This document shows positions 1 to 64,000 of a stretch of DNA of 64,000 nucleotides, piece after piece. Within the stretch, counting starts at the first letter, position 1. The number at the start of each line of letters is the position of its first letter. The DNA comes from Methanomassiliicoccales archaeon (GTDB lineage Archaea > Thermoplasmatota > Thermoplasmata > Methanomassiliicoccales > UBA472). Both the position numbers and the translations under genes were made by a program. The notes beneath the pieces were generated by a model. That model made no database searches. It was not told where the DNA came from and was given only the letters and a program-made list of their open reading frames with translations. The stretch lies in the NCBI GenBank assembly GCA_038740345.1, contig JAVYMA010000004.1:21978-85977 (forward strand). The letters are read 5' to 3'.

Positions 1-1197
1 AGGCTTACCATGCTTCTTAAGGATGCGCATGAGCATCTCCTTGTGTTGCCTATATGCCTCCCTAGAAGAGAAATTGACTAGCATCTCATAGTCTCTTCCC
101 AATTTGTTGGCCTCTTCGAATATGCGGCTATCCAGTCGCTCGAACCATTCTTCCGATTCCTTGAGGTCCTTGCAGACAACGTGAAGATCAGGCATGTTCA
201 TTCGCCTGGTACGGAAACATAGCATGGTCTCTCCTGACTGCTCCAAACGGTATGCGTCCGCTACCTCAAAGGCGCCAAAGGGCAGCTGTTTATATGAGAT
301 GTTCCAGTTCCGCATCATGGCGAACTGCTGATGACATGCGGCATAGCGCATCACAAAATCCCTTTTCTCTCCTGGAATCATATAAAGGCGGTCTCCGAAG
401 AGGGCAGCATGTTCTCTCACTGGTGCCTCATCAAGGGAGAACATATTTGTACCCTTCACGGTGTACACGGGTAGACCTAGATCGTTGACAGTTCTGAAGG
501 AGTAATCGCTCACCAAATCCATCATGAGTGCTCCCTGGGGGGTGAAGCACATATGCCCTACATCGGACATGGGCTCCCATTGGATCCCGAATTTTCTACA
601 CAGACGTAGGTACTTGACCTCTCCTGATAAGGGATGCTCCTTCTTCAAAGCCTCCTTTTCCATCATTATCATAAAGGCCTGATTGTGAGACTTGAAATCG
701 GTAGGGATGAGCTCCTGGCCATCTGGAGTGAGTACCATGAAGCTTTCTTCCCCCTTGATGGAAGTCTTGACTTCCTTACCCTCGAAAGCGCGGGATAATT
801 CCGATAAGGGATGACCTTTACAGCTAATCCTAAAGGATTTGTACCATCCGAAAGGTGCACGCATTACCTCTATGCCCTGGTCAGCCAATCTGGCCTCCAC
901 GGCCTTCATCATCTCCAGCCCCGTCAAGGGGGTAGATATATCGGGCGATAAGTGAGCATAAGGATAGAGCATGACCCTTTCCGCGCCAGTCTTGCTCAAG
1001 ACTTCTAGGATGTCTATGACAGCTTCCTCAGACACCTGTGGTATCTTCCCCTCATCCTTTTTCTCCACCGTCATGAATACCACAAGAACTTCTTCCAGAC
1101 GGCCCTTCCTGCGCGTATCGTCTATTTGCTCTGCGACAGACGTAGGCTTCCTGACCTCAAATTCCATGTAGTCGGCGTGGATGTAAAGGGCTTTCAT
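1..1197 (-). CDS. thrS: Threonyl-tRNA synthetase, archaeal type (N-terminal 399 aa; rest of gene lies beyond window start)
   Basis: Not in the ORF track because it runs off the edge. I translated the minus strand by hand from the ATG at 1197-1195. It reads MKALYIHADYMEFEVRKP...APFGWYKSFRISCKGHPLSELSR, matching from memory the N-terminal editing domain of Pyrococcus-type archaeal ThrRS, and continues into the catalytic core (FEVADAYRLEQSGE...). The short track ORFs at 252-1171 are shadows of it. Confidence 0.85.
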   Translation of the reverse strand, partial: MKALYIHADYMEFEVRKPTSVAEQIDDTRRKGRLEEVLVVFMTVEKKDEGKIPQVSEEAVIDILEVLSKTGAERVMLYPYAHLSPDISTPLTGLEMMKAVEARLADQGIEVMRAPFGWYKSFRISCKGHPLSELSRAFEGKEVKTSIKGEESFMVLTPDGQELIPTDFKSHNQAFMIMMEKEALKKEHPLSGEVKYLRLCRKFGIQWEPMSDVGHMCFTPQGALMMDLVSDYSFRTVNDLGLPVYTVKGTNMFSLDEAPVREHAALFGDRLYMIPGEKRDFVMRYAACHQQFAMMRNWNISYKQLPFGAFEVADAYRLEQSGETMLCFRTRRMNMPDLHVVCKDLKESEEWFERLDSRIFEEANKLGRDYEMLVNFSSREAYRQHKEMLMRILKKHGKP

Positions 1198-1295
1198 CGA
1201 GTGGCGAAGTAACGCCTGCCCCCTATTTAAGTTAAGCATGGCTGCAAAGTAGAGTGTTAGTTTTGCCCGCGTTGGACAATCTTTATAAGAAGTGA

Positions 1296-2237
1296 ATGGA
1301 TTCGCTGGGAAGACTCAGCATGAAAATTTGGAGCTTGAGGAAGGACCTCAGGGCGGCTATGAATGCGACGATCATAGTCCTCATCGCCATCTTGGTCGTA
1401 AGCGCAAGCAGCGTGGTGGTGCTTCTTTATACTAACGCTCAAGGAAGCGAGGACCAAAGCGGGAGGGCGGTCCGTAGCGGCGATAGAGTGACGGTAGATT
1501 ATATCGGCAGATTGGCCGATGGTCGTGTTTTCGACACCTCACTATGGAGCGTGGCCAGTGATGATGCCCTATATCCCAAATCGCTCTTCTTCACTATGCG
1601 AGCGCAGTCATCCTATACTCCTCTTAGCTTCACCGTGGGGTCTGGCTCGATGATCCAGGGATTCGATCAAGGGGTCCTGGGCATGGTGGTGGGCCAGACT
1701 AAAGTGATAGAGGTTCCGCCCGAGAAGGGGTATGGCAAGATGAACCAGAGCCTCCTTTTCGTGAGGCAACTGCAGGTCGAAGAGCGCGTCCTAGTAAATA
1801 TGTCCATGGATGAATTCGGTGCCAAATACGGTTACCTGCCGGAGCAGGGCATGTTGGTCAAGGACCCTGATTTCGGGTGGGATGTTATCGTGATGCAAGT
1901 CAATACCGATGCGGATAGGGTCCTGGTGATAAACAAGCCAGTCGTGGGGCAAAGATATGCCATGTACGGAGAGCCTGACTCCGTCTCTCCCACAGGATGG
2001 TGGGCGGAGGTGACGGAAGTAGATTCGTCTGCCAACGGAGGGGAGGGAAGGATCATAGTGAAGAATCTTCTCACTGATTCGGAGGCGGGAAGGATAAAAG
2101 GATATGATGTCAGAAAAGGCGCTACCTTTTACATCGATATGGTCAATGAATCTGCCGGCACCTATCGCATGAATTACAATGGCGAGCTGTTAGGCAAGAC
2201 CCTCTTCTTCACCGTCACATTGAGGAGCATCAGCTAA
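1296..2237 (+). CDS. Membrane-anchored FKBP-type peptidyl-prolyl cis-trans isomerase
   Basis: An N-terminal hydrophobic helix (AAMNATIIVLIAILVVSASSVVVLLY) is followed by FKBP motifs GDRVTVDYIGRLADGRVFDTS and FTVGSGSMIQGFDQGVLGMVVGQTKVIEVPPEKGYG. The start may be the ATG at 1320. Confidence 0.75.
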   Translation: MDSLGRLSMKIWSLRKDLRAAMNATIIVLIAILVVSASSVVVLLYTNAQGSEDQSGRAVRSGDRVTVDYIGRLADGRVFDTSLWSVASDDALYPKSLFFTMRAQSSYTPLSFTVGSGSMIQGFDQGVLGMVVGQTKVIEVPPEKGYGKMNQSLLFVRQLQVEERVLVNMSMDEFGAKYGYLPEQGMLVKDPDFGWDVIVMQVNTDADRVLVINKPVVGQRYAMYGEPDSVSPTGWWAEVTEVDSSANGGEGRIIVKNLLTDSEAGRIKGYDVRKGATFYIDMVNESAGTYRMNYNGELLGKTLFFTVTLRSIS

Positions 2238-2318
2238 GGACATGAGCCATGAGATATCAGGGGGCAAAGTCTTTCTTCATTTCTTTTCCGTCGCCGAGTT
2301 CACATCTTCAATCGTTGA

Positions 2319-3401
2319 TTATGCCCGTTCTCGTGTTACATCCTCATAGATAGAGGCGAGCTTTGCCGCTTGTTCGTCCCAGGAATATCGCGACGCTCTT
2401 TCCCTAGCCTTTCTTCCTAATTCACCTCTCATCGTGGAATCCTCGAGCAGCTGGCGAATGGCTTGGGCTATCGCCACCGAGTCCTTGGGTGGTATAAGAA
2501 TGCCCGCATCCCCCACTACCTCTGGCAGCCCACCCACCATAGTGGCTACCACAGGCTTCCCATAGGACATAGCTTCAGCCGCAGCTATACCATACGATTC
2601 AAAAAGGGAAGGCAAGACGAAGATGGAGCAAGATGCTAACAGATTCGCTTTCTCTTCCTCGTCTACCTTTCCCGGAAAATCAATTTTATGCATCACGCCT
2701 AGTTTGCGCGCCATTCTCATCAACCTTTCTCTCTCCGGTCCACCACCAGCCATGACCAGACGCCCTTCCACATCCTGCATGGCCTGCACCAGAAACTCCA
2801 ATCCTTTGGTACGAACCATCCTGCATAATGAGAGGATGAACCCTTCATCCCTGGATGGCATGCACGGCATATCCACACCGTTGGGCACCACGCACATCTT
2901 GGCCGCAGGTATGCCATGGCGCAGGTTGTCGCGAAGAACGAAATCGCTGATGCAAATGATCCTGGCGAATCTCTCCATCTTGCGCACGAAGCACCAATCG
3001 TTGAGGTAACTCAAAGCCCTCATCATGCCCTCCCCCTCTCCGAAGGTGTTGTGATAGGTCAACAGTATCCTGCCTTGGTATCGCAGGGCTTGTCTAATAT
3101 AGGAAGGGGCCCAACGGTAATGCAGATCCACTATGTCAGGGCGGAGGGCTTCTAAGGCTTCAAGAACCCCTGTACTGCTCACATAAGGGGGATTGTACAA
3201 GTCGATGTATCTTGATTGCAGGCGCACCACTCTATAGCCATCTATCCACTCTTCCTCACTAGTTCCCGGAAGACGGCTGGTTAGCACTATGACTTCATGC
3301 TTTTTTGCCAATCGCTTGGACATATGGTGAATGCGGTGCTCTATTCCTCCCATGAAGGGATAGTGAAATGGATTAAGTTGGAGGATTCGCACAGACCTCA
3401 C
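2319..3401 (-). CDS. Glycosyltransferase, family 4 (GT-B fold)
   Basis: 360 aa. N-terminal MGGIEHRI motif and C-terminal FESYGIAAAEAMSYGKPVVATMVGGLPEVV, typical of GT4. Confidence 0.8.
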   Translation of the reverse strand: MRSVRILQLNPFHYPFMGGIEHRIHHMSKRLAKKHEVIVLTSRLPGTSEEEWIDGYRVVRLQSRYIDLYNPPYVSSTGVLEALEALRPDIVDLHYRWAPSYIRQALRYQGRILLTYHNTFGEGEGMMRALSYLNDWCFVRKMERFARIICISDFVLRDNLRHGIPAAKMCVVPNGVDMPCMPSRDEGFILSLCRMVRTKGLEFLVQAMQDVEGRLVMAGGGPERERLMRMARKLGVMHKIDFPGKVDEEEKANLLASCSIFVLPSLFESYGIAAAEAMSYGKPVVATMVGGLPEVVGDAGILIPPKDSVAIAQAIRQLLEDSTMRGELGRKARERASRYSWDEQAAKLASIYEDVTRERA

Positions 3402-4035
3402 CCAACCTCCTCTTGCGATAGAAGGACAGAGCGAAGCTTATCCCGATTATGATAAGCACCAGGAGGAAGGTGACCAGCCGAGCCACTCCCGCTTCGAAAT
3501 AATAGACAAGGTATCCTGCGGCAGCGAGTATTATACCGTATTTCAACATCCCGCCCAGGACCGTATAGAAAAGGGTTTTCCTTAAGGACCACTTGCATAT
3601 GGCCACGAAGGCCCCCAAGAAAGGCAGGATGGGCGCGATGCGGTTGACCAATATCATGCGCTCATCTCGCACCAGCAGGAAATCCCTATACTTCATGATC
3701 ACCTTCTCAATCCGTGTGGGCACTTTTATACGCCTAACCAGGTTGTAGAGCGTGAGGACGCCAGCGATCTCAGCCATGGCTATAGTCAGGAGTATGAGAA
3801 CGGCGAATTCCCACTGGAACTCTGGCATTAACTCCTGGCCAGCGAAGAATATAAGGATGACGAAGAGCTCAGGAAGGGTAGGGAAGAGGATGGCATCGAT
3901 ATAGAAGATGAAGAAGACCGAGAGAAGCAAGCCTATCAATCCCAATCCCTTGAAGAAGTCGATGATCATCTGCCCGATGTCCGGCATGATGCCTCTCCCG
4001 TTAGGTCTGATACTTAGATGAAGCTTTGCCTCCAA
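3373..4035 (-). CDS. Polytopic membrane protein (weak DedA/VTT-like resemblance)
   Basis: 220 aa with about 5-6 hydrophobic helices. It sits between two GT4 genes and overlaps the downstream GT4 start by 29 nt. The family assignment is tentative. Confidence 0.5.
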   Translation of the reverse strand: MEAKLHLSIRPNGRGIMPDIGQMIIDFFKGLGLIGLLLSVFFIFYIDAILFPTLPELFVILIFFAGQELMPEFQWEFAVLILLTIAMAEIAGVLTLYNLVRRIKVPTRIEKVIMKYRDFLLVRDERMILVNRIAPILPFLGAFVAICKWSLRKTLFYTVLGGMLKYGIILAAAGYLVYYFEAGVARLVTFLLVLIIIGISFALSFYRKRRLGEVCANPPT

Positions 4036-4044
4036 AGCCTTTCC

Positions 4045-5214
4045 TCATGGCCTACGCCCCTGCAGCTTGGCGCGCTTGCTCTCTATGGCTCCCTCGTAGA
4101 CCTCTATAAGCTTTCTGGCTGATTTCTCCTGCGAATATTCCTCGGCCCTGCGCCTGGCTGCTTCTCCGATGAATCTCGGTGCCTTCAGCGCCTTCAAGAT
4201 GGCTTCCTTCCAGCTTTCCTCTCCGTCTTGGAAGAGATAGCCATTTTCTCCGTCGCGGATGAGCTCGGCCACGGCGCGATAGGCTATACCTACCACTGGC
4301 TTGGAGCAAGCCATGGCCTCCAGCACCACCAGGCCCTGGGTCTCGAACTTGGAAGCTATGGTGAAGACGTCGCAGCTCGCATAATAATAAGGAAGCTCCT
4401 CATCCGGAACGAATCCAGTAAAGATAACTCGTTCCCCTACTCCCAATTCTTTCGCCCGCTGCATACAATGAGGTCGATAAGGCCCTTCGCCCGCGACCAT
4501 CAGCATCACATCTTCTCGCTCTCGTGCCAAAGAAGCGAAACCTTGGAGAACGAGGTCTATGTTCTTCTCTGCAGCTATGCGTCCCAAATGGAGGATCACC
4601 TTCTTGCCTTCCAGACCGTACCTTTTCCTCACGGTAGAACCATCTAAATCCGGATGGAATCGCGTAAGATCTATTCCGCTCGGTATCACTTCGAGCTTCC
4701 TTATGCCAGGGACATGGCGCTCCAGCTCTCGCCTGATCGCTTCAGTAGGGACAATCACCGCCTCGGAGCGGCGTAGAAGGCTGCGAATGTAGATCCATAT
4801 CAGCTTCTCCGCCACCTCATCAGGTATGCCAGTGAAGTTGTAGTAGGGAACAGCTTCCGTCAGGTTGGTATGCCAGGTCGTCACCACAGGCTTTCTCAGA
4901 CGTCGTCCAGCGAACATGCTACGCAGGGACATGAAGGCCAGGCCATGATTATGGATTACGTCTATTCCCAATCTCTGCAGGATCTCGCTCTTATTGGTGG
5001 GGAATATGGTCATGCGGTACCCTTTATAACGGCGGAAGCCTATGGAGCGAAAGTAGAACACCCCTGGCTCCCTTACTGCTCCCTTCTCAGGTTCAGGGGC
5101 GAAGACGTAGACCTCATGCCCAAGCCGCTCCAGCTCTTTCTTAGTCAGCATGATTGAGGTAACCACTCCGTCCCTCGAGGGGAGGTAGGTATCGGTGAAG
5201 AAGGCTATGCGCAA
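4045..5214 (-). CDS. Glycosyltransferase, family 4
   Basis: 389 aa. MRIAFFTDTYLPSRDGV N-terminus and FETQGLVVLEAMACSKPVVG motif. Confidence 0.8.
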   Translation of the reverse strand: MRIAFFTDTYLPSRDGVVTSIMLTKKELERLGHEVYVFAPEPEKGAVREPGVFYFRSIGFRRYKGYRMTIFPTNKSEILQRLGIDVIHNHGLAFMSLRSMFAGRRLRKPVVTTWHTNLTEAVPYYNFTGIPDEVAEKLIWIYIRSLLRRSEAVIVPTEAIRRELERHVPGIRKLEVIPSGIDLTRFHPDLDGSTVRKRYGLEGKKVILHLGRIAAEKNIDLVLQGFASLAREREDVMLMVAGEGPYRPHCMQRAKELGVGERVIFTGFVPDEELPYYYASCDVFTIASKFETQGLVVLEAMACSKPVVGIAYRAVAELIRDGENGYLFQDGEESWKEAILKALKAPRFIGEAARRRAEEYSQEKSARKLIEVYEGAIESKRAKLQGRRP

Positions 5215-5220
5215 ACCTCA

Positions 5221-6585
5221 TCACCTGAGCCAAATTCCAGAGATCTTATCTATGACATCCATGGGATCCCTACCTAAGATCCTGATCATGGGCTCCTTTC
5301 CAATGCCTCCCAGATCGTATATAATATCAGGTATCGCTCCATGGCTCTCAATGGCCTTTCGAGTCCCCCAATCCATAGTGCTTACGCCGTCTGGCTCCTC
5401 GCTTCTATCGAAGGCGGAAGAAGTAAGCCCCAATTCCTTCAATCTATTCAGATTCTCTTTGGAATAGCGAAGGTTCAAGGCCGATCTCATACAAGGGTCA
5501 TAAGACATGGCTGCTAGAACCACTTTAGCCATGTGGCGGGAGGCTCCGAAGGCTAGGCATCCGCAGCGCCTCGCCTTATCGCCTGAGGCCACGATGCGCC
5601 CCTCGATGGCCACCACGTCCTCGATGTACCGTGCGCGCGGAAGGGCATAGGCGAAATTCATCCCCACCTCAGGAATCCAGCGTCTCTCCAGCTTGGGGAT
5701 AAGGGCATCCACTCCCTCTTTCAGTTGTACCAGGGTCTGATAGCGCAACGCCTCTCGCTTAAGACTGGAAAGAGAATCCAGAACCTTCAGGCCTTGTCCC
5801 ACGCTATAAGCCGCCGACAGGGCGTCCTGGATCAGGGCACGAGAGGCGACTACCGCCTCCTCAAGGCCTAAACCCAAGGCGAGATGTCCGGCTATATATG
5901 ATGATAGGTTGCATCCGCTTCCATGCGGTCGCACCTCCAATCTTGTAGCTTTGATCTCCTTGATCTCACCCTCTATGCACAACAAGTCCACGACCTTCTT
6001 CCCAGTGAAATGTCCACCTTTTAATAGCACAGAACGAGGGCCCATCTCCATCAAGGAATGACATGCTCTCCTCGCCTCGGTAAGATTCCTTATCTTCTTT
6101 CCTAGCAGCGCCTCGGCCTCGTAACGATTAGGAGTGATGATCCATGCCAAAGGGAACACCTCTTCCTTCAATGTTCGCAGAAGCCCATGCGTATGCAGCG
6201 AATCTCCAACGCCTGCGGCGAGGACAGGATCCACCACCAAGGGAAGTCTCTCAGGGCGAAGGCGTGCTGCCACCGCGGAGGCGATCTCCTGTGAGTACAA
6301 CATACCCATCTTGATCGACGATATCTTGGCATCGGTGAGAACGGCTTCCAACTGTGAAAGCACATGCTCTACTGGAAGAGGGAATATGGCTGAGACCTTT
6401 GTTGTGTTTTGAGAAGTTACGCAAGTTATGACCGTGGTTGCATGGACGCCTAAAGAGGACAAGGCCTTGATATCGGCTTGCACACCCGCTCCTCCGATGG
6501 AGTCGGAACCTGCGATGCTGAGCACTACGGGCATGCACCAGAAATTGCATCTGATATTATTACGTACTCCTGTAGAAGGCACCAT
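5221..6585 (-). CDS. thiDN: Bifunctional ThiD (HMP/HMP-P kinase) fused to ThiN-type thiamine-phosphate synthase (ThiDN)
   Basis: ThiD motifs VLSIAGSDSIGGAGVQADIKA and GSGCNLSSYIAGHLA, plus an extra C-terminal domain of about 165 aa as in archaeal ThiDN. The likely true start is the ATG at 6534 (MPVVLSIAG). Confidence 0.85.
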   Translation of the reverse strand: MVPSTGVRNNIRCNFWCMPVVLSIAGSDSIGGAGVQADIKALSSLGVHATTVITCVTSQNTTKVSAIFPLPVEHVLSQLEAVLTDAKISSIKMGMLYSQEIASAVAARLRPERLPLVVDPVLAAGVGDSLHTHGLLRTLKEEVFPLAWIITPNRYEAEALLGKKIRNLTEARRACHSLMEMGPRSVLLKGGHFTGKKVVDLLCIEGEIKEIKATRLEVRPHGSGCNLSSYIAGHLALGLGLEEAVVASRALIQDALSAAYSVGQGLKVLDSLSSLKREALRYQTLVQLKEGVDALIPKLERRWIPEVGMNFAYALPRARYIEDVVAIEGRIVASGDKARRCGCLAFGASRHMAKVVLAAMSYDPCMRSALNLRYSKENLNRLKELGLTSSAFDRSEEPDGVSTMDWGTRKAIESHGAIPDIIYDLGGIGKEPMIRILGRDPMDVIDKISGIWLR

Positions 6586-6695
6586 TGCTCTCCGATTATT
6601 CTTGATTTAGCGAGTTTTTATGCGTCCCATCATGCTGCATGAGATTCTTAGCCCTCAATAAATCTTAAATATATTCCACCTCATCAAAAAGCCCG

Positions 6696-7064
6696 ATGAA
6701 GGCCACAAGCGGCCATTTGGTGCTGAAAAACAAAAAGGACTACAAGGATATAGCGAAGGTATTCCCCGAGCTGCTGATCGCTTTCTTGGAAGAATCGGAT
6801 CAGATGCCCGAGGACGAGGAGCTTCTCCAGATGTTCATCCATCTTAATCAGGTCGAGCTGGCCAAAAACAGCAAGCCCGAGGGATACAACCGCAAGGGTC
6901 GCATGCGCCTGATCTTCCCCCTGGGGAGGAAGGAGCTCTATGTCCGGGGAATGAGCAGGAGCGGTGAGGTTGTGCGCGTCACAGAGAAGCTCAGCCGCAT
7001 CTTGCAAAGAGCCGGCGTGGATCACGACGTTGAATGGAATGCCCTCTCGTGCATCGAAGAATGA
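6696..7064 (+). CDS. Hypothetical protein (122 aa)
   Basis: Protein-like composition, unlike the antisense ORF 6684-7097. A TATA-like TTAAATATATT at 6665-6675 lies about 26 nt upstream of the ATG, consistent with a leaderless transcript. I recognise no family. Confidence 0.45.
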   Translation: MKATSGHLVLKNKKDYKDIAKVFPELLIAFLEESDQMPEDEELLQMFIHLNQVELAKNSKPEGYNRKGRMRLIFPLGRKELYVRGMSRSGEVVRVTEKLSRILQRAGVDHDVEWNALSCIEE

Positions 7065-7096
7065 GAAGAAGAGGGACTGCAAGGCAAAACGATGCA

Positions 7097-8545
7097 TCAG
7101 TCCGAGAGGAGCTTGTCGAATGCCTCTCGCAATCGTGCCTTACGAGCTGCGATCTCCTTCGCCTGCCTCTCCATCGAAGACTTGAGCTCGTTTATCTGCT
7201 GAGCCACCGCCCGGGGCGACGTGCCCCCTAAAGAGTCCCTGCGCTGGACGCAGGACTGCAGGGAAAGAATTTGGTATACATCCTCTTGGAATAAATGGGA
7301 GAAAGTCTGCATCTTCTCCAGCGGGAGCTGCTCCAATCTCTTCCCCTCATTTATGGCCAGGCGTACCAGCTTAGCCGCTATCTCATGCGCTTGGCGGAAA
7401 GGCATTCCCTTATTGACAAGATAATCGGCTATTTCTGTGGCGTTAAGATATCCCTGTTCAGCGGCTTGGAGCATGCGATCCTGGTTGAAGGCGAGGGTGG
7501 CGATCATTCTAGCAGTTATCTCCAGTGATGATGCCAAGATGTCCGCTGAGCTCATTACTATGCCCTTATCCTCCTGCAGATCCCGGTTATAAGTCAAAGG
7601 CAGGGACTTTAGGAGCCCGAGCATCGATATCACATTACCCATCACGATGGAAGAACGTCCCCGCACCAGCTCGGCTACGTCTGGATTCTTCTTCTGAGGC
7701 ATGATGGAGCTGCCAGTAGCATATTCATCCCCGACTTCCACGAAACCGAACTCCGGGGAGGACCAGAGAATGATCTCCTCTGCCAGGGAGGAGAGGTGCA
7801 CCATGGCGAGGGAGCAGCCGAAGGCAAACTCGGCGGCGAAATCCCGGTCGCTCACCGCATCCATGGAATTGGGGCAGGGAGCAGCGAAGCCAAGGCTTCG
7901 CGCCACCATCTCCCTGTCTATAGGATAGGTAGTACCCGCTAGGGCCGCCGACCCAAGGGGACAGAGATTCAGACGGCCATAGGCCTCCAGGAATCGGTCC
8001 ACATCCCGATGGAAGCGTTGGGCATGGGCTAGAAGGTGATGCGCTAGGGTAACTGGCTGCGCATGCTGGGTATGGGTGAATCCGGGAAGTATGGTCTGCA
8101 GATGGCGTGAGGCCTGCTCAACTAAGGCCTGTTTAAGGCCCAACAGCAAGCCGCATATATCGAGCAGTCTGGAGCGCAGATACATGCGGAAATCCGTGGC
8201 CACCTGATCGTTCCTGCTGCGGGCGGTATGCAATCGACCTCCTGATTCTCCTATGCGCTGTATGAGCTCGTTCTCTATGTTAGTATGCACATCCTCCAAT
8301 TGGGGGTTGAGTTTTAGCTCCCCTCTCTCAATGTCAGATAATATGGATTTCAATCCTTGGGCTATGAGCTGGGCATCATCGCTTGATAGTATGCCCTTCT
8401 GACCTAGCATACGCACATGCGCCAAAGATCCCATTACATCGAACCAAGCCAGGCGAGAGTCCACCTCGAGGGAGGAGGTAAAGGCCAATGTGGCCTGGTT
8501 CATCCCTGCTTGGAACCTTCCCGACCAAAGCTGCTTTTCATTCAC
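7097..8545 (-). CDS. argH: Argininosuccinate lyase
   Basis: 482 aa. LWSGRF N-terminus and fumarate-lyase signature GSSIMPQKKNPD. Its start overlaps the argG stop in an ATGA. Confidence 0.95.
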   Translation of the reverse strand: MNEKQLWSGRFQAGMNQATLAFTSSLEVDSRLAWFDVMGSLAHVRMLGQKGILSSDDAQLIAQGLKSILSDIERGELKLNPQLEDVHTNIENELIQRIGESGGRLHTARSRNDQVATDFRMYLRSRLLDICGLLLGLKQALVEQASRHLQTILPGFTHTQHAQPVTLAHHLLAHAQRFHRDVDRFLEAYGRLNLCPLGSAALAGTTYPIDREMVARSLGFAAPCPNSMDAVSDRDFAAEFAFGCSLAMVHLSSLAEEIILWSSPEFGFVEVGDEYATGSSIMPQKKNPDVAELVRGRSSIVMGNVISMLGLLKSLPLTYNRDLQEDKGIVMSSADILASSLEITARMIATLAFNQDRMLQAAEQGYLNATEIADYLVNKGMPFRQAHEIAAKLVRLAINEGKRLEQLPLEKMQTFSHLFQEDVYQILSLQSCVQRRDSLGGTSPRAVAQQINELKSSMERQAKEIAARKARLREAFDKLLSD

Positions 8546-9816
8546 CTGCTCTTCCCCTTATGTGCTCTCGCTACTGTCTTCAGGGGCAGACCCCAGACAT
8601 ATATAAAGCCCTTGGCGGAGGTATGATCGAACTGATCGCCACTAGCATATGTCGCCAGACCGGTGTCGTACATCGAATAGGGCGATTTGCGCCCTACTAC
8701 CTGGGCGGTACCTTTGAACAGTTTTACCCGCACCGTGCCTGTGACAAACTCCTGACTCTTATCTACGAAGGCGTCCAGGCACTCCTTGAGAGTGGAGAAC
8801 CAAAGCCCGTCATAGGCCAGCTCGGCATACCTCTGGTCCACTGCCGATTTGAATCTCAGCACATCCTTCGGGAGCACCATCTTCTCCAGGTCTTTATGGG
8901 CAGAGATGAGCGTGACTGCTGCTGGGCATTCGTAGCTCTCCCTCGATTTAATACCCACCAAGCGATCCTCGATGTGATCTATCCTTCCCACTCCATGCCT
9001 TCCTGCCAGATGGTTTAGCTCTGCGATCAATGCCACCCCCTCCATGCGCTTCCCATTGAGAGCGGTTGGCACCCCTTTCTCGAAATCTATCTCTACATAA
9101 TCCGCATCATCAGGCGCCTCATGCGCTGAGACGGTCCATGCGAAAGCGTCCTCGGGGGGCTCCTGCCAAGCGTCCTCCAAGACTCCGCATTCAATACTCC
9201 TTCCCCAAAGATTTTCGTCTGTGGAGTAAGGGCACTGCTTCTTCACCTTCACCGGTATGTCGTGCTTTCGAGCATACTCGATTTCCTCTTCACGTGTCAT
9301 TACCCATTCACGCATGGGAGCGATGATGCCCAATTCCGGCGCAAGGGCCCCTATTGACACGTCGAAGCGCACCTGGTCGTTGCCTTTGGCCGTGCAACCG
9401 TGGGCGATGTAGGAAGCCCCTTCCTTTCTCGCCACCTCCACCAGAAGCTTGGCTATGAGAGGTCTTGCTATGGAGGTGCACACCGGGTACGAGCCCTCGT
9501 ACATGGCGTTGGCTTTGAGAGCGGGGAATATGTAGTCTCTTACGAATTCATCCTTGGCGTCAATGGCATAGGCCTTCAGCGCTCCTATCTTGTACGCGCG
9601 CTCGATGTTGTCCTTCATGTCTGCATCGGGCTGGCCTACATCGACTGAAACGGCTATTACGTCTAGGTCGTACTTCTCCTGCAGCCAACGGATGGCTACG
9701 GAGGTGTCTAGGCCGCCGGAATAAGCTAGCACGACCTTTTTGCGGTCAGACCTATCCGTAGATTTGCTGGATACCATTGGAATCCTCGGGTCCACGGGGC
9801 CTTGCTTATTAATCAT
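8542..9816 (-). CDS. argG: Argininosuccinate synthase
   Basis: PP-loop AYSGGLDTS and the GCTAKGNDQVRF motif. The start could instead be the ATG at 9777. Confidence 0.95.
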   Translation of the reverse strand: MINKQGPVDPRIPMVSSKSTDRSDRKKVVLAYSGGLDTSVAIRWLQEKYDLDVIAVSVDVGQPDADMKDNIERAYKIGALKAYAIDAKDEFVRDYIFPALKANAMYEGSYPVCTSIARPLIAKLLVEVARKEGASYIAHGCTAKGNDQVRFDVSIGALAPELGIIAPMREWVMTREEEIEYARKHDIPVKVKKQCPYSTDENLWGRSIECGVLEDAWQEPPEDAFAWTVSAHEAPDDADYVEIDFEKGVPTALNGKRMEGVALIAELNHLAGRHGVGRIDHIEDRLVGIKSRESYECPAAVTLISAHKDLEKMVLPKDVLRFKSAVDQRYAELAYDGLWFSTLKECLDAFVDKSQEFVTGTVRVKLFKGTAQVVGRKSPYSMYDTGLATYASGDQFDHTSAKGFIYVWGLPLKTVARAHKGKSR

Positions 9817-10027
9817 TGCTGATGATATTCAGACAATGTCAATGAATCTCGGTCTCTAATCAGACAACCTTAAATCCAGCAGATGGGCTGTTCCTGCGGG
9901 AACGGTTGAAAAAAAGGAATGTCTCTTTTCGGTCATCATACTTTTAATAGTACCTCTTAATCAGCGAAAATCCATCAAGCCCGCCCAAGGATACATCTCT
10001 CTAGGCGGGAGCGCAAGAGGAAATCCG

Positions 10028-11050
10028 ATGATTAAGGCAGCCATCGTAGGAGGCTCAGGCTATATAGGGGGAGAGCTAGCGCGCCTTCTCTGTCTCCATC
10101 CCCGGATCAGCTTGGAAGCCGTTACCTCCAGGCAGAACGCAGGAGCTAAAGTATCCCAGGTCATGGGCAATCTGGAGGGGTTTGTGGATCTTCGCTTCCA
10201 AGAGAGATTAGGAGAGCAGGAGAGTTACGACCTGGTATTCGTGGCCGCTCCTCATGGTGCCTCCATGGAGATAGTCCCTCCCTTGTTGAAAAGAGGAATG
10301 AAAGTGATCGACCTGTCAGGCGACTATCGTCTTAAGGAAATGGAAACTTATCGCCGATGGTACGGGATGGAGCACAAGGACCCTGAGAACTTTGGGAAGG
10401 CGGTTTATGGGATTCCTGAACTGTTCCGGGATGAAATCGCCTCGGCCGGCTTCCTAGCCAATCCTGGCTGCTATCCAACCTGCTCCACCTTGACTCTGGC
10501 TCCGCTATTCTTTCACGATCTCGTCCACTCCCAAGTAATAGTGGATGCCAAGTCAGGCACCTCTGGCGCTGGTCAGCAACCCACGGACATGACGCATCAT
10601 CCCTTCTGCGCCTCTCAGGTCATACCTTATAAGGTAGGAGTCCATCGGCATGCACCTGAGATCGAAATGGCCTTGCAGAAAGTTTCGCACGAGAAAGTGG
10701 ACGTGGTCTTCACACCGCACCTGATGCCCATAATCCGAGGGATGCTGTGCACCTGCTATGCGCGGCTGAAGCGGCCTATGGACCTCGACTCTGTGTACCA
10801 GAAATATCGCGAGTTCTACCATGGAAAGAAGTTCGTGAGGCTGGTCAAAGGTGTGCCTTCTATCGCCTCGGTCGTAGGTTCGAACTTCTGCGAAATAGGA
10901 CTAGCCCTGGCGGGAAAGGACACGCTCGTGGCCATGGGAGCCATAGACAACCTGGTTAAGGGTGGAAGCGGTCAGGCGGTGCAGAATGCTAATATCATGT
11001 GTGGCCTGCAGGAGACTGAAGGTTTGAATTTCCCGGGTTTGGGGGTGTGA
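10028..11050 (+). CDS. argC: N-acetyl-gamma-glutamyl-phosphate reductase
   Basis: 340 aa. IVGGSGYIGGEL Rossmann motif and active-site PGCYPT. It ends with tandem stops TGA TAG. Confidence 0.95.
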   Translation: MIKAAIVGGSGYIGGELARLLCLHPRISLEAVTSRQNAGAKVSQVMGNLEGFVDLRFQERLGEQESYDLVFVAAPHGASMEIVPPLLKRGMKVIDLSGDYRLKEMETYRRWYGMEHKDPENFGKAVYGIPELFRDEIASAGFLANPGCYPTCSTLTLAPLFFHDLVHSQVIVDAKSGTSGAGQQPTDMTHHPFCASQVIPYKVGVHRHAPEIEMALQKVSHEKVDVVFTPHLMPIIRGMLCTCYARLKRPMDLDSVYQKYREFYHGKKFVRLVKGVPSIASVVGSNFCEIGLALAGKDTLVAMGAIDNLVKGGSGQAVQNANIMCGLQETEGLNFPGLGV

Positions 11051-11053
11051 TAG

Positions 11054-12277
11054 ACGATAATAATCGAGGGTGGCATAACCTCTCCCAAGGGTTTCAAGGC
11101 GGCGGGAGTTAAATCGGGCATAAAGAAGGACAAGCTGGACTTGGCCATAATTTACAGCGAGCTGCCGGCGAGGGCCGCTCTGGCATTTACGCAGAACAAG
11201 GCCAGGGCCGCGCCCATACAGGTCATGATGGAGGACAATCCTAAATTCCTCCGTGCCTTCGTCATCAACTCTGGCAATGCCAATGCCCTGACTGGGCCGA
11301 GAGGATATAACGATGCTAGGGAGATGCAGCGCCTGGTGGCGGAGCAGTTGAAGATTGATCCCAAGGAGGTGGGGGTGGCCTCCACTGGGGTCATAGGCCG
11401 CTTCCTGCCCATGGATCTGATAAAGAAGGGAATAGCTCAGGCTTGCAAAGAACTGGACCGTTCGGTGGAGGCCAATATAGACACGGCCAAAGCCATAATG
11501 ACCACTGACACAAAGATAAAGTCCTTCGCCTGCCAGACCAATCTGAGAGATGGGACGCTGGTGACTGTAGGGGGCATCGCCAAGGGAAGTGGCATGATAT
11601 CCCCTGCTCTGCGCACTCTTCATGCCACCACGCTAAGCTTCATAACCACGGATGCGCGTCTAGAACGCGATCCGAGCGGGAGATGGCAGCAGATAATGGA
11701 TTCGAGCTTCAACGTGATCAACGTGGATGGTGATCAGAGTACCAATGACATCTCAGCCCTGATGGCCAATGGCGCGGCTGGGGGGGCTGCGGCGGACGAC
11801 GACCCCAATTTCTGGGAAGCGGTGATGTGGGTAGCCAAGTCCTTGGCTAAAGCAGTGGCCATAGATGGCGAGGGAGCTACCAAGTTGATCGAAGTGGTGG
11901 TGACAGGGGCAAAGGATGATCAGGAGGCTAGAGCCGCCGCCCGGTCGGTAGTGGCGTCCAACTTAGTCAAGGCAGCGATCTTCGGCGCAGACCCTAATTT
12001 CGGAAGGATATTGGCTGCACTGGGAAACTCGGGCAGCGATTTCGACATCTCTAAGGTACGTCTCCATCTCAGCAATGGCAAAAGAGTGGCGCTGTTCGAC
12101 AACGGCTCTCCTCTCATACTCCCAGGTTCCAATGAGGAAAGCCTTGCCAGGAGCATCTTGAAGGAGAAGCGCATAGTGATCGAATTGGATCTTGGGGTAG
12201 GGCATGGACGAGGTGAGGCCTGGGGATGCGATCTGAGCTATGAATACGTCAAGATAAACGCTTCCTACACTACTTGA
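11054..12277 (+). CDS. argJ: Ornithine acetyltransferase / N-acetylglutamate synthase
   Basis: Autoprocessing site LHATTLSFITTDA. The conserved N-terminal GGITSPKGFKAAGVKSGIKK is encoded at 11066-11125, upstream of the first canonical start (TTG at 11141). The true start is therefore uncertain; see the finding at 11041-11143. Confidence 0.9.
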   Translation, partial: TIIIEGGITSPKGFKAAGVKSGIKKDKLDLAIIYSELPARAALAFTQNKARAAPIQVMMEDNPKFLRAFVINSGNANALTGPRGYNDAREMQRLVAEQLKIDPKEVGVASTGVIGRFLPMDLIKKGIAQACKELDRSVEANIDTAKAIMTTDTKIKSFACQTNLRDGTLVTVGGIAKGSGMISPALRTLHATTLSFITTDARLERDPSGRWQQIMDSSFNVINVDGDQSTNDISALMANGAAGGAAADDDPNFWEAVMWVAKSLAKAVAIDGEGATKLIEVVVTGAKDDQEARAAARSVVASNLVKAAIFGADPNFGRILAALGNSGSDFDISKVRLHLSNGKRVALFDNGSPLILPGSNEESLARSILKEKRIVIELDLGVGHGRGEAWGCDLSYEYVKINASYTT

Positions 12278-12278
12278 G

Positions 12279-13160
12279 GTGATGGAATTGATGGATCAGC
12301 ATATGCCTAAGCAACATCACCGTGCCTCCAAGCTGAAAGGTAAGAGAGTGCTGATCAAGATAGGTGGAAGCTCCGTTGCCGGCAAGGAGGCCTTGGAATC
12401 CTTCGCCCATGGCATCGCGCTCCTCGTGGCCATGGGGGTAAAGCCAGTGATAGTTCATGGAGGCGGCCCAGAGATAAACGAGGAGATGAAGAAGAGAGGG
12501 ATGCCCATCCAGAAGGTAGCGGGCCTGAGGGTGACGGATGAGCGCACCTTAGAGGTGGCCAATGAGGTTCTGGCGCGCATTAACGAGGAGATAGTCTACG
12601 CTCTCAAGCGCGTACAGGTGAAAGCCGTGGGGCTGCAAGGGGCAGAGCGGGATACTCTCGTGGCCAAAAAACTAGAACCGGTCCTAGTGAAGGACGAGGA
12701 AGGTCGAGAGGTGATGGTGGATTTGGGGAATGTGGGAGAGGTGTGCCATGTAGATCCTCTTAACCTGAACAACCTTATCTCCAGCGGCTTTGTACCAGTC
12801 ATATATCCCATCTGCGCCACCAAGGATCACAAATTGATGAACGTGAATGCGGATACCGCCGCGGCTCAGATAGCCAAGGCCATAAAGGCGGAGGAGATGG
12901 TGCTGATAACCGATGTGCCTGGCCTAATGCTGGAGTTGGGCAAGCCGGAGACTACTCTACGAGAAGTCACTGCGGCGCAGCTGGATGAATTGATTCAACA
13001 AGGCGTGGTCAAGGATGGGATGATACCTAAGGTGAGAGCCTGCCAACTTGCAGTGCGCGGAGGCGTCAAAGCGGTACATATGGTGGATGGTAAAGAGAAG
13101 GATGCCATCGTCAACCAGCTCCTTTCCGGAGGCAATTTGGGGACGACGGTGCTGCCCTGA
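12279..13160 (+). CDS. argB: Acetylglutamate kinase
   Basis: 293 aa in the amino-acid kinase family (VLIKIGGSSV, VIVHGGGPEI). GTG start 2 nt after the argJ stop. Confidence 0.9.
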   Translation: MMELMDQHMPKQHHRASKLKGKRVLIKIGGSSVAGKEALESFAHGIALLVAMGVKPVIVHGGGPEINEEMKKRGMPIQKVAGLRVTDERTLEVANEVLARINEEIVYALKRVQVKAVGLQGAERDTLVAKKLEPVLVKDEEGREVMVDLGNVGEVCHVDPLNLNNLISSGFVPVIYPICATKDHKLMNVNADTAAAQIAKAIKAEEMVLITDVPGLMLELGKPETTLREVTAAQLDELIQQGVVKDGMIPKVRACQLAVRGGVKAVHMVDGKEKDAIVNQLLSGGNLGTTVLP

Positions 13161-13171
13161 GGTGCCATAAA

Positions 13172-14368
13172 ATGGAACGATTGGGGCTTGAGGACATCAA
13201 GCAGCTTTATAAGGCCTATCTCTTCCAGAACTATGGAAGGGAAGAGGTGTGTTTCGATAGGGGAGAGGGGGAGTATCTTTTCGACATCGGCAACTGCCGC
13301 TATATTGACTTCGTGGCAGGCATAGCGGTTAACGCCCTTGGGCACAACCACCCAGCCATAGTAGAGGCCATCGAAAGGCAGGCGCGTAGACTAATTCACG
13401 TCTCCAATTTGTATTATACGAAGGAGCAAGCCGAATTGGGAGAGGCGATAGCCTCCATTGCTCCCTGGCCACTAGCGGTATCGCTCTTTGTCAACAGCGG
13501 AGCCGAGGCCAATGAAGGAGCGTTGAAGCTGGCATGTAAGAGCACGGGGCGTTCGCGCTTCGTGGCCACACTGAACTCTTTTCACGGCCGCACGGCGATA
13601 GCCCTCTCCGCCACGGGGCAGAAGAAATACCAATCGGGATTCGAGCCCCTGCTGTCCAAAGCCTTCGACTTCGTTGAATATGGAAGCGTGGAAGGCTTGA
13701 AGTCCGCTGTAACGGGGGACACCGCAGCGCTCATCCTGGAGCCCATTCAGGGCGAGGGAGGGGTAAGGATACCAAGTCGAGAGTTCGTGCGCGCTGCGAG
13801 GGACATATGCAGCGATAAAGGCGCTCTGCTAATAATGGATGAGGTGCAAACAGGCCTCTGTCGCACTGGTCGTTGGTTCGGATTCGAGCATTTTGGCATA
13901 GTTCCAGATATCATGACTCTCGCCAAGGCCCTGGGAGGAGGATATCCCATAGGGGCCATAGTCTCTTCCATGGAGATAGCGAAGGCCTTCACGCCAGGCT
14001 CTCACGGCACGACCTTTGGGGGAAATCCTTTGGGCTGCGCCGTGGCCACCGCAGTGATCAACACCATGAAGAAGGAGAAACTGGCGGAGAGAGCGGCACA
14101 GAAAGGGGAGGAATGGATCCAACGCCTGCGAACATTATCCCAGGACAGCCCTATGGTGAAGGAAGTACGGGGAAAGGGCTTGATGATAGGGGTGGAGATG
14201 GAGGGCGAGAGGGCGAAGGAATTCAAGGAGTTCGCCTTCCGCAGGAAGCAGCTGGTTAACGTGGCGGGAGGAAACACGGTGCGCCTTGTACCTCCCTTAA
14301 TCATCAGCGAGCATTCGATGAATGCTTTGAACGAGAGCCTACGCTGCTTCCTCACCAGGCCTTCATAG
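13172..14368 (+). CDS. argD: Acetylornithine aminotransferase (class-III PLP aminotransferase)
   Basis: 398 aa. DEVQTGLCRTGRWF and LAKALGGGYPIGA motifs. It follows argC, argJ and argB in the cluster. Confidence 0.85.
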   Translation: MERLGLEDIKQLYKAYLFQNYGREEVCFDRGEGEYLFDIGNCRYIDFVAGIAVNALGHNHPAIVEAIERQARRLIHVSNLYYTKEQAELGEAIASIAPWPLAVSLFVNSGAEANEGALKLACKSTGRSRFVATLNSFHGRTAIALSATGQKKYQSGFEPLLSKAFDFVEYGSVEGLKSAVTGDTAALILEPIQGEGGVRIPSREFVRAARDICSDKGALLIMDEVQTGLCRTGRWFGFEHFGIVPDIMTLAKALGGGYPIGAIVSSMEIAKAFTPGSHGTTFGGNPLGCAVATAVINTMKKEKLAERAAQKGEEWIQRLRTLSQDSPMVKEVRGKGLMIGVEMEGERAKEFKEFAFRRKQLVNVAGGNTVRLVPPLIISEHSMNALNESLRCFLTRPS

Positions 14369-14423
14369 ACAAGAGCTTAGGAAGAAAACCCTTTAATACT
14401 GTTCACCTTTACTTTCCCCACCC

Positions 14424-15113
14424 ATGAAGGAGCAGTCTCAGAAGGAGAGCATCGCCGAGCGCACACGCTTCTATATAGATGCCCATCCCAGCATCAAAGA
14501 CTGCATCTCCAAGGACCTGATAAACTATTCCTCTCTGGCCCGGCTCATAATGAAAGAACTGGGCATCAAAAACGAGGAGGCCGTGATGATCGCCTGCCGG
14601 CGCTACGCGGTGAAATTGGCCAAGCATGATCACGAGCGCGAGATCCTGCGCATTTTGGCCAACTCCAGGCTGGAGGTCAAGACCAAGATATGCATCGTGA
14701 CGGCCAAGAACGATTGGACTGTACTGCAGCGCCTGGAGGAGGTCTTCAAGAGACTCATAAATGAGAAGGGCATAATGCAAGTTATCCAGGGTGCGCAGGC
14801 CATCACCGTGATCGCGGATGAGAAGCTGAAGAATGAGGTGGTGAACGCCGTGGGGAGGGAGAACATCCTCAAGGTGCGGCAGGATCTGGTGGAGATAACT
14901 GTCAAATCCCCCGAGCGCATAGTCGAGACCTCCGGAGTATTCGCCTTTCTAGCCTCTAACCTGGCAGAGAACAACGTGAATGTGGTGGAGACCGTATCCT
15001 GCTATACTGATAGCATTTTCATAGTGAACGAGGCGGATATGATATACGCCTATTCCATATTGACCAAGGTCATCGAGAACGCGGAGCAAGTAGAGGAAAC
15101 AGTCGAGGATTGA
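14424..15113 (+). CDS. ACT-domain-like protein, function unknown
   Basis: 229 aa. The C-terminal segment VEITVKSPERIVETSGVFAFLASNLAENNVNVVETVSCYTDSIFIV looks like an ACT-type ligand-binding fold. The gene is embedded in the arg cluster. Confidence 0.5.
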   Translation: MKEQSQKESIAERTRFYIDAHPSIKDCISKDLINYSSLARLIMKELGIKNEEAVMIACRRYAVKLAKHDHEREILRILANSRLEVKTKICIVTAKNDWTVLQRLEEVFKRLINEKGIMQVIQGAQAITVIADEKLKNEVVNAVGRENILKVRQDLVEITVKSPERIVETSGVFAFLASNLAENNVNVVETVSCYTDSIFIVNEADMIYAYSILTKVIENAEQVEETVED

Positions 15114-15266
15114 TGCCATTTCCTGGATATGATGTGATTCATTCACGCATTCGCGCCCTTTTTGAATGTAGATGATCTGGGATATGAAAAGGATAGCCTT
15201 GATAATGATGATGCCCGAAGTGGTATTATATTCTGCAAAGCATGATAATGCCTAGAAGGGATTGCC

Positions 15267-16604
15267 ATGGAAAAGGCGCCGCATATCGTAGTTGAGCCCC
15301 CTGGCCCTAAGGCCTTAGGCATAATCGAGAAGGACACCAAATACCTCGCCACCTCCACCAAGACCTCGCCCTTGGCCATCGAGTCGGGAAGGGGAGCTGT
15401 GGTGAGGGACGTGGATGGCAATACCTATCTGGATTTCGCCAGCGGGGTAGCAGTGCTCAACCTTGGACACGCTCATCCCGCTGTCACCGCTGCCATTCAG
15501 GAGCAGGCGGCCAAGTTCGCTCATTTCGCCGGAACCGATTACTATTATGAGGTCCAGTCTAGGTTGGCCGAGAAGCTATGCGGCCTTGCCCTCATGCCTG
15601 GCGATAAGAGAGTGTTCTTCAGCAACTCTGGAACAGAGTGCATAGAGGCTGCGATAAAGCTCGCGCGTTGGTCCACCGGGCGGAAGATGATGATTTCTTT
15701 TATCGGAGGATTCCATGGTCGCACCATGGGCTCGCTCTCCCTGACAGCGAGCAAAAGGGTACAGCAGGAGAGGTATTTCCCCACAATGCCAGGCGTGGTC
15801 CATATCCCTTTCGCCTATTGCTATCGCTGCCCTTATCGGCTGGAGTACCCTACCTGCGATATCTGGTGCGCTAGGATTCTGGAAGAGGTTCATTTCGATA
15901 CCTATCTACCGCCTGACGAGGTGGCGGCGATGTTCATTGAGCCCATCCAAGGCGAGGGGGGCTACATCGTGCCTCCCAAGGAATTCGTCCAGATAATGCA
16001 TCGCACTTGCCGAGCCTATGACATACTGCTAGTGGATGACGAGGTGCAGGCTGGCATAGGCCGCACGGGTAGGATGTGGGCTATGGAGCATCACGAGGTG
16101 GTGCCGGATGTAATGTGCAGTGCTAAGGCCTTAGGTTCGGGCATACCTATCGGGGCCACGATATTCCCCAAGAAGCTGGATTGGGGGAAGATGGGGGCGC
16201 ACTCCAATACCTTTGGGGGCAATGCCATAGCTTGCGCTTCGGCCCTTGCCACATTGGACACGCTGGAGAAGGAAGAGCTCATCGCTGCAGCTAGAAAAAA
16301 AGGGATTCATCTCAGGAAGAGGTTGGAAGAGCTCCAGCAGAAGTACGAGTTGATAGGCGATGTCAGAGGTTTAGGCCTCATGCAGGCCACTGAGTTCGTG
16401 AAGGACAGAAGGACCAAGGAGCGAGCGTGTAAGGAGAGGGACCGCATCGCCGAGCTGTGTTTCAAGCGCGGGCTCATAGTGATTGGATGTGGTAGGTCTG
16501 GCCTGCGCTACATCCCTCCCCTCAACATCGAAATGGAGCAGCTAGATGCAGGCTTGGAGGTGCTGGAGAGCGCCATCAAGGAGGTTACGAAGGATTCGAG
16601 ATAA
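15267..16604 (+). CDS. Class-III aminotransferase (GABA/ornithine/acetylornithine-type; substrate unknown)
   Basis: 445 aa. DDEVQAGIGRTGRMWA and SAKALGSGIPIGA motifs. It is a paralogue of argD. Confidence 0.8.
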   Translation: MEKAPHIVVEPPGPKALGIIEKDTKYLATSTKTSPLAIESGRGAVVRDVDGNTYLDFASGVAVLNLGHAHPAVTAAIQEQAAKFAHFAGTDYYYEVQSRLAEKLCGLALMPGDKRVFFSNSGTECIEAAIKLARWSTGRKMMISFIGGFHGRTMGSLSLTASKRVQQERYFPTMPGVVHIPFAYCYRCPYRLEYPTCDIWCARILEEVHFDTYLPPDEVAAMFIEPIQGEGGYIVPPKEFVQIMHRTCRAYDILLVDDEVQAGIGRTGRMWAMEHHEVVPDVMCSAKALGSGIPIGATIFPKKLDWGKMGAHSNTFGGNAIACASALATLDTLEKEELIAAARKKGIHLRKRLEELQQKYELIGDVRGLGLMQATEFVKDRRTKERACKERDRIAELCFKRGLIVIGCGRSGLRYIPPLNIEMEQLDAGLEVLESAIKEVTKDSR

Positions 16605-16616
16605 GGAGGGCGGCAC

Positions 16617-16967
16617 TTGAAAATAATTAGACCCTCGCACGCCGATTGGGAGGAAGGGAAAGGGTATCGCAAGCGCATAGTGGTTCCCGAGCTCGATCTA
16701 GGGATAGAAGGTTCATTCATCCAGGAGGTCTCCTTCAGGCCAGGAGTCAGCGTTCCGATGCACTATCATAAGTTCACCAAGGAGGTCTTCATACCCCTGG
16801 ATGAGGCGGAGTTCTCCATCCAAGGTCAAGATGTGGCGCTTCGGCCTGGAGAGATTCTGATATGCGAGCCGGGGGATGTACATGGCAATCCAGTAATCCG
16901 ACGAGCGTTCAATATTCTGGTGCTCAAGGTCGGCTACGTTCCTGATGACACTGTCTGGTTAGGATGA
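16617..16967 (+). CDS. Cupin-domain protein
   Basis: 116 aa with a TTG start. His-containing cupin-like motifs (MHYHKFTKEVF, GDVHGNP). Confidence 0.6.
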   Translation: MKIIRPSHADWEEGKGYRKRIVVPELDLGIEGSFIQEVSFRPGVSVPMHYHKFTKEVFIPLDEAEFSIQGQDVALRPGEILICEPGDVHGNPVIRRAFNILVLKVGYVPDDTVWLG

Positions 16968-17104
16968 TACCTTTGAGCTCAACATCCTGGTGAGAGGCAA
17001 GCGAACGAGACCCCTACGGTGGCAGCGCTTAGCCATGGCATCACTAGCTTGTCATCGCATACTTGAGCCGCGCGATCTAATTGACCACAATTCTGGAAAG
17101 AATA

Positions 17105-17181
17105 TGGAGCCACCAGGGAGATTCGAACTCCCGGCCTGCTGATTACAAGTCAGCCGCTCAACCAGGCTAAGCTATGGTGGC
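17105..17181 (-). tRNA. tRNA-Thr (anticodon UGU), CCA encoded
   Basis: I folded it by hand. Acceptor GCCACCA/UGGUGGC, D-arm GCUU/GAGC, anticodon stem GCUGA/UCAGC with loop CUUGUAA, T-arm GGGAG-UUCGAAU-CUCCC, discriminator U, then CCA. Confidence 0.85.
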
Positions 17182-17306
17182 CTAACCCCACGGTAATCAC
17201 AAGCAGGATTAAGCCTTTTTGCTGTGCCTGATGCGCATGAGTGCAATATGCTAGTAAAAGAGAACTTATTTGGTCGTGTAACTTCTTGCCGCTTTGGGAT
17301 GCACGG

Positions 17307-17873
17307 ATGAAGGGAGACAGAGAGCCCCCTGCCAAAGGAAGGATGGGAAGGATAACTAAGTCCATCGTGAGGGAGTCAGGGGTTGACGATGCCAGGCGCG
17401 TTATGCTGCCAGCGGAAACCTATGAGGAGGCCAAGAAAGGTGAGGAGAGGGCAGAGCTCACCCTCTTGACCATGGAGCGCTTGGAACGAGCCTTTGATGA
17501 AGAGTCGAGGGTCCGCATCATGGAGAGATGCGGGCGGCAATGCTTCGGGCCAACGCATCAGAAGGTGCGCAAGGCGCTGTTCCATGAGTCCAGCAGCTTA
17601 GAGGAATTCTTGGACAAGCTGAACGACCTTGAAGGGGGGAAGGCTCACTATCGCATCACGGAGCAAGGGGCCATTATCATAGAGTACCCCTCTTGCAGAT
17701 GCGGCCAGGTGCGTGAGAGCCAGAAGAGGTTCCCCAACCATACGTATTGCATGTGCGGCGTGGGGTTCAACAAAGAGCTCTTCGAGACTGTGCTAGGGAG
17801 GAAAGTTGACATAATCCTGGTGACCTCCGCTATTTGTGATGGAGGGCCGTGCAGATTCGTGGTGAGATTGTAA
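17307..17873 (+). CDS. Hypothetical Cys-rich protein
   Basis: Multiple Cys pairs (CGRQC, SCRCG, YCMCG, CDGGPC) suggest metal or cluster binding. The track ORF begins at 17241, but ATG 17307 or 17343 is a more plausible start. Confidence 0.5.
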   Translation: MKGDREPPAKGRMGRITKSIVRESGVDDARRVMLPAETYEEAKKGEERAELTLLTMERLERAFDEESRVRIMERCGRQCFGPTHQKVRKALFHESSSLEEFLDKLNDLEGGKAHYRITEQGAIIIEYPSCRCGQVRESQKRFPNHTYCMCGVGFNKELFETVLGRKVDIILVTSAICDGGPCRFVVRL

Positions 17874-17950
17874 TGCTGAAAAAAAAACGATCATAGCATT
17901 TGCACCGCCACCGCGCAAGCATCGTTCCAAGGAAGGCAGAGGTGAAATAG

Positions 17951-19069
17951 ATGGAAGATAAATCGATGAGGTTCTTAGAAGAACTATGCAACAGCCCGGG
18001 GCCATCTGGTTTCGAGAAGGCCCCGCTGCGTTTGATTAAGGAATACGTCAAGGAATATGCCGACTCCGTCTACTGGGATAGGATGGGGAACCTTTTTTTT
18101 GAAAAGATGGGAAGCAGCGATAGCCCTGTGGTCCTCGTCCCTGGGCACGTGGATGAGATCGGTTTCATCATAACCAGCATCAATCAGCAGGGATACCTAA
18201 CCTTCAATCAGTTAGGTGGCTGGTTCGATCAGGTGCTTTTAGGCCAAAGGGTGTCGATAATGACCAAAGGAGGCCTGGTCCCGGGAGTGATAGCCTGCAA
18301 ACCTCCTCATGTCATGGACGCGGAAGAGAGGAAGAAGGTGGTTACCAAAGACAAGATGTTCATCGATGTGGGGGCCTGCAACCGGGAGGAGGTCAAGGCC
18401 ATGGGCATAAGAGTCGGGGATGCAGTGGTACCGGACTCAAAATTCTATGTTATCGAAAAGAAGGCTTTCAAGGAAGGTAAGGAGGTGGGTAAGAGGAAGC
18501 TGATTTGCGGTAAGGCCTTCGACAATCGCATTTCCGCTTTCCTCGCCACAGAGCTGATAAAGACCTTGCGCAAGGAGAATATAGGACATCCCAATAAGGT
18601 GATAGGCGCGGCCACGGTGCAGGAGGAAGTGGGATCGAGAGGGGCCAAAACTGCTGCCGTCCAGACCAAGCCGGACGTAGCCATCATTTTGGATGTGGAC
18701 ATATCGGGAGATGTGCCCGGCATCGAGCCTCATCAGGCGCCAAGCCGCATGGGAGAGGGAGTATCCATCACGGTATTTGATGCCAGCATGATACCCAATC
18801 AGGCCTTGAAGGATTTGGTGATTGGTATATGCGAAGAGAAGAACATACCTCATCAGCTCTCCACCATGGCAGGGGGAGGCACGGATGGCGCCTCCATACA
18901 TGTGGCCAACGCGGGTGTGCCCTGCATCGTGATAGGAGTGCCCACCAGGCACATCCATTCTCATGTGGCAATGATAGACACGGCAGACCTGGAGAGCACA
19001 CTTCGTCTCTCCGTGGAACTGGTGAAGGCGTTGGATAGAGGAACGGTGGAATCCCTGACCCAGATTTAA
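17951..19069 (+). CDS. M42-family (TET/FrvX-like) aminopeptidase
   Basis: 372 aa. MRFLEELCNSPGPSGFE N-terminus, GHVDEIGF motif and the GGGTDG motif typical of M42 peptidases. Confidence 0.85.
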   Translation: MEDKSMRFLEELCNSPGPSGFEKAPLRLIKEYVKEYADSVYWDRMGNLFFEKMGSSDSPVVLVPGHVDEIGFIITSINQQGYLTFNQLGGWFDQVLLGQRVSIMTKGGLVPGVIACKPPHVMDAEERKKVVTKDKMFIDVGACNREEVKAMGIRVGDAVVPDSKFYVIEKKAFKEGKEVGKRKLICGKAFDNRISAFLATELIKTLRKENIGHPNKVIGAATVQEEVGSRGAKTAAVQTKPDVAIILDVDISGDVPGIEPHQAPSRMGEGVSITVFDASMIPNQALKDLVIGICEEKNIPHQLSTMAGGGTDGASIHVANAGVPCIVIGVPTRHIHSHVAMIDTADLESTLRLSVELVKALDRGTVESLTQI

Positions 19070-19148
19070 GGGGTCAGCAAGCGCTCCGTTGTAGAAAACT
19101 ATAAGAATAGCGAATCGATGACGAGCATTCATCCTAAATGCTGAACTG

Positions 19149-19940
19149 GTGAATCTGATGTCTGCTGAGGAGGTCAAGATCAAGAAGGGCGACGTAATCC
19201 GTCTGGAGTACAGCGGTTATCTCGCTGATTCGAATGAGCTTTTCGACACCACCATCATGGAGGTAGCGAAGCAAGGTGGCATCTTCAATGAGAAGGTGCC
19301 CTATGGACCCATACCTTTACTGGTTGGCTCAGGCAGGGTCTTCGAGGGTCTGGAGGAGGCCGTCATAGGAGCTTCGGTAGGAGAGGAGCGCGAGGTTGTC
19401 ATACCTCCAGAGAAGGCAGCTGGGGCGCGGGACCCTAAGCTGGTGGAGAACATACCTCTCAGAGATTTCCTCAAGCAGGACATCGAACCTCGGATCGGCA
19501 TGGAAGTGAATATAAAGAATCGCTTGGGCATCGTCATTGCTGTCACCCCGCGCATGGTGCGGGTGGATTTCAATCGCCGCTATGCAGGACGCACTTTGAA
19601 ATATAAGTTCAAGGTCGTAGCTAGGATAGATGATCCAGCAGAGAAGGCCTTGGCAATCATCGAGATGGATTATGGTACTAAGGATAATTTCTCTGTCAGC
19701 ATCGAGGGCGACACCTACACTATAGTGCTTCCTGATGTGTGCAAGTACGATCAGAAGTGGATGATAGCTAAATACAAAGTCGTGGCGGACTTGCGTGAAG
19801 GACTGAAGGCCCGTGTCATACGCTTCGTAGAGGAATATATTAAAGCGGATGAGGAGAAGAAGGCGGAGGAGAAGAAGGAGCAGGGCACCGAGGCAGAGGT
19901 GAAGGCTGAGGAGCGAGAGCCTGAGGAACTCCCGCAGTGA
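19149..19940 (+). CDS. Long-type archaeal FKBP peptidyl-prolyl isomerase/chaperone
   Basis: KKGDVIRLEYSGYLADSNELFDTT and VGSGRVFEGLEEAVIGASVGEEREVVIPPEKA motifs, followed by an extra C-terminal domain and an acidic Lys/Glu tail. ATG 19158 is an alternative start. Confidence 0.8.
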   Translation: MNLMSAEEVKIKKGDVIRLEYSGYLADSNELFDTTIMEVAKQGGIFNEKVPYGPIPLLVGSGRVFEGLEEAVIGASVGEEREVVIPPEKAAGARDPKLVENIPLRDFLKQDIEPRIGMEVNIKNRLGIVIAVTPRMVRVDFNRRYAGRTLKYKFKVVARIDDPAEKALAIIEMDYGTKDNFSVSIEGDTYTIVLPDVCKYDQKWMIAKYKVVADLREGLKARVIRFVEEYIKADEEKKAEEKKEQGTEAEVKAEEREPEELPQ

Positions 19941-19972
19941 GAAGCCAGCATCTCTTGAATCTAACTCCATTA

Positions 19973-20047
19973 GGGCAGGTGGCCTAGACTGGATATGGCA
20001 GCAGCCTCCTAAGCTGCAGGTCCGGGGTTCGAATCCCCGCCTGCCCG
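19973..20047 (+). tRNA. tRNA-Arg (anticodon CCU)
   Basis: I folded it by hand. Acceptor GGGCAGG/CCUGCCC, anticodon stem GCAGC/GCUGC with loop CUCCUAA, T-arm CGGGG-UUCGAAU-CCCCG, discriminator G. No CCA is encoded. Confidence 0.85.
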
Positions 20048-20381
20048 CTCCAATCATACTTCATCACTGGAGCATGAGCTTTAGGGGACCACAGCCTTGA
20101 AGAAAGGCATGGCTGCGCCGAGCACTTGTTTCCTTTTTCTTGTTCAAGATATCATCGCTTCCTCTCATCAGGAAGTTTCAAAAAGGATTAGTACCTGAAA
20201 CCTGAATGATTTCAATCGCTTCTATGCGACATGCCTTTGAGAAGACGAGGGCAAGGGGGCGTTATGCACTCAGCGTTTGGGGTAAGGGAATTAGAGGGGC
20301 TCGAATATGGCAAGAGCACGGCCTGCATATTCGCCTATTCCTCTCTGAAGCTGTGCAATATGATATGGCAGGAGTTGGGTT

Positions 20382-20750
20382 ATGGATCCTAAGTTGGGGC
20401 CTCTGAAAAAATGGAAGCTGATTAGGTATAGGGATAAGAGCGAGAGCATGAGATCCATTATCCAAGGGAGTGAGGCTGATCTTGTATTCCTTCCCGAGGG
20501 AAGGCTGGCTGGGAGTGGTGGGTGCAACCGTTTCATTGCAAGCTTTGAGAGCTCTGGGCATATCCTGGCGATCGGGCCAATAGGAACAACTTTGATGTAC
20601 TGCGACGACCCACCAGGGCTCATGGCTCAAGAATCGGATTATCTCAGCCGCCTCCAATCATCAGCGAGCTATGAGATAGAAGGCGAAAAACTCAAGTTCT
20701 TCGATGACGAAGGTCATCTTCTTCTCGAGTTCATTTTGTCTTGTGAATAG
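20382..20750 (+). CDS. META-domain (HslJ-like) protein
   Basis: 122 aa. GSGGCNRFIASFE...TTLMYC...ESDYLSRLQSSASYEIEGEKLKFFD matches the META domain pattern. Confidence 0.65.
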   Translation: MDPKLGPLKKWKLIRYRDKSESMRSIIQGSEADLVFLPEGRLAGSGGCNRFIASFESSGHILAIGPIGTTLMYCDDPPGLMAQESDYLSRLQSSASYEIEGEKLKFFDDEGHLLLEFILSCE

Positions 20751-20867
20751 AATCAGCCTTTAGGCAAATACGGAATATGCGATTCCAATCATACAACATT
20801 TTTCTATCTGGCTGATGATATTTATTATATATTTGGATGTATAATCCAACTCAACTTCGGTGATGCT

Positions 20868-21902
20868 TTGAGAGCAGCTCTGTTGAGAAGGCCGGGAGAA
20901 ATGGAAGTTACCGAGGTGCCTGAGCCTCCCTGCCCTGACAAAGGGCTGCTGCTCAAGGTCGAGACCTGCTCCATATGCGCCTCCGACCTCAAGATGTTCC
21001 GCCAAGGGCATAGGGATCTGAGATATCCTCGCATCCTAGGACACGAGGTGGTGGGTAGGATCGTGGAGGATAGATCTGAAGGAGAATGGAGCATAGGTGA
21101 AAGGGTTCAGATCTGGCCGGGCGACGCTTGTGGCCAATGCCGTTGTTGCGGCAAAGGGCTGGATAACCTTTGCCCCCAGGTGAGGATTCTAGGCTTCAGC
21201 TTAGACGGTGGCTTCGCCGAATTCATGGCCGTGCCTGAGGGATGCGTGGCGAGAGGGGGAGTGAACCTGGTCCCATCTTCCATGGCATCTGAAACCGCCT
21301 CGCTGGCTGAGCCTTTGGCCTGCTGTGTAAATGCACAGCACTCTTTGAATCTGGGGGAAGGGGATGAGGTTCTCATCATCGGCGGAGGTCCTCTCGGCGC
21401 CCTGCATGCCATGCTAGCACGTCATCGGGAAGCAGAGAAGGTGATCATCATCGAGAAGGAAGAGCAAAGGAGAAGAAAGCTTCCTGCCACCAAAGCGGAC
21501 TTGATCCTGGCCTCAGAGGAGGATTGGGAATCCGTGATAATCTCTGAAACACAAGGAAGGGGCGTAGATGCCATAATCATGGCCACATCTGACGTCGCGA
21601 TCGACTCTCATCTTATCGATTTACTCGCTCCTCGAGGTAGGATTTGCGTTTTCTCAGGGCTCCCCAAGGCAAGCTCCCTTGCCTCTCTGGATCTGAATCG
21701 CCTTCATTACGCGGAAAAAATCATCCTAGGCTCCTATGGATGTAGAAGTCAGGACTGCCGCGAAGCCCTAGGGATGTTGGCAAGGGGAGACCTAGAGGTA
21801 GAGTGGCTTTTGACGGCCAGGATCAGATTGGAGAGCATCATCGAAGGGCTAGAGGTAACGGCCTCCAGGAAGGGCATGAAAGTCACGGTGACGAATTTTT
21901 GA
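20868..21902 (+). CDS. Zinc-dependent medium-chain alcohol/polyol dehydrogenase
   Basis: TTG start. GHEVVGRIV, the structural-Zn Cys cluster CGQCRCCGKGLDNLC, and a GGGPLG Rossmann motif. Confidence 0.8.
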   Translation: MRAALLRRPGEMEVTEVPEPPCPDKGLLLKVETCSICASDLKMFRQGHRDLRYPRILGHEVVGRIVEDRSEGEWSIGERVQIWPGDACGQCRCCGKGLDNLCPQVRILGFSLDGGFAEFMAVPEGCVARGGVNLVPSSMASETASLAEPLACCVNAQHSLNLGEGDEVLIIGGGPLGALHAMLARHREAEKVIIIEKEEQRRRKLPATKADLILASEEDWESVIISETQGRGVDAIIMATSDVAIDSHLIDLLAPRGRICVFSGLPKASSLASLDLNRLHYAEKIILGSYGCRSQDCREALGMLARGDLEVEWLLTARIRLESIIEGLEVTASRKGMKVTVTNF

Positions 21903-21913
21903 GAGGTGAGGTA

Positions 21914-23032
21914 ATGGAAGATAAGCTGAAGTCTTTCGGTCTAAAGGTGGATGCATTGCTGAAAGGTAAGAACTTATCTAGGTCGGAGACCTATGAGATG
22001 TTCAAAGAAGTTCTGCTGGACGAGCAACCAGCTCTACAACAAGGGGCATTTTTGGCAGCGATAACTGCCAAGAAACCAACCCCCTGTGAGCTGGCTGCCG
22101 CTTGGCAGGCGATCTACGAGTTCGATACCGTGAAAGTCACTCCTGAGGTGGACCAGCCCCTGGTGGACAATTGTGGGACAGGAATGGACACCATTAAGAC
22201 ATTTAACATCTCCACTGCAGCTTCTCTTATAGCTGCCGCGGACGGCATCTTCCTCGCCAAGCATGGAGCTCGCGCTATAACCTCGAAGTGTGGGGTAGTG
22301 GACATCCTGGAAGCGCTGGGTGTGGATGTGGAGTGCGACACGAACGTGGTAAAAAGGAGCATAGAGAGCTGCGGCATAGGCATTTTCAACGGCATGAGCC
22401 CCAAAGTCCACCCGACTGCACTATTCCGCATCTTGAGCCAGATTCGATTCGGCACCATCCTCAATATGGCTGGCTCTTTGGCTAATCCCGCTTGCCCTAG
22501 GTATGGTGTCAGAGGCGTCTACTCCGCTGAGCTCGTCCTCCCTGTGGCCGAGGCCATGCGTGAGATCGGCTACAAGGGAGCCATCCTGGTGCACGGTCTG
22601 AACAAGGATGGGACGAAGGGCATGGACGAGATATCCTCCATCGGAAAGACTCTGGTAGCAGAGCTCGACTCGAGCGGCGATATCGAGACTTATTATCTCC
22701 AGCCAGAGCAGTTCGGGATCAAGGAGGCGGAGGAGAGAGAGCTCATCTGCTCATTCAACAGGGATGAGGAGGCCCTACATTTCCTTCGCATATTAGGTGG
22801 AGAGGAGAGGGGAGCTCGGAGGGATATAGTGTGCCTAAATGCTGCACCGATTCTCTACCTCATGGGCAAATCGAATAGCTTGGAGGAAGGATACGAGAAG
22901 GCACAAGACATAATTGATAATGGAGGTGCCATTAAGAAGCTGCAAGAGTTCGTGAGGACTCAGAGCTTGAAGCCAGAAGCGAGCTCGGCACACTTGGAGT
23001 CGTTGATGGAGAAGGCCAATGTGCTGGCATGA
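21914..23032 (+). CDS. Anthranilate phosphoribosyltransferase-like (glycosyl transferase family 3) paralogue
   Basis: GTGMDTIKTFNISTAA...AKHGARAITSKCGVVDILEALGV resembles the TrpD motifs GTGGD and KHGNR..S..GSAD.LEALG, but with substitutions. There are no trp genes nearby. The track ORF start at 21803 overlaps the upstream dehydrogenase, so I chose ATG 21914. Confidence 0.7.
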   Translation: MEDKLKSFGLKVDALLKGKNLSRSETYEMFKEVLLDEQPALQQGAFLAAITAKKPTPCELAAAWQAIYEFDTVKVTPEVDQPLVDNCGTGMDTIKTFNISTAASLIAAADGIFLAKHGARAITSKCGVVDILEALGVDVECDTNVVKRSIESCGIGIFNGMSPKVHPTALFRILSQIRFGTILNMAGSLANPACPRYGVRGVYSAELVLPVAEAMREIGYKGAILVHGLNKDGTKGMDEISSIGKTLVAELDSSGDIETYYLQPEQFGIKEAEERELICSFNRDEEALHFLRILGGEERGARRDIVCLNAAPILYLMGKSNSLEEGYEKAQDIIDNGGAIKKLQEFVRTQSLKPEASSAHLESLMEKANVLA

Positions 23033-23104
23033 GTTGCAATTTTTTGAATAAAAATTTAAAGGGTTTGGACGTGGAGAGGAACTCTTTTCAGAAGCAGTTC
23101 ATCC

Positions 23105-23434
23105 TTATCCCTCAGCCTCTCCCGTCCGAACTTTTATCACCTTTTGCACGGGTACGAGGAAGATTTTCCCATCTCCCACCTCTCCCGTTCGAGCCGATGC
23201 GCAAATAGTTCGGACCGCCCGATCTACCATCTCATCTTCCAATACTATCTCTATCTTGACCTTGGGAAGGAGATCGACACGGAACTTTCCTGCGCGATGC
23301 GTGAACTCCAGCCCCATCTGCTCGCCTCGGCCTCGAACTTCTGTCACGGTCATCCCTCGGACACCGATTTCATCCAAGGCTTGCTTGGTGGCATTCAAGC
23401 GCTCTGGTCGGATTATCGCCTCAATCTTCATCAT
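23105..23434 (-). CDS. glnK: P-II nitrogen regulatory protein
   Basis: MKIEAIIRPERL...TVTEVRGRGEQ (T-loop)...GDGKIFLVPV. It starts 10 nt downstream of the amt stop. The track ORF start at 23485 is an over-extension. Confidence 0.9.
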   Translation of the reverse strand: MMKIEAIIRPERLNATKQALDEIGVRGMTVTEVRGRGEQMGLEFTHRAGKFRVDLLPKVKIEIVLEDEMVDRAVRTICASARTGEVGDGKIFLVPVQKVIKVRTGEAEG

Positions 23435-23444
23435 GGTATGCACC

Positions 23445-24671
23445 TCATGAATAAGCGTTCTCACCATGCTGGATGATATCAGCACCGATGCGCTCCTCCT
23501 CCTTGCTCATGCGGATGGTCATGACCTTGCTCATCACTTTCATTATTACGAATGTGACTACAAAGGCGAAGGCGTAGACCGCCACCACTGCGATTACCTG
23601 GGCGCTAAGTAGATCAAAGCCACCTCCGTAAAACAGTCCCTTGGTTCCGGATGCAAAGGTGCCTGTGGCGAAAAGACCTGTAGCCACTGCACCCCATGTT
23701 CCACCTATGCCGTGGACACCGAAGACATCCAGGGCGTCGTCGTAATCGAAGCGCTTCTTTAGCAATATCCCACCATAGCAGAAAACACCGGCGCCTATCC
23801 CTATGACTATGGCTCCTGTCGCGTTCACATATCCACATGCAGGGGTGATGGCCACAAGGCCTGCGATGGCTCCCGATATCATGCCCAGAACACCAGGTCG
23901 TCCCAAGTGCAGCCAGCTAACCAGTCCCCAAGTGACTGTGGCGGTGGCCGCTGCTATCATCGTCACCACGAAGGCGTTTGCAGCGATGCCATCAGCAGCT
24001 AGAGCGCTCCCACCGTTGAAGCCGAACCAGCCTATCCAGAGAAGTGCTCCGCCCAGTACCACGAAAGGTATGTTGTGCGGCATCTCTGCGCCTCCTTGCA
24101 TCAAAGAATTCCTCTTGCCCAATACCATTACCGCGGCAAGTACAGAGACACCTGCGGTGATGTGTACCACCGTGCCGCCTGCGAAATCCAATGATCCTAA
24201 CTGAGCTATCCACCCTCCTCCCCATACCCAATGCGCTACCGGTATGTACACCAATAAGGTCCAGAGGAAGAGAAGTATGACCACTGCCTTCAGTTTCATC
24301 CGTTCTGCGATGCCTCCAAGTATAAGCGCCACGGTGATTATGGCGAACATTCCTTGGAACATCATGAATAATATGCCAGGAATGCTCGTCCCATCATACG
24401 GAGGTAGTGGATCGATGCCGACCTTATCCAGCATCACCCAATCCAGGCTTCCGATGAAATCTTGGCCATTGCCTCCGAAGGCCAGTGTGAATCCAATCGT
24501 CACCCAGATCAGGGTCACCATGCCCACCACTATCAAGCTCTGACCCAATATGGATAGGACATTCTTCTTGCCCAGCATGCCTCCGTAGAAGAACCCTACC
24601 GCTGGCGTCATGATGAACACCAATGCGGCGGAGATCAATACCCAAGCCGTGTTTCCCGCATCTACTGCCAA
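23445..24671 (-). CDS. amt: Ammonium transporter
   Basis: 408 aa. DAGNTAWVLISAALV N-terminus, DFAGGTVVHITAG and FGVHGIGGTWG motifs. TTG start preceded by AGGTG. Confidence 0.95.
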   Translation of the reverse strand: MAVDAGNTAWVLISAALVFIMTPAVGFFYGGMLGKKNVLSILGQSLIVVGMVTLIWVTIGFTLAFGGNGQDFIGSLDWVMLDKVGIDPLPPYDGTSIPGILFMMFQGMFAIITVALILGGIAERMKLKAVVILLFLWTLLVYIPVAHWVWGGGWIAQLGSLDFAGGTVVHITAGVSVLAAVMVLGKRNSLMQGGAEMPHNIPFVVLGGALLWIGWFGFNGGSALAADGIAANAFVVTMIAAATATVTWGLVSWLHLGRPGVLGMISGAIAGLVAITPACGYVNATGAIVIGIGAGVFCYGGILLKKRFDYDDALDVFGVHGIGGTWGAVATGLFATGTFASGTKGLFYGGGFDLLSAQVIAVVAVYAFAFVVTFVIMKVMSKVMTIRMSKEEERIGADIIQHGENAYS

Positions 24672-24755
24672 ATTTGCACCTCTTTGTGTTTTTTATTGAA
24701 GAGGAGGAAGGGGAGATTTCGTAGGGGGCATCGATCACCCCTTCCTCATATTTTG

Positions 24756-24799
24756 GGAATATCACACTACATTTGTATGATATTCCGTACAAAGTGTAG
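24756..24799. promoter_or_regulatory. Interleaved inverted repeats upstream of amt-glnK (candidate nitrogen-regulator operator)
   Basis: Read directly. GGAATATCA (24756-24764) and TGATATTCC (24778-24786) form a perfect 9-bp inverted repeat. CTACATTTGTA (24767-24777) pairs imperfectly with TACAAAGTGTAG (24788-24799). The element lies 85-128 nt upstream of the amt start and just downstream of an AT-rich TATA-like stretch. Confidence 0.4.
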
Positions 24800-25064
24800 A
24801 TAAAATGATAATAAAAATCTTTCTATTAAGACAAATGAACACATTACAATCATTATATTAATAAAATGTCTAATGGAATCAATATGAGTATCATCGGAAT
24901 CAAATATGTTATGAGGTGGGCATTTGGTCATAATTTAGGATTCACCTCAACTTCTATGTGAGAGTTCTGGAGTCGAGTTTCTCACGGTCGAGACATTTCA
25001 GATATCACTCATTGGATTATGGCAAGCTGGTAAATACCAGGAATCAGATTAATCCCAGAGTATC

Positions 25065-25397
25065 ATGACCTCCAGAGTGAAAGTGGACATGACGGTATGT
25101 GGAAAGCAGCACATAATCGAGGTTGAGATGACTCCAGAGATGGAATTCGAAGTCAGGGCGCAAACAGATTGTAAGAACGTGCGAGAGTTCATAGATAAGT
25201 TGGGAAAGCTCAGCATCACTGATCTATCAGACAAGAAGTCCAGTAAGGTATGGGAGGTTTTCAAAAATGTGAGCATGAGCGCCAACTGCCTAGTTCCTGC
25301 GGGAGTGATGGATGCGGCCTGGATGGAGGCGGGCATGCTTTCCAAGAATAGGGCGCAGTCCTGTGGGAGGAAATGTATAATTTATAACTTCGAGTGA
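25065..25397 (+). CDS. Hypothetical protein (110 aa)
   Basis: ORF with protein-like composition and several Cys residues, lying upstream of a disulfide oxidoreductase gene. I recognise no family. Confidence 0.4.
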   Translation: MTSRVKVDMTVCGKQHIIEVEMTPEMEFEVRAQTDCKNVREFIDKLGKLSITDLSDKKSSKVWEVFKNVSMSANCLVPAGVMDAAWMEAGMLSKNRAQSCGRKCIIYNFE

Positions 25398-25458
25398 ACA
25401 AGGGAAATCACAAACACTTTATCTCCACAAGCAAACATATGTAGTCAAGGAGAGCTGG

Positions 25459-26850
25459 ATGAAAGAATATGACCTCATAGTTATCGGAAGCGGCGCAGGC
25501 CTGAACGTCGCATCGCGCGCCAGGGCACAGAATCTTAGAGTGGCTTTGGTGGAGGACGGACCTCTGGGGGGCACATGCCTCAATCGGGGCTGCATACCGA
25601 GCAAGATTCTCATAGAGCCAGCCAATCTAGCTCGTTGCATTGAGGATGGAGTAAGGATAGGTGTGGGCGGCAAAGTGGAGTATATGGACTTTCAGATGGT
25701 TAGAGATCGAATGTGGGCTTTGGTCAATAGAGACCGACAGGAGATAGAGAATGGAATAAAAGCCGATGAGGGATTAGATCTCTACCAGATAAAAGGTCGT
25801 TTTGTGGGCGACCGCACCTTGAAGGTCGGCGAGGAGTTGATTAGGGCTCCCAAGGTGGTCATTGCTTGTGGGGTGCGCACTGCTGTGCCGGAGTTGAAGG
25901 GACTGAAAGAGGCTGGATATTTTACCTCAGAGACCGTGTTCCATTTGCACCGAATTCCTCCGCGCATGGCGATTCTGGGAGGAGGCTACAAAGCCTGTGA
26001 ATTCGGGCATTTCTTCTCCGCCTTTGGCTCTGAGGTTACCATCATTGGCCGTAACCCTGCCTTGCTGCCTAGGGAGGAACCAGAGATCAGCGCTGTGGTG
26101 TTCAAAAAGATGTCGGAAATTTGCCATGTGCGTGTCAATCAGGAATTACTTGAAGTAAAAAGCTCTGAAAAGGGAAAGACATTAAGGTATAGGGACCGGG
26201 CATCTGGTGAAATATTCGAGACGGAAGTGGATGAGATATTGGTGACAACGGGGGTTCGCTCTAACGCCGATCTATTGGAGGTAGAAAAAGGTGGCGTGAA
26301 TGTGGATCAAAAGGGATACGTCATCGTGAATGAGTACTTGGAGACCAGTGCCCCGGGAGTGTGGGCACTGGGAGATGTGATAGGCAGGACGATGTTCAGG
26401 CATACCGCCAACTATCATAGCGATATCGTTTGGTTCAATGCCTTCGGTAAAAGGAAGATAAGATTGGAAGAGCATGCTGTGCCACATGCGGTTTTCGCAT
26501 ATCCTGAGGTGGGCTCCGTTGGCATGACGGAGGCCGAGGCCAGATCGCGCGGCATCCGATATTTTGTGGGGTATTCAAGATATATCGATACGGCCAAAGG
26601 CTATGCTATGGCTGAGGAGGATGGACTTTGCAAGGTGATAGTCGACGCGGAGAGCATGCGCATATTGGGAGCTCATGCGGTCGGCCCTCATGCCTCCCTC
26701 TTGGTCCAGCCAATCGTATACCTTATGAACGCAGGGGACGGGACTTTTAACCCCATTGCCCGGAGCCAAACTATACATCCGGCCCTGAGCGAAGTGATGG
26801 TGAACGCTTTCGCCAACCTCTCCGACCCTGAGCATCACCACCAGCATTGA
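25459..26850 (+). CDS. FAD-dependent pyridine nucleotide-disulfide oxidoreductase (dihydrolipoamide dehydrogenase / glutathione-reductase family)
   Basis: IVIGSGAGLN FAD motif, redox-active GGTCLNRGCIPSK, a second Rossmann motif ILGGGYKACEF, and a C-terminal dimerisation domain. Confidence 0.85.
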   Translation: MKEYDLIVIGSGAGLNVASRARAQNLRVALVEDGPLGGTCLNRGCIPSKILIEPANLARCIEDGVRIGVGGKVEYMDFQMVRDRMWALVNRDRQEIENGIKADEGLDLYQIKGRFVGDRTLKVGEELIRAPKVVIACGVRTAVPELKGLKEAGYFTSETVFHLHRIPPRMAILGGGYKACEFGHFFSAFGSEVTIIGRNPALLPREEPEISAVVFKKMSEICHVRVNQELLEVKSSEKGKTLRYRDRASGEIFETEVDEILVTTGVRSNADLLEVEKGGVNVDQKGYVIVNEYLETSAPGVWALGDVIGRTMFRHTANYHSDIVWFNAFGKRKIRLEEHAVPHAVFAYPEVGSVGMTEAEARSRGIRYFVGYSRYIDTAKGYAMAEEDGLCKVIVDAESMRILGAHAVGPHASLLVQPIVYLMNAGDGTFNPIARSQTIHPALSEVMVNAFANLSDPEHHHQH

Positions 26851-27801
26851 TCATAACAGTCCTGGTCTCTCGCCATTATGATCATGGATAGGCTTGGCGT
26901 TCAGTTCTCGCATCTTCCATTCGCCCGTTAGCACCGCCAGATACGGGACAGGGGGAAGGAAGAAGAAGAATGAAGCAAAAAGAGCGGCCAACTTCTTATG
27001 GCTTGGTAATGATTTTACCTTGGTACGGACCACATCCTCGGGTTTAGCCTCATAGCTTCGTTGCAGCATCGACTTCAAGATCTGCAGATCTGATTCCAGT
27101 ACCACTTCCATGGTCCATTTCACTCCCATGAGGACGGGTTGCCGCTGTCCAAAGGCTCTGGTGGTCCGTGTTCGGACCGCCCTGAAGAAGTCCTCTGCAC
27201 CCTGGCCATCGAACTCAGTGTAACCACAGCCTATGGTATCCAAGGTGTGCGAGTCGCTCCCTCCCAATCGTGCCCAATCTCCTCTCTGCGAATGCTCCAG
27301 AGCACGGTGGTTCGCGAATCCGTCCACATGGCCGGCGTTGAACACCTCTAAGGCGTCGATGGGAAGTCTATCCACCATATAGCCAAGTGCAGGCACGTGA
27401 TTGCTGAAGGGATGGGGTGCGACCACCAATCCTCCTTGCTCGCGAATAAGATCTATGGTCTCCGCGGCGGGCAGTCCTTTGGGTATTTCTTGCGTCAGAA
27501 AGAGTCCTATAATCTCTCCCTCCCTGGCGCTGACTTCTTCTCCCACCACCACGCTCACGCTCTCATGATGTTTCGCATATTTCTGAGCTAGCAAAGCTCC
27601 TCTTATCGTATTATGATCGGTAATGCACACTGTATCAAGGCCAATTGCAGCCGCTTTCCTCACGATATCCTCCGGCTCCACCACGGATTCTGGGAACCGG
27701 AGGAAGGCGAGGCGGGCGAGGCCTGAGTATTTAGAATGAACATGGATATCGGCCCTGCTCACCATCCAGAAACTGCAATAGAGAGATGCGATAAAAAGCA
27801 T
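26851..27801 (-). CDS. PHP-domain phosphoesterase with C-terminal membrane anchor
   Basis: ADIHVHSKYS, ITDHNTIRG and APHPF motifs of the PHP fold. Hydrophobic C-terminal segment LAALFASFFFFLPPVPYLAVL. The likely start is the ATG at 27765. Confidence 0.7.
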   Translation of the reverse strand: MLFIASLYCSFWMVSRADIHVHSKYSGLARLAFLRFPESVVEPEDIVRKAAAIGLDTVCITDHNTIRGALLAQKYAKHHESVSVVVGEEVSAREGEIIGLFLTQEIPKGLPAAETIDLIREQGGLVVAPHPFSNHVPALGYMVDRLPIDALEVFNAGHVDGFANHRALEHSQRGDWARLGGSDSHTLDTIGCGYTEFDGQGAEDFFRAVRTRTTRAFGQRQPVLMGVKWTMEVVLESDLQILKSMLQRSYEAKPEDVVRTKVKSLPSHKKLAALFASFFFFLPPVPYLAVLTGEWKMRELNAKPIHDHNGERPGLL

Positions 27802-27899
27802 TCGGAGCTCGACGGGGGGTCGTGGTTTAACCTCTCGCCTAATTTTTCGCCTGAGATATCGTGACTCCAGGAAGCGAAGCGATAAGTAACCCTTAGAGG

Positions 27900-28565
27900 A
27901 TGAAGCAGACTATTCAGGCGGCGAGGGAAGGTTTCAAGCGCATGGGGCTGATGGACGCAATAAATCAATACGTCATTGAGCTTATCTCTACCGCTGGCTA
28001 TCCTGGATTATTCCTCGCCATGTTCATAGAGGGAATCCTGACCCCCATCCCCAGCGAGCTGATAATGCCCTTGGGAGGATATCTTGCCTCTACTGGCCGT
28101 TTCTCACTCCCCATGGTTATTCTAGTGGGTTCGCTCGGTGCCATGTGCGGCTCGTCTGTGGCCTATGGAATAGCTAGGGCCTTGGGAAGACCGTTAGTGG
28201 AACGATATGGGCGATATATCTTCCTTGATGGAAGGAAGGTAAAAAAAGCAGAGGATTGGTTTCAAAGATGGGGTAGCCTGGGTATCCTTCTAGGCCATGC
28301 CGCACCAGGGATAAGATCGATAATATCCTTTCCCGCGGGGATATTCAAGATGGAACTCAAGCGTTTCGTGATTTTCACCTTTTTCGGAGCCTTGGTATGG
28401 AATTCAGTGCTTTCAACTGCTGGCTATCTGTTAGGAGAATATTATATAGAATTATGGAAGGTCTTGGATGGCTGGGATCTCGCAATACTGGCAATTGCTG
28501 CGATCCTGGTAGTCCTCTACCTTTATCTTACCAGAAAAAAAGCTGACGAAAGCACGGAGTCCTGA
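27900..28565 (+). CDS. DedA-family membrane protein
   Basis: 221 aa. GYPGLFLAMFIEGILTPIPSELIMPLGGYLA is typical of DedA. Confidence 0.8.
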   Translation: MKQTIQAAREGFKRMGLMDAINQYVIELISTAGYPGLFLAMFIEGILTPIPSELIMPLGGYLASTGRFSLPMVILVGSLGAMCGSSVAYGIARALGRPLVERYGRYIFLDGRKVKKAEDWFQRWGSLGILLGHAAPGIRSIISFPAGIFKMELKRFVIFTFFGALVWNSVLSTAGYLLGEYYIELWKVLDGWDLAILAIAAILVVLYLYLTRKKADESTES

Positions 28566-28598
28566 TCGGTCGCCCTGAAGTCTTTTAAAGATCAATGA

Positions 28599-30365
28599 TC
28601 ACGCATAATAGTATTCGCCTTTTGATTTCTGCTCTTGGTCCAGTCTGGATCCAGGCTTGTTGATCCTGGGGCGCCTGGTATCGTTGTCCCGGCGGAAAGT
28701 GACATCCACCATCTTCAAGAATCGATTCATTCCCTGACGCATCTCGTAGGGCCCCCCGCCCTTGCCTTCTTTCCCCGGAATGCCTGAGAACACCATGATG
28801 GAATCCGAGACCATGTCCAAGAAATAGATATCATGGTCCACCACCAAAGCCGACCGTCCTCTTTTCTCCATCACCCTGCGGATGGTCTTCGCTGCCTCCA
28901 TCCGCTGATTGGAGTCCAGGTAGGCGGAGGGCTCATCGAGAAGATACAAGTCCGCATCCCGAGACAGGCATAGAGCTATGGCAGCGCGCTGCAGCTCCCC
29001 GCCTGAAAGGTTCTTCACCTGTTTTTCATATAGAGTCTTCAATCTCAGTGGGTGAGCTATCTCTGACTCGAAGAATCCTGATTGAAAGAAATCCTTCACA
29101 CTGGTCAAGAACATCTCCATGACCGTACCTTCGAAATCGGGGTTTATGTATTGGGGCTTATAGCTTACCTTCACACTATTGCGTATGCTGCCGGAAGTAG
29201 GCTGCTGTACGCCAGCTAATACCTTCACGAAAGTAGTCTTTCCTATGGCGTTAGGTCCTACCACACCCACCGACTCTCCAACCTTGATAGTGCCCGCCTC
29301 CACCTCGAGTTGGAAGTTGGGATAATCGCATCGTATTTCATCGTAATCAAGAAGGGGAACGGTCTGCCAAGAGTCGCGAGGAGGACGGTCCTCGAAGAGG
29401 ATGGGATAGTCACGGAAGCGTATGTTCTCCTCTTTCAGATAGCCTTCCAGATAGGAGTTAATGGCGACGCGCACCTGGCGAGGCTGGGCGAAAACACCAT
29501 AAGCCCCCTCCGAGCCATAGACCAGATATACGTTGTCTGCCAGGAAGTCGAGTATCGCCAAATCATGCTCGATTACCACCACTTGCTTGCCCTGGCTCAG
29601 CTCCTGTATGGTCTTAGCCACTTTTATCCTCTGATAGATATCCAGATAGGAAGAAGGCTCATCAAAGAAGTAAACATCACTGTCCTTGAGGATCGTGGCC
29701 GCAATAGCCACACGCTGAAGCTCACCTCCTGATAGAGAATCCAGCGGTCTATCTATGACCTGCCTTAGATCCAAGAGCTCCACGGCTTCTTCGAGGGATA
29801 TCCTCTCGGCTACCTTCTCCAGGAGGTCACGGACCACACCCTTATGCACACTAGGAAGCTTATCCACGTATTGTGGCTTCAGAGCTGTGCGCATCTCTCC
29901 TCGATACACCTTAGCAAGATAATCCCTGAGCTCGCTCCCAGCATAATGCTGCAGGACCTCTTCCTTGGTGGGAGGGTTCTCGTACCTTCCGAGATTAGGG
30001 ATTTCTACACCTGACATTAAACGCAGGGCGGTGGACTTGCCTATGCCATTAGGTCCTAGTATTCCAGTCACTAGCCCTGTCTTAGGGACAGGCAATCTGT
30101 AGAGTCGGAAGCCGTTGAGGCCGTATTGATGTACTATCTCTCCTTCCAACTCATCAGGCAGTCCTATTATTTTGATGGCCTCATAGGGGCATTTGTGCAC
30201 GCAGATGCCGCAACCAGCGCATAAAGGCTCAGCAATCTCCGGTTTACCTTTCTCGCCGATGACGATGGTCTTCACGCCTGTGCGCACCTTAGGGCAGTAT
30301 TTTACGCACTCGGTGTTGCACTTTTTTGGCTGACATCGGTCTTTCAACAGGGCGGCGATTCGCAT
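28599..30365 (-). CDS. abcE1: ABCE1 / RNase L inhibitor-type ribosome recycling ATPase
   Basis: 588 aa. N-terminal Fe-S domain (CNTECVKYCP; CAGCGICVHKCP) and two ABC nucleotide-binding domains (GPNGIGKST, GPNAIGKTT, and LSGGELQR twice). Confidence 0.95.
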   Translation of the reverse strand: MRIAALLKDRCQPKKCNTECVKYCPKVRTGVKTIVIGEKGKPEIAEPLCAGCGICVHKCPYEAIKIIGLPDELEGEIVHQYGLNGFRLYRLPVPKTGLVTGILGPNGIGKSTALRLMSGVEIPNLGRYENPPTKEEVLQHYAGSELRDYLAKVYRGEMRTALKPQYVDKLPSVHKGVVRDLLEKVAERISLEEAVELLDLRQVIDRPLDSLSGGELQRVAIAATILKDSDVYFFDEPSSYLDIYQRIKVAKTIQELSQGKQVVVIEHDLAILDFLADNVYLVYGSEGAYGVFAQPRQVRVAINSYLEGYLKEENIRFRDYPILFEDRPPRDSWQTVPLLDYDEIRCDYPNFQLEVEAGTIKVGESVGVVGPNAIGKTTFVKVLAGVQQPTSGSIRNSVKVSYKPQYINPDFEGTVMEMFLTSVKDFFQSGFFESEIAHPLRLKTLYEKQVKNLSGGELQRAAIALCLSRDADLYLLDEPSAYLDSNQRMEAAKTIRRVMEKRGRSALVVDHDIYFLDMVSDSIMVFSGIPGKEGKGGGPYEMRQGMNRFLKMVDVTFRRDNDTRRPRINKPGSRLDQEQKSKGEYYYA

Positions 30366-30491
30366 GTCAGGTCAGGCAAATAAGAAGGTGCCATAAAAAG
30401 GTGACCACGTTAGATGACCGAAAATGTGATAAAGACATTGCTCCGGCCCTTCTCGCGGCGGAAGGACCGGAGTGAGAATCCTACGCTTAAT

Positions 30492-30749
30492 TCAGTCGTG
30501 GTCGTAGACCCAGTTCATCTTTTTGCCCTTGGAGACCTTCCAGACCCAATATTCCTTGCCGCCGAATTTGATGACATCATACTTCGAGCGGGGGTCTCCC
30601 CAGGCATAATATGGGGGGTTCAAGGGGTTCGCTTTGGTCACACGGATGTTGTTCTCCGTCTCATTCGCATACTTCTTCTTTATCTCATCCACGATCTCTT
30701 CGGGCACGCCGAAAGTCAGCTCAACTTCTACCATTCCCGATTCCTCCAT
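30492..30749 (-). CDS. Hypothetical protein (85 aa)
   Basis: Protein-like ORF between ABCE1 and metG with an AT-rich promoter region upstream. No family recognised. Confidence 0.45.
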   Translation of the reverse strand: MEESGMVEVELTFGVPEEIVDEIKKKYANETENNIRVTKANPLNPPYYAWGDPRSKYDVIKFGGKEYWVWKVSKGKKMNWVYDHD

Positions 30750-31016
30750 TAATGGGGCCTTTTGGGCTCCAACTGTCCCACTCTATCGTCTTCTCTAAAC
30801 TTATATTTAACGGGCTTAACAATGGATTAATTATCCATCCAAGAATCAAATTGTTAGCTTCACCAGAATTCTTGAATTTATATTTATATATAATATAGAA
30901 TTTAAAAATCAATCATCCATAGGCTTTGAGAGTTGAGAACATCGCATGCAATTCACAGCCTGTCAGACCTGCTATCAACTCTTAAATCTGAGATGCTCCA
31001 TTCGATGCCGATAAGA

Positions 31017-33230
31017 ATGAAAAAAGTACTGGTTTGTGCGGCTTGGCCCTATTCCAACGGTCCTATACATTTAGGTCATGTGGCAGGCTCGCTTCTACCT
31101 CCAGACATATTCGCCAGATACCATCGCTTAAAAGGGAACGAGGTTTTGATGGTCTCAGGCTCGGACCAGCACGGCACGCCGGTCACCGTACGGGCAGAGA
31201 AGGAAGGCGTAAGCCCTGAAGTGGTGGCTGAAAGGTATCATGAAATCAACAAGAAGGCCATCGAAGGTCTTGGCATTAAGTTCGATCTCTTCACCAAGAC
31301 GCATAATCCCCACCATTTCGAGGTAGTGCACGACGTTTTCTTGCGTCTACTCCAGAATGGCTATCTCTATAGGAAGACCACTCTTCAGTATTATTGCCCT
31401 AAATGCTCGAAGTTCCTGCCTGATCGCTATGTGGAGGGCATATGCCGCAAATGCGCCAATGATAGGGCTAGGGGGGACCAATGCGAAAAATGCGGAGCCA
31501 CATACGAGGCGGGAGAGCTGGAGAAGGCTAGGTGCATTAATTGTGGCAGTGAGCCGCAGCTTAAAGAAACAGAGCATTTCTTCTTCAAGCTATCCGCCTT
31601 CCAAGAGCCTTTGACCTCTTATGTGCAAGAAAAGTCGCATTGGCGCCCAAGCGTGCAGTTATTCACCAAGAATTGGCTCGAAGCAGGACTTAAGGATAGG
31701 GCCATAACAAGGGATATGAATTGGGGGGTTCCCGTACCGCTACCAGGTTATGAAGGCAAGGTGGTGTATGTCTGGTTCGAGGCGGTGATAGGCTATCTTT
31801 CAGCTTCCAAGGAATGGGCCAAACTAGTCGGCTCTCCCGAAAGATGGAAGGATTTCTGGGTGGGGCCATCCGCCGTCAGCTATTACTTTTTAGGCAAGGA
31901 TAACATCCCCTTCCACACCATCATATGGCCTTCCATATTGATGGGGTATGGTGGCTTGAACCTGCCTTATGACGTACCAGCCAATGAGTTCCTCACTTTC
32001 AAAGGTGAGGCGTTCTCCAAGAGCAGGGGAGTGGGAATCGATGTCCCCTCCCTTTTGCAAAGATTCGAGGCCGATGCCATTCGCTACTACATCGCTGCCA
32101 ACATGCCTGAGAACCGGGACGCCGATTTCTCCTTGGACGACTTTGAGACAAAGGTCAATAACGAGCTAGTGGCCACTTTGGGCAATTACTATCATCGAGT
32201 CCTCTCCTTCACGCAGAAGAACTTTGGTCATGTGCCGGCGTTGCATTCCTTGGAAGAGGAGAGGAAGACGGTTGAGGAGGCGATCTGGCGAGCGCGGAAT
32301 GAAGTGGAGAGATCCATATCCTCCTGCCAGTTCAAACCCGCGCTCAAGGCGGTTATGGATCTGGCGCAGTTTGGCAATCAATTCTTCGATCGTATGGCGC
32401 CTTGGTCCTTGCTTCGTCAGGATAGGGCGAGATGCGCAGAGGCATTGCGCCTAAATCTGGAGATCGTCAAGGCCCTAGCCGTGCTCACCCATCCCTTCCT
32501 GCCCTTCAGCTCTGAGCGTATATGGTCCTATCTGGGCATGACTTCTCCACTGGCATCCCAAGGGTGGTCATGGCTGGACGAGCCTCTTCCAACGGGTCAG
32601 AGATTGCTAGAGCCCAAACCTGTCTTCTCCAGAGTGCAGCTGGAGAGGATAGAGGATAAGTTCAAAGCCTTTGAAGCCCTCAATCTGAAGGTAGGTAGGG
32701 TCTTGGATGTCAGGCAACATCCGAATGCGGATAAGCTGCTCGTCTTAGATGTGGATGTAGGAAAGCGCATACAATTGGTTGCTGGATTGAAGGAGCATTA
32801 TCCTCAAGATGCATTGAAAGGAAAGATGGTGATAGTGGTAAGCAACCTACAGCACGCTAAATTGAGAGGCGTGGAATCACAGGGCATGCTCTTGGCGGCG
32901 GAGGATGGTAAGGAGGTGCGAGTCCTTACTCCTGCGGAGAATTGCGCGCCGGGGGAAGTGGTGAGCAGCGGCCTGAGACCATCGGAGAAGGAAATATCAT
33001 ACGCCGATTTCCAGAAGCTAACCATGAGGGTGGGGACGTTCCGGGATGGAGAAGTCGATATAGGCCGAAAGGTTAAAGTGAGCTTCCCTGAGAAGGTGGT
33101 TAGGAAGGAGAAAGTGGTGGTGTATCTTCCCGATCCAGAATCAAAAGAGGCTCTGCCGCTTTACACTCAGAGTGGCGTGGCCATCACCGTGGATGGCGGA
33201 AGGATAGAGGATGGTGCCCAGGTAAGATGA
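31017..33230 (+). CDS. metG: Methionyl-tRNA synthetase with C-terminal tRNA-binding OB domain plus extra tail
   Basis: PIHLGHV (HIGH), Zn knuckles CPKC/CRKC/CEKC/CINC, FSKSRG (KMSKS-like), and a Trbp111/EMAPII-like NLKVGRVLDVRQHPNADKL...LRGVESQGMLLAA. I chose ATG 31017 over the upstream TTG at 30933. Confidence 0.95.
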   Translation: MKKVLVCAAWPYSNGPIHLGHVAGSLLPPDIFARYHRLKGNEVLMVSGSDQHGTPVTVRAEKEGVSPEVVAERYHEINKKAIEGLGIKFDLFTKTHNPHHFEVVHDVFLRLLQNGYLYRKTTLQYYCPKCSKFLPDRYVEGICRKCANDRARGDQCEKCGATYEAGELEKARCINCGSEPQLKETEHFFFKLSAFQEPLTSYVQEKSHWRPSVQLFTKNWLEAGLKDRAITRDMNWGVPVPLPGYEGKVVYVWFEAVIGYLSASKEWAKLVGSPERWKDFWVGPSAVSYYFLGKDNIPFHTIIWPSILMGYGGLNLPYDVPANEFLTFKGEAFSKSRGVGIDVPSLLQRFEADAIRYYIAANMPENRDADFSLDDFETKVNNELVATLGNYYHRVLSFTQKNFGHVPALHSLEEERKTVEEAIWRARNEVERSISSCQFKPALKAVMDLAQFGNQFFDRMAPWSLLRQDRARCAEALRLNLEIVKALAVLTHPFLPFSSERIWSYLGMTSPLASQGWSWLDEPLPTGQRLLEPKPVFSRVQLERIEDKFKAFEALNLKVGRVLDVRQHPNADKLLVLDVDVGKRIQLVAGLKEHYPQDALKGKMVIVVSNLQHAKLRGVESQGMLLAAEDGKEVRVLTPAENCAPGEVVSSGLRPSEKEISYADFQKLTMRVGTFRDGEVDIGRKVKVSFPEKVVRKEKVVVYLPDPESKEALPLYTQSGVAITVDGGRIEDGAQVR

Positions 33231-33889
33231 GGGCAGATCTACACATCCACACCCACCATTCAGGAGACAACGAGCAGCGCTTGGAGGAGATATTCGAGGC
33301 TGCTGCCAGGAAAGGCCTAGGCGCGATAGCCATCGTGGACCATAACACTATCAAAGGAGGTCTGGAGGCGTTGGATTCCGCGCCCAGGGACCTTATAATA
33401 ATACCTGCGGTGGAGGTGACTACCGCTCAGGGCCATGTGATAGCGTATGGCGTGGAGGAGGACATCGATCGGGGTCTGGAGGTGGCTGAAACCATCGAGT
33501 TAATACATGAGAAAGGAGGGATAGCCGTGGCCGCGCATCCCTATCGCATGTGGTCAGGGCTGGGAAGCAAAGTGGTTCTGAGGAACAAATTCGATGCCCT
33601 CGAGGTCATTAATGCGCGCAACACCTCGCATGGCAACAAGAAGGCCTACAAGCTGGCCCAAAGAGCCCATCTTCCCATGACCGCTGGCTCCGACGCCCAC
33701 CGGCCAAGGAACATAGGGGACGCGGTGACCATATTCCCCGATGATTGTTTGACCAGGGAGGAGATGATACAAGCAATCCTGGAAGGTAGGACCTCAGTGG
33801 AAGGTAGGGGCAGGAGCAAGAAGGAAACCCTTCGCTATGGCAGCGTATCCATATCGAAATGGATCGGCAGGGGGATGAGGAGACTCTGA
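33227..33889 (+). CDS. PHP-domain phosphoesterase
   Basis: MRADLHIHTHHSGD, IVDHNTIKG, AAHPY and GSDAH motifs. Its start overlaps the metG stop in an ATGA. Confidence 0.75.
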   Translation: MRADLHIHTHHSGDNEQRLEEIFEAAARKGLGAIAIVDHNTIKGGLEALDSAPRDLIIIPAVEVTTAQGHVIAYGVEEDIDRGLEVAETIELIHEKGGIAVAAHPYRMWSGLGSKVVLRNKFDALEVINARNTSHGNKKAYKLAQRAHLPMTAGSDAHRPRNIGDAVTIFPDDCLTREEMIQAILEGRTSVEGRGRSKKETLRYGSVSISKWIGRGMRRL

Positions 33890-33900
33890 AACTCAAAGCT

Positions 33901-34260
33901 TCAGATCGTTATCTCTACCTTACCCACAATCTCGCTCGCTTTCTTCGCCACCTGTGAATTCTCGCTCTTCCCGTCCGTGAGGATGGCCAAGAGATATCTG
34001 GTCCCTGCGCCTATCAGAATGACATCTTTCTGCTCCATGTTCACTTGAACCTGGCGCAGGTTGTCCTTAAGCTCCGCGGAGGAGGTCTCAGCCGCCCCCA
34101 GCATGATGGCCGCCATGGCAGCAAACGTTTCCTGATGCACGCCTTTAGGCGTATCTCCGAGGATGAAGAGCCCACCTCTCGACATCAGGGATACCCCGGT
34201 GACATGCTCCAAGGATTTTATCTCTTCTAAAACATTCCTGATGTGCGCAAGCTCTCCCAT
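33901..34260 (-). CDS. Roadblock/LC7 (MglB-like) domain protein
   Basis: 119 aa. The pattern VTGVSLMSRGGLFILGD...AAMAAIMLGAAE...ILIGAGTRYLLAILTD is typical of the Roadblock/LC7 fold. Confidence 0.7.
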   Translation of the reverse strand: MGELAHIRNVLEEIKSLEHVTGVSLMSRGGLFILGDTPKGVHQETFAAMAAIMLGAAETSSAELKDNLRQVQVNMEQKDVILIGAGTRYLLAILTDGKSENSQVAKKASEIVGKVEITI

Positions 34261-34283
34261 TTCACAACCACGCTTTCTGGCCT

Positions 34284-34309
34284 ATAATTGGGTAGCATAA
34301 TTGGGTAGC
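34284..34309. repeat. Perfect tandem duplication (2 x 13 bp, ATAATTGGGTAGC)
   Basis: Read directly: 34284-34296 is identical to 34297-34309. It lies 24-49 nt upstream of the Roadblock gene ATG on the minus strand. Confidence 0.85.
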
Positions 34310-34516
34310 GCACATAAAAAACTTTTTCTTATTGGCTCTGAGTTCATTATCAGCAGGTCGGCAATGCTTGGATAGGATGGGAAAGGAATTAAAATTCATT
34401 ATTATATATCATTAAATAAAAATTTATTTAATTAAAAATTATATGGAGAGCTTCTTCCATGGTAATATTAATAATAACTTGCATCTCTACATTTCTGGCG
34501 CGGGGGAGAGAGGAAA

Positions 34517-35635
34517 TTGACCAGTCCTGCTGAGATTAAGCAACGGGCAGCCAAGCTTGAGGCAGGACTAGTGCGCTCGCTTCGTCTCCCGCTGGAGCGC
34601 AGGCGCATGGAGCGAAAGCTGATGCGACTAGCGCAGGAACACCCAAAGGAAGCCGTAGCCGTTCTGCTAAAGTTCTTGGACCATGAGAGCGAGAGCGTGT
34701 CTTCATCCGTGCGTGGGATGCTCTTTAAGATCACCGCCGAGCGTTCGGGAATGAAGGCGGTTCTGGACAACATCGTGCATTCGAATCAAGATGTGAGGCG
34801 GAATGCGGTAGCCTTCATGGCAGAGAAATTTGGCTTTCATGCCGTCACCTACGCTTCTTTCTATGAGCATACGTATCTTTTGATAGCAATGGCCAGGAAC
34901 AAGGAGATCCCGGCGAACGACATCGAGGCATTGGCGGAGCTGTCAAAGGAAACTTACATGGATGGAGAGTGCATGAAGGCACTGCAGGACATCGCCGTTT
35001 GCCTGGACCTCATAAAACAGAGACATCGTGCCTCCGATACTCTTAGGAGCTATGTTAAAGAGATATTGAGAATGGCCCCTGACCTGACAAGGATGGGCGC
35101 CTTCGACGATAGAATAGAGGAGCCGCTAAGGCGGGCTATAATCGCTACCAAATCCAGGATGGTCGATGAGACCAAGGACATTATCGACATACGAACCTTA
35201 GAGATCTCCATCAAGGAGGAGCTCAGCTCCTTGGCCCAAACCATTGGTTCATCGTTACGCGGAAGGCCAGACATGGAATATTCTAACATCGCCAGCGGGG
35301 ATTTGTTCGCTCTTTCCCGGTTGCGCAATTTCCTGGAGACTGGCACCGCTTTGGCCGTCTCGGGTAAGAGAGAGGAAGGCCTAAAAATGCTGCGAAGATA
35401 CTTGGACAACGAATTCGAGGAGTACTGGTCCCAGGTCCGGGAAAGGGTGAGGGCAGGCGATATGAGCGCAATTTTCGCTATCTATGTTATAGGGCTTTCA
35501 TGCTTAAAATTGGCTTCCTATCTAATTCCGCAGAGCTCCGAGGCGATATTCCAAAAGTATTTCAGGAAGCTGGAGCCAGAGCCGTCGATACACGTAGTGC
35601 CATGGCCTTATCCTGCGATGAGATCCCTCACCTGA
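34517..35635 (+). CDS. Hypothetical alpha-helical protein (possible N-terminal HEAT-like repeats)
   Basis: 372 aa with a TTG start (internal ATGs are possible alternatives). Helical repeat-like N-terminus (AVAVLLKFLDHESESV...NQDVRRNAVAFMAEKFG). No family recognised. Confidence 0.5.
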   Translation: MTSPAEIKQRAAKLEAGLVRSLRLPLERRRMERKLMRLAQEHPKEAVAVLLKFLDHESESVSSSVRGMLFKITAERSGMKAVLDNIVHSNQDVRRNAVAFMAEKFGFHAVTYASFYEHTYLLIAMARNKEIPANDIEALAELSKETYMDGECMKALQDIAVCLDLIKQRHRASDTLRSYVKEILRMAPDLTRMGAFDDRIEEPLRRAIIATKSRMVDETKDIIDIRTLEISIKEELSSLAQTIGSSLRGRPDMEYSNIASGDLFALSRLRNFLETGTALAVSGKREEGLKMLRRYLDNEFEEYWSQVRERVRAGDMSAIFAIYVIGLSCLKLASYLIPQSSEAIFQKYFRKLEPEPSIHVVPWPYPAMRSLT

Positions 35636-35734
35636 TTAGCCTTTTATGTAAAATGAGACCTGAGGCAAACTGATTTTCCTTATCATGTTTCTTTCTCTTG
35701 CTCAGCCTGTCTTGTTCTCTTAGGCTGCCTTAAT

Positions 35735-35771
35735 TAGACTGGACTAGACTGGGTTCTAGCAATATTTATAT
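35735..35771 (+). promoter_or_regulatory. ftsZ promoter region: direct repeat TAGACTGG-AC-TAGACTGG followed by a TATA-like element
   Basis: Read directly. TAGACTGG occurs at 35735-35742 and 35745-35752. AATATTTATAT at 35761-35771 lies 16-26 nt upstream of the ftsZ ATG (35787). Confidence 0.4.
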
Positions 35772-35786
35772 CCAAGGCTTTAGATT

Positions 35787-37022
35787 ATGGAGCAGAGGGA
35801 TGCACTCATGCCAAATTCGTTGGTAAAGAATGCTCTAGCGAATATGAAGGAGAGCCAAGAAAAGAATGGGACAGCGGCTCAGGCAGCTTCTCCTGCGCCG
35901 CTCAGTGCTGCGGATGAGGAGCTGAGGAGGATCGCCGAGCAGCTGGATGTCTGCATAAAGATCATCGGCTGCGGTGGGGGTGGCTGCAACACCATAAACC
36001 GATGCGTGGATGCGGGCATAAGTGGAGCGCAGCTCTGCGCTATAAACACCGATGCCAAGCACCTCCTGACAGTACGGGCGCCTAAGAAGATTCTGATAGG
36101 CAAGACAGCTACCCGAGGGCTGGGAGCAGGGGCCATACCGCAGGTGGGAGAGCAAGCCGCCAGGGAGAGCGACATGGAGATACGCGAGTTCCTTAATGGC
36201 GCGAACATCGTCTTCGTCACCGCGGGCATGGGAGGAGGAACAGGCACAGGCTCAGCCCATTATGTGGCGCGCATCTCAAAGGAGCAGATCCGCGCCTTGA
36301 CCATCGGCGTGGTAACGCTGCCATTCAAAGCAGAGGGTACAGTGCGCATGGAGAATGCCCTTGACGGTCTGAATAAACTAAGGCGCATCTGCGATACCAC
36401 CATCGTCATTCCCAACGACAAGCTCCTGGAGCTGGTGCCCAAGCTGCCAGTGGACGCCGCCTTCAAAGTGGCGGATGAGGTCCTTATGCAGACCATTAAG
36501 GGCCTAACCGAGATAATCACCAAACCAGGATTGGTCAACCTGGACTATGCGGACATCATGACGGTCATGAACGAAGGAGGCGTGGCCTTCGTAGGCATTG
36601 GCGAGGCGAATTCCGACGAGGACGACCGTGTCAAGGCCGCGGTGGAGGAGGCCTTACACTCACCTCTGCTTGGGGAGATATCGCTGAAGCAGGCACAGGG
36701 CGCGCTCATCCGCGTGGTGGGAGGTCCGGACATGACCGTGAGCGAGGCGCAGCGGGCCTCGGAGATAGTCATGAACTCCATAGCACCTCGTGCGCGCATC
36801 ATTTGGGGTTGCAGCATAGATCCTGAGATAGAAGGCACCATCAAAGTGCTTCTCATACTCACCGGAGCGCAGTCCAAATACGTCCTGGGCAAGGACTCGG
36901 CCAGTTCACCACAGAAGCTGGGGGCCAGCTACGGGCAGCCTGTGGCGCCGAAGATAGGAGCCGGGCCAGCCGACTCGTCCAGAGGCAGGTTCGAGGACGA
37001 CGGCATCGACTTCGTGCGTTGA
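35787..37022 (+). CDS. ftsZ: Cell division protein FtsZ
   Basis: [12 protein letters not shown], tubulin signature GMGGGTGTG, and a disordered C-terminal tail. Confidence 0.95.
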
Positions 37023-37103
37023 GAATCAAGCTAGAACGATGCGCCGGTCGAGGGGGCATGCGAGGAACGTCCACTGCCTTCCCTGTTCATTCTCGGGAAG
37101 CGG

Positions 37104-39047
37104 TCAGAGCTCGAAGGCGGTATCGCCGAAGCTGAGGGCCGGACAGGGTTCCATGCAAAGGCCGCAGTGGACGCACTTATCAGCGTCCAAGCGGACCCTG
37201 TCTCGGTCCATTTCGAGTGCACCCTCACGGCATCGTGCGATGCACACCCCACAGCCGACGCACTCCTCGGCCTTAACCACGGCCCGGCGCACCCTTTCCA
37301 CGTTTTTTCTTATCTGATCAGGGGAAGGTCCCTTCGCTACCATTGCCCCCTCCTCGAATATGCGTACATCCAATACTTTACACCAACCCTCTTCCAGCTC
37401 GACCTCCACTGGGCCCAGTTGATTGAGCATCTGAGACACCCTTTTCAGGTTCAAGGGTCGGTTGAAGGCCCCTTCCACACTGTATCCAGCTATGCAAGGG
37501 GACATGCCTTCTTGCATATACAGGCGCAGCGGCTCTTCCCTCTTCGAAGGGGCTTTACAAGGGCGGCTCAAATCAATCCCTTGACCCTCAAGCTCCTTGC
37601 GCATGGAATCCGGTAGGCGTCGCCAGCGCCACAAAGCGAAGTCAAGCCAAGACTCTGGCCAGCCCTCTTCCTCGGCCCTTTTCTTCAGGTACTCCTTCCA
37701 CTCCTTCGCCCTGGGGGAACGCTCCATGATGATCTCCAGCTCTGCCAGGTCGGAGGCGGGGCAGAGGTAGCATCCAATACGATCCAGGCCCCAATCGTAC
37801 CAGGGATTGTACGCCTCGCCCTTGGAGAAGAGATAGAGCCAGACGTGCAAAGCGGTCCAATTCTGTATGGGAGAGGCGCCTATCTGCCCTGGAGTCCAAG
37901 GGTTCTTCCAAATCCTAGGCTTGTCGGCCCTACTCTCGCTCTCATACCTTCTCTGACCGATGAAGGAGAGCACTCCGGCCGGATAGTGCTTCATGATCGC
38001 TCTAACCGTGGGGCCGAGCTTGTTGGTCTTGCAGCACCAACGGAAGTCCCGGCCGGGAGGGCCGAAATACCCTAGGTTGCCGAAGAACGCATTGTGAGGG
38101 GCAGATTCTATTATTAGGGGTAATTCATGCCTTCTCGCCACCTCTTGCACATGCTCTACCGTCTCCGGGAACTCCAATCCCGTATCAACGAAGAATACCG
38201 GGAGGCGGAGACCTGCGTCAAGGGTGAGAAGAAGGCAGGCCAAGCTGTCCTTGCCGCCGGAGAATGAGACCATTGCTGGCAGGTCGAATCTTGCCTTGGT
38301 TTCGAGGATGAAGCTCACCGCTTCCTCAACCCTCTTTCGCAGAACGGGAGAGTTGGCCGCCACGGCGTCCTTCCATTCCCTGTGAACGGAAGGTGGCAAA
38401 TCCTCCCGTGGAGGCGAATGCCAGCGCATCTTCACCGCCATGCCCTTGTCCAGCTCGCGCATCTCTTGCGCGGACATGCGAGCGATGCCGGTACCTATGG
38501 CCCTCTTCTCCGAGGTAAGCACTATGACCTCATCGCCCTTTCTCACGGAATCATGCGCTTCCTTCACCCCAGGCACGAGAAGATTCATGCCTTGGAGGAT
38601 GAAGGGCACGGCCTCCTCAGAAACGATCACGAAGCCCTTGGTGAGGGATGACTGCATGGCTCTGGCCGCATGCATCCTGGCTACGAAGGTCCAGCCCCGG
38701 CCCAGGTCATAGCGCAGGGCGCCTGCCACCTCGCCGTCCACGATGACCTCGTCCATGCGGTCCAAGGCAGGTGTCTTGTTCAACAGCACCAGCTTGCCCT
38801 CCGGCAGCAGCGCCTCCCCGCATCCTTTTCCGAATTGCCTATCCAGGATCTCCCGAGCCAGCTTGAGGTCATGCCGGAAGGCGGGCCTGGCATCCCCTGG
38901 AGGTGTGATCTGTACCGCATGGGTAGGATGGCCACAGAGGCCGCAGCTTTCCAGCTCCAACAGCGGGAGGTTGCAGCCAGGGCACCAGCGGAGGTGCAGC
39001 TTCCCTAGCCTCACCAAGCTCATGGTCCATGCGAGTGCGCTCCTCAA
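37104..39047 (-). CDS. Zn-ribbon / PUA / PAPS-reductase-like (PP-loop) / 2x[4Fe-4S] ferredoxin fusion protein
   Basis: 647 aa. N-terminal CPGCN...CGLCG. PUA-like GFVIVSEEAVPFILQGMNLLVPGVKEAHDSVRKGDEVIVL...IGTGIARMSAQEM. PP-loop VSFSGGKDSLACL with FVDTGLEFPET. C-terminal CVGCGVCIARC and CVHCGLCMEPCP. Confidence 0.75.
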   Translation of the reverse strand: MRSALAWTMSLVRLGKLHLRWCPGCNLPLLELESCGLCGHPTHAVQITPPGDARPAFRHDLKLAREILDRQFGKGCGEALLPEGKLVLLNKTPALDRMDEVIVDGEVAGALRYDLGRGWTFVARMHAARAMQSSLTKGFVIVSEEAVPFILQGMNLLVPGVKEAHDSVRKGDEVIVLTSEKRAIGTGIARMSAQEMRELDKGMAVKMRWHSPPREDLPPSVHREWKDAVAANSPVLRKRVEEAVSFILETKARFDLPAMVSFSGGKDSLACLLLTLDAGLRLPVFFVDTGLEFPETVEHVQEVARRHELPLIIESAPHNAFFGNLGYFGPPGRDFRWCCKTNKLGPTVRAIMKHYPAGVLSFIGQRRYESESRADKPRIWKNPWTPGQIGASPIQNWTALHVWLYLFSKGEAYNPWYDWGLDRIGCYLCPASDLAELEIIMERSPRAKEWKEYLKKRAEEEGWPESWLDFALWRWRRLPDSMRKELEGQGIDLSRPCKAPSKREEPLRLYMQEGMSPCIAGYSVEGAFNRPLNLKRVSQMLNQLGPVEVELEEGWCKVLDVRIFEEGAMVAKGPSPDQIRKNVERVRRAVVKAEECVGCGVCIARCREGALEMDRDRVRLDADKCVHCGLCMEPCPALSFGDTAFEL

Positions 39048-39155
39048 GATAAAACCTATGCTTCAAAGGTCGAAGGAAATGATGACCAAAAGCGGCGCAT
39101 CCGAGTCCAAACTAAATATATGTGGATGGGGATAGGGGCCGTGAGTCCGATTGAC

Positions 39156-40346
39156 ATGCGCGCCACCAAGCGAGCCATGAACATCGATTATGCCATTAGG
39201 GAAGTGACCGTTCCTGCGAGGGAGCTGGAGAAGAGCGGCGTCAAGGTGGTAAAGCTGAACATCGGGGATCCCAACAAATGGGACTTCGAGACGCCGCCTC
39301 ATGTGCGCCAAGCGCTGTGCCGCGCGGTGGAAGCGTGCGACAATGGATACACGGCGGAAGAGGGCCTCCCCGCCCTGAGGGAGGCCTTGGCAGAGAAAGA
39401 GCGCCGCAAGAACCAGATAGACATTGAGGCGGACGACATCTACATCACCAACGGTGTCTCCGAGAGCATACTCAACATATTGGCGGCCTCCATAGAGCCA
39501 GGTGACGAGGTCTTAGTGCCTGGCCCTTCCTATCCTTCTTACATCGAGTACATCAAATACTTCGGTGGCGTGCCGGTGGCGTACCGCACCGATGAGTCGC
39601 AGGATTGGCAGCCCGATCTGGACGACATCAGGGCTAAGGTCGGGGCCAGGACCAAGGCCCTGGTGGTGATCAATCCCAATAATCCTACGGGTGCGCTCTA
39701 TTCGCGCCAGGTGCTGAAGGAGATCACGGACATTGTGGCCGAGCATGACATGTTCCTCATGTCCGACGAGATCTACGACCTCATGACCTTCGACGGAGAG
39801 CACTATTCGCCCGCCTCGCTGGCTCCCGATGTGCCCGTGGTCCTCTTCAACGGCTTCTCCAAGGTGGATCTGCTCCCAGGATGGCGATTGGGATATGCTG
39901 CGTTCAGGGATCCCAGGGGCGAGCTGGCGGAGATAAGGGAGGGGTTCGTGAAGCAGCTGCGCCTACGCCTCTGCGCCAACCATCCCTGCCAATTGGCGGT
40001 GATTGAGGCTCTGCAAGGTCCGCAGGATCACCTGGAGGTCACCAGGCGTAAGCTGCGCGAGCGAGGAGAGTATGCCTGGAAGCGGCTGAACGAGATAGAG
40101 GGCATTTCCACCACCAGACCGAAGGGGGCCTTCTACATCTTCCCCAAGGTCACATCCAAGCGCTGGCGCTCCGACAAGGAATTCGTGCTGGACGTGCTGT
40201 ATAACACTCACGTGCTCTTCGTCCACGGCTCGGGCTTCGATCCCACCTATGGAGCGGGGCACTTCCGCTCTGTATTCCTGCCCCCCATCGATATCCTAGA
40301 AGATGCCTTCGACCGTTTGGAGGGCTTCATGCGAGGCAAGGGCTGA
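39156..40346 (+). CDS. Class-I/II PLP aminotransferase, alanine-aminotransferase-like
   Basis: MRATKRAMNIDYAIREVTVPARELEKSGVKVVKLNIGDP resembles, from memory, the N-terminus of Pyrococcus alanine aminotransferase. It has the FSKV (PLP Lys) motif. The track start at 39120 is probably too early. Confidence 0.85.
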   Translation: MRATKRAMNIDYAIREVTVPARELEKSGVKVVKLNIGDPNKWDFETPPHVRQALCRAVEACDNGYTAEEGLPALREALAEKERRKNQIDIEADDIYITNGVSESILNILAASIEPGDEVLVPGPSYPSYIEYIKYFGGVPVAYRTDESQDWQPDLDDIRAKVGARTKALVVINPNNPTGALYSRQVLKEITDIVAEHDMFLMSDEIYDLMTFDGEHYSPASLAPDVPVVLFNGFSKVDLLPGWRLGYAAFRDPRGELAEIREGFVKQLRLRLCANHPCQLAVIEALQGPQDHLEVTRRKLRERGEYAWKRLNEIEGISTTRPKGAFYIFPKVTSKRWRSDKEFVLDVLYNTHVLFVHGSGFDPTYGAGHFRSVFLPPIDILEDAFDRLEGFMRGKG

Positions 40347-40703
40347 ATCTATCTTAATTTAAGGGGAAAAGGCCTTTCGCCCCCCTCAAAATATTTTTAT
40401 CAGAGTCCCGTCTCTATTAATATTTAGGCTCTTAAAAGGGGGGAGTAGGGACGCGCCTGCAGAGTCCCGAGACGATAAAGTTGGCGGGGGCGATGGAGCT
40501 GTCGCGCAGAGAGCGCATGCTCCTCTGGTCAACCTATGCCTGGCTGATCTTCCAGAATGCCGCGCTGGTGGCCTTCCTCAAATTCCTGGAGCATAAGGAT
40601 AAGGCCTGGTTCGAGGTCTCCTCGTCCATGATGGCGGCGGTGGTGTATCGCATCTCCTTATTCTTCTGCGGGCTCGGATGATGCTGCTATAGCCTCATTC
40701 CCT

Positions 40704-41114
40704 TCATTCCAAGCGCTTTAGCATCTTGACGCAGGCCTCCACCGCGTTCTTGGCGTTCTCCACCCTTTCCTGCGCTTGCAGCCTGGTCATTCCCGGCCCT
40801 GACACGCCCAGCGCCACCGGCTTGCCGAACTCCACGGACAGGTCGGCCATCTTCCTGGCGGCATTTTGCATGACGATCTGATCATGATCCGTCTCGCCTT
40901 CGATTACGCAGCCCAAGGTGACCACTCCGTCAATGCCTTTGTCTTGCAGCAACCGCTTGACGGCCAAGGGCATGTCGAACACACCTGGCACATGGATGAT
41001 CTTGGCCACCTCCGCCTCCAGGAACTCGGCGTGCGCCTTGGCCCGCTCCAGCATCATGGAGGTTATGTCGTAGTTGAATTCCGATACCACAAATCCCAGC
41101 TTGTATCTCCTCAT
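40704..41114 (-). CDS. ribH: 6,7-dimethyl-8-ribityllumazine synthase
   Basis: 136 aa. [20 protein letters not shown] and [13 protein letters not shown] motifs. Confidence 0.9.
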
Positions 41115-41118
41115 CTTC

Positions 41119-42034
<916 letters not shown>

Positions 42035-42038
<4 letters not shown>

Positions 42039-42736
42039 CTCCCCCCACGCTTCCAGGCCTCTATGATTTCTTTGCCTTCCAGAAAGCATAGGTGGAATCG
42101 CTCGGCATACTCTTGAGCCTTCTCCTTGCTCAAGGCGTTCCCGTCATCGCCCATCATCTCGCAGATAGTGGCCGTGGGGGTGAGGCCGGCCAGGGTGACG
42201 AGCGCTGTACAGAGTTCTGTATGTCCCTTGCGCTTGACCAGCAGCTCTTTGCTAGCGTTCAGCAGATGTACGTGGCCAGGGGAGCGGAAGTTCCTTCCGA
42301 ACTCCTCCCTAGCTTCCTCCTGGCCATTCTCCAGCGCGTACTTGGCCAAGCGAGCGAACTCGGAGGTGGTGAGGGCGCGATCCCTATCAGTGATGCCAGT
42401 GAAGGTCCTGCGGTGGTTGATGGTTATGGAGAAGGCGGATTTGGTATCATAGGGGATATCGTTAGGCGCCAGCCTTCTCAGCATAGGGTAATTGTCATAG
42501 TTGCAGGCCAGGACATCGGCCAGGAAAGGGAGCTGCAGCTTTTGCGAGATCTCGTAGGAGGAGGTGGTGCATATCAACCCTCCCGCGTCCTTTCGCATGG
42601 TACGAATGGCCTCGGGAGTGACGAACTCTGAGGCCATGACCATGTCCGTCTCCCTCTCGCGGTCGTCGAAGTCATAGACGAGCACGAAGCGCCCCTTTCT
42701 CAGGCATTCGATAGCCCTTTCCACTGCCTCCGACAT
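42035..42736 (-). CDS. ribB: 3,4-dihydroxy-2-butanone-4-phosphate synthase
   Basis: From ATG 42736: MSEAVERAIECLRKGRFVLVYDFDDRERETDMV...GHTELC. The longer track ORF (to 42919) adds a non-homologous leader. Confidence 0.9.
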
Positions 42737-42854
42737 ATCGCCACTCCGCCTCGCATCCAAAGAAATGATATTAATCGCTTTGTAGCTACTAATCCATTGG
42801 TAGTTTAATTTCACGGCCTCTTGAGTCAAGAACTCCGTCTTCAGCAGCGTGCTC

Positions 42855-43775
42855 TCACATCGAGGCCTGGGCGGCATGGTTTGCGTAACAATATACGCAA
42901 CCGTTCCCGCATGTCCCATATCCGCCTATGTCCTTGCTGAGGAGACAGCCGCATTCCTTCCTCTGGCCCGGATCCTTGCATCCCCAGCTGGCGATGAACT
43001 GGTGAAGCACAGTATCGTGAGGCGCGATCCTTTTCAACCGCTCCCCCTCGACGCAGGCCGCTTTTTCAATGCCGAAGCGTTTCAAGTCCACCTCCTCGGC
43101 ACAGGCTTGTAATCTAAGTTCCCATCTCTCATTGAGGGCCGAGATGCCTTGCGCCAGCTCTATTATCTCATCTTCACTTGGCTCTCTTATTCCTCTTTTC
43201 TCCAGCTTTCTCCTCAGTCTTCTGTATCTCTGGATATCGATGAAGCTGATGGTGAGCGTATCCGTATGATGATGCAGCATTTCTCCCACCTTCGCCACCC
43301 TTTGCAGCAAAGAATCCGCATCCAGCTCCTCGCTGAGCAGGAGAGGGTCGAAGCGCCACAGGACCCTCTCCTTGCCTATCCTCTCCGAGAGCTCTTTGAA
43401 GGTGCGGGCCCTTTGCTTCAAGGGCGGCATCCTCGGCTCATAGCCTAGGCCTTCGTAGTCGTTCACCGTGTACTGGAAATAATAGGATATGCCCATCTCA
43501 TCCAGTTCTTGCAAATGCTGGAGCAGGGGGGAGGCGTCCTTGGTCCAGAACACGATCGCTCGGACCTTGCTGAAAGAGATATAATCCGTCTTGCCGTTGA
43601 AGGGGTTGCGCCACTCCACGTATCCTCTCCTCAACCTCTCCATGAACCAATCCGAATGGCAAGAGGGTATGTCCATAGCGCGGCTGGCTGAGATGATGAG
43701 CGGGGCTATCGCTTCCACTTGCCGGCCATATTCGTCGCTCAACTTTTCCCTGCTCCATCGGTAGCCTCTTGCCAT
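42855..43775 (-). CDS. DUF1848-family protein (C-terminal Cys cluster; function unknown)
   Basis: 306 aa. ISASRAMDIPSCHSDWFMERLRRGYVEWRNPFN and the C-terminal CGCLLSKDIGGYGTCGNGCVYCYANH match my recollection of DUF1848. Confidence 0.7.
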   Translation of the reverse strand: MARGYRWSREKLSDEYGRQVEAIAPLIISASRAMDIPSCHSDWFMERLRRGYVEWRNPFNGKTDYISFSKVRAIVFWTKDASPLLQHLQELDEMGISYYFQYTVNDYEGLGYEPRMPPLKQRARTFKELSERIGKERVLWRFDPLLLSEELDADSLLQRVAKVGEMLHHHTDTLTISFIDIQRYRRLRRKLEKRGIREPSEDEIIELAQGISALNERWELRLQACAEEVDLKRFGIEKAACVEGERLKRIAPHDTVLHQFIASWGCKDPGQRKECGCLLSKDIGGYGTCGNGCVYCYANHAAQASM

Positions 43776-44131
43776 ATCCTCATCACGCTACCCTTGTGCC
43801 TTGTGACTGAAATCATTCGAGGCCTATCTCGATTATGACCAGAGATTCTATTCCTTATTCTTCTTTATTAAGTTACGAGCCATCATGAATCCGGTGTGTA
43901 ACCAGCAAACCCGGCATCGGCCAAAATACATTTTGATGGTAGTTGCCTCAGCGCAAATACGATCTTGAGGGCTCGAATCGAAGCGTCTCCCATCGCATTC
44001 TTCGGCATGTGGCAAAGTGTCTTTGTCATAATCGCTGCCTCCCCGCTAATCCTAGGGATAGGCGCTCCTGGACACGAGATCATAGCGATGCCGCGAGAAC
44101 CTCCCTGCCTTGGCTAAGGCGCTCATAAAAA

Positions 44132-47100
44132 ATGGAGGCCAGACAAATAAATATGGCTTTCATCGTGGGGGTATCCATGGGCGAGGAGCGCGTCCGCGTC
44201 GACGTCAACCAGATAGGGGAATACATACAGAGGGGGGCCTGTCCCAGGCGCTTCAAGCTCGACCTCAATTCTCGCGAGGAGGCGATGAAGCTCCCCTTCT
44301 TCGCCAGGACGCTCAACCCCTTGGACCCAGTATTGCAGAGGATGGGGAGGGAGCTGGAGGAGAGATGGGAGCGCTCCCTCCTCGAGGCAGGGATGATTAG
44401 GATCAACGATCTGGGCCATGCCCCTCTAAAAGACCAGATCTCTTGGGAGGAGTTCGTTGAGCTGGTGGAGCAGCATTGCCAAGAGGGAGGGCAGCAGTTC
44501 GGGAGGGAGGTGGCCATCACCTGCCAGAAGGGACGCTTCGAAGTACATGGGAGAATGGACTTCGTGATAGTGCTGTGGAGAGATGGACGACCGTACCTAC
44601 GTATCGTGGAGTGCAAGGCCAGCAGGAAGGACAAGACCTATCATCGCCTGCAGCTGGCGCTCTACCTGCTCATGGTGCGCTCCCTCCTGGAGAGGCGCCC
44701 CCTCCTTGTGGCAGGCAAGGAATTGACTTGCGATAGCGTAGAGGGCGTGGTGGCTAGGATGAGAGAGGCGGGAGGAGGGGTGGTGGAGGACAGGATAATG
44801 GACCTGGAGCCTTTGGACCTCTCCACAGAGATGGAGGATGCGCGCCGCCTTCTCAGCGACGGAGGCATTTTAGAACACATATCAAGCAGCGAGCTGGAAG
44901 AGCTCAGCTATCAGATCAATGCCAAGTGCGATAGCTGCGTGTTCAACGTCTGCTGCCTGCCGGAGAGCGCCAGGAGGAGGTCCATAGAGCTTCTAGGCCT
45001 GGACGTGTCCGTGACGAGCACCTTAAGGGAGAAAGGCATCCGGACCTTGGACGAGCTGGCAGCGCTGAAAGTGGACTCCCCCTTGGCCCATGAGATGCGC
45101 AGGACCCCGGGGTTCTCGCAAAACCTGGAGAACCTCATAGCTCGTGCCAGGGCCCGCCTCTCCACCCTTCCAGGCTCCAAAGAGAGAGCCTTCCAAGTGC
45201 AGAAGTTCCCTCATGCCTCGGAAGGTCAGCTCCCCCCTCATGACATAGAAGGGCGAAGGCTGGTCCGGGTTTACGTGGCCGTGGAATACGACTATATCGA
45301 GGACAGGATAGTGGCCTTGGCTGCACATGTGACCTCCAGCTGCTGGAACATATGCACACCCTTCCGCAGGAGAGCTGATGGCGGATGGGCTCCGCATCCT
45401 AAGGCCATGGAATCACCTCCTCGCACGCAGCAGTCAATGGGAGGGCAGGAGGAGAGGGAGGTTCAGGGTGAGGATGTCATCCGTCTGAAAGAGAAGCCCT
45501 GGTCAGGCAAAAGGGAGGAGGACGAAAGGGCGGAGCGGGAGCTGATGGAGCGCTTCCTCAGCGAGCTTATGATCTCCATATCAAGGGTGGCCGAAACGGA
45601 CAAGGCACCCGTCCATTTTTACTTCTGGTCCCGCTCGGACTTCGATGCCCTCCTAGGTGGATGCGCTCGATGCGGCTCGGACTTGCTCGATTCCCTCACG
45701 CATCTTCTCGGCTGCCGGGAACCGCTAGAGCAGCTGATATATTCATGCTTGGAGGAAGAGGTCCATTCCCGATACGGCACGGGATGGACCGGGAGAGGGC
45801 TGGTGGTGGCCACCTCGGTCAAGTGGTTCGGGCAGGCATATCATTGGACCAGGGAGGTGGAGGGTCGCAGGATCCGGTTGGACGACCTCTTCCGCCAGGA
45901 CCTGTTCGATTTCCGCGGCAGGCTGCGCGTCAGGCCTGATGGCGAATGGGCCAGGGAGGGCGAGCCCTTCGAGGAGCCAGAGTTCGAGATCCGCTCCCGC
46001 TTCCATGACGGTTTGCCAATCCCATATTGGCACGCAGTGTGGGGAACCTTGCCGCCAATAGGACCGGAAATGCGCCGGAATCATAGGGAGGCTCTAGAGG
46101 GCTATTCCCGTGTAAACTCCCCCAAGCTGATCCAAGAATACCTGAGGGCCAGGGTCCACGCCATGCGCTGGCTGGAGGAGAGGATAATTCCCAAGAACAG
46201 GAAGCTGAGGAAGGCCTTTTTGGATTTGAGGAACCTTTCCCGCTTCCGATTGGCAGAGCCTAATAGCATACGCGCCGCCGTGGACTTCCTGCGCCTCGAC
46301 CATCACGTGAGATTGAGCGATTGGCTGGTAAGATGCATGCAGCCAGTGCGAGACAGGGTGGCGAAGGGGGAGACGGTCCCGATAGCCAAAGGCACGATCA
46401 TGGAGGACGGCTCGGACGTCTACATCGAGGCCAAGCTCGACCTGGAGAGGTTCGGCGAGGATGGCGAGGGGTTCTGGGAGAAAAGCTTGATAGAGCAAGA
46501 GTCCTGGGTGCGCCTGACTATATACGATGGTGATGCTTCGAAGGGGCAGTCGCCGCACCAGCTTTTCTCTGAAGGATGCACCTGTAAGGTACAGGGAGTG
46601 GATGCGCGAGAGGGGAAGATCTTCCTCAAGGCCATGCGCTTCGAGCCTGACAGATATCGCCTCTTTAGCAAGATCCCTCGGGATGGTTTCGAGTTCGCTG
46701 TGCTGGACGAGAGCATCTCCGACATGGTGGCCACCAGGGTGGAGGGAAGGTTGTTGAACGAGGCATCCTCTTCTCCTTCTGTCGCGCTGTCATGGTTCGA
46801 TATCCTCAGGCCGTCCGTCCCCCCTCTCCCTTGTCCTCCAGAGGAGGAACTGGAAAAGGATAGAAGAGTGCTTGAGGGCATGATTTTCGAGGGCAAGAGA
46901 TTGGGGAAGGACCAGATAGAGGCCATTATGGAAGGTTTGGTCACGCGTGTGCACTTGCTGCTGGGCCCGCCAGGCACGGGCAAGACCACCACTTTGGCCG
47001 CCGCTACCCTGCTGAGGGCCTCGAAGCTGCCGCCAGGAGAGGTGCTGGCCTTCGCGGCCAGCACGCATGCGGCAGTCGACAGGTTGATGGAGGAGCTGAA

Positions 47101-48925
47101 TAGGCTGCTGCCTTCCTTCCTCGAGGTGTACCAGCGCGCGCACGGCGTTAGGCCTGACTTGGAGATATTGGATTGGGACGAGGCCAAATCAGCGAGAGCC
47201 TCCGCTTCCAGGTTGAACGAGCTGCGCCGGGTCAGGAAAATCATCTTGGGAGGCACGACCAATGAGGTGCTCAAGCTCTGCGGCTATATGTGCCAGCTCC
47301 CCCCCTTCAACTCCAGGGGAGAGGGCTTCACGGTGCGCAGCCTGGTAGTGGATGAGGCCAGCATGATGGTGATGCCGCACTTCCTCGCTTTGGCATCGAT
47401 CCTCAGCGCGGAGGGCTGCGCGATGCTCGCCGGCGACCACAATCAATTGTCCCCCATACTATCCCATCAATGGGAGGAGGAGGACCGCCCATACATCCAA
47501 CTATATCAGCCATACACCAGCGCCTACGACGCCGTGGCCTCTTTGTCCAGGGCAAGGGGCATAGAGCCTTCGATGATAAGACGCTCAGCCCTAGTGCTCA
47601 CCTTTCGGCTGCCATATGAGATAAGGACGCTAATTGATGATATCTATCGCAGGGACGGCGTGGAGCTGGAGGGCGCGAAGGCGATTGAGAGCAGGAGGAT
47701 CGAGAGGGATGATGACGTATTCGGCCTGCTATGGCGGCAGGGAGGCATCTTCCTCATCCTCCACTCGGAGAGTGGCTCGAAGAAGCTCAACAGGTTCGAG
47801 GCCTCTATTATCGAGGAATTGGTCAGAAGAGGTACCAACAGGCCTCCTGGGTCCTTGGCGGTGATGACACCGCATCGGGCTCAGCGCACCCTGCTGCAGT
47901 CCGTCCTGCGGCCTTATCTGACAGAGGGGGATGTGATAGACACGGTGGAGAGGTTGCAGGGGGGAGAGAGGCCTACGGTCATCGTGTCGGGAACGCAAAG
48001 CGATCCCACGGCCATAAGCAACAGCGCGGACTTCATCCTCTACCTCAACCGCACCAATGTCATCTTCTCCCGGGCCAGGGAGAGGCTGATAGTGGTATGC
48101 GCCCGCACGCTGTTGGACAGCGTGCCGGCGGACAAGGAGATGTATGAGAACGCCATGCTGTGGAAGAAGTTGAGAGCGCTCTGCAGCCGAAGACTCCTGT
48201 GGTTCCGATATCGAGGCCACGAGATGGAGGTGCTGCTGCCCGACCTGGATAACATAGAGCTAGTTGGTGCTAATCCCGAATGCGATTCATACCTCCCTAG
48301 CTTCGAACCTAAACCCACCATCACAATGCTGAATCCTGTTAATACTGGGCAAGGGCTTTTAGCCTTGGAGGGCAACACCGAACAAGTCGCCTTAGCAAAC
48401 GCGCCTGAAGCTCTTAGCGAGAAGACCTGTGTAGAAAAGGTCGAAAGGCGCAGGGCGCGCTTCGGTCCCGGACCGCCTCCTATCCCTCGCATAGTGGTGG
48501 ATGGCAGCAACCTCGCTCGCTACGCGGGATATCAGAGCTCGGCCAGCGCCAGGAACCTGATCAAGGCCTATGAGGACCTGATCTCAGAATTCGGCTTCAG
48601 GAGCGTGCATGTGGTGGTGGGCGCGGGCCTGTGGAGGTCCATGCCTAGGGAGGAGTGGGAGCAGATGACCAAGTATTTCCATGAGGAGGCATCGAAGAGA
48701 GGCCGCTCCCCCATACTCCTCCAGGCGCCAGCGGGTGTGAATGATGATGTGTTCATAATAGGATTGGCGCTGAATGACGACTGCTTGATACTGAGTAATG
48801 ACCTCTTCCGCGATCATATACAGAGGCATCCGGAATGGGAGGTGGATATCAACATGAGGTTGGTCAAGTACATGTTCGTGGAGGACAAGCTCAGGATCGA
48901 GGAGTGGCCAGATTATCAAATATGA
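44132..48925 (+). CDS. 1,597-aa multidomain nuclease-helicase-RNase fusion (Cas4-like Fe-S PD-(D/E)xK nuclease, HhH, RNase-H-like region, SF1 Upf1/Dna2-like helicase, Zc3h12a-type NYN RNase)
   Basis: A single uninterrupted ORF at host-like GC; the domain motifs are itemised in the next three features. The start could be 44132, 44153 or 44177. Confidence 0.85.
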   Translation: MEARQINMAFIVGVSMGEERVRVDVNQIGEYIQRGACPRRFKLDLNSREEAMKLPFFARTLNPLDPVLQRMGRELEERWERSLLEAGMIRINDLGHAPLKDQISWEEFVELVEQHCQEGGQQFGREVAITCQKGRFEVHGRMDFVIVLWRDGRPYLRIVECKASRKDKTYHRLQLALYLLMVRSLLERRPLLVAGKELTCDSVEGVVARMREAGGGVVEDRIMDLEPLDLSTEMEDARRLLSDGGILEHISSSELEELSYQINAKCDSCVFNVCCLPESARRRSIELLGLDVSVTSTLREKGIRTLDELAALKVDSPLAHEMRRTPGFSQNLENLIARARARLSTLPGSKERAFQVQKFPHASEGQLPPHDIEGRRLVRVYVAVEYDYIEDRIVALAAHVTSSCWNICTPFRRRADGGWAPHPKAMESPPRTQQSMGGQEEREVQGEDVIRLKEKPWSGKREEDERAERELMERFLSELMISISRVAETDKAPVHFYFWSRSDFDALLGGCARCGSDLLDSLTHLLGCREPLEQLIYSCLEEEVHSRYGTGWTGRGLVVATSVKWFGQAYHWTREVEGRRIRLDDLFRQDLFDFRGRLRVRPDGEWAREGEPFEEPEFEIRSRFHDGLPIPYWHAVWGTLPPIGPEMRRNHREALEGYSRVNSPKLIQEYLRARVHAMRWLEERIIPKNRKLRKAFLDLRNLSRFRLAEPNSIRAAVDFLRLDHHVRLSDWLVRCMQPVRDRVAKGETVPIAKGTIMEDGSDVYIEAKLDLERFGEDGEGFWEKSLIEQESWVRLTIYDGDASKGQSPHQLFSEGCTCKVQGVDAREGKIFLKAMRFEPDRYRLFSKIPRDGFEFAVLDESISDMVATRVEGRLLNEASSSPSVALSWFDILRPSVPPLPCPPEEELEKDRRVLEGMIFEGKRLGKDQIEAIMEGLVTRVHLLLGPPGTGKTTTLAAATLLRASKLPPGEVLAFAASTHAAVDRLMEELNRLLPSFLEVYQRAHGVRPDLEILDWDEAKSARASASRLNELRRVRKIILGGTTNEVLKLCGYMCQLPPFNSRGEGFTVRSLVVDEASMMVMPHFLALASILSAEGCAMLAGDHNQLSPILSHQWEEEDRPYIQLYQPYTSAYDAVASLSRARGIEPSMIRRSALVLTFRLPYEIRTLIDDIYRRDGVELEGAKAIESRRIERDDDVFGLLWRQGGIFLILHSESGSKKLNRFEASIIEELVRRGTNRPPGSLAVMTPHRAQRTLLQSVLRPYLTEGDVIDTVERLQGGERPTVIVSGTQSDPTAISNSADFILYLNRTNVIFSRARERLIVVCARTLLDSVPADKEMYENAMLWKKLRALCSRRLLWFRYRGHEMEVLLPDLDNIELVGANPECDSYLPSFEPKPTITMLNPVNTGQGLLALEGNTEQVALANAPEALSEKTCVEKVERRRARFGPGPPPIPRIVVDGSNLARYAGYQSSASARNLIKAYEDLISEFGFRSVHVVVGAGLWRSMPREEWEQMTKYFHEEASKRGRSPILLQAPAGVNDDVFIIGLALNDDCLILSNDLFRDHIQRHPEWEVDINMRLVKYMFVEDKLRIEEWPDYQI
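44177..44960 (+). other. Domain: Cas4/RecB-like PD-(D/E)xK nuclease with 4-Cys Fe-S cluster motif
   Basis: N-terminal Cys (GACPRRF, TGT at 44240), catalytic-type D (MDFVIV, GAC at 44558), E-x-K (IVECKAS, 44609-44617), QxxxY-like HRLQLALY, and C-x2-C-x5-C (CDSCVFNVCC, 44927-44956). This is the Cas4/AddB/Dna2 arrangement. Confidence 0.75.
46900..48110 (+). other. Domain: superfamily-1 (Upf1/Dna2-like, AAA_11/AAA_12) helicase core
   Basis: Walker A LLLGPPGTGKTT (46964-46987), motif II VVDEASMM (47345-47368), GDHNQLSPI, TVERLQGGERPTVIV and FSRARERLIVV. Confidence 0.8.
48485..48922 (+). other. Domain: Zc3h12a/Regnase-type NYN ribonuclease
   Basis: PRIVVDGSNLA...VNDDVFIIGLALNDDCLILSNDLFRDH...MRLVKYMFVEDKL aligns by eye with the mammalian Regnase-1 NYN core recalled from memory (RPVVIDGSNVA...[26 protein letters not shown]...RLLMYSFVNDKF). 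All the acidic catalytic positions are present. Confidence 0.75.
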
Positions 48926-49377
48926 TTATTTAAAATTAATAAATAAATAAAGTTTCAGAAGTTCGCTTGAAGAACACTCTTTTTATAACAAAATTTAAAT
49001 GTATTCGATTGGTCACGAATATATATTATTTTCATTTATAAATAACGTCCTTCTTATTTATAAGTCACAATCGAAATAAAAAAAAAGGATATGGTAATGA
49101 AAAAGTCTTTCTTTCATCCTTTTTCAGCATTCCCATCTTTTAAGTAATTTTGGGTTTTATTATGATTATTATTATAGAAGATTAATTAGAAAGAATCTAA
49201 TATTGGATTTATTCTCAAAAGTATTGATATTTTAGGGTAAAGAGAGATGGAAAATTGAAAAGATTTCATTAATTTTTTTATATTATAAAATTTGCAATTA
49301 GAAAACTTTACCAATTTATATTTCAAAATCCTATGCGAAAAGCTTAGAATAGAAAATAATTATTAGACACATCCAAA

Positions 49378-51267
49378 ATGAGACTTTATTCAGGAAGCTC
49401 TAATCAGTTCGTAGAAGATACAATACAAAATCAAATAGCAGAAAAAATGAAAAATAGTTATTTTAACTATTTTCGTTATTTTCCAACACCAAGTGAGATT
49501 AGTGCATGGAGAAATTCATTAAGGGCCATGTCTCTGGTTATTTTATCTTCAAAATTAGATGACCATGGAGTAATCCTAGAATATCAATTACCTTTGACAT
49601 CGAAAAGGTTAGATTTTTTAATATGTGGGCTTGATTCTGATTCAAAACCAAATGCTGTGATTGTAGAATTGAAGCAATGGGAAAAATGTGAGATATCTGA
49701 TGGAGAAAATGAAGTCCTTACATTCGTCGGTGGAAATAAAAGAGAGGTACTGCATCCATCAGCGCAAGTAGGTCAATATTCATTATACCTTCAAGATACC
49801 CATACTGCATTTTATGAAAATCCAACTCCGATAAATCTGAGCGCCTGTTCTTACCTTCATAATTACAGGGCAATTTCAAATGATCCTTTATTTAATAAAA
49901 AATTTTGCAATTTATTGGAAAAATATCCAATATTCACTGAAGATGATGTAAACAAATTAAAGGAATACTTAATTCCAAGATTAGAAAAAGGAGAAGGTTT
50001 GCCTGTTCTCGCTAGGATAGAAAATAGTAAATATCGTCCAAATAAAAAATTAATGGATCATGTTGGCAATCTAATCAAAGGCAAGCCAGAATATATATTG
50101 TTAGATGAACAAAAAATTGTATATGATAAAGTTCTTGCAGTCGCGAAAGAGGGTTTTCATCAATCGAGAAAAATTGTAATTATTGTAAAGGGAGGTCCTG
50201 GTACTGGAAAATCTGTTATTGCAATTAATCTGATGGCAGATTTGTTATTAAAAGGCTATAATGCACACTATGCAACAGGATCCAGAGCTTTTACAGAGAC
50301 TTTAAGGAAAATTATAGGAAAAAGAGGAAGTGTTCAATTCAGATTTTTCAATAGCTATACACAATCGGAACCGAACTCAGTAGATATTCTAATCTGCGAC
50401 GAAGCGCATCGGATAAGGAAAACAAGCAATAATTGGAGAACGCCAACATATAATAAGAGCAATATTCCGCAAATTGATGAATTATTGACAGTCGCAAAAG
50501 TTGTTGTGTTTTTTATTGATGATGCACAGGTTGTTCGACCAGATGAAGTTGGTTCCGTGGATTACATTAAAAATGCAGCCAATCGATTTAATTGTCAAAT
50601 TTTTGAATATGAACTAGAAGCTCAATTTCGTTGTGCTGGGTCAGATGCATTTGTTAATTGGGTAAACAATACTCTAGCAATAAAAAGAACTGCGAATGTT
50701 ATCTGGGAAGGGGATGAAGGATTTGACTTTAGAATCGTTGAATCACCTCAAAAGCTAGAAACTATGATTAGGGAGAAGGTATCCCAAGGTTACTCAGGAA
50801 GGATAGTTGCTGGATTTTGTTGGCCCTGGTCTTATCCGAAAGAGGATGGAACACTGGTTGACGATGTTAAGATAGGTGATTATTGCCGTCCTTGGGATGC
50901 TAGACCTGACGCAAAGAAATTATCTAAGGATATCCCCCCTGCTTCTTTATGGGCATACGATCCCAATGGGATAAATCAGATTGGTTGCGTATATACAGCC
51001 CAGGGGTTTGAATTCGATTATATAGGGGTTATTTTTGGATTAGATTTGAGATATGATTTCTCGGAGCAGAGATGGAAAGGCTACAGAGAATTTTCTTGTG
51101 ACAATGTTGTTAAACGTTCAAAAGAGAAATTCACTGATCTTGTAAAAAATACGTATAGGGTTTTATTAACACGTGGTCTAAAAGGATGCTATATATATTT
51201 TATGGATAAGCAAACAGAAAACTTTTTCAAATCAAGAATAGAAATTGAAAAGGTAGTTAACTCTTGA
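49378..51267 (+). CDS. DUF2075-family (Schlafen group-3 helicase-like) ATPase with N-terminal D...ExK nuclease-like motif
   Basis: 629 aa. RLDFLICG (D at 49612) and VIVELKQW (E-x-K at 49666-49674). Walker A GGPGTGKS (50191-50214), ICDEAHR (50392-50412), then QFRCAGS...YTAQGFEFDYIGVIFG...YRVLLTRGLKGCYIYF, typical of DUF2075. Confidence 0.8.
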   Translation: MRLYSGSSNQFVEDTIQNQIAEKMKNSYFNYFRYFPTPSEISAWRNSLRAMSLVILSSKLDDHGVILEYQLPLTSKRLDFLICGLDSDSKPNAVIVELKQWEKCEISDGENEVLTFVGGNKREVLHPSAQVGQYSLYLQDTHTAFYENPTPINLSACSYLHNYRAISNDPLFNKKFCNLLEKYPIFTEDDVNKLKEYLIPRLEKGEGLPVLARIENSKYRPNKKLMDHVGNLIKGKPEYILLDEQKIVYDKVLAVAKEGFHQSRKIVIIVKGGPGTGKSVIAINLMADLLLKGYNAHYATGSRAFTETLRKIIGKRGSVQFRFFNSYTQSEPNSVDILICDEAHRIRKTSNNWRTPTYNKSNIPQIDELLTVAKVVVFFIDDAQVVRPDEVGSVDYIKNAANRFNCQIFEYELEAQFRCAGSDAFVNWVNNTLAIKRTANVIWEGDEGFDFRIVESPQKLETMIREKVSQGYSGRIVAGFCWPWSYPKEDGTLVDDVKIGDYCRPWDARPDAKKLSKDIPPASLWAYDPNGINQIGCVYTAQGFEFDYIGVIFGLDLRYDFSEQRWKGYREFSCDNVVKRSKEKFTDLVKNTYRVLLTRGLKGCYIYFMDKQTENFFKSRIEIEKVVNS

Positions 51268-51637
51268 GATTATTTTTAAATTCATTATATTTTTTATTAC
51301 TACCTTTCGCTAATTGTATTGGATATCTTTCATCATTTAGCTTCAATTTCTTTTCTAGTTCATCGGATAAATCAAAATTATATCTATCCGAAAAACGTAA
51401 CAGAAAATAGAGCACATCTCCCAATTCCTCTCCCATTTTTTTTCGATAATAGCTGTTAGTCATCATATCCATAATTTCATTCTCTTGTTTAAATCTAAAA
51501 ATTTCTAAAAATTCAGATGCTTCTGTTATTATCCCTATTGCTAAATCTTTAGGATTGTGAAATTCATCCCAACCTCTATCATCACAAAATTTTGCTACCT
51601 TTTTCTTAGCTGTCTCAAATGTTGTCTCTGAGTCCAT
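51257..51637 (-). CDS. MazG/DCTPP1-like all-alpha nucleoside-triphosphate pyrophosphohydrolase
   Basis: About 126 aa. FCDDRGWDEFHNPKDLAIGIITEASEFLEIFRFK...GEELGDVLYFLLRFSDRYNFDL...LNDERYP...KGSNKKY fits the MazG-type NTP-PPase pattern with its two acidic metal-binding helices. Its 3' end overlaps the DUF2075 gene by 11 nt. Confidence 0.8.
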   Translation of the reverse strand: MDSETTFETAKKKVAKFCDDRGWDEFHNPKDLAIGIITEASEFLEIFRFKQENEIMDMMTNSYYRKKMGEELGDVLYFLLRFSDRYNFDLSDELEKKLKLNDERYPIQLAKGSNKKYNEFKNNLKS

Positions 51638-51793
51638 CAAAGTGATAAATATGTTTTAGATTAAAATTTGTATCATCAAAAAGTTCTATCATCTTTTAAT
51701 TAATTGATAAATTATAACAATATTAATTAATTATTATATTATTTTTTGTTTAAATTTGCAATATTTATATTTATGCACATTAATCAGAACTAG

Positions 51794-52840
51794 ATGGCCA
51801 ATATCATAGACGATTTTTCCACCATGACTCAGCTGGACAGCTTCAGGATGATAGATCAGATCGTTAAATTGCCAGATCATCTGCGCGAGGCGCTCGCATG
51901 GCGGACGAGCATCGAGGGGAAGTTCGAAGCCGTGCTCTTCGGCGGCATGGGCGGCTCCGCCGTGGGCGGGGACGTGCTGGCGGATTACGCTTCGAGCGCC
52001 TCGGAGGTCCACGTGTCAGTTATCAGGGGCACAGAGCTGCCGAGATGGGCTGACAAGAAGTTCCTAATAGCATTGGTCAGCTATTCTGGCGATACCTGGG
52101 AGGTGCTGGAGCTCTTCCATCGCGCGAAAGAGAGAGGATGCAGCATGGTCTCCATCACCTCAGGGGGTGAGCTCAAGCGACTGTCAGAGAAAGAAGCAGT
52201 GCCGACGATACCTCTTCCCCCAGGATTGCAGCCTCGAGCTGCTTTGGGCTACCTATTAGGGGCTCAGGTGGCTGTGCTCGAGGCCATCGGTCTCCACTCC
52301 ATCAAGAAGGACATGGCCATGGCGCAGCTGGCGATGGCCGACCTGAGGGAGAACTTGTCCCCTGGCGTTCCCACACATGCCAACATGGCCAAAAGGCTGG
52401 CCACCAAGCTCTATCAGAGGATTCCGGTGATCTATGCCCCGCGCAGCCTGAGGGCGGTGGCCTACAGATGGCAGACGCAGATCAACGAGAACGCCAAGAT
52501 GATGGCCTTCAGCGGCGATTTCCCGGAGATGAACCATAATCAGATCGTTGGCTGGATGGAAGGCTCCAAAGGCACCGCCCTCCTTCCCGTGTTCCTCAAG
52601 CCCGCCACCACCAAGGGCAGCATGGGGGAGAGGATGGACCTCACCATGAGGCTGATGGAGGAGTCAGGCGTGAGATCCATCCCGGTGGAGCTCTCGGGCC
52701 GGACGCCTCTCGAGTCAGCGCTCATGGGCATAATGCTAGGGGACTTCGTCTCCTACTATCTGGCCATGCTTAAGGGAGTGGATCCCACTCCAGTCGTCCC
52801 CATCCAAAAGCTGAAGGCGCGCATGGCAGGCCTATCCTGA
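51794..52840 (+). CDS. pgi: Bifunctional phosphoglucose/phosphomannose isomerase (archaeal SIS-domain type)
   Basis: 348 aa. GMGGSAVGGD, VSYSGDTWE and FPEMNHNQIVGW motifs. Confidence 0.85.
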   Translation: MANIIDDFSTMTQLDSFRMIDQIVKLPDHLREALAWRTSIEGKFEAVLFGGMGGSAVGGDVLADYASSASEVHVSVIRGTELPRWADKKFLIALVSYSGDTWEVLELFHRAKERGCSMVSITSGGELKRLSEKEAVPTIPLPPGLQPRAALGYLLGAQVAVLEAIGLHSIKKDMAMAQLAMADLRENLSPGVPTHANMAKRLATKLYQRIPVIYAPRSLRAVAYRWQTQINENAKMMAFSGDFPEMNHNQIVGWMEGSKGTALLPVFLKPATTKGSMGERMDLTMRLMEESGVRSIPVELSGRTPLESALMGIMLGDFVSYYLAMLKGVDPTPVVPIQKLKARMAGLS

Positions 52841-52960
52841 CTTCTCTCCGTCTTAGGAGACTTCGAACTCCGATCGAGATGATGCGGACTGATATAATGC
52901 GCTTGGCCGCAGTACGATTCGTAGGTTTCTATACCAAGAGCGCGAAAATGGTTTATCAGG

Positions 52961-53923
52961 GTGCCGCATTCAGGTGCGATGGACCCTAGAAGGCTCCTAG
53001 GCAACAACGCCTCCATGATGACCTTATCCTTCATCACCGCCCTGGCACTCGGCGGCTTCCCCTCATGGTTCCCCCTCACCAACGGCAACGTGGCTATGCT
53101 GATGCTTGTCATCATGATGTCCTTCTCCCTGACATCGCTTCGCATCAGAGGGATGAGCATCAGGTCTCATTCCAAGGCCATCCTTCGAGCCACGCTGCTG
53201 TCCTTTGTCCTCTCCTCTGGCGTCACGATAGCATTGGCGCAGCTCTTCCAAGGGGACATTAGGGCAGGCTGGGTTCTCCTGGCCGCTGTTCCCTCCGCCG
53301 TGTCCGTGGTGCCTTTCACCTTCCTCATGAAGGGCGACCTCGAGCCCACCCTGATCTCCACCGCCGCTCTTTACATCATCGCCGTGGCGCTCACCCCCCT
53401 TCTCACCCTTCTTTTCCTAGGACAGGCCGTGGATGTCTTGTTGCTCGTCTTCTATGTGGCGGTCCTCATCCTCCTCCCTCTCCTCCTCTCCATAGGGATA
53501 AAAAAGCTCGACATCCCGCCCTCGGACCGGACCGCGATAATCAATGTGGCCTTCTTCATCCTGATAGTGGCGGTAGCGGGCTCGAATCGTCACGTCTTCT
53601 TCGGGGAGCCGCTACTGCTGCTTTCCTTGCTAGGAGTGGCGGTGGTGCGTATCATGGGAGTAGGGCTGGCATGGGATTGGCATTTAAGAAGGAGAGGAGC
53701 ATCTCGCGCTCAAAGGGTGCCAGAGGTCCTCTTCTCCTCTTACAAGAACACGGGGATGGCCGCCGCCTTGGCCATGAGCGTGGTGGGTCCGCAGGCGGCG
53801 GTGCCGGCAGCAGTGTGCACGGTGGTGGACATTGTTTGGCTGATATATCTCTCGAGGTTCCTCTTCTCTGACGCCAGGGTGGAGGACAAGCAGGCCCCTA
53901 TCGAGATCTCGGAAGCATCATGA
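52961..53923 (+). CDS. Membrane transporter, bile acid:Na+ symporter (BASS/SBF-like) family
   Basis: About 9-10 hydrophobic helices and a FSSYKNTGMAAALA motif. The GTG start is uncertain. Confidence 0.6.
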   Translation: MPHSGAMDPRRLLGNNASMMTLSFITALALGGFPSWFPLTNGNVAMLMLVIMMSFSLTSLRIRGMSIRSHSKAILRATLLSFVLSSGVTIALAQLFQGDIRAGWVLLAAVPSAVSVVPFTFLMKGDLEPTLISTAALYIIAVALTPLLTLLFLGQAVDVLLLVFYVAVLILLPLLLSIGIKKLDIPPSDRTAIINVAFFILIVAVAGSNRHVFFGEPLLLLSLLGVAVVRIMGVGLAWDWHLRRRGASRAQRVPEVLFSSYKNTGMAAALAMSVVGPQAAVPAAVCTVVDIVWLIYLSRFLFSDARVEDKQAPIEISEAS

Positions 53924-53996
53924 TCCCCTTCTCATTTTCGCAAGCCCCTGAGCACGAAAATATTAAAGAGCGGTCCTCATTCCACTGCGATAACCT

Positions 53997-55274
53997 ATGA
54001 AGCAGGACGCCGACTGGATAAGGGACCAAGTGAAGGCGCACACCAAATGGTTCGAGGAGTCCATACCCACCATAGCCTCCGAGAACCTCATGTCGCCCCT
54101 GGCGAAGGAAATGATGATCTCCGACTTCCATGACCGCTATGCCGAAGGCATGCCGGGAAAGCGCTACTATCAGGGCAATGTCTACGTGGATAAGGTGGAG
54201 CTCAAGTGCATGGAGCTGGCTCAGCGCGTGTTCAACGTGCCTTTCGTCGACGTCCGTCCCACCTCGGGCACCGTGGCTAACATGGCCGTGCTGTTCGCCC
54301 TGTGCGAGCCTGGCGACATCATCGCCACCACCGCCCTGGCCAATGGCGCGCACATCTCCACCGCCCAGTTCGGGGCGGTGGGTCTGAGGGGAGTGAAGAC
54401 GATAAACTATCCCTGGGACGAGGAGCGCATGACCATCGATGTGGACGGGGCAAGGAAGCTGCTTCTGAAGGAAAAGCCTAAGGTGGCGCAATTCGGTCTC
54501 TCCCTCTTCCTCTTCCCCGTGCCGCTCAAGGAGCTCCAGTCCACCTTCCAGGAGGTTGGCTGCGTGGTGTGGTATGACGCCGCGCACGTGCTCGGCCTCA
54601 TCGCCGGAGGGCAGTTCCAGGACCCCTTGCACGAGGGTGCGAACGTGGTATCCGCTTCGACTCACAAGACCTTCCCCGGCCCTAATCACGGCATCCTGCT
54701 GGGAAACGACCTGAGCGAGGACCTGGAGAAGAGGTTGCGCCGCGCCGTCTTCCCTGGTGTGACTAGCTCGCACCACCTGCATGCCATGGCCGCCCTGGCC
54801 GTGACCCTGGCGGAGATGGAGGAGTTCGGGAGGGATTATGCCAAGCAGATAGTGCGCAACGCCCAGGCCCTTGGTCAAGCATTATACGATTTGGGAATGG
54901 ACGTGCTGTGCCCTGAGCTCGGCTTCACCCGCTCGCACACCATCGCCATCAACGTCAGCAAGCACGGCGGAGGCGACCAGGTGGCCAAGGAATTGGAGGC
55001 GGCCAACATCATCACCAACAAGAACATGCTGCCAGGCGATGAGAGCAGCATACGCCCCTCCGGCATCCGCATCGGCACTCAGGAGATGACTCGGCTGGGG
55101 ATGAAGGAGGAGGAGATGAAGGAGGTAGCCTCGTTAATCCATCGCGTGGCGGTGAAGAAGGAGAGCCCCGCCAAGGTGAAGGAGGACGTGAAGGCGCTGA
55201 AGAAGCGCTTCAACACGGTGCAATACTGCTATCACGCAGGCACCCCGGCCTACAAGTTCTACGAGCTCGTGTGA
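53997..55274 (+). CDS. glyA: Serine hydroxymethyltransferase
   Basis: 425 aa. IASENLMSP, RYYQGNVYVD and STHKTFPGPNHG (PLP Lys) motifs. Confidence 0.95.
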   Translation: MKQDADWIRDQVKAHTKWFEESIPTIASENLMSPLAKEMMISDFHDRYAEGMPGKRYYQGNVYVDKVELKCMELAQRVFNVPFVDVRPTSGTVANMAVLFALCEPGDIIATTALANGAHISTAQFGAVGLRGVKTINYPWDEERMTIDVDGARKLLLKEKPKVAQFGLSLFLFPVPLKELQSTFQEVGCVVWYDAAHVLGLIAGGQFQDPLHEGANVVSASTHKTFPGPNHGILLGNDLSEDLEKRLRRAVFPGVTSSHHLHAMAALAVTLAEMEEFGRDYAKQIVRNAQALGQALYDLGMDVLCPELGFTRSHTIAINVSKHGGGDQVAKELEAANIITNKNMLPGDESSIRPSGIRIGTQEMTRLGMKEEEMKEVASLIHRVAVKKESPAKVKEDVKALKKRFNTVQYCYHAGTPAYKFYELV

Positions 55275-55304
55275 TGCCCGAGCGCTTTAATGAAGGTCAG
55301 CTCA

Positions 55305-56231
55305 TCATCTCTTGGAGAGCAGTGATTCCAGCAGCTCGCAGGTCATGCACCTGTCCCTGATGGTAGGCTCCCCGCAGCCGCAGACCCTCAGCTCTGATTG
55401 AGGGTGTCTCTCCATCAGACACTCTCTAAGGCCGTCATAGCTGGAGAGAATGGCATGCCGCGTGCCAGGATGTCGATCCTCCAAGTCATCGATTATCGCC
55501 CGGTACTCATTCCTTAGCGCTCTGTCGGCGTAAGGGCATTCCTCGTTGGAGAACGGTAGCTCGCGCAGCATGGCATAGAGATAGGATTCCTTCTCTGGTA
55601 TCAAGCGCAGAGGCTGTATCCTAGGTATCAAGCCAGGTTGTATCCTCACGTGAGGGCCGAGGCGCGCCAGCCTCTCCAGGTCGCCGCGGGTGAAGTTCAT
55701 GAGTATCGACTGCGCCGTATCATCCAGATTCAACCCCGTGGCCAGGACATCAGCTCCGATCTCGCGGGCCACGCGATTCATGCATCTCCTCCTCAGGACA
55801 CCGCAATACGTGCATGGCCCCTTGTCCCCTATAAAGGGCATGAGGTCATCGAGATCTCTTCCCGCCTCCTGCCTGAATGAGATTATGTGATGCTTTATCC
55901 CTAAGCTCTCAGTAAGCTCCTTGGCCTTGAGGAGCGTCTTAGGGCGATATCTAGCGATGCCCTCGTCTACAGTTATCGCCTCCACCACCAGGTCCCTTCT
56001 TGGCTTGAGGATCTGGTGGAGCAGGAAGAGCGCCACGGCGCTGTCCTTCCCTCCTGACAGGGCCACGGCCACCTTCCTCTTCCCATCCAGATCGATCTGC
56101 CTCCGCAGTTCCTTCCTGACCCTCTGCTCCACGAATTCCAGAAAGTGATCCTCGCACAGGTGGGAGCCATTGTAGCGCAGGTACTCGATGCCCTCCTTGG
56201 AGCATTTGATGCACTTCACGCCCTCCGCCAC
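55305..56231 (-). CDS. PP-loop tRNA 2-thiolation enzyme (TtuA/NcsA family)
   Basis: N-terminal CIKCSK...CEDHF zinc finger, PP-loop VALSGGKDSAVAL, central CTYCGVLRR, and C-terminal CGCGEP...CMTC. Confidence 0.8.
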   Translation of the reverse strand: MAEGVKCIKCSKEGIEYLRYNGSHLCEDHFLEFVEQRVRKELRRQIDLDGKRKVAVALSGGKDSAVALFLLHQILKPRRDLVVEAITVDEGIARYRPKTLLKAKELTESLGIKHHIISFRQEAGRDLDDLMPFIGDKGPCTYCGVLRRRCMNRVAREIGADVLATGLNLDDTAQSILMNFTRGDLERLARLGPHVRIQPGLIPRIQPLRLIPEKESYLYAMLRELPFSNEECPYADRALRNEYRAIIDDLEDRHPGTRHAILSSYDGLRECLMERHPQSELRVCGCGEPTIRDRCMTCELLESLLSKR

Positions 56232-56339
56232 GGCCTCCTGCGATTAATATCTTCCTCGACCTCTTTCTTACATCTTTTTTATACATTCGCCCGCGCTCAT
56301 GCAAAGGGTTAACTTTCCCCATCCGTCTTAAGGGTCGAT

Positions 56340-57317
56340 ATGAAGGAGATGCGGGAGATTTGGATTGAGAAGTACCGGCCTAAGAGCCTGAAGGAGGTGG
56401 TGGGGCAGAAGGAGGTCACGGAGCGCTTGATGGCGTATGTACGCTCCAAGAACCTACCTCATCTCATGTTCGCCGGCTCCCCAGGCACGGGCAAGACCAC
56501 CTGCGCCCTGGCCTTGGCTCGAGAGCTGTTCGGGGAGGGCTGGAGGGACAACTTCATCGAGATGAACGCCTCGGACGAGCGGGGCATAGATGTGGTGCGA
56601 GGCAAGATAAAGGAGTTCGCCCGCACCTCGCCCATCGGGGGTGCGGCCTTCAAGATAATCTTCCTGGATGAGGCGGACGCCCTGACCAGCGAGGCCCAGG
56701 CGGCTCTGCGGAGGACCATGGAGAGGTACTCCTCCATCTGCCGCTTCATAATCTCCTGCAACTACTCCTCGAAGATAATCGAGCCTATCCAGTCCAGATG
56801 CGCCGTCTTCCGCTTCCGGCCTTTGAAGCCCGAGGACATAAAGGCGTACTTGCTTAAGATAGCCAAGGCGGAGAAGGTGCAATTGACCGAGGATGCGGTG
56901 GATGCCTTGGTGCATGTCGCCGGGGGAGACATGCGCAAGGCCATCAACTCGTTGCAGGTAGCGGCCTCGCTCTCCGAAGAGGTGACGGTGGACGTGGTGT
57001 ACCAGACCACCGGCACGGCGCATCCGGAAGAGGTGCGCAAGCTGTTGGAGACGGCCCTAAAGGGCGATTTCCTCGAAGCCAGGAGCCTGCTCGACGAGCT
57101 CATGATAAACTACGGCCTCTCAGGGGAGGACGTGATAAAACAGATACACAAGCAGTTCTTCGACCTGAACATTCCGGACATCGAGAAGGTGCGCCTCATA
57201 GATAGGACGGGAGAGGTGGAGTTCCGCATCGTGGAGGGGAGCAACGAGCGCATCCAGCTGGAAGCGCTTTTGGCGTATCTGGTGCTGGTGGGCTCGGGCG
57301 GCCCTGCGCGCCGATGA
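56340..57317 (+). CDS. rfcS: Replication factor C small subunit
   Basis: WIEKYRP, Walker A GSPGTGKTT, LDEADAL and the SRC motif QSRCAVFRF. No intein. Confidence 0.95.
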   Translation: MKEMREIWIEKYRPKSLKEVVGQKEVTERLMAYVRSKNLPHLMFAGSPGTGKTTCALALARELFGEGWRDNFIEMNASDERGIDVVRGKIKEFARTSPIGGAAFKIIFLDEADALTSEAQAALRRTMERYSSICRFIISCNYSSKIIEPIQSRCAVFRFRPLKPEDIKAYLLKIAKAEKVQLTEDAVDALVHVAGGDMRKAINSLQVAASLSEEVTVDVVYQTTGTAHPEEVRKLLETALKGDFLEARSLLDELMINYGLSGEDVIKQIHKQFFDLNIPDIEKVRLIDRTGEVEFRIVEGSNERIQLEALLAYLVLVGSGGPARR

Positions 57318-57501
57318 GCAGGATCCTAGCTTATGCTTGTCAGAATCTTGCGTTTTTCCCTTCAGTCACTTTCATGGAATCTATGCTGAATGCGTATTCG
57401 GATGATCGAAACGCGATTGGAAAAAAAGATAATGAAGAATCGCCAACCGTCTCGAAATAGGAATAAATAGTTGCTTCGACCAATCTTCAATCCAGGAGGG
57501 G

Positions 57502-57993
57502 TTGAGGATAGGCGACTCGGATGATCTTTACATGAGATATTCCATACCAATGGAGCTTTTCGAGACGTCCAAAGCGATAGAGGCCTTGAAAGGGTTTTGG
57601 CAGGACGACGTCGAGTACGACCTTGATGATTATGAGGAAAGCGTCTTCAAGGTTCATATCTTCATGTTTATGGAATATGTATATGTCTATGTCGAGGTGT
57701 GGTTCTATCTAATCACGGAAGGGCCAATCGATCCGGACATCCTGGAAAGGAATGCGCCTATCATCCGATGGCTCATAGAGCGCGGCTATTCGACAGACAA
57801 CTCGTACGATGGCGTGGTAGAATGCGTTAAAGCTATAGCCTGGAAGAAGAAATATTCTTCCAAGAGAATAGTGGCCAATATCGATAAGAAGCTCAAGCAG
57901 GAACATGAGATAGTGATGAGTAAGATCAAGGAGATGTATAAGGTCAAAGAGACGTTAGACAAGAAGACCAATGCTAAGAATAAGAACGGGTAG
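57502..57993 (+). CDS. Hypothetical protein (orphan)
   Basis: 163-aa ORF in a lower-GC patch. Start uncertain (TTG 57502 or ATG 57532). A Lys-rich tail is followed by a T7 run. No family recognised. Confidence 0.4.
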   Translation: MRIGDSDDLYMRYSIPMELFETSKAIEALKGFWQDDVEYDLDDYEESVFKVHIFMFMEYVYVYVEVWFYLITEGPIDPDILERNAPIIRWLIERGYSTDNSYDGVVECVKAIAWKKKYSSKRIVANIDKKLKQEHEIVMSKIKEMYKVKETLDKKTNAKNKNG

Positions 57994-57994
57994 A

Positions 57995-58001
57995 TTTTTT
58001 T
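57995..58001 (+). terminator. Oligo-T tract (archaeal-type terminator candidate)
   Basis: TTTTTTT begins 2 nt after the stop codon at 57991-57993. Confidence 0.4.
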
Positions 58002-58342
58002 GATAAGAAGATTAAGAAATTCGTTTTTACATCGCGGTTTCAGATTATCATCTTAAAGCGGCCGTCGAAATTGGAATCGAAACGATTTTAACCCTGGTAG
58101 ATTTAGCAGCTCGAGGGATTTTAAAAAGATTTGGCTATAACGCTCAATGATTAAAAAAATTTGAGCTCAATCCTAAACGCTTTTCCAGCTGAGCGAGCTC
58201 TGGATTTGTGAAAATTACAATTCTAGATCAAAATGCTGTGCACCAAAATAGAAAATCTTTCTCTTTTTTTCAGCTTGCAGACATGTCTTTCATTCTATGA
58301 GAAAAATTTTACATGATTTTTTAATAATAAATAAGAAAAGGT

Positions 58343-58597
58343 TTAGGGCTCATCCACCATCTCCGCTTCGCTGAAGTCGATGACCTCGTCCTCGAATATG
58401 TGGTAGATCTTATCCAGTACCTCGTCGATGTAGAGAAAGGCACCGATGATGCAAGCCAGCGCCTCATCCTCCCACCCCTCCTCGTACTTATACAGTATCT
58501 CCTCCATTCTCCAGCTCGAATGCGCAAGATCGTAGTATAGCTGATATATCAGATCCCTGGCCGCCTCAACTTTTTTCCGATCATCGCCATAAGCCAT
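58343..58597 (-). CDS. Hypothetical small acidic protein (84 aa)
   Basis: ORF rich in Asp/Glu/Tyr, in tandem with the upstream 91-aa ORF. No family recognised. Confidence 0.4.
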   Translation of the reverse strand: MAYGDDRKKVEAARDLIYQLYYDLAHSSWRMEEILYKYEEGWEDEALACIIGAFLYIDEVLDKIYHIFEDEVIDFSEAEMVDEP

Positions 58598-58640
58598 CTA
58601 GCATTCTCCTCATGATGGGAAAGCTGGCGCTGTTTCTCCT

Positions 58641-58916
58641 TCAGTTCTCATCCTCTGTCTCTAGTTCGCACTCGACGCACTCCTCGCACGTGAAATCCAC
58701 GTATTCTGCCAGGTCCTCGCTTATATCTCGGAGCGATTTCAGGGCCTTCTTCTCCACCTTCTTGATGACGTTTAGGTCCTTCTTTTCCGCGTTCTGCTCC
58801 AGCATATCTATAACGCTCTTGAGCCTCTCCACGAACTCATAGAGCTCTTCGCTCTCCGCGTCCATAGCCTCATCCAAGGCTACCAATATCCTTTCGTACA
58901 CTCCTCCGATGGTCAT
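58641..58916 (-). CDS. Hypothetical small acidic protein (91 aa) with C-terminal CxxCxxC
   Basis: Helical acidic ORF ending in FTCEECVECELETEDEN. No family recognised. Confidence 0.45.
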   Translation of the reverse strand: MTIGGVYERILVALDEAMDAESEELYEFVERLKSVIDMLEQNAEKKDLNVIKKVEKKALKSLRDISEDLAEYVDFTCEECVECELETEDEN

Positions 58917-59551
58917 TTCTCAAACCCCCAATACTAAGATTCGGGTCAAAGAAAAAAATCAGGCCAGCTTCTCCTTGGGGTTAGAAAGATTATTAGAACT
59001 TAGGCATCTCAAACCCGCGGGACAAGACATAGTCTGCATCACAATGATTCTATGGTTAAGGTTGTATTTCAACCTCTTCTCATACCGTCTTATATATATG
59101 CATACTAATATGCCAGAAATAATAGATTCGATACCTTCAATCGCCCCTATGAACGCTCTTCTTGTTCGAGATGCTTAGCCCTCCTCGATTTTAATATCGG
59201 CTTGTCGGCGCCCTTTCTCAACACGGTCTTGACTTCTAACGATTAGGCTCGCAAGGCCGAGAAAGAAGAGGCTCGAAGGACCAGTCTTAAAAATCAGAAT
59301 GCATGCTAAAAAATGCACCAAGATGTTTCAACATAGATCTATTACTCACCCCTTTTCTCTGTACGGGAACTAGCATTTCATAACTCATCCCCTCATTTGA
59401 TTCTCGTCATCTTTACGCCACCCTATTTTTTTCCATTTCTTAGGCATCTCTCTCAGCTTAAAAAAATCGAGAGTACTGAGATATAATTTTCAATCTCTCC
59501 CCTGCCAACTTTTTTATATTCCCTCCTTATTCACACGGCAGAGGTTCTGAT

Positions 59552-59701
59552 ATGGCACGCTTCAAGGAGGCCGACGCGAGGCTCCTTAACAAGATGATCT
59601 GCATGAACTGCTACGCCAGGAACGCGGCGAAGGCCACCCGCTGCAGGAAATGCGGCTATGCCAACCTCCGCCCCAAGGCGAAGGAGAGCAGGAAAGCGTA
59701 A
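59552..59701 (+). CDS. rpl40e: 50S ribosomal protein L40e
   Basis: Absent from the ORF track because it is under 60 aa. My translation is [49 protein letters not shown], the archaeal L40e zinc-ribbon pattern (C-x2-C...C-x2-C). A TATA-like TTTATATT lies at 59513-59520. Confidence 0.85.
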
Positions 59702-59867
59702 GCTCGCCTTTTACCAAGACTTTCAATGTTCCCTTTCACGCTCATTTGGCGACCTAGCGCTATCAATGCTGCGAACGGACGGATTAATATTTTATTTCCC
59801 TACGCAATGTAGTGGCGAAGTCCTGCAACAACCACCTTCAGGAGGCTAGAAGATCAAGAAGGTACTC

Positions 59868-60830
59868 GTGGTCGACGACAACGCCGACGTCCTCGCCATC
59901 GTCTCGGAGCTCGTATCCGCCGCAGGCTATGAGGCCATAACCGCTAGCGGAGGCCGGGAGGCGATCGAAAAGGCAAAGACGGAATCTCCTGACCTCATTC
60001 TTCTGGACATAAACATGCCAGATATAGATGGCTGGAGCGTTCTGCGCAATCTTAAGGAGACTGGCCTAACACAGCGCATCAAGGTCATGATGCTCACCGC
60101 CTACACTGACATAGGCACGGACATATTCGGCCTGCAGGACGTGGTCTCGGGCTACATCCGCAAGCCCTTCTCCAACACCGAGCTCTCGGAGAAGATTAAG
60201 GAGATCTTAGAGGCGGAGGAGGTCACCATCCAGCCTGTGCCTCTGGATGTGAAGAAGCCAGGATTGCTGGAGCGCCTATTCCGCCGACGCAGGGAGGCCC
60301 CTACGGGCATGGAGAAGGCGCAAAAGACGGCTTTAAAGTACGAGCTGCGCAAGGGCTATGGCTACATCATAAAGGAGGTCAAGCCGGAGCGCACCTTCGA
60401 GATCTTCGTGGATCAGGTAACGCATAACATTCAGGGGCTGTGCATAACCCGAGAGCATCCGGGCATCATCCGCAAGAAGTGGGGCCTGGAGAAGACACCG
60501 ATAATCTGGCTTAGCAATCAGTTGGGAAGGGTGTACGTCAACCCCACCAACATCGGCATCCTCTCGGACACCATCATACGTTTCATCGAGAAGTCCGGCG
60601 ATAGCGTGGTCATGATCGATGGCATAGAGTTCCTCATCGTCAACAACGACTTCGAGAAGGTGCTGCGCATGGTGCATCATATCTCCGAGGCCACCATGGA
60701 ATACAAATCACGTCTTTTGATATCCGTGGATCCTCGCACCCTGGACGTGAGGCAGATGGCCCTGCTGGAGAGGAACATGGAGGTAATAGATGCCATGCCT
60801 CCCCAACAGGCAGCGAAACCTATTAGATAG
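59868..60830 (+). CDS. Response regulator receiver domain fused to a DUF835-like C-terminal domain
   Basis: VVDDNADV...LILLDINMPDIDG...MLTAY...KPF receiver motifs, then a C-terminal half with CITREHP, typical of DUF835. The annotated GTG start truncates strand beta-1; see the finding at 59841-59870. Confidence 0.75.
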   Translation: MVDDNADVLAIVSELVSAAGYEAITASGGREAIEKAKTESPDLILLDINMPDIDGWSVLRNLKETGLTQRIKVMMLTAYTDIGTDIFGLQDVVSGYIRKPFSNTELSEKIKEILEAEEVTIQPVPLDVKKPGLLERLFRRRREAPTGMEKAQKTALKYELRKGYGYIIKEVKPERTFEIFVDQVTHNIQGLCITREHPGIIRKKWGLEKTPIIWLSNQLGRVYVNPTNIGILSDTIIRFIEKSGDSVVMIDGIEFLIVNNDFEKVLRMVHHISEATMEYKSRLLISVDPRTLDVRQMALLERNMEVIDAMPPQQAAKPIR

Positions 60831-60863
60831 GACATCCGTTCCTCTATCCATCCGCATGGAGGG

Positions 60864-62156
60864 ATGTTTCTGAGCGGCTCTAAGATAGTTGAGATCAGGG
60901 CCAGGGAGGTCCTGGATTCGAGAGGCAATCCTACCGTGGAGGCAGAAGTGAGAACCTCCGCCTTTAAGGTCACCGCCATCGCCCCTTCGGGAGCCTCCAC
61001 CGGCACCCATGAGGTGCTGGAGTTGAGGGATGGGGGGGAGCGCTACATGGGCAAGGGCGTCCTCAAGGCTGTGGAGAATGTGAACAAGAAAATCGGCCCC
61101 AAGCTCAAAGGCATGGATGTGGAGGAACAGCGTGAGCTGGACCGCGCGTTGATAGAGCTGGATGGCACCACGGACAAGAGGAAGCTGGGCGGGAACGCCA
61201 TCACGGCCGTCTCTCTCGCCCTAGCCAAGGCAGGCAGCGTCTCCAAAGGCGTCGAGCTGCACGAGCATCTAGGGCCAGGCAGCTGCACTCTGCCCATACC
61301 CATGATGAACATCATCAACGGAGGGAAGCACGCTGGCACGGGTTTGAGGATACAGGAGTTCATGATCGTGCCCGCAGGAGCCAAATCCTTCTCCGAATCC
61401 CTGCGCATGGGAGTGGAGGTGTACCATTCCCTCAGAGCCCTCCTCAAGGAGCAGTTCGGCCCCGCCGCCGTCAACCTGGGCGACGAAGGCGGCTTCGCCC
61501 CTCCGCTAGAAAACACAAGGCAAGCCCTAGACATAATGATGAAAGGCATAGAGCGAGCTGGCTATTCCCCCGGCAAAGAGGTGTTCCTGGCTCTAGACTG
61601 CGCCGCCTCCGAGTTCTGCCAGCAAGGAGTCTATGAGCTGGACAAGAGACGCATAGGGCCCGTGGAGCTGATGGAGACGTATTTCGTCCTGGCCAAGTAT
61701 TATCCCTTGGTGAGCATCGAGGACCCCTTCCACGAGGAGGATTTCCACATGTTCTCGTTGATGACCAAGAGGGTGGGCCACAAGATGCAGGTGGTGGGCG
61801 ATGATATCTTCGTCACCAACATGGAGCGCATAAAGAAGGCCATAGAGCGAAAGGCAGGAAATGCCACGCTCCTAAAAGTCAATCAGATAGGGACGGTGAC
61901 CGAGGCCATGGACGCGGCCAGGCTATCCTTCGACAACGGATATCGCGTGGTGGTGAGCCATCGCTCGGGCGAGACCGACGACACCTCCATCGCTGACCTG
62001 GCGGTAGCACTGGAATGCGGTCAGATCAAGACCGGTGCGCCTGCGCGGGGGGAGAGAGTGGCCAAATACAATCGCTTGCTGCGCATCGAGGAGCAGCTGG
62101 GCTCCAAGGCCAAGTTCCCCGGTGCCGCCTTCTACGCCAAAAAGAAGAAGGAGTGA
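60864..62156 (+). CDS. eno: Enolase
   Basis: 430 aa. AREVLDSRGNPTVE and SHRSGETDDTSIADLAVA motifs. Confidence 0.95.
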   Translation: MFLSGSKIVEIRAREVLDSRGNPTVEAEVRTSAFKVTAIAPSGASTGTHEVLELRDGGERYMGKGVLKAVENVNKKIGPKLKGMDVEEQRELDRALIELDGTTDKRKLGGNAITAVSLALAKAGSVSKGVELHEHLGPGSCTLPIPMMNIINGGKHAGTGLRIQEFMIVPAGAKSFSESLRMGVEVYHSLRALLKEQFGPAAVNLGDEGGFAPPLENTRQALDIMMKGIERAGYSPGKEVFLALDCAASEFCQQGVYELDKRRIGPVELMETYFVLAKYYPLVSIEDPFHEEDFHMFSLMTKRVGHKMQVVGDDIFVTNMERIKKAIERKAGNATLLKVNQIGTVTEAMDAARLSFDNGYRVVVSHRSGETDDTSIADLAVALECGQIKTGAPARGERVAKYNRLLRIEEQLGSKAKFPGAAFYAKKKKE

Positions 62157-63364
62157 GCCCTTTGCCCAGCGGCCCCAGCAGAGGCTTCTTCCTCGCCACC
62201 GAGGAGCAGATACGCCAGGGAAGGACCACCGACGTCTACTTCGAGCACACCATGCAAGTGCTGCGCGCCAAGGGCCTATCGCATGAACGCGCCTATGCTG
62301 AGCTCACCACGGGCAGCCTGCCGAATGATTGGTCATGGGCTGTGCTGTGCGGAGTGGAGGAGGTGCTGCGGCTTTTTGAGGGAAAAAAGGTGACCATCCG
62401 AGGCTTGCCTGAGGGAACCGTTTTCAAGGCCCGCTCGCGCAGAGGCCTCAGGGTGCCGGTGCTCAGCATCGAGGGCCCATATTCCGAGTACTGCGTCCTG
62501 GAGACGCCCTTGCTCGGCTTGCTTTGCCATTCCACGGGGGTGGCCACCATGGCCGCCAGGGCGAGGATCGCGGCCGAGGATGCCACGCTATTATCCTTCG
62601 GCGTCCGGCGCATGCATCCTGCCATCTCCCCTATGATAGACCGCTCCGCCTACATCGGCGGATGCGATGGCGTGTCCTCACTCATCGGTGCGGAGGTCAT
62701 CGGCATCCCTCCATCAGGCACCATGCCTCATGCGCTGGTGGTCATGATGGGAGACCAGGCGCAGGCCTTCAAGGCCTTCGACGAGGTCATCGATCCCTCC
62801 GTCCCACGCATCGCCTTGGTGGATACCTACTCCGACGAGAAGGCCGAGGCCATCATGGCGGCCAAGGCGATAAAGGATTTGTCCGCCGTGCGCTTGGACA
62901 CTCCTGCCTCCAGAAGAGGCTCCCTGCCGGATCTGGTGAGGGAGGTGCGCTGGGAGCTGGATATCAGAGGCTTTGGCCATGTCAAGATAATCGTCTCAGG
63001 AGGGCTGGATGAGAGGACCATCCCCGAGCTCAGGAAGGCAGGAGCGGATGGGTTCGGCGTGGGCACGAGCATATCCAACGCCCCCACGGTGGACTTCGCC
63101 TTGGACATAGTGGAGAAGGATGGCGAGCCAGTGGCCAAGAGGGGCAAGCTGGGAGGAAGGAAGGCCTCATACCGTTGCCAGAGATGCATGGAGTGGGAAG
63201 TCGTGCCCTGGGGGCATAAGACGCCAAAATGCCATATCTGCGGCGACTTCATGCAATCGATGGAGGTGGAGCTGATGCGGGAAGGCATTAGGGCTCATGA
63301 GGAAAGAGAGCCCTCCAAGGTAAGGAAATATGTGCTGCAGCAATTGAAGGCTGTGCGCTTGTGA
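62153..63364 (+). CDS. pncB: Nicotinate phosphoribosyltransferase (archaeal type, with C-terminal Zn-ribbon)
   Basis: The GTG start overlaps the eno stop (GTGA). FFLATEEQIRQGRTTDVYFEHT N-terminus, GVRRMHP, GVGTSI, and a C-terminal CQRC...CHIC. The track start at 62015 lies inside eno and is rejected. Confidence 0.85.
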   Translation: MSPLPSGPSRGFFLATEEQIRQGRTTDVYFEHTMQVLRAKGLSHERAYAELTTGSLPNDWSWAVLCGVEEVLRLFEGKKVTIRGLPEGTVFKARSRRGLRVPVLSIEGPYSEYCVLETPLLGLLCHSTGVATMAARARIAAEDATLLSFGVRRMHPAISPMIDRSAYIGGCDGVSSLIGAEVIGIPPSGTMPHALVVMMGDQAQAFKAFDEVIDPSVPRIALVDTYSDEKAEAIMAAKAIKDLSAVRLDTPASRRGSLPDLVREVRWELDIRGFGHVKIIVSGGLDERTIPELRKAGADGFGVGTSISNAPTVDFALDIVEKDGEPVAKRGKLGGRKASYRCQRCMEWEVVPWGHKTPKCHICGDFMQSMEVELMREGIRAHEEREPSKVRKYVLQQLKAVRL

Positions 63365-63373
63365 GGTGCTAAG

Positions 63374-63820
63374 ATGGAAGAGGGGGAATTCAAAGTCCGG
63401 ATAGAGTCCCTGCAAGGGTATCAATTCAAGGTTACCTTCTCCAACCCTGCTTTAGAGGAGTTGATCATGGACGAGCCAGAGCCTCTGGGCCAGGGGAAGC
63501 ATCCCAATGCTGGCCTACTTTTGGCCGCAGCGGTGGGAAATTGTCTCTGCGCCTCATTGAAGTTCTGTCTGGAGAAAGCCCGCGCGGAGGTTAAGGGAGT
63601 GAGCGCCGAAGTATACGCAAAAATGGAGCGTAACGAGAGAGGCAGATTGCGCATCACGTCAATCCGCGTCCGCTTGCGACCAGAGATGAGTGACCCTTCG
63701 AAGCTGAGAAGGTGCCGTGACATCTTCGAGGACTTCTGTATCGTGACCCAGAGCGTGAGGCAGGGGGTGCCCGTGCAAGTAGAGGTCGAGAATCCAGCTG
63801 ACGCTCCAGGAAATAATTAG
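63374..63820 (+). CDS. OsmC/Ohr-family peroxiredoxin-like protein
   Basis: 148 aa. LLLAAAVGNCLCASLKFCL...FCIVTQSV pattern with the two conserved Cys regions. Confidence 0.8.
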   Translation: MEEGEFKVRIESLQGYQFKVTFSNPALEELIMDEPEPLGQGKHPNAGLLLAAAVGNCLCASLKFCLEKARAEVKGVSAEVYAKMERNERGRLRITSIRVRLRPEMSDPSKLRRCRDIFEDFCIVTQSVRQGVPVQVEVENPADAPGNN

Positions 63821-64000
63821 ACAATACCTTTCTCCAATCCCTCTCCTCCCTGGTCCAAATGCGCAGAATCGGATCCATGGGGAAGAGCAGGTCCTTCTGA
63901 TATTCCTCCAACGAGGGGCAGATGTTGATGTCCACGCTCCGCTCTGAGTTCTTCTTCAGCATGCGGCGCAGTTGAGAAGGGGACTTCTGCAGCTCCCATA
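63654..64000 (-). CDS. Hypothetical protein, C-terminal part (gene starts beyond window end)
   Basis: This frame is open to the window edge (...WELQKSPSQLRRMLKKNSERSVDINICPSLEEYQKDLLFPMDPILRIWTREERDWRKVLSNYF...). It has a strong G/C third-position bias, unlike the alternative frame 63817-63999. Its last 167 nt overlap the OsmC gene. Confidence 0.4.
   Translation of the reverse strand, partial: WELQKSPSQLRRMLKKNSERSVDINICPSLEEYQKDLLFPMDPILRIWTREERDWRKVLSNYFLERQLDSRPLLARAPPASRSGSRYRSPRRCHGTFSASKGHSSLVASGRGLT

Follow-up and report, generated by a model that had tools for sequence, protein, structure and literature searches.

Mammalian Regnase-1 does not act alone, the unwinding of stem-loops by the helicase UPF1 being what licenses the RNase (PMC7145602), and in Tetrahymena the protein Smg6L, which carries a Zc3h12a-like NYN domain, interacts with Upf1a (PMC5499736). 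A gene of a Methanomassiliicoccales archaeon raises the question of how two such activities came to be joined in a prokaryote. An earlier note on a 64,000-nucleotide stretch of this genome (hereafter the window), which rightly stated the dependence of Regnase-1 on UPF1, proposed that a Regnase-type NYN RNase is covalently tethered there to an Upf1-like helicase, as an ancestral or convergent helicase-assisted endoribonuclease.

The NYN domain and its tie to the helicase

The gene is a single uninterrupted ORF (44132–48925, + strand) coding for a multidomain nuclease-helicase-NYN protein of 1597 amino acids, the last 146 of which (aa 1452–1597; 48485–48922, +) constitute a Zc3h12a-type NYN (PIN-like) endoribonuclease domain. 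The archaeal host was confirmed by a 100% identical NCBI protein (P0001, 'MAG: AAA family ATPase [Methanomassiliicoccales archaeon]'), whose start is placed at M8 to give 1590 amino acids. Taken alone, the 146 residues matched PF11977 (RNase_Zc3h12a) with an E-value of 7.4e-17 and 61.9 bits, against a gathering cut-off of 23 bits, over profile positions 4–139 of 154. The sole other PIN-like match in the Pfam scan was PRORP (24.6 bits, under its cut-off of 39.1), and PF01936, YacP and PIN gave no match to the domain; the specific family, rather than a generic PIN or NYN one, is thus the best match, as the by-eye assignment had proposed. The four motifs on which that assignment relied are present in the translation as IVVDGSN (aa 1454–1460), VNDDVF (aa 1536–1541), LSNDLFRD (aa 1554–1561) and RLVKYMFVEDKL (aa 1576–1587).

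A phmmer search against PDB sequences matched ZC3H12C (7ndi, 1.9e-11), ZC3H12B (2.2e-10), ZC3H12A (3v32, 1.8e-9) and KHNYN (8.8e-8). In the alignment with ZC3H12C, D1457 and N1460 fall on DGSN, D1538 and D1539 on the DD pair, and D1557 and D1561 on SNDxxRD, and these residues are predicted to be catalytic. The asparagine of the catalytic pocket in human ZC3H12A we take to be N144, as we also assume the conversion from ZC3H12C to ZC3H12A numbering. In the human protein the same motifs contain D141, D225, D226, D244 and D248 (PMC5499597), and the archaeal domain accordingly shares with Regnase-1 (ZC3H12A/MCPIP1) both the PF11977 family and the catalytic Asp/Asn set. Its AF2 model shows alternating strands and helices with a pLDDT of about 90–97. 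No CCCH zinc finger follows the domain, the protein ending 9–10 residues past it without a Cys/His motif, and a regular-expression scan of the fused clade found none.

The NYN domain lies in frame with the helicase, no stop or frameshift separating them, and its G+C content (0.52–0.60) matches that of the remainder of the gene, to which its composition is native. Because the profile and PDB matches, the aligned motifs, the in-frame ORF and the gene-like G+C agree, the fusion is far beyond chance and is neither an assembly nor a reading-frame artefact. The two domains are connected by a flexible linker of about 55 residues (aa ~1394–1451; 48311–48484, +), delimited by AF2 disorder and homolog comparison, which is weakly conserved, ranges from 22 to 66 amino acids in fused relatives and ends in the alignments with a conserved GPPP(I/R) directly before the first NYN strand. 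Its pLDDT is below 50 at model residues 494–533 (aa 1394–1433), and in the helicase-NYN model (pTM 0.67), where the linker is disordered, the placement of the NYN domain relative to the helicase exit is not reliable.

Architecture of the protein upstream of the linker

The motor is an SF1B (Upf1-like/Dna2-like) helicase core (aa ~924–1340; 46901–48151, +), recognised from Pfam, PDB sequence and Foldseek matches, with the motifs GPPGTGKT (Walker A, 945–952), DEAS (1074–1077), GDHNQLSP (1101–1108), QGGE (1276–1279) and FSRAR (1312–1316) invariant across alignments. It matched the Pfam families AAA_12 (1.6e-13), AAA_19 (5.6e-12), AAA_30 (1e-11) and AAA_11 (1.3e-10). Among PDB sequences DNA2 was the best match (5e-14), with UPF1 at 4e-10 and IGHMBP2 at 4e-9, while Foldseek ranked UPF1 top (1.1e-18) and then Sen1 (4e-17), IGHMBP2 (4e-17), DNA2 (5e-17) and ZNFX1 (1e-16), the TM-scores of 0.39–0.46 being normalised to a 697-aa query with about 500 aligned columns. 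The AAA_11/AAA_12 matches and the leading rank of UPF1 in Foldseek bear out the proposed covalent tie to a helicase of the SF1B Upf1-like family. The label holds for the family and not for any closer kinship, since DNA2 exceeds UPF1 in sequence and the folds lie within roughly one order of magnitude of each other; on sequence and structural models the motor appears about equally like DNA2, UPF1, Sen1 and IGHMBP2. DNA2 and UPF1 match about alike, and a preference for RNA or DNA cannot be read from the sequence. Ahead of the motor, the secondary structure of model m5109445f5634 contains a beta-barrel and helical stalk (aa ~748–916; 46373–46879, +), with local Foldseek matches, each some 200 aa long, to Sen1, SETX and Upf1 in the model of this region, which we infer to be the kind of accessory module that Upf1-like SF1B helicases typically carry.

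The initial picture of a helicase plus an RNase was nevertheless incomplete, in that it overlooked an N-terminal nuclease and some 640 further residues which make this a Dna2-like or defence-like protein. From the N-terminus, a Cas4-like Fe-S PD-(D/E)XK nuclease is followed by a region of about 390 residues, the barrel and stalk, the SF1B helicase, the disordered linker and the NYN domain. The nuclease (Cas4/RecB-like, with a four-Cys motif of Fe-S type; aa ~21–281; 44192–44974, +) was identified by Pfam (PDDEXK_1, 3.6e-11, and weakly Cas_Cas4), by the PADLOC Cas4 profile (1.8e-8) and by Foldseek against the PDB, in which Cas4 SSO0001 (4ic1) ranked first (5.7e-4), ahead of Exo5 and the AddB nuclease. 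Its key residues (D143; E160-x-K162; Q174...Y178; C37, C266, C269 and C275) are invariant in 14–39 homologs. As this nuclease occupies the N-terminus, the CH (Cys/His-rich, UPF2-binding) domain of UPF1 is absent. The central conserved region (aa ~356–745; 45197–46366, +), defined by AF2 and conservation, has a mixed beta-alpha core modelled with a mean pLDDT of 85.9 and a pTM of 0.83; it belongs to no Pfam family and has no significant Foldseek match in the PDB, and a partial match to TIGR03491 (1.6e-4) ties it weakly to the TM0106 family of RecB-like nucleases. D387, R392, H399, D464, E468, H495 and W552 are among its many invariant positions. By sequence, catalytic motifs are intact in the Cas4-like nuclease, the helicase and the NYN domain alike, and the Pfam scan and sequence inspection found no recognisable RNA-binding module in the 1597 residues.

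The archaeal helicase belongs to the same SF1B Upf1-like family as the partners of Regnase-1 and Smg6L, and both embody the idea that a PIN-like endonuclease gains access to its substrate through a motor; however, what are separate proteins in eukaryotes form one polypeptide in the archaeon. This polypeptide differs further from the Regnase-1/UPF1 pair in its extra Cas4-like DNA nuclease, in its central region of unknown affinity, in a motor as near to DNA2 as to UPF1 and in an NYN domain acquired late, in one order. Because the CCCH finger and the CH domain are both absent, the sequence does not support orthology of either partner with Regnase-1 or UPF1. With Dna2 the protein shares a four-Cys PD-(D/E)XK nuclease N-terminal of an SF1B motor and a barrel and stalk before that motor, and in fold its nuclease resembles the related Fe-S nucleases Cas4, AddB and Exo5. 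It departs from Dna2 in the additional residues between nuclease and barrel and in the C-terminal NYN RNase, and, in contrast to a conserved replication or repair gene such as Dna2, its family is patchily distributed and tied to defence islands.

Gain and loss of the NYN domain

Over its first ~1,390 residues the protein corresponds to a full-length member of a family without NYN, at 40–56% identity over 84–85% of the query. This NYN-less core, named 'bifunctional RecB family nuclease/DEAD/DEAH box helicase' by NCBI, is a widespread yet patchy family in bacteria and archaea, with members of roughly 1,370 (~1,360–1,400) amino acids, for which no published function was found in the literature searchable here. 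Such proteins stop about 20–40 residues past the motor, where the window clade adds the linker and the NYN domain. PF11977 was present in nine of the best 120 full-length homologs, every named one of them from Methanomassiliicoccales; the fused proteins form nine clusters at 42–49% identity, eight further 90%-identity clusters thus retaining the fusion seen in the window.

In a neighbour-joining (NJ) tree built from 891 core columns with bootstrap, all NYN-bearing proteins fall, together with the NYN-less P0002, in a single clade (99% bootstrap), within which P0002 is the sister of the window protein (99%). No NYN remnant was found downstream of P0002. This topology shows that the domain was gained a single time, at the base of the Methanomassiliicoccales clade, with its predicted active site retained, and was lost once, in P0002, the closest relative of the window protein. 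Since the family normally lacks an NYN domain and acquired it late, in one clade, the 'ancestral' half of the original proposal is unlikely; the likeness is better described as convergent or analogous.

The loss in P0002 could also be taken to mean that the domain is inert, either as a recent non-functional fusion or as a nucleic-acid-binding module without catalysis, and in P0004, one of the fused homologs, the DD pair is replaced by EG. We consider this highly improbable: the D, N, DD, D, D set is kept in eight of nine fused homologs, the fusion has persisted in a clade diverged to the identities given above, the domain has a composition native to its gene, and its fold is confidently predicted.

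Gene neighbourhoods and proposed function

The four NYN-less members sampled, two of which are plasmid-borne, all have genes for restriction-modification, McrBC, an integrase or a resolvase as neighbours. The Haladaptatus plasmid neighbourhood contains a SacI-family restriction endonuclease with a Dcm methyltransferase, two integrases and a DUF262 protein; that of the Halorubrum plasmid, a 1561-aa HNH protein and a cytosine methyltransferase; that of Afipia, a C5 methyltransferase, an SMC-like ATPase and a resolvase; and that of Natronorubrum, McrB/McrC, a methyltransferase with SacI and a second McrB-like pair. This defence context comes from few neighbourhoods and does not amount to a statistical test of enrichment. 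Around the NYN-bearing genes, in the three contexts studied (the window, P0003 and P0006), the neighbours are otherwise housekeeping genes, and in the window a foreign low-GC cassette lies directly downstream of the gene, with a MazG-like gene and a Schlafen/DUF2075-type helicase (PDC-S41 5e-19; AbiO and Nhi near 1e-12).

The closest relatives of the window NYN domain also occur in defence-type settings. One is a conserved five-gene operon coding for a helicase, an NYN protein, a protein of unknown nature, an AAA_2/AAA_5 ATPase and a Fer4_12 radical-SAM-like protein, found at six loci that come from five sources, contigs L006 and L007 being near-duplicates, with Methanocella, Methanocorpusculum and a Spirochaetaceae bacterium as the three named carriers. 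The Methanocella operon (L016) adjoins the BREX genes PglZ/BrxL. Elsewhere, P0122 is a ScoMcrA_N-NYN fusion next to an SRA domain and an SF2 helicase, and P0331 lies near DpnII/MboI, AbiEii and Nmad3.

A precedent for the pairing of an Upf1-like helicase with a nuclease in defence is the anti-phage system Mokosh, of which type I consists of MkoA and MkoB and type II of the single protein MkoC (Millman et al. 2022, bioRxiv 10.1101/2022.05.11.491447). The window protein resembles it in joining an Upf1-like (COG1112) helicase to a nuclease effector, with the helicase first and the nuclease at the C-terminus as in MkoC, and the five-gene operon opens with an MkoA-like, Upf1-like helicase gene, which in Methanocella matches MkoA at 2e-105 and is directly followed by the NYN gene. 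By contrast, the effector of Mokosh is a PLD nuclease, whereas those of the window protein are a PD-(D/E)XK nuclease and an NYN RNase, and Pfam and PADLOC scans found no PLD domain in it; it additionally carries the Cas4-like nuclease at its N-terminus. PADLOC made no system-level call, and its matches to the protein were partial and at the level of the helicase: MkoA (1.3e-27, best stretch aa 1213–1329) and MkoC (7e-13), each covering part of the motor, and DpdJ (7e-20).

We hold, with slightly better than even confidence, that the protein is a stand-alone anti-invader nuclease-helicase, directed against viruses or plasmids, which gained an RNase effector, and that its likeness to UPF1/Regnase-1 reflects convergence and not ancestry. 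It would act as one large enzyme in which a 5'-3' SF1B motor is joined to two different nucleases. The motor would load on a single-stranded end of the invader or on a nucleic-acid intermediate and translocate; the Cas4-like nuclease would cleave the DNA strand tracked or displaced by the motor, and the tethered NYN domain would cleave RNA laid bare or unwound by the motor, for instance transcripts, the RNA of R-loops or structured RNA. In the last step the motor would help the NYN domain in cis much as UPF1 helps Regnase-1 in trans, a likeness of function reached by convergence rather than descent.

Two cellular roles compete with this proposal. The Dna2 layout, with an Fe-S PD-(D/E)XK nuclease before an SF1B motor whose best PDB sequence match is DNA2, the resemblance of the nuclease to Cas4, Exo5 and AddB, and the housekeeping surroundings of the NYN-bearing genes would all suit genome maintenance by a Dna2/AddAB-like end-resection or flap-processing enzyme, its NYN domain stripping RNA from R-loops, primers or RNA:DNA hybrids on DNA. 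We regard this as unlikely: family members are ~40–45% identical between distant phyla, which, with the patchy distribution, points to horizontal transfer and not to a conserved role in repair; the central region of ~390 residues has no Dna2 counterpart; and both the sampled NYN-less members and the nearest NYN relatives lie in the defence settings described above. A cellular enzyme of mRNA decay or RNA surveillance, the in-cis counterpart or ancestor of UPF1/Regnase-1 first envisaged, in which the helicase unwinds RNA for the NYN domain, would account for a Zc3h12a-type domain with the full catalytic set next to a motor with UPF1 as its top Foldseek match, and would parallel the UPF1–Regnase-1 and Smg6L–Upf1a partnerships. 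It seems to us distinctly unlikely, given the lateness of the NYN domain in a family otherwise without it, the intact DNA-type nuclease in the same protein and the absence of a CH domain, a CCCH finger and any recognisable RNA-binding module. Moreover, among named matches the fusion is confined to Methanomassiliicoccales, a lineage not on the path to eukaryotes, and in a crude NJ tree of NYN domains the single eukaryotic sequence included fell outside the fused clade.

The eukaryotic Zc3h12a-family RNases Regnase-1, KHNYN and N4BP1 are innate-immune effectors, and at least Regnase-1 and the ciliate Smg6L work with the UPF1 helicase. A broader and quite improbable proposition is that the combination of a Zc3h12a-type NYN domain and an SF1B (Upf1-like) helicase constitutes a prokaryotic, largely archaeal immune module, seen in the fusion, in the five-gene MkoA-like operon and in the NYN genes of Asgard archaea (Promethearchaeota) by NurA/HerA, and that this module was the evolutionary source of the UPF1-Regnase-1/Smg6L/KHNYN/N4BP1 partnerships in antiviral defence and RNA decay, in parallel to the proposed link between Mokosh and MOV10L1-PLD6. 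Because we infer function from the domains present and from a few gene neighbourhoods, the significance of these findings depends on experiments. They flag two uncharacterised candidate defence families, the Cas4-helicase proteins of ~1,370 aa and the five-gene operon of helicase and NYN genes, and may provide a compact one-protein model for the licensing of a PIN-like RNase by a motor. If true, the fusion, or an NYN protein beside a Mokosh-type helicase in archaeal and bacterial defence islands, would join, as a second example after Mokosh and the piRNA pathway, the growing list of immune modules common to prokaryotes and eukaryotes.

Domain architecture of the nuclease-helicase

The segment 48485-48922 of the forward strand corresponds to the final 146 codons of an uninterrupted open reading frame (44132-48925, +) coding for a protein of 1597 amino acids. 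The earlier note had recognized in this segment, from four motifs, a Regnase/Zc3h12a-type NYN RNase tethered to an Upf1-like helicase, and all four motifs were found in its translation: IVVDGSN (aa 1454-1460), VNDDVF (aa 1536-1541), LSNDLFRD (aa 1554-1561) and RLVKYMFVEDKL (aa 1576-1587). The best profile match of the C-terminal 146 aa was the specific family PF11977 (RNase_Zc3h12a; E 7.4e-17, 61.9 bits for a cut-off of 23 bits, profile positions 4-139 of 154), PRORP being the sole other PIN-like match to the region in Pfam, below its own cut-off. A sequence search of the PDB retrieved ZC3H12C (1.9e-11), followed by ZC3H12B, ZC3H12A (1.8e-9) and KHNYN (8.8e-8). In the alignment with ZC3H12C, D1457/N1460, D1538/D1539 and D1557/D1561 fall on the DGSN, DD and SNDxxRD motifs, within which lie the catalytic residues D141, D225, D226, D244 and D248 of human ZC3H12A (PMC5499597). 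With the catalytic aspartates aligned, the assignment to the Zc3h12a type was upheld. The domain is modelled by AF2 at pLDDT ~90-97. A recent or frameshifted fusion was rejected, given that the reading frame is unbroken, the G+C content of the NYN-coding stretch (0.52-0.60) is the same as that of the remainder of the gene, and relatives conserve the fusion. Unlike Regnase, the protein carries no CCCH finger. Human MCPIP1 cleaves RNA and acts only marginally on DNA (PMC5943514), so that the substrate of the NYN domain is likely to be RNA.

The helicase and the NYN domain are thus both present, but the anatomy proposed previously left the remaining domains undescribed. The protein begins with a Cas4/RecB-like PD-(D/E)XK nuclease (aa ~21-281; PDDEXK_1 3.6e-11, PADLOC Cas4 1.8e-8), the invariant residues of which comprise D143, E160-x-K162, Q174...Y178 and four cysteines (C37, C266, C269 and C275) in the pattern of the Fe-S nucleases Cas4, AddB and Dna2. 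Its best fold match in the PDB was Cas4 SSO0001, followed by Exo5 and AddB. The central region (aa ~356-745, positions 45197-46366) is highly conserved and confidently modelled, with invariant residues including D387, R392, H399, D464, E468 and H495. It yielded no Pfam family and no significant fold match in the PDB, a weak match to TIGR03491 being its only link; the beta-beta-beta-alpha-beta-alpha pattern of the model suggests that it might be RNase H-like.

A beta-barrel and stalk (aa ~748-916), locally similar in fold to Sen1, SETX and Upf1, precede an SF1B motor (aa ~924-1340) in which the full motif set is intact. By sequence the motor is nearest to mouse DNA2 (5e-14), then to UPF1 (4e-10) and IGHMBP2, whereas by fold UPF1 (1e-18), Sen1, IGHMBP2, DNA2 (5e-17) and ZNFX1 are practically tied. 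The designation 'Upf1-like' is therefore accurate at the family level only and does not extend to orthology with UPF1, which was rejected, as the protein has no CH domain and its motor is no nearer to UPF1 than to DNA2. The same motor region (aa 924-1337) also matched the NCBIfam model NF040671, 'PLuB system helicase-like protein' (8e-25, far under its cut-off of 999); a literature search for a 'PLuB system' found none. The motor is followed by a short beta element and a disordered linker (pLDDT <50 at aa 1394-1433), which varies from 22 to 66 aa across relatives and ends in a conserved GPPP(I/R); the AF2 model gives no reliable position of the NYN domain with respect to the motor. A single chain, as judged from sequence and the AF2 model, thus holds three catalytic modules with intact motifs, the NYN domain being carried on a flexible tether.

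Distribution and history of the fusion

An identical protein (P0001) appears in the NCBI records under the name 'MAG: AAA family ATPase [Methanomassiliicoccales archaeon]', by which the host is taken to be an archaeon. Matelska et al. had already tallied PF11977 in prokaryotes (154 bacterial members and 23 archaeal ones, with a function 'unknown in bacteria'; PMC5499597), so that the presence of a Zc3h12a-like domain in an archaeon is no novelty per se; in the literature searched, we found no description of this helicase-NYN fusion. Among the best 120 full-length homologs, PF11977 was present in nine (P0001 and P0003-P0010, of 1530-1590 aa), which are 42-49% identical to the query over 98-100% of its length, those with a named host belonging to Methanomassiliicoccales. 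Scanning a single genome for each species added two fused cases labelled 'Methanobacteriota archaeon' (locus L011 and a fragment at L013). The other homologs are proteins of ~1,320-1,450 aa that end soon after the motor, named by NCBI 'bifunctional RecB family nuclease/DEAD/DEAH box helicase', with representatives in Rhizobium, Bradyrhizobium, Pseudomonas, Mycobacterium, Microcoleus, haloarchaea and other Methanomassiliicoccales. This NYN-less core family of ~1,370 aa was not encountered as a functional entity in the literature searched.

A neighbour-joining tree of the core (891 columns, 100 bootstraps) grouped the NYN-bearing proteins together with P0002, a homolog without NYN, in a single clade with 99% support, the sister group of which (P0011 and P0076) is also devoid of NYN; this tree and the NYN tree described below are distance-based, include few taxa and are rough. 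P0002 (56% identity) is sister to the protein studied here with 99% support. Its gene is complete, a convergent gene begins 4 nt beyond it, and no NYN remnant was found after it. The simplest history suggested by the topology and by this intact gene is a single gain of NYN in the ancestor of the clade, followed by a single loss. Eight of the nine fused proteins retain the catalytic D, N, DD, D and D, and the Cas4 and helicase motifs also persist across the fused clade, from which we infer that the NYN domain was an addition, not a replacement. EG replaces the catalytic DD in P0004 and DGND replaces DGSN in P0006; to judge from these substitutions, the two active sites may be inactivated or altered, each in a single lineage.

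When a profile built from the fused NYN domains was run against 1.84 billion representative proteins, 1,112 matches reached E≤1e-3 and only 21 reached E≤1e-30. The nearest were the fused helicases, together with some small proteins (165-380 aa) and a family of larger ones (~900-1,010 aa) in which a C-terminal NYN is the only Pfam domain. In the NYN tree, likewise neighbour-joining with 100 bootstraps, 10 of the 12 fused domains were monophyletic (72% support), with the domain studied here and the fragment P0121 (76% identical to it) adjoining these ten and the small-protein and operon NYNs as the nearest outgroups; eukaryotes are represented by a single sequence (P0208, N4BP1-like), too few to speak on eukaryotic origins. 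More distant members include two Promethearchaeota (Asgard) 'NYN domain-containing' proteins from metagenome-assembled genomes, P0272 (1,615 aa, L010:607-8447) and P0228 (1013 aa, L009:7001-10042), which have a C-terminal PF11977 and no other Pfam domain and form a separate clade with 100% support, the P0272 gene lying directly after NurA and HerA (DUF87). Two of the small proteins have defence-type surroundings: P0122 (265 aa, L077:6618-7415), in which a ScoMcrA_N-like domain is fused to NYN, adjoins genes for an SF2 helicase and an SRA_ScoMcrA protein, and P0331 has DpnII/MboI, AbiEii and Nmad3 genes nearby. P0211, from the same sub-clade as P0122, combines a Lon_C protease, NYN and a C2H2 finger in 401 aa and is possibly a fragment.

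Gene neighbourhoods and a helicase-NYN operon

At every locus examined for the ~900-1,010 aa family, the NYN gene begins within the end of a helicase gene upstream of it, overlapping its stop codon. It forms part of a five-gene operon present at L006:297-10352 (and on the near-duplicate contig L007), L008:670-10780, L012:5167-13799 (Methanocorpusculum), L014:1757-11895 (Spirochaetaceae bacterium) and L016:3664-13780 (Methanocella sp. MCL-LM). The operon codes for an MkoA-like AAA_11/AAA_12 SF1B helicase (1,280-1,340 aa), the NYN protein (930-980 aa), an unknown protein (~290 aa), a PDC-M37B/DolB-like AAA_2/AAA_5 ATPase (~610 aa) and a Fer4_12 radical-SAM-like protein (~200 aa), three of the five having no PADLOC model. 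In Methanocella, the helicase matched the MkoA profile of the anti-phage system Mokosh (E 2e-105), and the operon lies directly downstream of BREX pglZ and brxL. At L012 (Methanocorpusculum MAG chromosome OY782579.1), the genes for the helicase, NYN, third protein and AAA are each split into 2-4 consecutive ORFs, reflecting either pseudogene decay or assembly frameshift errors.

The operon helicase is a distant SF1B relative of the helicase studied here (24% identity, E 2e-6). An Upf1-like helicase is thus paired with a Zc3h12a NYN in two forms, fused in one case and encoded by adjoining, overlapping genes in the other, and this recurrence with a distantly related helicase argues, by Rosetta-stone logic, for a functional partnership. 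The literature searched contained neither such an operon nor any association of Mokosh with NYN, and we regard the operon as a candidate new Mokosh-like system.

Gene-context evidence comprises about a dozen loci and carries no enrichment statistic. Defence or mobile genes surround all four NYN-less core members whose neighbourhoods were read: a SacI-family restriction endonuclease with a Dcm methyltransferase, two integrases and a DUF262 protein on a Haladaptatus plasmid; a 1,561-aa HNH protein and a cytosine methyltransferase on a Halorubrum plasmid; an overlapping C5 methyltransferase, an SMC-like ATPase and a resolvase in Afipia broomeae; and McrB/McrC, a methyltransferase with SacI and a second McrB-like pair in Natronorubrum. 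A C5 DNA cytosine methyltransferase gene adjoins the Cas4-helicase gene in three of these contexts (L004, L075 and L076), two of which also contain a SacI-family endonuclease, and in Afipia it is convergent with the helicase gene and overlaps its 3' end; the nearness to restriction-modification genes could be coincidental, or the methyltransferase could be a functional partner.

Directly 3' of the gene under study lies a 2.9-kb island of low G+C (48930-51790; 0.21-0.44 vs ~0.58 in the flanks). It codes for a Schlafen-group-3/DUF2075 helicase of 629 aa (49378-51267, +; PF09848 8e-88), with PADLOC matches to PDC-S41 (5e-19) and, near 1e-12, AbiO and Nhi, and for a convergent MazG-like protein of 127 aa (51257-51640, -). 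The island has the appearance of a defence-type cassette gained by horizontal transfer; direct repeats resembling att sites were sought round 48.6-52.1 kb, and only AT-rich chance matches emerged. A scan for sigma-70 promoters and terminators, the consensus of which is ill-suited to an archaeal host, gave counts equal to shuffle expectation. The divergent upstream neighbour (42855-43775, -) codes for a DUF1848 protein (PF08902, E 6e-90), a gene not found beside the homologs examined and probably unrelated to the nuclease-helicase.

Possible functions and mechanism

Mokosh systems follow the same logic as the mechanism proposed below for our protein, coupling an Upf1-like helicase to a nuclease, there of the PLD type; their defence requires both activities (bioRxiv 10.1101/2022.05.11.491447), and these couplings have been linked to MOV10L1-PLD6. 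Membership of our protein in Mokosh was rejected, as it has no PLD domain and its profile match is partial. NYN domains have also been noted in candidate defence genes, among them HEC-09 (MARF1-like NYN), which gave no defence in tests.

On the gene contexts of the core family and of the nearest NYN relatives, we lean somewhat towards a role in defence. The NYN-bearing P0003 and P0006 lie in housekeeping surroundings with no conserved partner, which fits a single-gene system, although a repair enzyme would look alike. A role in genome maintenance, in keeping with the nuclease-then-motor layout that the protein shares with Dna2, seems unlikely to us beside the defence and mobile genes around its NYN-less relatives. 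Dna2 may or may not be an orthologue; for the central region of ~390 aa no counterpart in Dna2 was found. The decay of cellular RNA, as originally proposed, would suit an NYN domain acting on RNA and sits less easily with a Cas4-like nuclease in the same chain; we consider it rather improbable. That the NYN domain is an inert appendage is very hard to credit, its catalytic residues being kept in eight of the nine fused proteins.

SF1B helicases translocate 5'-3'. In the defence role that we favour, the motor would load on single-stranded nucleic acid and move 5'-3', the Cas4-like nuclease would degrade DNA that it encounters, as in Dna2 and AddAB, and the tethered NYN would cut RNA exposed by the motor, be it structured RNA or transcripts and R-loop RNA on invader DNA. 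UPF1 unwinds stem-loops and thereby allows cleavage by Regnase-1 (PMC7145602), and by analogy the archaeal protein may constitute an in-cis counterpart of the UPF1 and Regnase-1 pair.

Follow-up and report, generated by a model that had tools for sequence, protein, structure and literature searches.

Among the closest known systems to the proteins described here is Nhi (SERP2475) of Staphylococcus epidermidis, a validated antiphage protein (Bari et al., bioRxiv 10.1101/776245). An 'Nhi-like' protein has also been validated as antiphage (Millman et al., bioRxiv 10.1101/2022.05.11.491447). Both proteins combine a nuclease domain at the N-terminus with a DUF2075 SF1B helicase, in one polypeptide of ~600 aa. 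Nhi works as a single gene, and Dda, Upf1 and Dna2 are its reported structural neighbours. The same Pfam helicase family, PF09848, is found in the group 3 Schlafens (human SLFN11, SLFN14, SLFN5 and SLFN13), which act in virus restriction and in the response to replication stress, and in PDC-S41, a single-gene DUF2075 candidate of the PADLOC collection with a 657-position profile. A second kind of relative is provided by nucleotide-depletion systems (dCTP deaminase, dGTPase, and PUA-Calcineurin-CE-HAD with its rare MazG-like variants), where a dNTP-acting enzyme sits in a conflict-type neighbourhood; in one such family a MazG-like effector has been proposed to target NTPs (10.64898/2026.01.15.699771). 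Our literature search found no paper joining DUF2075, or a prokaryotic Schlafen, with MazG.

A low-GC island in a variable slot

The window, that is, the whole 64,000-nucleotide stretch of DNA analysed, comes from a GC-rich Methanomassiliicoccales archaeon. The features of its ribB–pgi interval that concern us are as follows.

42855–48925, older, host-like-GC part of the variable slot, DUF1848 plus giant helicase (Pfam, GC3, synteny)
42855–43775, minus strand, DUF1848 gene (Pfam; GC3 0.69)
44132–48925, plus strand, giant helicase of 1597 aa: Cas4-like PD-(D/E)XK, SF1 helicase and NYN RNase (Pfam; GC3 0.74)
48926–49377, AT-rich left flank or 'leader', 452 bp, GC 0.217
49378–51267, plus strand, DUF2075/Schlafen-group-3 SF1B helicase with N-terminal nuclease-like domain, 629 aa, GC 0.346, GC3 0.246
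49378–50160, plus strand, its N-terminal domain (residues 1–261), putative PD-(D/E)XK nuclease of RecB-like motif type
51257–51640, minus strand, MazG-like all-alpha NTP pyrophosphohydrolase, DCTPP1/RS21-C6-like, GC 0.29, GC3 0.23
51257–51267, 11 bp shared by these convergent genes at their coding 3′ ends, read from the sequence
51641–51793, AT-rich right flank from the MazG-like start to the divergent pgi start, 153 bp, GC 0.15

The island (48926–51793) has a GC content of 0.308, against 0.578 for the 3 kb to its left and 0.588 for the 3 kb to its right. In a 300-bp sliding profile, GC was 0.55–0.62 until 48.8 kb, 0.23–0.42 within the island and 0.57–0.61 past 51.8 kb, bearing out the fall from ~58% to ~32% reported in a preliminary description of this DNA. 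The 51 profile windows in the island averaged 0.320, a value that none of the 1212 windows outside it (mean 0.540, sd 0.051) equalled or fell below. The edges were sharp. On the left, 30-bp GC was 0.40 where the helicase gene ends (48896–48925) and fell to 0.03 in the next 30 bp (48926–48955). On the right, GC was 0.23 directly before the pgi ATG, 0.40–0.47 over the first 90 bp of pgi and then 0.73, so that the return to host values, earlier placed exactly at the pgi/pmi start codon, is correct to within ~90 bp but leaves the beginning of pgi still low. The 452-bp leader likewise has the length first given to it and is AT-rich rather than 'almost pure AT'. The convergent gene pair and the 153-bp AT-rich right flank lie as first described. 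Because the lowest GC among the host's long intergenic patches is 0.32–0.40, both flanks fall under the native range. The codon usage of the two genes had been called foreign, and it is: GC3 was 0.246 in the DUF2075 gene and 0.228 in the MazG-like gene, compared with 0.655 ± 0.087 (minimum 0.379) in 53 other ORFs, and the codons AAA, AAT, TTT, TTA and ATT were 4–8 times enriched in the pair.

Synteny was then compared, as the preliminary description had proposed. In four related Methanomassiliicoccales contigs (L017, L018, L019 and L020), whose Pgi proteins are 57–63% identical to that of the window and which are distant relatives at genus or family level, ribB and pgi are divergent neighbours separated by 99–158 bp, an interval that contains no cassette and no giant helicase. 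In the window the distance is ~8.9 kb, taken up by DUF1848, the giant helicase and the low-GC cassette, on a backbone (FtsZ … ribH-ribL-ribB, then pgi-glyA-ttuA-rfc) that window and relatives have in common. The giant helicase, being absent between ribB and pgi in the relatives, is not a fixed neighbour of pgi; its homologue P0243 occupies a different locus in another Methanomassiliicoccales genome. Since this gene and DUF1848 are also extra here, all 8.9 kb form a variable region, made up of two or more layers that differ in composition. An insertion between the giant helicase and pgi/pmi therefore gives the position of the island correctly, but the event was not simply that. The giant helicase gave partial PADLOC matches to MkoA, DpdJ and Cas4, and on the best explanation the slot contained another, defence-type nuclease-helicase before the cassette landed there.

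Composition and synteny together support the original reading of the island as foreign and acquired horizontally; we take it to be a two-gene cassette that this archaeon gained recently. Here 'recently' denotes un-ameliorated composition only, and the time of insertion is loosely bounded because the nearest available relatives are distant. The same genes do not recur at this locus, with this composition, throughout the relatives: cassette loci in other genomes lie at unrelated sites, with no common flanking synteny and mostly host-like GC. No other locus with comparable gene and flanks has a GC deficit as large as that of the window copy (−0.193), most of the others being within ±0.07 of their own flanks.

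The source is a contig of 91,864 bp from a metagenome-assembled genome, and the DNA at the junctions is AT-rich and of low complexity, features that would fit an assembly chimera in which the low-GC block was no real part of the chromosome. We give this very little credence: both sides of the block are collinear with the relatives' ribB … pgi-glyA-ttuA-rfc backbone, and a chimera would need two false joins, one at a stop codon and one just ahead of a start codon, with both neighbouring genes intact.

The closest proteins to the window's DUF2075 protein (77%, 74% and 73% identity) all come from GC-rich Methanomassiliicoccales-type contigs. In a neighbour-joining tree the window copy nests within a clade of such contigs in which the MazG-like gene is convergent, and the other members of this clade are GC-rich. 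The BLAST check suggested for naming the donor lineage did not yield a candidate, as searches of genomes, metagenomes and proteins gave nothing above 77% identity, and no member of the window's clade that they turned up was low in GC. The best DNA match (69%), in the low-GC archaeal genome L004, is due to shared composition and does not mark the closest ancestry. Because the clade members are GC-rich, the donor would be an unsampled low-GC lineage or a mobile element, and it was probably archaeal, within or near the Methanomassiliicoccales.

As to the route of entry, neither integrase nor transposase was found in the island genes, the scanned neighbours or the rest of the ribB–pgi insert, which extends the earlier remark that none is present. 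There is no tRNA target near the island, the only tRNAs being at 17 and 20 kb. Flanking repeats are limited to short AT-rich matches, of which the best is the 11-mer AAATTTGCAAT at 49288 and 51752, 80 bp ahead of the DUF2075 gene and 32 bp ahead of pgi; on a rough estimate ~0.2 such matches are expected by chance, and it was not accepted as a target-site duplication. Entry was probably by recombination into the intergenic slot, without a dedicated recombinase.

Alternatively, the island could be what is left of a virus or plasmid that had integrated here, had used both genes for its own replication and nucleotide metabolism, and then lost its remaining genes by deletion. This would account for a GC content below that of the host, which is typical of mobile elements, and for AT-rich non-coding flanks without recognisable function. 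Homologues do occur on IMG/VR viral contigs and plasmids, and MazG-like pyrophosphatases are common in phages (PHROG, 1.6e-9), although the PHROG matches of the helicase are marginal (E > 0.002). However, genes for an integrase, a capsid or a replication initiator are missing from the slot, as is any other gene of such an element, and there are neither att-like repeats nor a tRNA. In many phyla, moreover, the same gene pair recurs by itself at chromosomal sites that are unrelated. We therefore consider such a remnant improbable.

The leader (48926–49377) could be given no function: an Rfam search gave no match below E 0.19, fold z-scores were −0.16 and −0.82, blastn and tblastx detected no similarity to DNA upstream of homologous loci, and sigma-70-like promoter and terminator-like matches were no more frequent than in shuffles. 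On these results it was rejected as an RNA or regulatory element. The right flank (51641–51793) presumably holds the promoters of both the MazG-like gene and pgi. It contains a TATA-like TTTATATT at 51764–51771, centred ~26 bp upstream of the pgi ATG, a match that comes cheaply in DNA so AT-rich, so that its assignment as a promoter is provisional. The flank did not align with the relatives' 99–158 bp ribB–pgi spacers (GC 0.39–0.46). No convincing alignment was obtained for a surviving native spacer either beside pgi or upstream of the giant helicase, and a short GATGGTAGTTGC match near 43.9 kb was judged to be chance.

The putative nuclease-helicase and its MazG-like partner

The helicase part of the DUF2075 protein is clear (PF09848, E 7.6e-88, residues 266–610), with a Walker A motif (G272–S279) and a D341-E342-x-H344 motif that are invariant or nearly so. 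An NCBI entry, 'DUF2075 domain-containing protein [Methanomassiliicoccales archaeon]', is 100% identical to it, and nuclease-helicases of this kind are conserved at 67–77% identity across phyla. The top Foldseek matches to its AF2 model (pLDDT 79.5) were SLFN11, DSH9, nsp13, SLFN14, RecD2, Dda and Dna2.

The N-terminal domain has the motifs D…ExK (D79, E97-x-K99) and QxxxY (Q130xxxY134). Across 58 homologues, with identities as low as 27%, seven residues never vary: E68, D79, E97, K99, Q100, Q130 and Y134. Its AF2 model (pLDDT 84.6) has the order alpha-beta-beta-beta-alpha-beta (helix 38–58; strands 64–70, 77–85 and 91–99; helix 127–141; strand 153–160). When it was aligned by hhalign with the Cas4-like domain of the neighbouring giant helicase, D and ExK were in register, at a non-significant E of 0.18. 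No match was obtained in Pfam (E ≤ 10) or in a PDB profile search, Foldseek against the PDB gave nothing below E 0.1, and a weak NERD match appeared in one homologue only among those scanned. Motifs and predicted topology suggest a putative PD-(D/E)XK nuclease. The domain is present in 1,930 clusters at 50% identity, and ~50 of the 120 closest clusters also carry a C-terminal S24 (LexA/UmuD-like) peptidase domain.

The island protein thus resembles Nhi in having an N-terminal, here putative, nuclease domain ahead of a DUF2075 SF1B helicase in a polypeptide of similar length. Dda, Upf1 and Dna2 are structural neighbours of both proteins, and the PADLOC models for Nhi (E 4e-12) and AbiO (E 1e-12) match it, within the helicase core only. 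It differs in that the two nuclease domains have no detectable sequence similarity and the match is not full-length, residues 238–419 corresponding to HMM positions 180–330 of 470. Furthermore, its subfamily has a conserved MazG-like partner and, in bacteria, often the extra S24 domain; the host is an archaeon, and the subfamily is known from sequence alone. SLFN11 is the best Foldseek match of the helicase (7zel, E 1.2e-11). Eukaryotic Schlafens, however, have an N-terminal Slfn-core tRNA/RNA endoribonuclease where the island protein has its PD-(D/E)XK-like domain, they are only ~12% identical to it in sequence, and they lack a MazG partner. The best PADLOC match was PDC-S41, of similar length (E 4.6e-19), but this was a partial match of 66 bits, with its best stretch at residues 538–608, whereas true PDC-S41 members, which stand beside the cassette at two loci, score E 6e-287. 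The window protein therefore belongs to a paralogous subfamily and is not a member of PDC-S41.

The MazG-like protein is 127 aa long if read from TTG 51640 and 126 aa from ATG 51637, the latter being the more likely start. It matches PF12643 at 42.2 bits (cut-off 27) and aligns with dCTP pyrophosphatase 1 in the PDB (6sqw, 2a3q) at E 2e-18, without gaps, over residues 4–121. In this end-to-end alignment the ExxE and ExxD acidic pairs and a W…FH motif are kept; E40/E43 and E72/D75 fall opposite acidic residues of the mouse enzyme RS21-C6, which we take to be its Mg ligands E63, E66, E95 and D98. Identity to DCTPP1/RS21-C6 (XTP3-TPA) is only ~30–35%, and the island protein is a putative dCTP or modified-dCTP pyrophosphohydrolase. 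Nothing in mammalian DCTPP1 corresponds to its genomic coupling with a nuclease-helicase. It also differs from the nucleotide-depletion systems, in that it consists of a 126-aa catalytic domain alone, lacks a sensor, and is partnered by a nuclease-helicase rather than by PUA or HAD proteins; dNTP depletion would here be hypothetical.

The gene pair in other genomes

Adjacency was counted at the 26 loci that had room on both sides of the DUF2075 gene. A MazG-like gene lay within 150 bp at 18 of them and was absent at eight, and the DUF2075 helicase can therefore stand alone. The pairing is kept down to 24–40% DUF2075 identity and occurs in bacteria, archaea, plasmids, IMG/VR viral contigs and one contig of a giant-virus MAG. 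Where the genes share a strand, seven loci have a 4-nt overlap between the MazG stop and the DUF2075 start and three have a 1-nt overlap; at the remaining loci the stop is mostly 1–8 nt ahead of the start. The window copy, with its convergent genes, is not an operon; at other loci of the convergent type the 3′ ends are roughly 10–25 bp apart. One database protein is a fusion of a MazG-like domain with the nuclease-like domain. The idea that the MazG partner and the S24 fusion are alternatives was rejected, as S24-fused copies have a MazG-like gene too. The two genes of the island are a conserved module, not a random pair, and their products may cooperate physically or functionally.

Some cassette loci adjoin DRT, PDC-S02, MTase II, Vsr or a second DUF2075 gene, and several stand among housekeeping genes. 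When 150 neighbouring ORFs were scanned with PADLOC, strong matches were scattered among them; the scan had no control set, and we claim no enrichment. The window cassette itself adjoins the giant Cas4/SF1/NYN helicase with its MkoA and DpdJ matches.

Possible functions of the cassette

On balance we favour the reading that the island is a recent import encoding an antiviral (anti-mobile-element) module, in which a nuclease-helicase acts with a DCTPP1-like MazG enzyme; the defence role is suggested by analogy with the architecture of Nhi. In such a module the helicase would load onto foreign DNA that is replicating or damaged, and the nuclease domain, as in Nhi, would then nick or degrade it. 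The MazG-like enzyme would hydrolyse dCTP or a 5-modified dCTP, which may starve viral replication or prevent the formation of modified, nuclease-resistant viral DNA.

Enzymes of the DCTPP1/RS21-C6 type are pool-sanitising enzymes, and with a match of E 2e-18 the cassette could instead be a DNA-maintenance module, in which the MazG-like enzyme cleans non-canonical dNTPs while the nuclease-helicase deals with replication intermediates that are damaged or stalled. The cassette would then be accessory and mobile, and the host would gain genome integrity. The S24 domain, seen in ~50 of the 120 closest clusters, responds to RecA-ssDNA, i.e. to DNA damage; Dna2 and RecD2 are among the structural neighbours; and housekeeping or repair genes flank several loci, such as HhH-GPD and topoisomerase genes in L004. 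Against this, the cassette is patchily spread, occupies a different locus in each genome and also occurs on plasmids and viral contigs, a pattern typical of conflict systems and not of core repair, and the architecture is that of a validated defence protein. Sensing of DNA damage is also known to trigger defence nucleases such as Hachiman (PMC12278908). We regard a maintenance role as unlikely.

A broader form of the antiviral reading, which we put forward tentatively, is that the MazG-like gene and the PD-(D/E)XK-DUF2075 gene make up a two-component antiviral system, undescribed and very widespread. In it, interference with the pool of dCTP or modified dCTP would be coupled to nuclease-helicase attack on foreign DNA, the C-terminal S24 domain in bacteria would add a switch triggered by RecA-ssDNA, and the archaeal clade of the window would have lost this domain and inverted its MazG-like gene.

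As a horizontal-transfer event the island is routine, but it is an unusually clean case: an un-ameliorated cassette (GC3 0.25 in a host at about 0.75), lodged between two core genes where nuclease-helicases have gathered twice, with no recombinase. Wider interest attaches to the cassette itself, in which a conserved Nhi/Schlafen-type nuclease-helicase is joined to a dCTP-pyrophosphatase-like enzyme, the stop codon of one gene often overlapping the start codon of the other. Should the pair be a defence system, it would add a nucleotide-pool enzyme to the Nhi-type mechanism. It would then form a prokaryotic parallel to animals, in which Schlafen helicases are linked with replication stress and dNTP metabolism, and would provide a candidate immune gene for the Methanomassiliicoccales, whose viruses are poorly known.

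The low-GC block and the ribB–pgi slot

The GC content was profiled with a 300-bp sliding window, giving 51 windows inside the block at 48926–51793 and 1212 outside it. The preliminary description had called this block a low-GC island, and the profile bears this out: its GC content is 0.308, against 0.578 and 0.588 in the 3 kb to its left and right, the mean is 0.320 inside versus 0.540 ± 0.051 outside, and none of the 1212 outside windows was as low as the inside mean. By position, GC is 0.55–0.62 up to about 48.8 kb, 0.23–0.42 at 48.95–51.65 kb and 0.57–0.61 from 51.8 kb. The left edge is abrupt, with GC falling from 0.40 in the final 30 bp of the upstream gene to 0.03 in the next 30 bp. At the right edge, a return to host-like values exactly at the pgi start codon had been described; the rise does begin there, from 0.23 directly before the ATG, but GC remains at 0.40–0.47 over the first 90 bp of pgi before reaching 0.73. 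The host's AT-rich intergenic patches reach minimum GC values of 0.32–0.40, and both the left leader (452 bp, GC 0.217) and the right flank (153 bp, GC 0.15) are lower. Three such patches (24600–25150, 30600–31150 and 34150–34600; GC 0.32–0.41) coincide with inter-ORF gaps and appear to be native long intergenic regions of the host, a baseline for the flank values of 0.15–0.22.

The genes of the region referred to below are as follows.

Genes and small ORFs in and near the ribB–pgi slot (window positions)
42855–43775, minus strand: DUF1848 gene, GC3 0.69, host-like codon usage
44132–48925, plus strand: giant helicase, 1597 aa, Cas4-like PD-(D/E)XK nuclease + SF1 helicase + C-terminal NYN RNase, GC3 0.74, host-like
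49378–51267, plus strand: DUF2075 / Schlafen group 3 helicase gene, 629 aa, Pfam PF09848
51257–51640, minus strand: MazG-like gene, Pfam MazG-like match above threshold
52961–53923: SBF (sodium/bile-acid symporter family)-like membrane protein, between pgi and glyA
58343–58597, minus strand: very acidic small ORF, 84 aa
58641–58916, minus strand: very acidic small ORF, 91 aa

The two island genes are convergent, as first described, and their 3′ coding ends share 11 bp. Their codon usage is indeed foreign, with a GC3 of 0.246 and 0.228 versus 0.655 ± 0.087 (minimum 0.379) in the 53 other ORFs, and with AAA, AAT, TTT, TTA and ATT over-represented 4–8-fold.

The window also shows two composition regimes (1–35600 and 35800–57300). 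Up to about 35.6 kb, ORFs have GC of about 0.52 and GC3 of about 0.62, while those from FtsZ (35787) to RFC (57317) have GC of about 0.585 and GC3 of 0.70–0.84. Beyond these lie 2.4 kb of lower GC (57400–59850; 0.44–0.48, with 300-bp minima of 0.34–0.40), which contain the two acidic ORFs, no ORF of at least 110 aa except one of 163 aa (57502–57993), and no Rfam match. This may be another small foreign patch.

Synteny was compared with the contigs of the closest Pgi relatives (57–63% identity); the window proteins themselves match, at 100% identity, NCBI entries from a single 91,864-bp contig of a ‘Methanomassiliicoccales archaeon’ MAG. In the relatives, PAPS-reductase, aminotransferase, ribH, a second DMRL-synthase gene, ribL and ribB lie in this order on one strand, followed by a 99–158 bp spacer and then pgi, glyA (SHMT), ttuA and rfc. 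The window backbone is identical apart from two additions, the ribB–pgi insert and the SBF-type transporter. From ribB (42035–42919) to pgi (51794) there are about 8.9 kb, holding the DUF1848 gene, the giant helicase and the low-GC block. The first two are also missing from the slot in the relatives, so the giant helicase and pgi, between which the block had been said to be inserted, are not standing neighbours. The slot thus varies in content and has received insertions on at least two occasions. An assembly chimera at the low-GC block is very improbable, since the conserved gene order continues on either side of it and neither neighbouring gene is disrupted.

Relatives of the giant helicase with the NYN fusion (42–49% identity) occur in other Methanomassiliicoccales, one of them at a different locus, and its bacterial homologues (‘bifunctional RecB family nuclease/DEAD box helicase’) have no NYN domain. 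At host-like GC, the SBF-like gene interrupts this conserved block a second time, as a small insertion; pgi and glyA are adjacent in the related contigs, 90–100 bp apart.

Since the DNA adjoining pgi in the window could not be aligned to the native ribB–pgi spacer of the relatives, the promoter that now drives pgi probably lies in the imported flank. The sequence TTTATATT lies about 26 bp upstream of the pgi ATG. The native spacers of three related contigs (L017:5161–5259, L020:4681–4783 and L018:7843–8000) share a conserved, partly palindromic motif, TTTGTAGTTACCA…TGGTAGTAGC / TTTGTAACTACAAT…TTAGTAGTT, a candidate site for a regulator of riboflavin or sugar-phosphate genes; the motif was not found beside pgi in the window.

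The putative nuclease-helicase and its MazG-like partner

Residues 266–610 of the 629-aa protein match PF09848 (Schlafen group 3 helicase, formerly DUF2075) with an E-value of 7.6e-88. The full-length AlphaFold model (pLDDT 79.5) gave Foldseek matches to human SLFN11, DSH9, nsp13, SLFN14, RecD2, T4 Dda and Dna2, which identifies the protein, at the level of predicted structure, as an SF1B helicase.

Residues 1–261 had no match in Pfam, PHROG or PDB-sequence searches, and the model of this domain (pLDDT 84.6) had no Foldseek match in the PDB. Across 58 homologues, with identity down to 27%, thirteen of its residues are invariant (S47, E68, R77, D79, E97, K99, Q100, W101, H126, P127, Q130, Y134 and H161). 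In the model, D79 lies on strand 2, E97-x-K99 on strand 3 and Q130-xxx-Y134 on the helix after it, within an alpha-beta-beta-beta-alpha-beta unit; such an arrangement is the motif pattern of RecB/Cas4-type PD-(D/E)XK nucleases. In a profile–profile alignment with the Cas4-like domain of the giant helicase, the D and ExK are in register, at a non-significant E-value of 0.18. Because of the invariant residues, the placement of the motifs on strands and helix, and this register, residues 1–261 are likely to form a nuclease domain. Used alone as a query, the domain found 1,930 clusters at 50% identity; among the best 150 of these, the longer matches nearly always carry it N-terminally, in proteins of about 620–640 or 790–815 aa.

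The MazG-like protein, whose start is most likely the ATG at 51637, gives a gap-free alignment with dCTP pyrophosphatase 1 of mouse and human (DCTPP1, RS21-C6; E 2e-18), in which the acidic pairs E40/E43 and E72/D75 are conserved.

A conserved two-gene module and its arrival in the window

The DUF2075 family is strikingly conserved. The best 120 clusters are 66–77% identical to the window protein, and the few with a named source are both archaeal and bacterial (Methanomassiliicoccales, Euryarchaeota, Omnitrophica, Aquicultorales and Oleimmundimicrobium); related loci occur in MAGs labelled Bathyarchaeota, Omnitrophota, Planctomycetia and Syntrophales. Loci were drawn from genomes, metagenomes, IMG/VR and plasmids, and the 26 that were near full length, non-duplicate and had room on both sides were counted. 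A MazG-like gene lies within 150 bp of the DUF2075 gene in 18 of these and is absent from the other 8, and the pairing is retained at DUF2075 identities as low as 24–40%: this is a conserved two-gene unit.

The module has two forms. In the same-strand form the MazG-like gene lies directly upstream, its stop overlapping the DUF2075 start by 4 nt in seven loci and by 1 nt in three, and mostly preceding it by 1–8 nt in the others, a signature of translational coupling. In the convergent form the MazG-like gene lies downstream, as it does in the window and in the nearest relatives of the window copy (L008, L002, L005, L021, L022 and L032). A database protein of 487 aa, P0473, carries a MazG-like domain (29–83) upstream of a nuclease-like domain (213–377); this may be a true fusion or may result from a frameshift that reads through the overlapping stop and start codons, and in both cases it illustrates the close packing of the two genes.

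About 50 of the 120 closest clusters have a C-terminal S24 (LexA/UmuD-like) peptidase domain, for example at residues 656–790 of P0010. Such proteins are about 800 aa long (P0010, P0368 and P0411; loci L007, L009, L010, L015, L036, L041 and L044) and retain the MazG-like gene; P0104 has a C-terminal HTH_3 instead, and the archaeal clade of the window has no S24 domain. The domain points to a switch that works by self-cleavage in response to DNA damage or RecA.

A MazG-like → DUF2075 pair, 51% and 40% identical to the respective window proteins, also lies on a contig that bears a giant-virus MAG label (L026, IMGVR_UViG_GVMAG-S-1041346-124_000001); it may be truly viral or a binning artefact. 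A mobilisable plasmid of Hymenobacter canadensis (L030, NZ_CP114769.1, 17064–26950) has two tandem DUF2075 paralogues, one a true member of PDC-S41 (the PADLOC single-gene DUF2075 candidate) and the other 51% identical to the window protein, beside a site-specific DNA methyltransferase, DUF4747 and transposase fragments.

The cassette occupies unrelated loci in different genomes and is mostly host-like in GC, usually within ±0.07; the deficit is largest in the window copy (−0.193; next −0.128 and −0.106). In a neighbour-joining tree the window protein falls inside the convergent-MazG clade of Methanomassiliicoccales-type contigs, whose other members have GC3 of 0.53–0.80. From this nesting, the GC3 of its clade mates and its own GC deficit, the window copy therefore belongs to an archaeal cassette lineage and has long evolved in an AT-rich genome or mobile element; protein comparison, proposed earlier as a route to the donor, reaches that lineage, but the AT-rich source is not in the databases. 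Its arrival is recent enough that amelioration is not visible. The reported absence of an integrase or transposase holds, and neither a tRNA nor significant repeats were found to mark the insertion; the simplest guess is entry by recombination into the intergenic slot. That the island is what remains of a virus or plasmid would suit its low GC and the homologues on viral contigs and plasmids, but the slot has no further genes of such an element and elsewhere the pair is found by itself, which makes a remnant improbable. The island is a textbook, very clean horizontal acquisition.

A possible role in defence

Nhi of Staphylococcus epidermidis is a validated single-gene antiphage nuclease-helicase, in which a DUF2075 SF1B helicase comes after an N-terminal PD-(D/E)XK nuclease (10.1101/776245), and a second, sequence-unrelated ‘Nhi-like’ protein is also protective (10.1101/2022.05.11.491447). 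According to a 2026 review, Nhi senses phage SSB and then nicks and unwinds DNA (PMC12904381). In another defence family, a MazG-like effector is proposed to target NTPs (10.64898/2026.01.15.699771).

The window protein shares the architecture of Nhi, a putative N-terminal nuclease joined to a DUF2075 SF1B helicase, and by analogy may work like it. Membership of the Nhi family by sequence was rejected, the PADLOC Nhi and AbiO models matching the helicase core only, as was membership of PDC-S41 (66 bits, against E 6e-287 in true members). Unlike Nhi and PDC-S41, the window subfamily has a conserved MazG-like partner. In the literature searched, whose coverage leaves out most subscription journals, DUF2075 and MazG were not found mentioned together, which is suggestive only.

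In the mode of action that we consider the most likely, on the analogy with Nhi, the 629-aa protein would attack replicating foreign DNA, while its DCTPP1-like partner would hydrolyse dCTP or 5-modified dCTP, either depleting precursors or denying viruses the modified cytosine that shields their DNA. The bacterial S24-fused forms suggest that RecA-ssDNA, a sign of damage or of replication intermediates, is the activating signal. Alternatively, the cassette could be a DNA-maintenance module that combines nucleotide-pool sanitation with the processing of damaged DNA. Such a role fits the similarity to DCTPP1, the presence of S24 domains and the resemblance to Dna2 and RecD2, but agrees poorly with the patchy, mobile distribution, and we regard it as unlikely, though less so than the virus or plasmid origin.

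The genomic context is compatible with a role in defence. In the window the cassette adjoins the nuclease-helicase-RNase, which has MkoA, DpdJ and Cas4 matches; elsewhere its neighbours include Vsr with a DNA methylase, a methyltransferase with a second DUF2075 gene and, in a scan without a control set, DRT, PDC-S02 and MTase II matches. We infer a defence role by analogy and hold it at that strength, because several cassette loci lie among housekeeping genes, eight have no MazG-like partner and the neighbourhood scan was uncontrolled. The interest lies in the gene pair rather than in the island, and the pair is worth experiment.

Follow-up and report, generated by a model that had tools for sequence, protein, structure and literature searches.

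A DUF2075 nuclease-helicase and a MazG-like pyrophosphohydrolase on an archaeal low-GC island: probably an undescribed antiviral module

Nhi, encoded by SERP2475 of S. epidermidis (Bari et al., 2022), and the Nhi-like protein (Millman et al., 2022) were both found experimentally to be antiviral. Both are single polypeptides in which an N-terminal nuclease of the PD-(D/E)xK type is followed by a C-terminal DUF2075/SF1B helicase, and both were published as single-gene systems with no pyrophosphatase partner mentioned. Phages escape the Nhi-like defence through loss of DNA methylase. The helicase domain of the group III Schlafens SLFN11, SLFN14 and SLFN5 belongs to the same family, PF09848. A gene for a DUF2075 NTPase was reported to neighbour that of McaZI, a modification-dependent enzyme, and the adjacency of SauUSI to MutT and that of the His-Me 'Group 23' to MazG were noted in passing in earlier papers. 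Enzymes acting on dNTPs in a defence context include the dCTP deaminase, the dGTPase and PUA-Cal-HAD, and a MazG-like variant of the latter was predicted. Two papers describe DCTPP1 (RS21-C6) as preferring dCTP and 5-modified dCTP and as preventing their misincorporation (PMC7162842, PMC13291643).

The window analyzed here, a stretch of 64,000 nucleotides from a contig (JAVYMA010000004.1) of a Methanomassiliicoccales archaeon, encodes a 629-aa DUF2075 protein and a 126-aa MazG-like protein, whose genes and convergent overlap are present as originally described (Table 1). The 629-aa protein has the same domain order as Nhi and Nhi-like, and differs from these single-gene systems in having a pyrophosphohydrolase neighbour. 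It resembles Nhi in architecture. Its PADLOC match to Nhi (E 4e-12) is limited to aa 238-419 (model positions 180-330 of 470), the AbiO match, at about E 1e-12, is similar, and that to PDC-S41 (E 4.6e-19) is best over aa 538-608 only (model positions 556-623 of 657). All these matches are partial, and PADLOC did not report the pair as a system. The original prediction knew of no named defence system formed by this pair. This stands for the pair itself, which was found in no PADLOC model and in no paper joining DUF2075 with a MazG-like protein or giving the pyrophosphohydrolase a role; the combination of a nuclease with DUF2075 was already published as Nhi and Nhi-like. The 'MazG' of DefensePredictor, which has MazG-C kinase and aGPT-Pplase, is another system.

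Table 1. Features of the two-gene locus and its surroundings; positions are those of the window, residues those of the 629-aa protein.
Feature	Residues	Position	Strand	Basis or remark
Variable insertion of ~9 kb between the conserved DHBP-synthase and PGI/PMI genes		42737..51793		Holds the DUF1848 gene, the 1597-aa gene and the island
DUF1848 gene		42855-43775	-	PF08902, E 6e-90; PADLOC RTasDUF1848, 1.6e-41
PD-(D/E)xK + SF1 helicase + NYN gene, 1597 aa		44132-48925	+	Domain matches
Low-GC island		48926-51793		2868 nt; GC 0.308
Leader 5' of the DUF2075 gene, non-coding, AT-rich		48926..49377	+	GC 0.22; presumably the promoter region of the DUF2075 gene
DUF2075 gene, 629 aa		49378..51267	+	ORF list; stop codon included
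Predicted PD-(D/E)xK nuclease domain	1-262	49378..50163	+	
E68	68	49579-49581	+	
RLDFLI	77-82			
D79	79	49612-49614	+	
VIVELKQW	94-101			
E97-L-K99	97-99	49666-49674	+	
Q130/Y134 (Q130xxxY134)	130-134	49765-49779	+	
SF1B-type helicase/ATPase core	266-610	50173..51207	+	PF09848, Foldseek, motifs
Walker A, GGPGTGKS	272-279	50191-50214	+	
ICDEAHR	339-345			
Walker B, DEAH	341-344	within 50392-50412	+	
FRCAGS	417-422			
YTAQGFEFDY	539-548			
LLTRG	596-600			
Overlap of the convergent 3' ends of the two genes		51257..51267		11 nt
MazG-like gene, 126 aa		51257..51637	-	Counted from ATG; mechanical ORF starts at TTG, 51640, one codon further out
AT-rich spacer from the MazG-like start to the PGI/PMI start		51638..51793	-	GC 0.15; presumably the promoter region of the MazG-like gene

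The helicase assignment of the 629-aa protein is based on its match to PF09848 (SLFN-g3_helicase; E 7.6e-88), which scored 295.6 bits against a cut-off of 24 and covered positions 2-354 of the 354 in the model. All seven motifs quoted for this protein in the original prediction were located residue by residue, and a 100% identical protein, annotated as a DUF2075 protein, occurs in a Methanomassiliicoccales MAG. With the AlphaFold model (pLDDT 79.7), the best Foldseek matches were SLFN11, RecD2 and Dda (E 4e-11 to 5e-9), of which SLFN11 was the top one at E 4e-11. The identity to the Schlafens is only ~11%, and the 629-aa protein, in which PF04326 (the Schlafen AlbA_2 nuclease core) found no match, has a PD-(D/E)xK-like domain instead of the AlbA_2 tRNA-nuclease domain.

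The N-terminal part is predicted to be a PD-(D/E)xK nuclease. Residues E68, D79, E97, K99, Q130 and Y134 do not vary among 24 homologues that are only 24-69% identical to the window protein; in the AlphaFold model they lie on a core of the order alpha(38-57)-beta(64-70)-beta(77-85)-beta(91-99)-alpha(127-141)-beta(153-160). The D...ExK pair noticed earlier is therefore more than a chance pattern, as indicated by this invariance together with the PD-(D/E)xK-like topology of the model. No similarity between the domain and a library model could be detected: a search of the 262 residues against Pfam at E up to 5 returned nothing, and Foldseek against PDB and BFVD returned nothing at E <0.02; EcoT38I and the Shedu nuclease are among its weak, non-significant matches. 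The only matches of the N-terminal profile against PDB sequences, to armadillo repeats, were rejected as spurious, and so was kinship with the neighbouring Cas4-like PDDEXK_1 domain (hhalign probability 0.2%).

The 126-aa protein matched PF12643 (MazG-like) with an E-value of 9.8e-11 and 42.2 bits against a cut-off of 27, and the profile of its family matched mouse dCTP pyrophosphatase 1 (6sqw/2a3q; E 2.7e-25, 114 residues) and the archaeal homologue 4QGP (E 9.3e-23). Judged from its sequence, it is an all-alpha NTP pyrophosphohydrolase of the DCTPP1/RS21-C6 type, with full-length homology and shared acidic metal-binding residues. The four residues of the ExxE...ExxD pattern, E39, E42, E71 and D74, are intact in the window protein and in all 58 of the DUF2075-linked partners, and a C-terminal KGSxxKY motif is likewise shared with DCTPP1. 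Conservation extends to the positions matching mouse W47, H51 and N125, and at those of mouse W73/Y102 an aromatic residue is retained (F49/F78 in the window protein, W/Y in most partners); residues aligned with the mouse base pocket would function in base recognition. The protein consists of the catalytic core only, without a regulatory or sensor domain. Neither it nor its Priestia homologue matched any PADLOC model. DCTPP1 is a housekeeping gene, whereas the 126-aa protein, a putative dCTP pyrophosphatase, is encoded beside a nuclease-helicase on a mobile low-GC island. A grouping with house-cleaning enzymes present in every related genome had been named beforehand as an argument against a defence role, and the protein does group with those of the DCTPP1 type; it is nevertheless not a vertically inherited housekeeper, for its gene lies on the island, at a site that is empty in related genomes.

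The Methanomassiliicoccales genome, with 58% GC, carries an island of 2.87 kb with ~31% GC. The low GC claimed in the original prediction is real, since the left gene has 0.584 and the right flank 0.585, and only the DUF2075 and MazG-like genes are aboard. The island is part of a variable insertion between two conserved housekeeping genes; in the related genomes (L122-L124) the gap from DHBP-synthase to PGI is ~100-160 nt with nothing inserted. The two-gene island was horizontally and recently acquired, and the claim of a co-acquired module is supported by the shared island and by recurrent adjacency elsewhere. At the island no integrase was found, nor a tRNA nearby, and the direct or inverted repeats flanking it were AT-rich chance matches, none of them convincing. 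No terminators were found around it, and promoter-like sites were at chance level. A search of the 452-nt leader for an RNA or small ORF gave sub-threshold Rfam noise, ORFs of <=46 aa and no notable repeat. The flanking proteins of the window are absent from every other DUF2075 locus examined, hence there is no common insertion site.

The pairing recurs widely and is not due to chance. Of the 64 homologous loci with complete flanks, 37 have a MazG-like gene directly adjoining the DUF2075 gene, as expected from the co-localisation originally proposed, and the hosts include Omnitrophota, Planctomycetia, Syntrophales, Bathyarchaeia, Micrarchaeota, Bacillota and Halobacteria. The remaining 27 loci (42%) are without this partner, and the helicase-nuclease can thus occur by itself. 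Four arrangements were observed, namely upstream same-strand, downstream same-strand, divergent and convergent. It was stated earlier that the convergent genes do not form an operon; this is true in the window and in two other archaeal MAGs with the same layout (L003 and L006), but the usual layout elsewhere is the MazG-like gene upstream of DUF2075 on the same strand with a gap of 0-20 nt, and called genes on the same strand are separated by gaps, or share overlaps, of 1-4 nt. Among seven MazG homologues sampled, four lie beside DUF2075, one beside an HNH_2 nuclease, one inside a McrBC/MrcB_N locus, and one, housekeeper-like, alone beside thymidylate kinase.

The genes around DUF2075 are of the defence type, in agreement with the enrichment that the original prediction had anticipated. 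HNH_2 was counted in 26 loci, HNH-HIT in 9, SRA-HNH in 8, DUF3427 type IV enzymes in 4 and Cas1 in 3, and type IV mREase, type I RM, McrBC and MrcB_N genes are also among the neighbours; toxin-antitoxin genes lie near some loci. On a Priestia plasmid an operon of a MrcB_N nuclease, MazG and DUF2075 is found amid type I RM genes. Other copies of the module were likewise located on plasmids, and some on viral contigs, and pairs are present in Priestia aryabhattai (NZ_CP083270) and Halalkalicoccus jeotgali (NC_014298); the window pair itself lies together with a DUF1848 gene and a large helicase-nuclease gene. The adjacencies noted one by one in the earlier papers on type IV systems are combined in these loci, where nucleases of the HNH_2, SRA-HNH, MrcB_N or DUF3427 kind occur together with MazG-like and DUF2075 genes, whereas the window island has no reader-domain gene: modified-base readers (SRA, EVE/PUA, DUF3427 and MrcB_N) were searched for in both window proteins without a match and occur in related loci only. 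The escape of phages from Nhi-like through methylase loss fits these type-IV-rich neighbourhoods. The context points to restriction of modified bases, in a type IV-like manner, more than to a mere removal of canonical dNTPs, which corrects the comparison with nucleotide-depletion defences in the original prediction.

The pair is probably an undescribed antiviral module. In the reading that we prefer, to which we give a probability of about 0.5, it is a minimal version, gained by horizontal transfer, of a module that is common in the defence islands of bacteria and archaea and combines a nuclease-helicase working on foreign, probably modified, DNA with a dCTP pyrophosphatase. The 629-aa RecB-type PD-(D/E)xK and DUF2075 enzyme would be loaded onto the DNA of an invader, which it would unwind at the expense of ATP and then cleave. 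DNA with methylated or otherwise modified cytosine is its probable preferred target, a proposal made because of the analogy with the tested Nhi-like protein and of the gene neighbours. The 126-aa enzyme, predicted to be active, would hydrolyze nucleotides of the dCTP type to monophosphates, with 5-modified dCTP as the likeliest substrate, and the two proteins may also interact physically. DCTPP1 favours modified dCTP over bulk canonical dCTP. Two consequences can be proposed: modified nucleotides from degraded foreign DNA may be kept out of the host chromosome, so that the host would be spared by its own modification-dependent nucleases, or a virus building its DNA from modified dCTP may be starved. 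The first would address a safety problem of modification-dependent immunity: the breakdown of modified foreign DNA releases modified nucleotides, which salvage could build into host DNA, so that the cell would be attacked by its own nuclease. With a pyrophosphatase as conserved partner, this problem would find a simple solution.

A broader proposal, put forward tentatively and with about one chance in three in its favour by our judgement, is that dNTP pyrophosphohydrolases of the DCTPP1 type, together with all-alpha or Nudix enzymes of equivalent function, are dedicated partners of modification-dependent nucleases in bacteria and archaea and police the nucleotide pool. If so, pool sanitation would add a new class of function to prokaryotic immunity, as the safeguard where self and non-self are told apart by base modification, and an immune origin would be suggested for the role of human DCTPP1 in excluding methylated cytosine nucleotides from DNA. 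Apart from this broader proposal, the pair as such would give thousands of unannotated gene pairs of DUF2075 and 'nucleotide pyrophosphohydrolase' a likely function and would bring Nhi-like defence into the archaea. Two human families with antiviral and genome-guardian functions, the Schlafen helicases and DCTPP1, would be linked to one prokaryotic module.

Among the other explanations, depletion of canonical dNTPs is unlikely, though more probable than the rest. The DUF2075 protein would be a sensor of infection, and the MazG-like effector, once activated, would hydrolyze canonical dNTPs such as dCTP and stall viral replication, resembling the dCTP-deaminase, dGTPase and PUA-Cal-HAD defences. 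In addition to the analogy with these nucleotide-depletion systems, the strict conservation of the catalytic residues and the tight same-strand spacing, which suggests co-expression and possibly a complex, are in its favour. However, the 126-aa enzyme is not homologous to the known depletion effectors and has no regulatory domain, and in convergent and divergent layouts the MazG-like gene has its own promoter region. It also accompanies HNH_2 or McrBC alone, without DUF2075, and a separate effector is unneeded where the helicase partner has a conserved nuclease of its own.

A function in DNA damage and repair, rather than against viruses, is quite improbable. The helicase-nuclease would process damaged or stalled DNA and the pyrophosphatase would clear damaged dNTPs, both under SOS induction. 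This agrees with the finding that ~50 of the 120 closest DUF2075 homologues have a LexA-like C-terminal Peptidase_S24 domain, with an AAAG cleavage-site-like motif and a Ser/Lys dyad; the closest solved fold is that of SLFN11, a protein that responds to replication stress, and DCTPP1 and MutT are classical pool sanitisers, a MutT gene being located beside the Priestia locus. An S24 switch would nevertheless fit equally well the sensing of phage-induced ssDNA, and the distribution is patchy and horizontal, as with the island absent from related genomes. The carriage on plasmids and viral contigs also speaks against repair, and so do the neighbours, among which restriction, Cas1 and toxin-antitoxin genes take the place that repair genes would be expected to have.

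Still less probable is a toxin-antidote pair stabilizing mobile DNA, in which a nuclease-helicase toxic to the host is neutralised by the pyrophosphatase, for example through removal of an activating nucleotide. The pair is small and mobile, occurs on plasmids and, in the window, on a low-GC island; the small gene precedes the large one with stop/start overlap as in many toxin-antitoxin operons, and such genes are found near some loci. The putative antidote, however, is missing from 42% of the nuclease-helicase loci and also accompanies unrelated nucleases, and the conserved enzymatic residues favour catalysis on a small molecule over neutralisation of a protein, although the two are not mutually exclusive.

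The weakest explanation, a stand-alone Nhi-like gene and an unrelated house-cleaning gene lying side by side, could appeal to the convergent orientation in the window, hence no operon, to the many loci with DUF2075 alone and to the MazG homologue beside thymidylate kinase, but is close to refuted by the neighbourhood counts, with the two genes adjoining, in one of four arrangements, at 37 of 64 loci from many phyla, a convergent layout that is repeated, and just one other MazG-like ORF (L086) in the same flanking DNA. Strict co-evolution of the two proteins was rejected, since their pairwise distances are only weakly correlated (r = 0.20); this indicates that partners were exchanged and not strictly co-inherited. 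On B. thuringiensis plasmids the slot of the MazG-like gene is taken by a different, non-orthologous family of all-alpha NTP-PPases (PRA-PH), which also argues against the lack of a functional link.

The DUF2075 gene and the MazG-like gene were both found exactly as the original prediction had described them, convergent and overlapping by 11 nt at their 3' ends, and all the motifs that it had quoted are present in their places. Its assignment of the pair to a low-GC island also holds. The pair and two AT-rich spacers make up the island, with a GC content of 0.308 vs 0.584 in the 1597-aa gene on the left and 0.585 in the right-hand housekeeping genes. Around the island, a search for repeats, tRNA genes and an integrase that would mark it found none. 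Proteins identical to the pair are recorded on a 91,864-nt contig of a Methanomassiliicoccales MAG. The pair is a recent arrival in this genome.

Positions of the genes and regions discussed, in the window and in the loci collected for comparison (L numbers)
Feature	Record	Position	Strand	Details
Variable insertion	window	42737-51793		about 9.06 kb
DUF1848 gene	window	42855-43775	-	PF08902, E 6e-90; PADLOC RTasDUF1848, E 1.6e-41
1597-aa PD-(D/E)xK + SF1 helicase + NYN RNase gene	window	44132-48925	+	partial MkoA, DpdJ and PLuB-helicase matches
Low-GC island	window	48926-51793		2868 nt
DUF2075 gene	window	49378-51267	+	629-aa ORF
MazG-like gene	window	51257-51637	-	126 aa from ATG
SBF-like membrane protein gene	window	52961-53923	+	bile-acid/sodium symporter family
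PRA-PH-type NTP pyrophosphohydrolase, HNH_4 endonuclease, DUF2075 helicase operon	L125, B. thuringiensis plasmid NZ_ON470186	3323-6914
Two tandem DUF2075 paralogues	L113, Hymenobacter canadensis plasmid NZ_CP114769	3904-7890
HNH-HIT fusion	L048	4792-5796
HNH-HIT fusion	L024	1073-1618
HNH-HIT fusion	L026	863-1573
HNH-HIT fusion	L035	2662-3192
HNH-HIT fusion	L064	7097-7498

The gene order in related Methanomassiliicoccales is FtsZ ... DHBP synthase, followed by PGI/PMI, SHMT, TtuA and RFC, with about 100-160 nt between DHBP synthase and PGI. The window is collinear with these relatives on both sides of the extra stretch. This stretch is a variable hotspot, where DNA has been acquired at least twice, at different times or from different sources. 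The DUF1848 and 1597-aa genes lie in the same insertion absent from the relatives, yet have host-like GC, and may be a separate defence system. DUF1848 is linked by PADLOC to reverse-transcriptase defence systems, and in the 1597-aa protein a Cas4-like PD-(D/E)xK nuclease is combined with an SF1 helicase (AAA_11/AAA_12), with an NYN RNase at the C-terminus. The SBF-like gene occupies a second small insertion site between PGI/PMI and SHMT, which are adjacent in the related genomes L122-L124.

Loci with DUF2075 relatives (12 from species genomes, 80 from metagenomes and 7 from viral contigs) were scanned with HMMs from the alignments A1 and A2. A MazG-like gene is directly adjacent to DUF2075 in 37 of the 64 fully flanked loci, i.e., those flanked by 450 nt or more on each side (58%), so the pairing proposed from this one locus recurs in other genomes. 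The MazG-like gene lies upstream on the same strand in 31 loci, with gaps of 0-74 nt (mostly 0-20), upstream and divergent in 4, and downstream in one locus each on the same strand and in convergent orientation; where genes had been called, the two are at most 2 nt apart or overlap by up to 4 nt. Elsewhere in all the flanking DNA there is a single further MazG-like ORF (L086, 1.3 kb off). The hosts of the pair include Omnitrophota, Planctomycetia, Syntrophales, Bathyarchaeia and Micrarchaeota, and the genes flanking it are mostly unrelated from locus to locus, and therefore these contexts are independent. The linkage of the two genes goes far beyond what chance would give. The window's convergent layout also occurs in two archaeal MAGs (L003 and L006), which hold the nearest DUF2075 relatives too (69-74% identity). 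The pairwise distances of linked partners are weakly correlated (r = 0.20, reached by 0 of 2000 permutations), and partners have been exchanged in the course of evolution.

In the reverse direction, most of seven sampled MazG homologues were found paired with restriction-type nucleases. Four (P0133, P0145, P0198 and P0209) adjoin DUF2075, P0150 has an HNH_2 nuclease directly after it and no DUF2075, P0188 is flanked by an MrcB_N-NucS_C nuclease and McrBC, and P0220 is solitary, adjoining thymidylate kinase; therefore, the MazG-like family includes housekeepers too. For the DUF2075 neighbourhoods, 286 flanking genes were clustered, followed by an HMM census over 101 loci. HNH_2 proteins were counted in 26 loci, HNH-HIT fusions in 9, SRA-HNH proteins (a 5mC-reader nuclease architecture) in 8, a TPR plus HExxH-like pair in 5, PLD-helicase-DUF3427 in 4 (PADLOC type IV mREase, E 1e-259) and Cas1 in 3. 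An HNH or type-IV-like neighbour is present in at least 37 of the 101 loci, a minimum figure given the many short contigs. Proteins of the window type are encoded in the company of restriction genes and further defence genes. It was reported in earlier papers that McaZI, a 5mC/5hmC-dependent enzyme, adjoins a DUF2075 NTPase, that the His-Me finger 'Group 23' adjoins MazG genes, and that SauUSI homologues adjoin MutT. The fusion of HNH with HIT (histidine-triad nucleotide hydrolase), recurrent near DUF2075, is another nuclease tied to a nucleotide-acting enzyme. The TPR gene and the gene for a protein of about 269 aa, which matches nothing in Pfam and has the HExxH-like motif 'VAHECGHIL', stand as a conserved pair immediately upstream of the module in L023, L029, L032, L043 and L106.

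The pair was also found on plasmids. A Priestia aryabhattai plasmid has the order MrcB_N-nuclease, 'nucleotide pyrophosphohydrolase', DUF2075, with type I RM genes and MutT around, and a Halalkalicoccus jeotgali B3 plasmid carries a pyrophosphohydrolase gene followed by DUF2075. At the one B. thuringiensis plasmid locus inspected, the slot is filled by another all-alpha NTP-PPase family, PRA-PH (PF01503), a non-orthologous replacement of the MazG-like partner, which argues that the need is for the pyrophosphohydrolase activity as such. Among the 79 plasmid records with a DUF2075 relative, 51 are from Bacillus. The tandem paralogues of Hymenobacter canadensis have genes for a site-specific DNA methyltransferase and a DUF4747 protein upstream of them, and there is no MazG-like gene in the annotation of this locus. 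MazG-like then DUF2075 is also the order in Microcystis phage Mwe-JY31 (L127, PP438423), whose 22-kb record was submitted as a cyanophage sequence, with a TPR protein upstream, and the pair is present in IMG/VR GVMAG-S-1041346-124 (L105/L109), binned as a giant-virus MAG; either the module is carried by viruses, or cellular or mobile DNA was assigned wrongly in these records.

The large protein matches PF09848 (SLFN-g3_helicase, formerly DUF2075) at residues 266-610 (E 7.6e-88). Its AlphaFold model, with 33 homologues as input (mean pLDDT 79.7), has human SLFN11 (E 4e-11), RecD2, Dda and SLFN14 as the best solved-structure matches, and the fold is that of an SF1B helicase. The N-terminal 262 residues have no Pfam match. 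Among 24 aligned homologues, merely 24-69% identical to the window protein, W44, E68, P72, R77, D79, G84, E97, K99, Q100, W101, H126, P127, Q130, Y134 and N162 are invariant, and both models place the invariant residues on helix 38-57, strands 64-70, 77-85 and 91-99, helix 127-141 and strand 153-160. The modelled topology corresponds to the alpha-beta-beta-beta-alpha-beta core of PD-(D/E)xK nucleases, strand 2 bearing the acid, strand 3 the ExK and the next helix the QxxxY, as they do in RecB/Cas4-type enzymes. Fold searches with the isolated domain gave no significant match, the weak ones including the EcoT38I restriction enzyme and the Shedu nuclease, and nothing was found in BFVD; therefore, its assignment as a predicted nuclease is based on motif conservation, topology and precedent. 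PADLOC gave partial matches of the large protein to PDC-S41, AbiO and Nhi. Nhi (S. epidermidis SERP2475; Bari et al., 2022) and 'Nhi-like' (Millman et al., 2022) have the same architecture, an N-terminal nuclease plus DUF2075, and were antiviral in experiments, each as a single gene; loss of a DNA methylase lets phages escape Nhi-like, and in the authors' reading phage is sensitised to it by methylation. Conservation in this DUF2075 subfamily is unusually high: thousands of cluster representatives 66-77% identical to the window protein occur in Archaea and several bacterial phyla. The GC of the DUF2075 gene varies from 0.28 to 0.58, roughly tracking the host flanks (loci L003-L013), and the combination implies that the gene has often and recently crossed between domains while under strong purifying selection.

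The small protein passes the threshold of PF12643 (MazG-like), and its family profile aligns without gaps to 114 residues of mouse dCTP pyrophosphatase 1 (RS21-C6; E 2.7e-25) and also matches the archaeal pyrophosphatase 4QGP (E 9e-23). The metal-binding E39, E42, E71 and D74, as well as R21, W23, H27 and K97, are kept in all 58 DUF2075-linked partners, and the aromatics at 49 and 78 and N101 almost invariably so; enzymatic activity is therefore under selection. Judged by their sequences, both window proteins have complete sets of catalytic residues. According to one source (PMC13291643), DCTPP1 keeps methylated cytosine nucleotides from misincorporation.

We put the probability that the pair is a real functional module at about 0.9, and a role in defence is likely. 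A specific division of labour can be proposed tentatively: the nuclease-helicase would be the effector on invading DNA, as in Nhi, probably with a preference for modified DNA, and the DCTPP1-type enzyme would hydrolyse modified dCTP. When modified DNA is degraded and its nucleotides are salvaged, this hydrolysis could keep them out of the host chromosome, where they would expose the host to modification-dependent nucleases, both its own and those encoded nearby; alternatively, it could empty a virus's modified-dCTP pool. The main rival to this division of labour is a regulated dNTP-depletion effector, with a precedent in the predicted MazG-like variant of PUA-Cal-HAD systems. The pairing corresponds to no PADLOC v2 system and no paper on it was found within the literature searched. 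With its DUF2075 half, the Nhi-like kind gains a new member from the archaea, to which the conserved pairing with a DCTPP1-type enzyme would be a new addition.

A C-terminal LexA-like Peptidase_S24 domain of about 180 aa, which the window protein lacks, extends about 50 of the 120 DUF2075 homologues closest to it (e.g., P0010, P0013, P0030, P0046, P0063, P0087, P0094 and P0113, A2 columns ~630-814; downstream of the DUF2075 core in L005, L007, L008, L013, L016, L025, L027 and L070). Its motifs, 'AAAG(K/N)FG' resembling the LexA Ala-Gly cleavage site, the GxSMEP serine and the TVKKY lysine, suggest an activation switch by RecA/ssDNA-triggered self-cleavage. A DNA-damage role is suggested by these domains, but the mobile, defence-island distribution speaks against it as the primary one. 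A MazG-like gene is present in 11 of the 12 fully flanked loci whose DUF2075 has the S24 extension.
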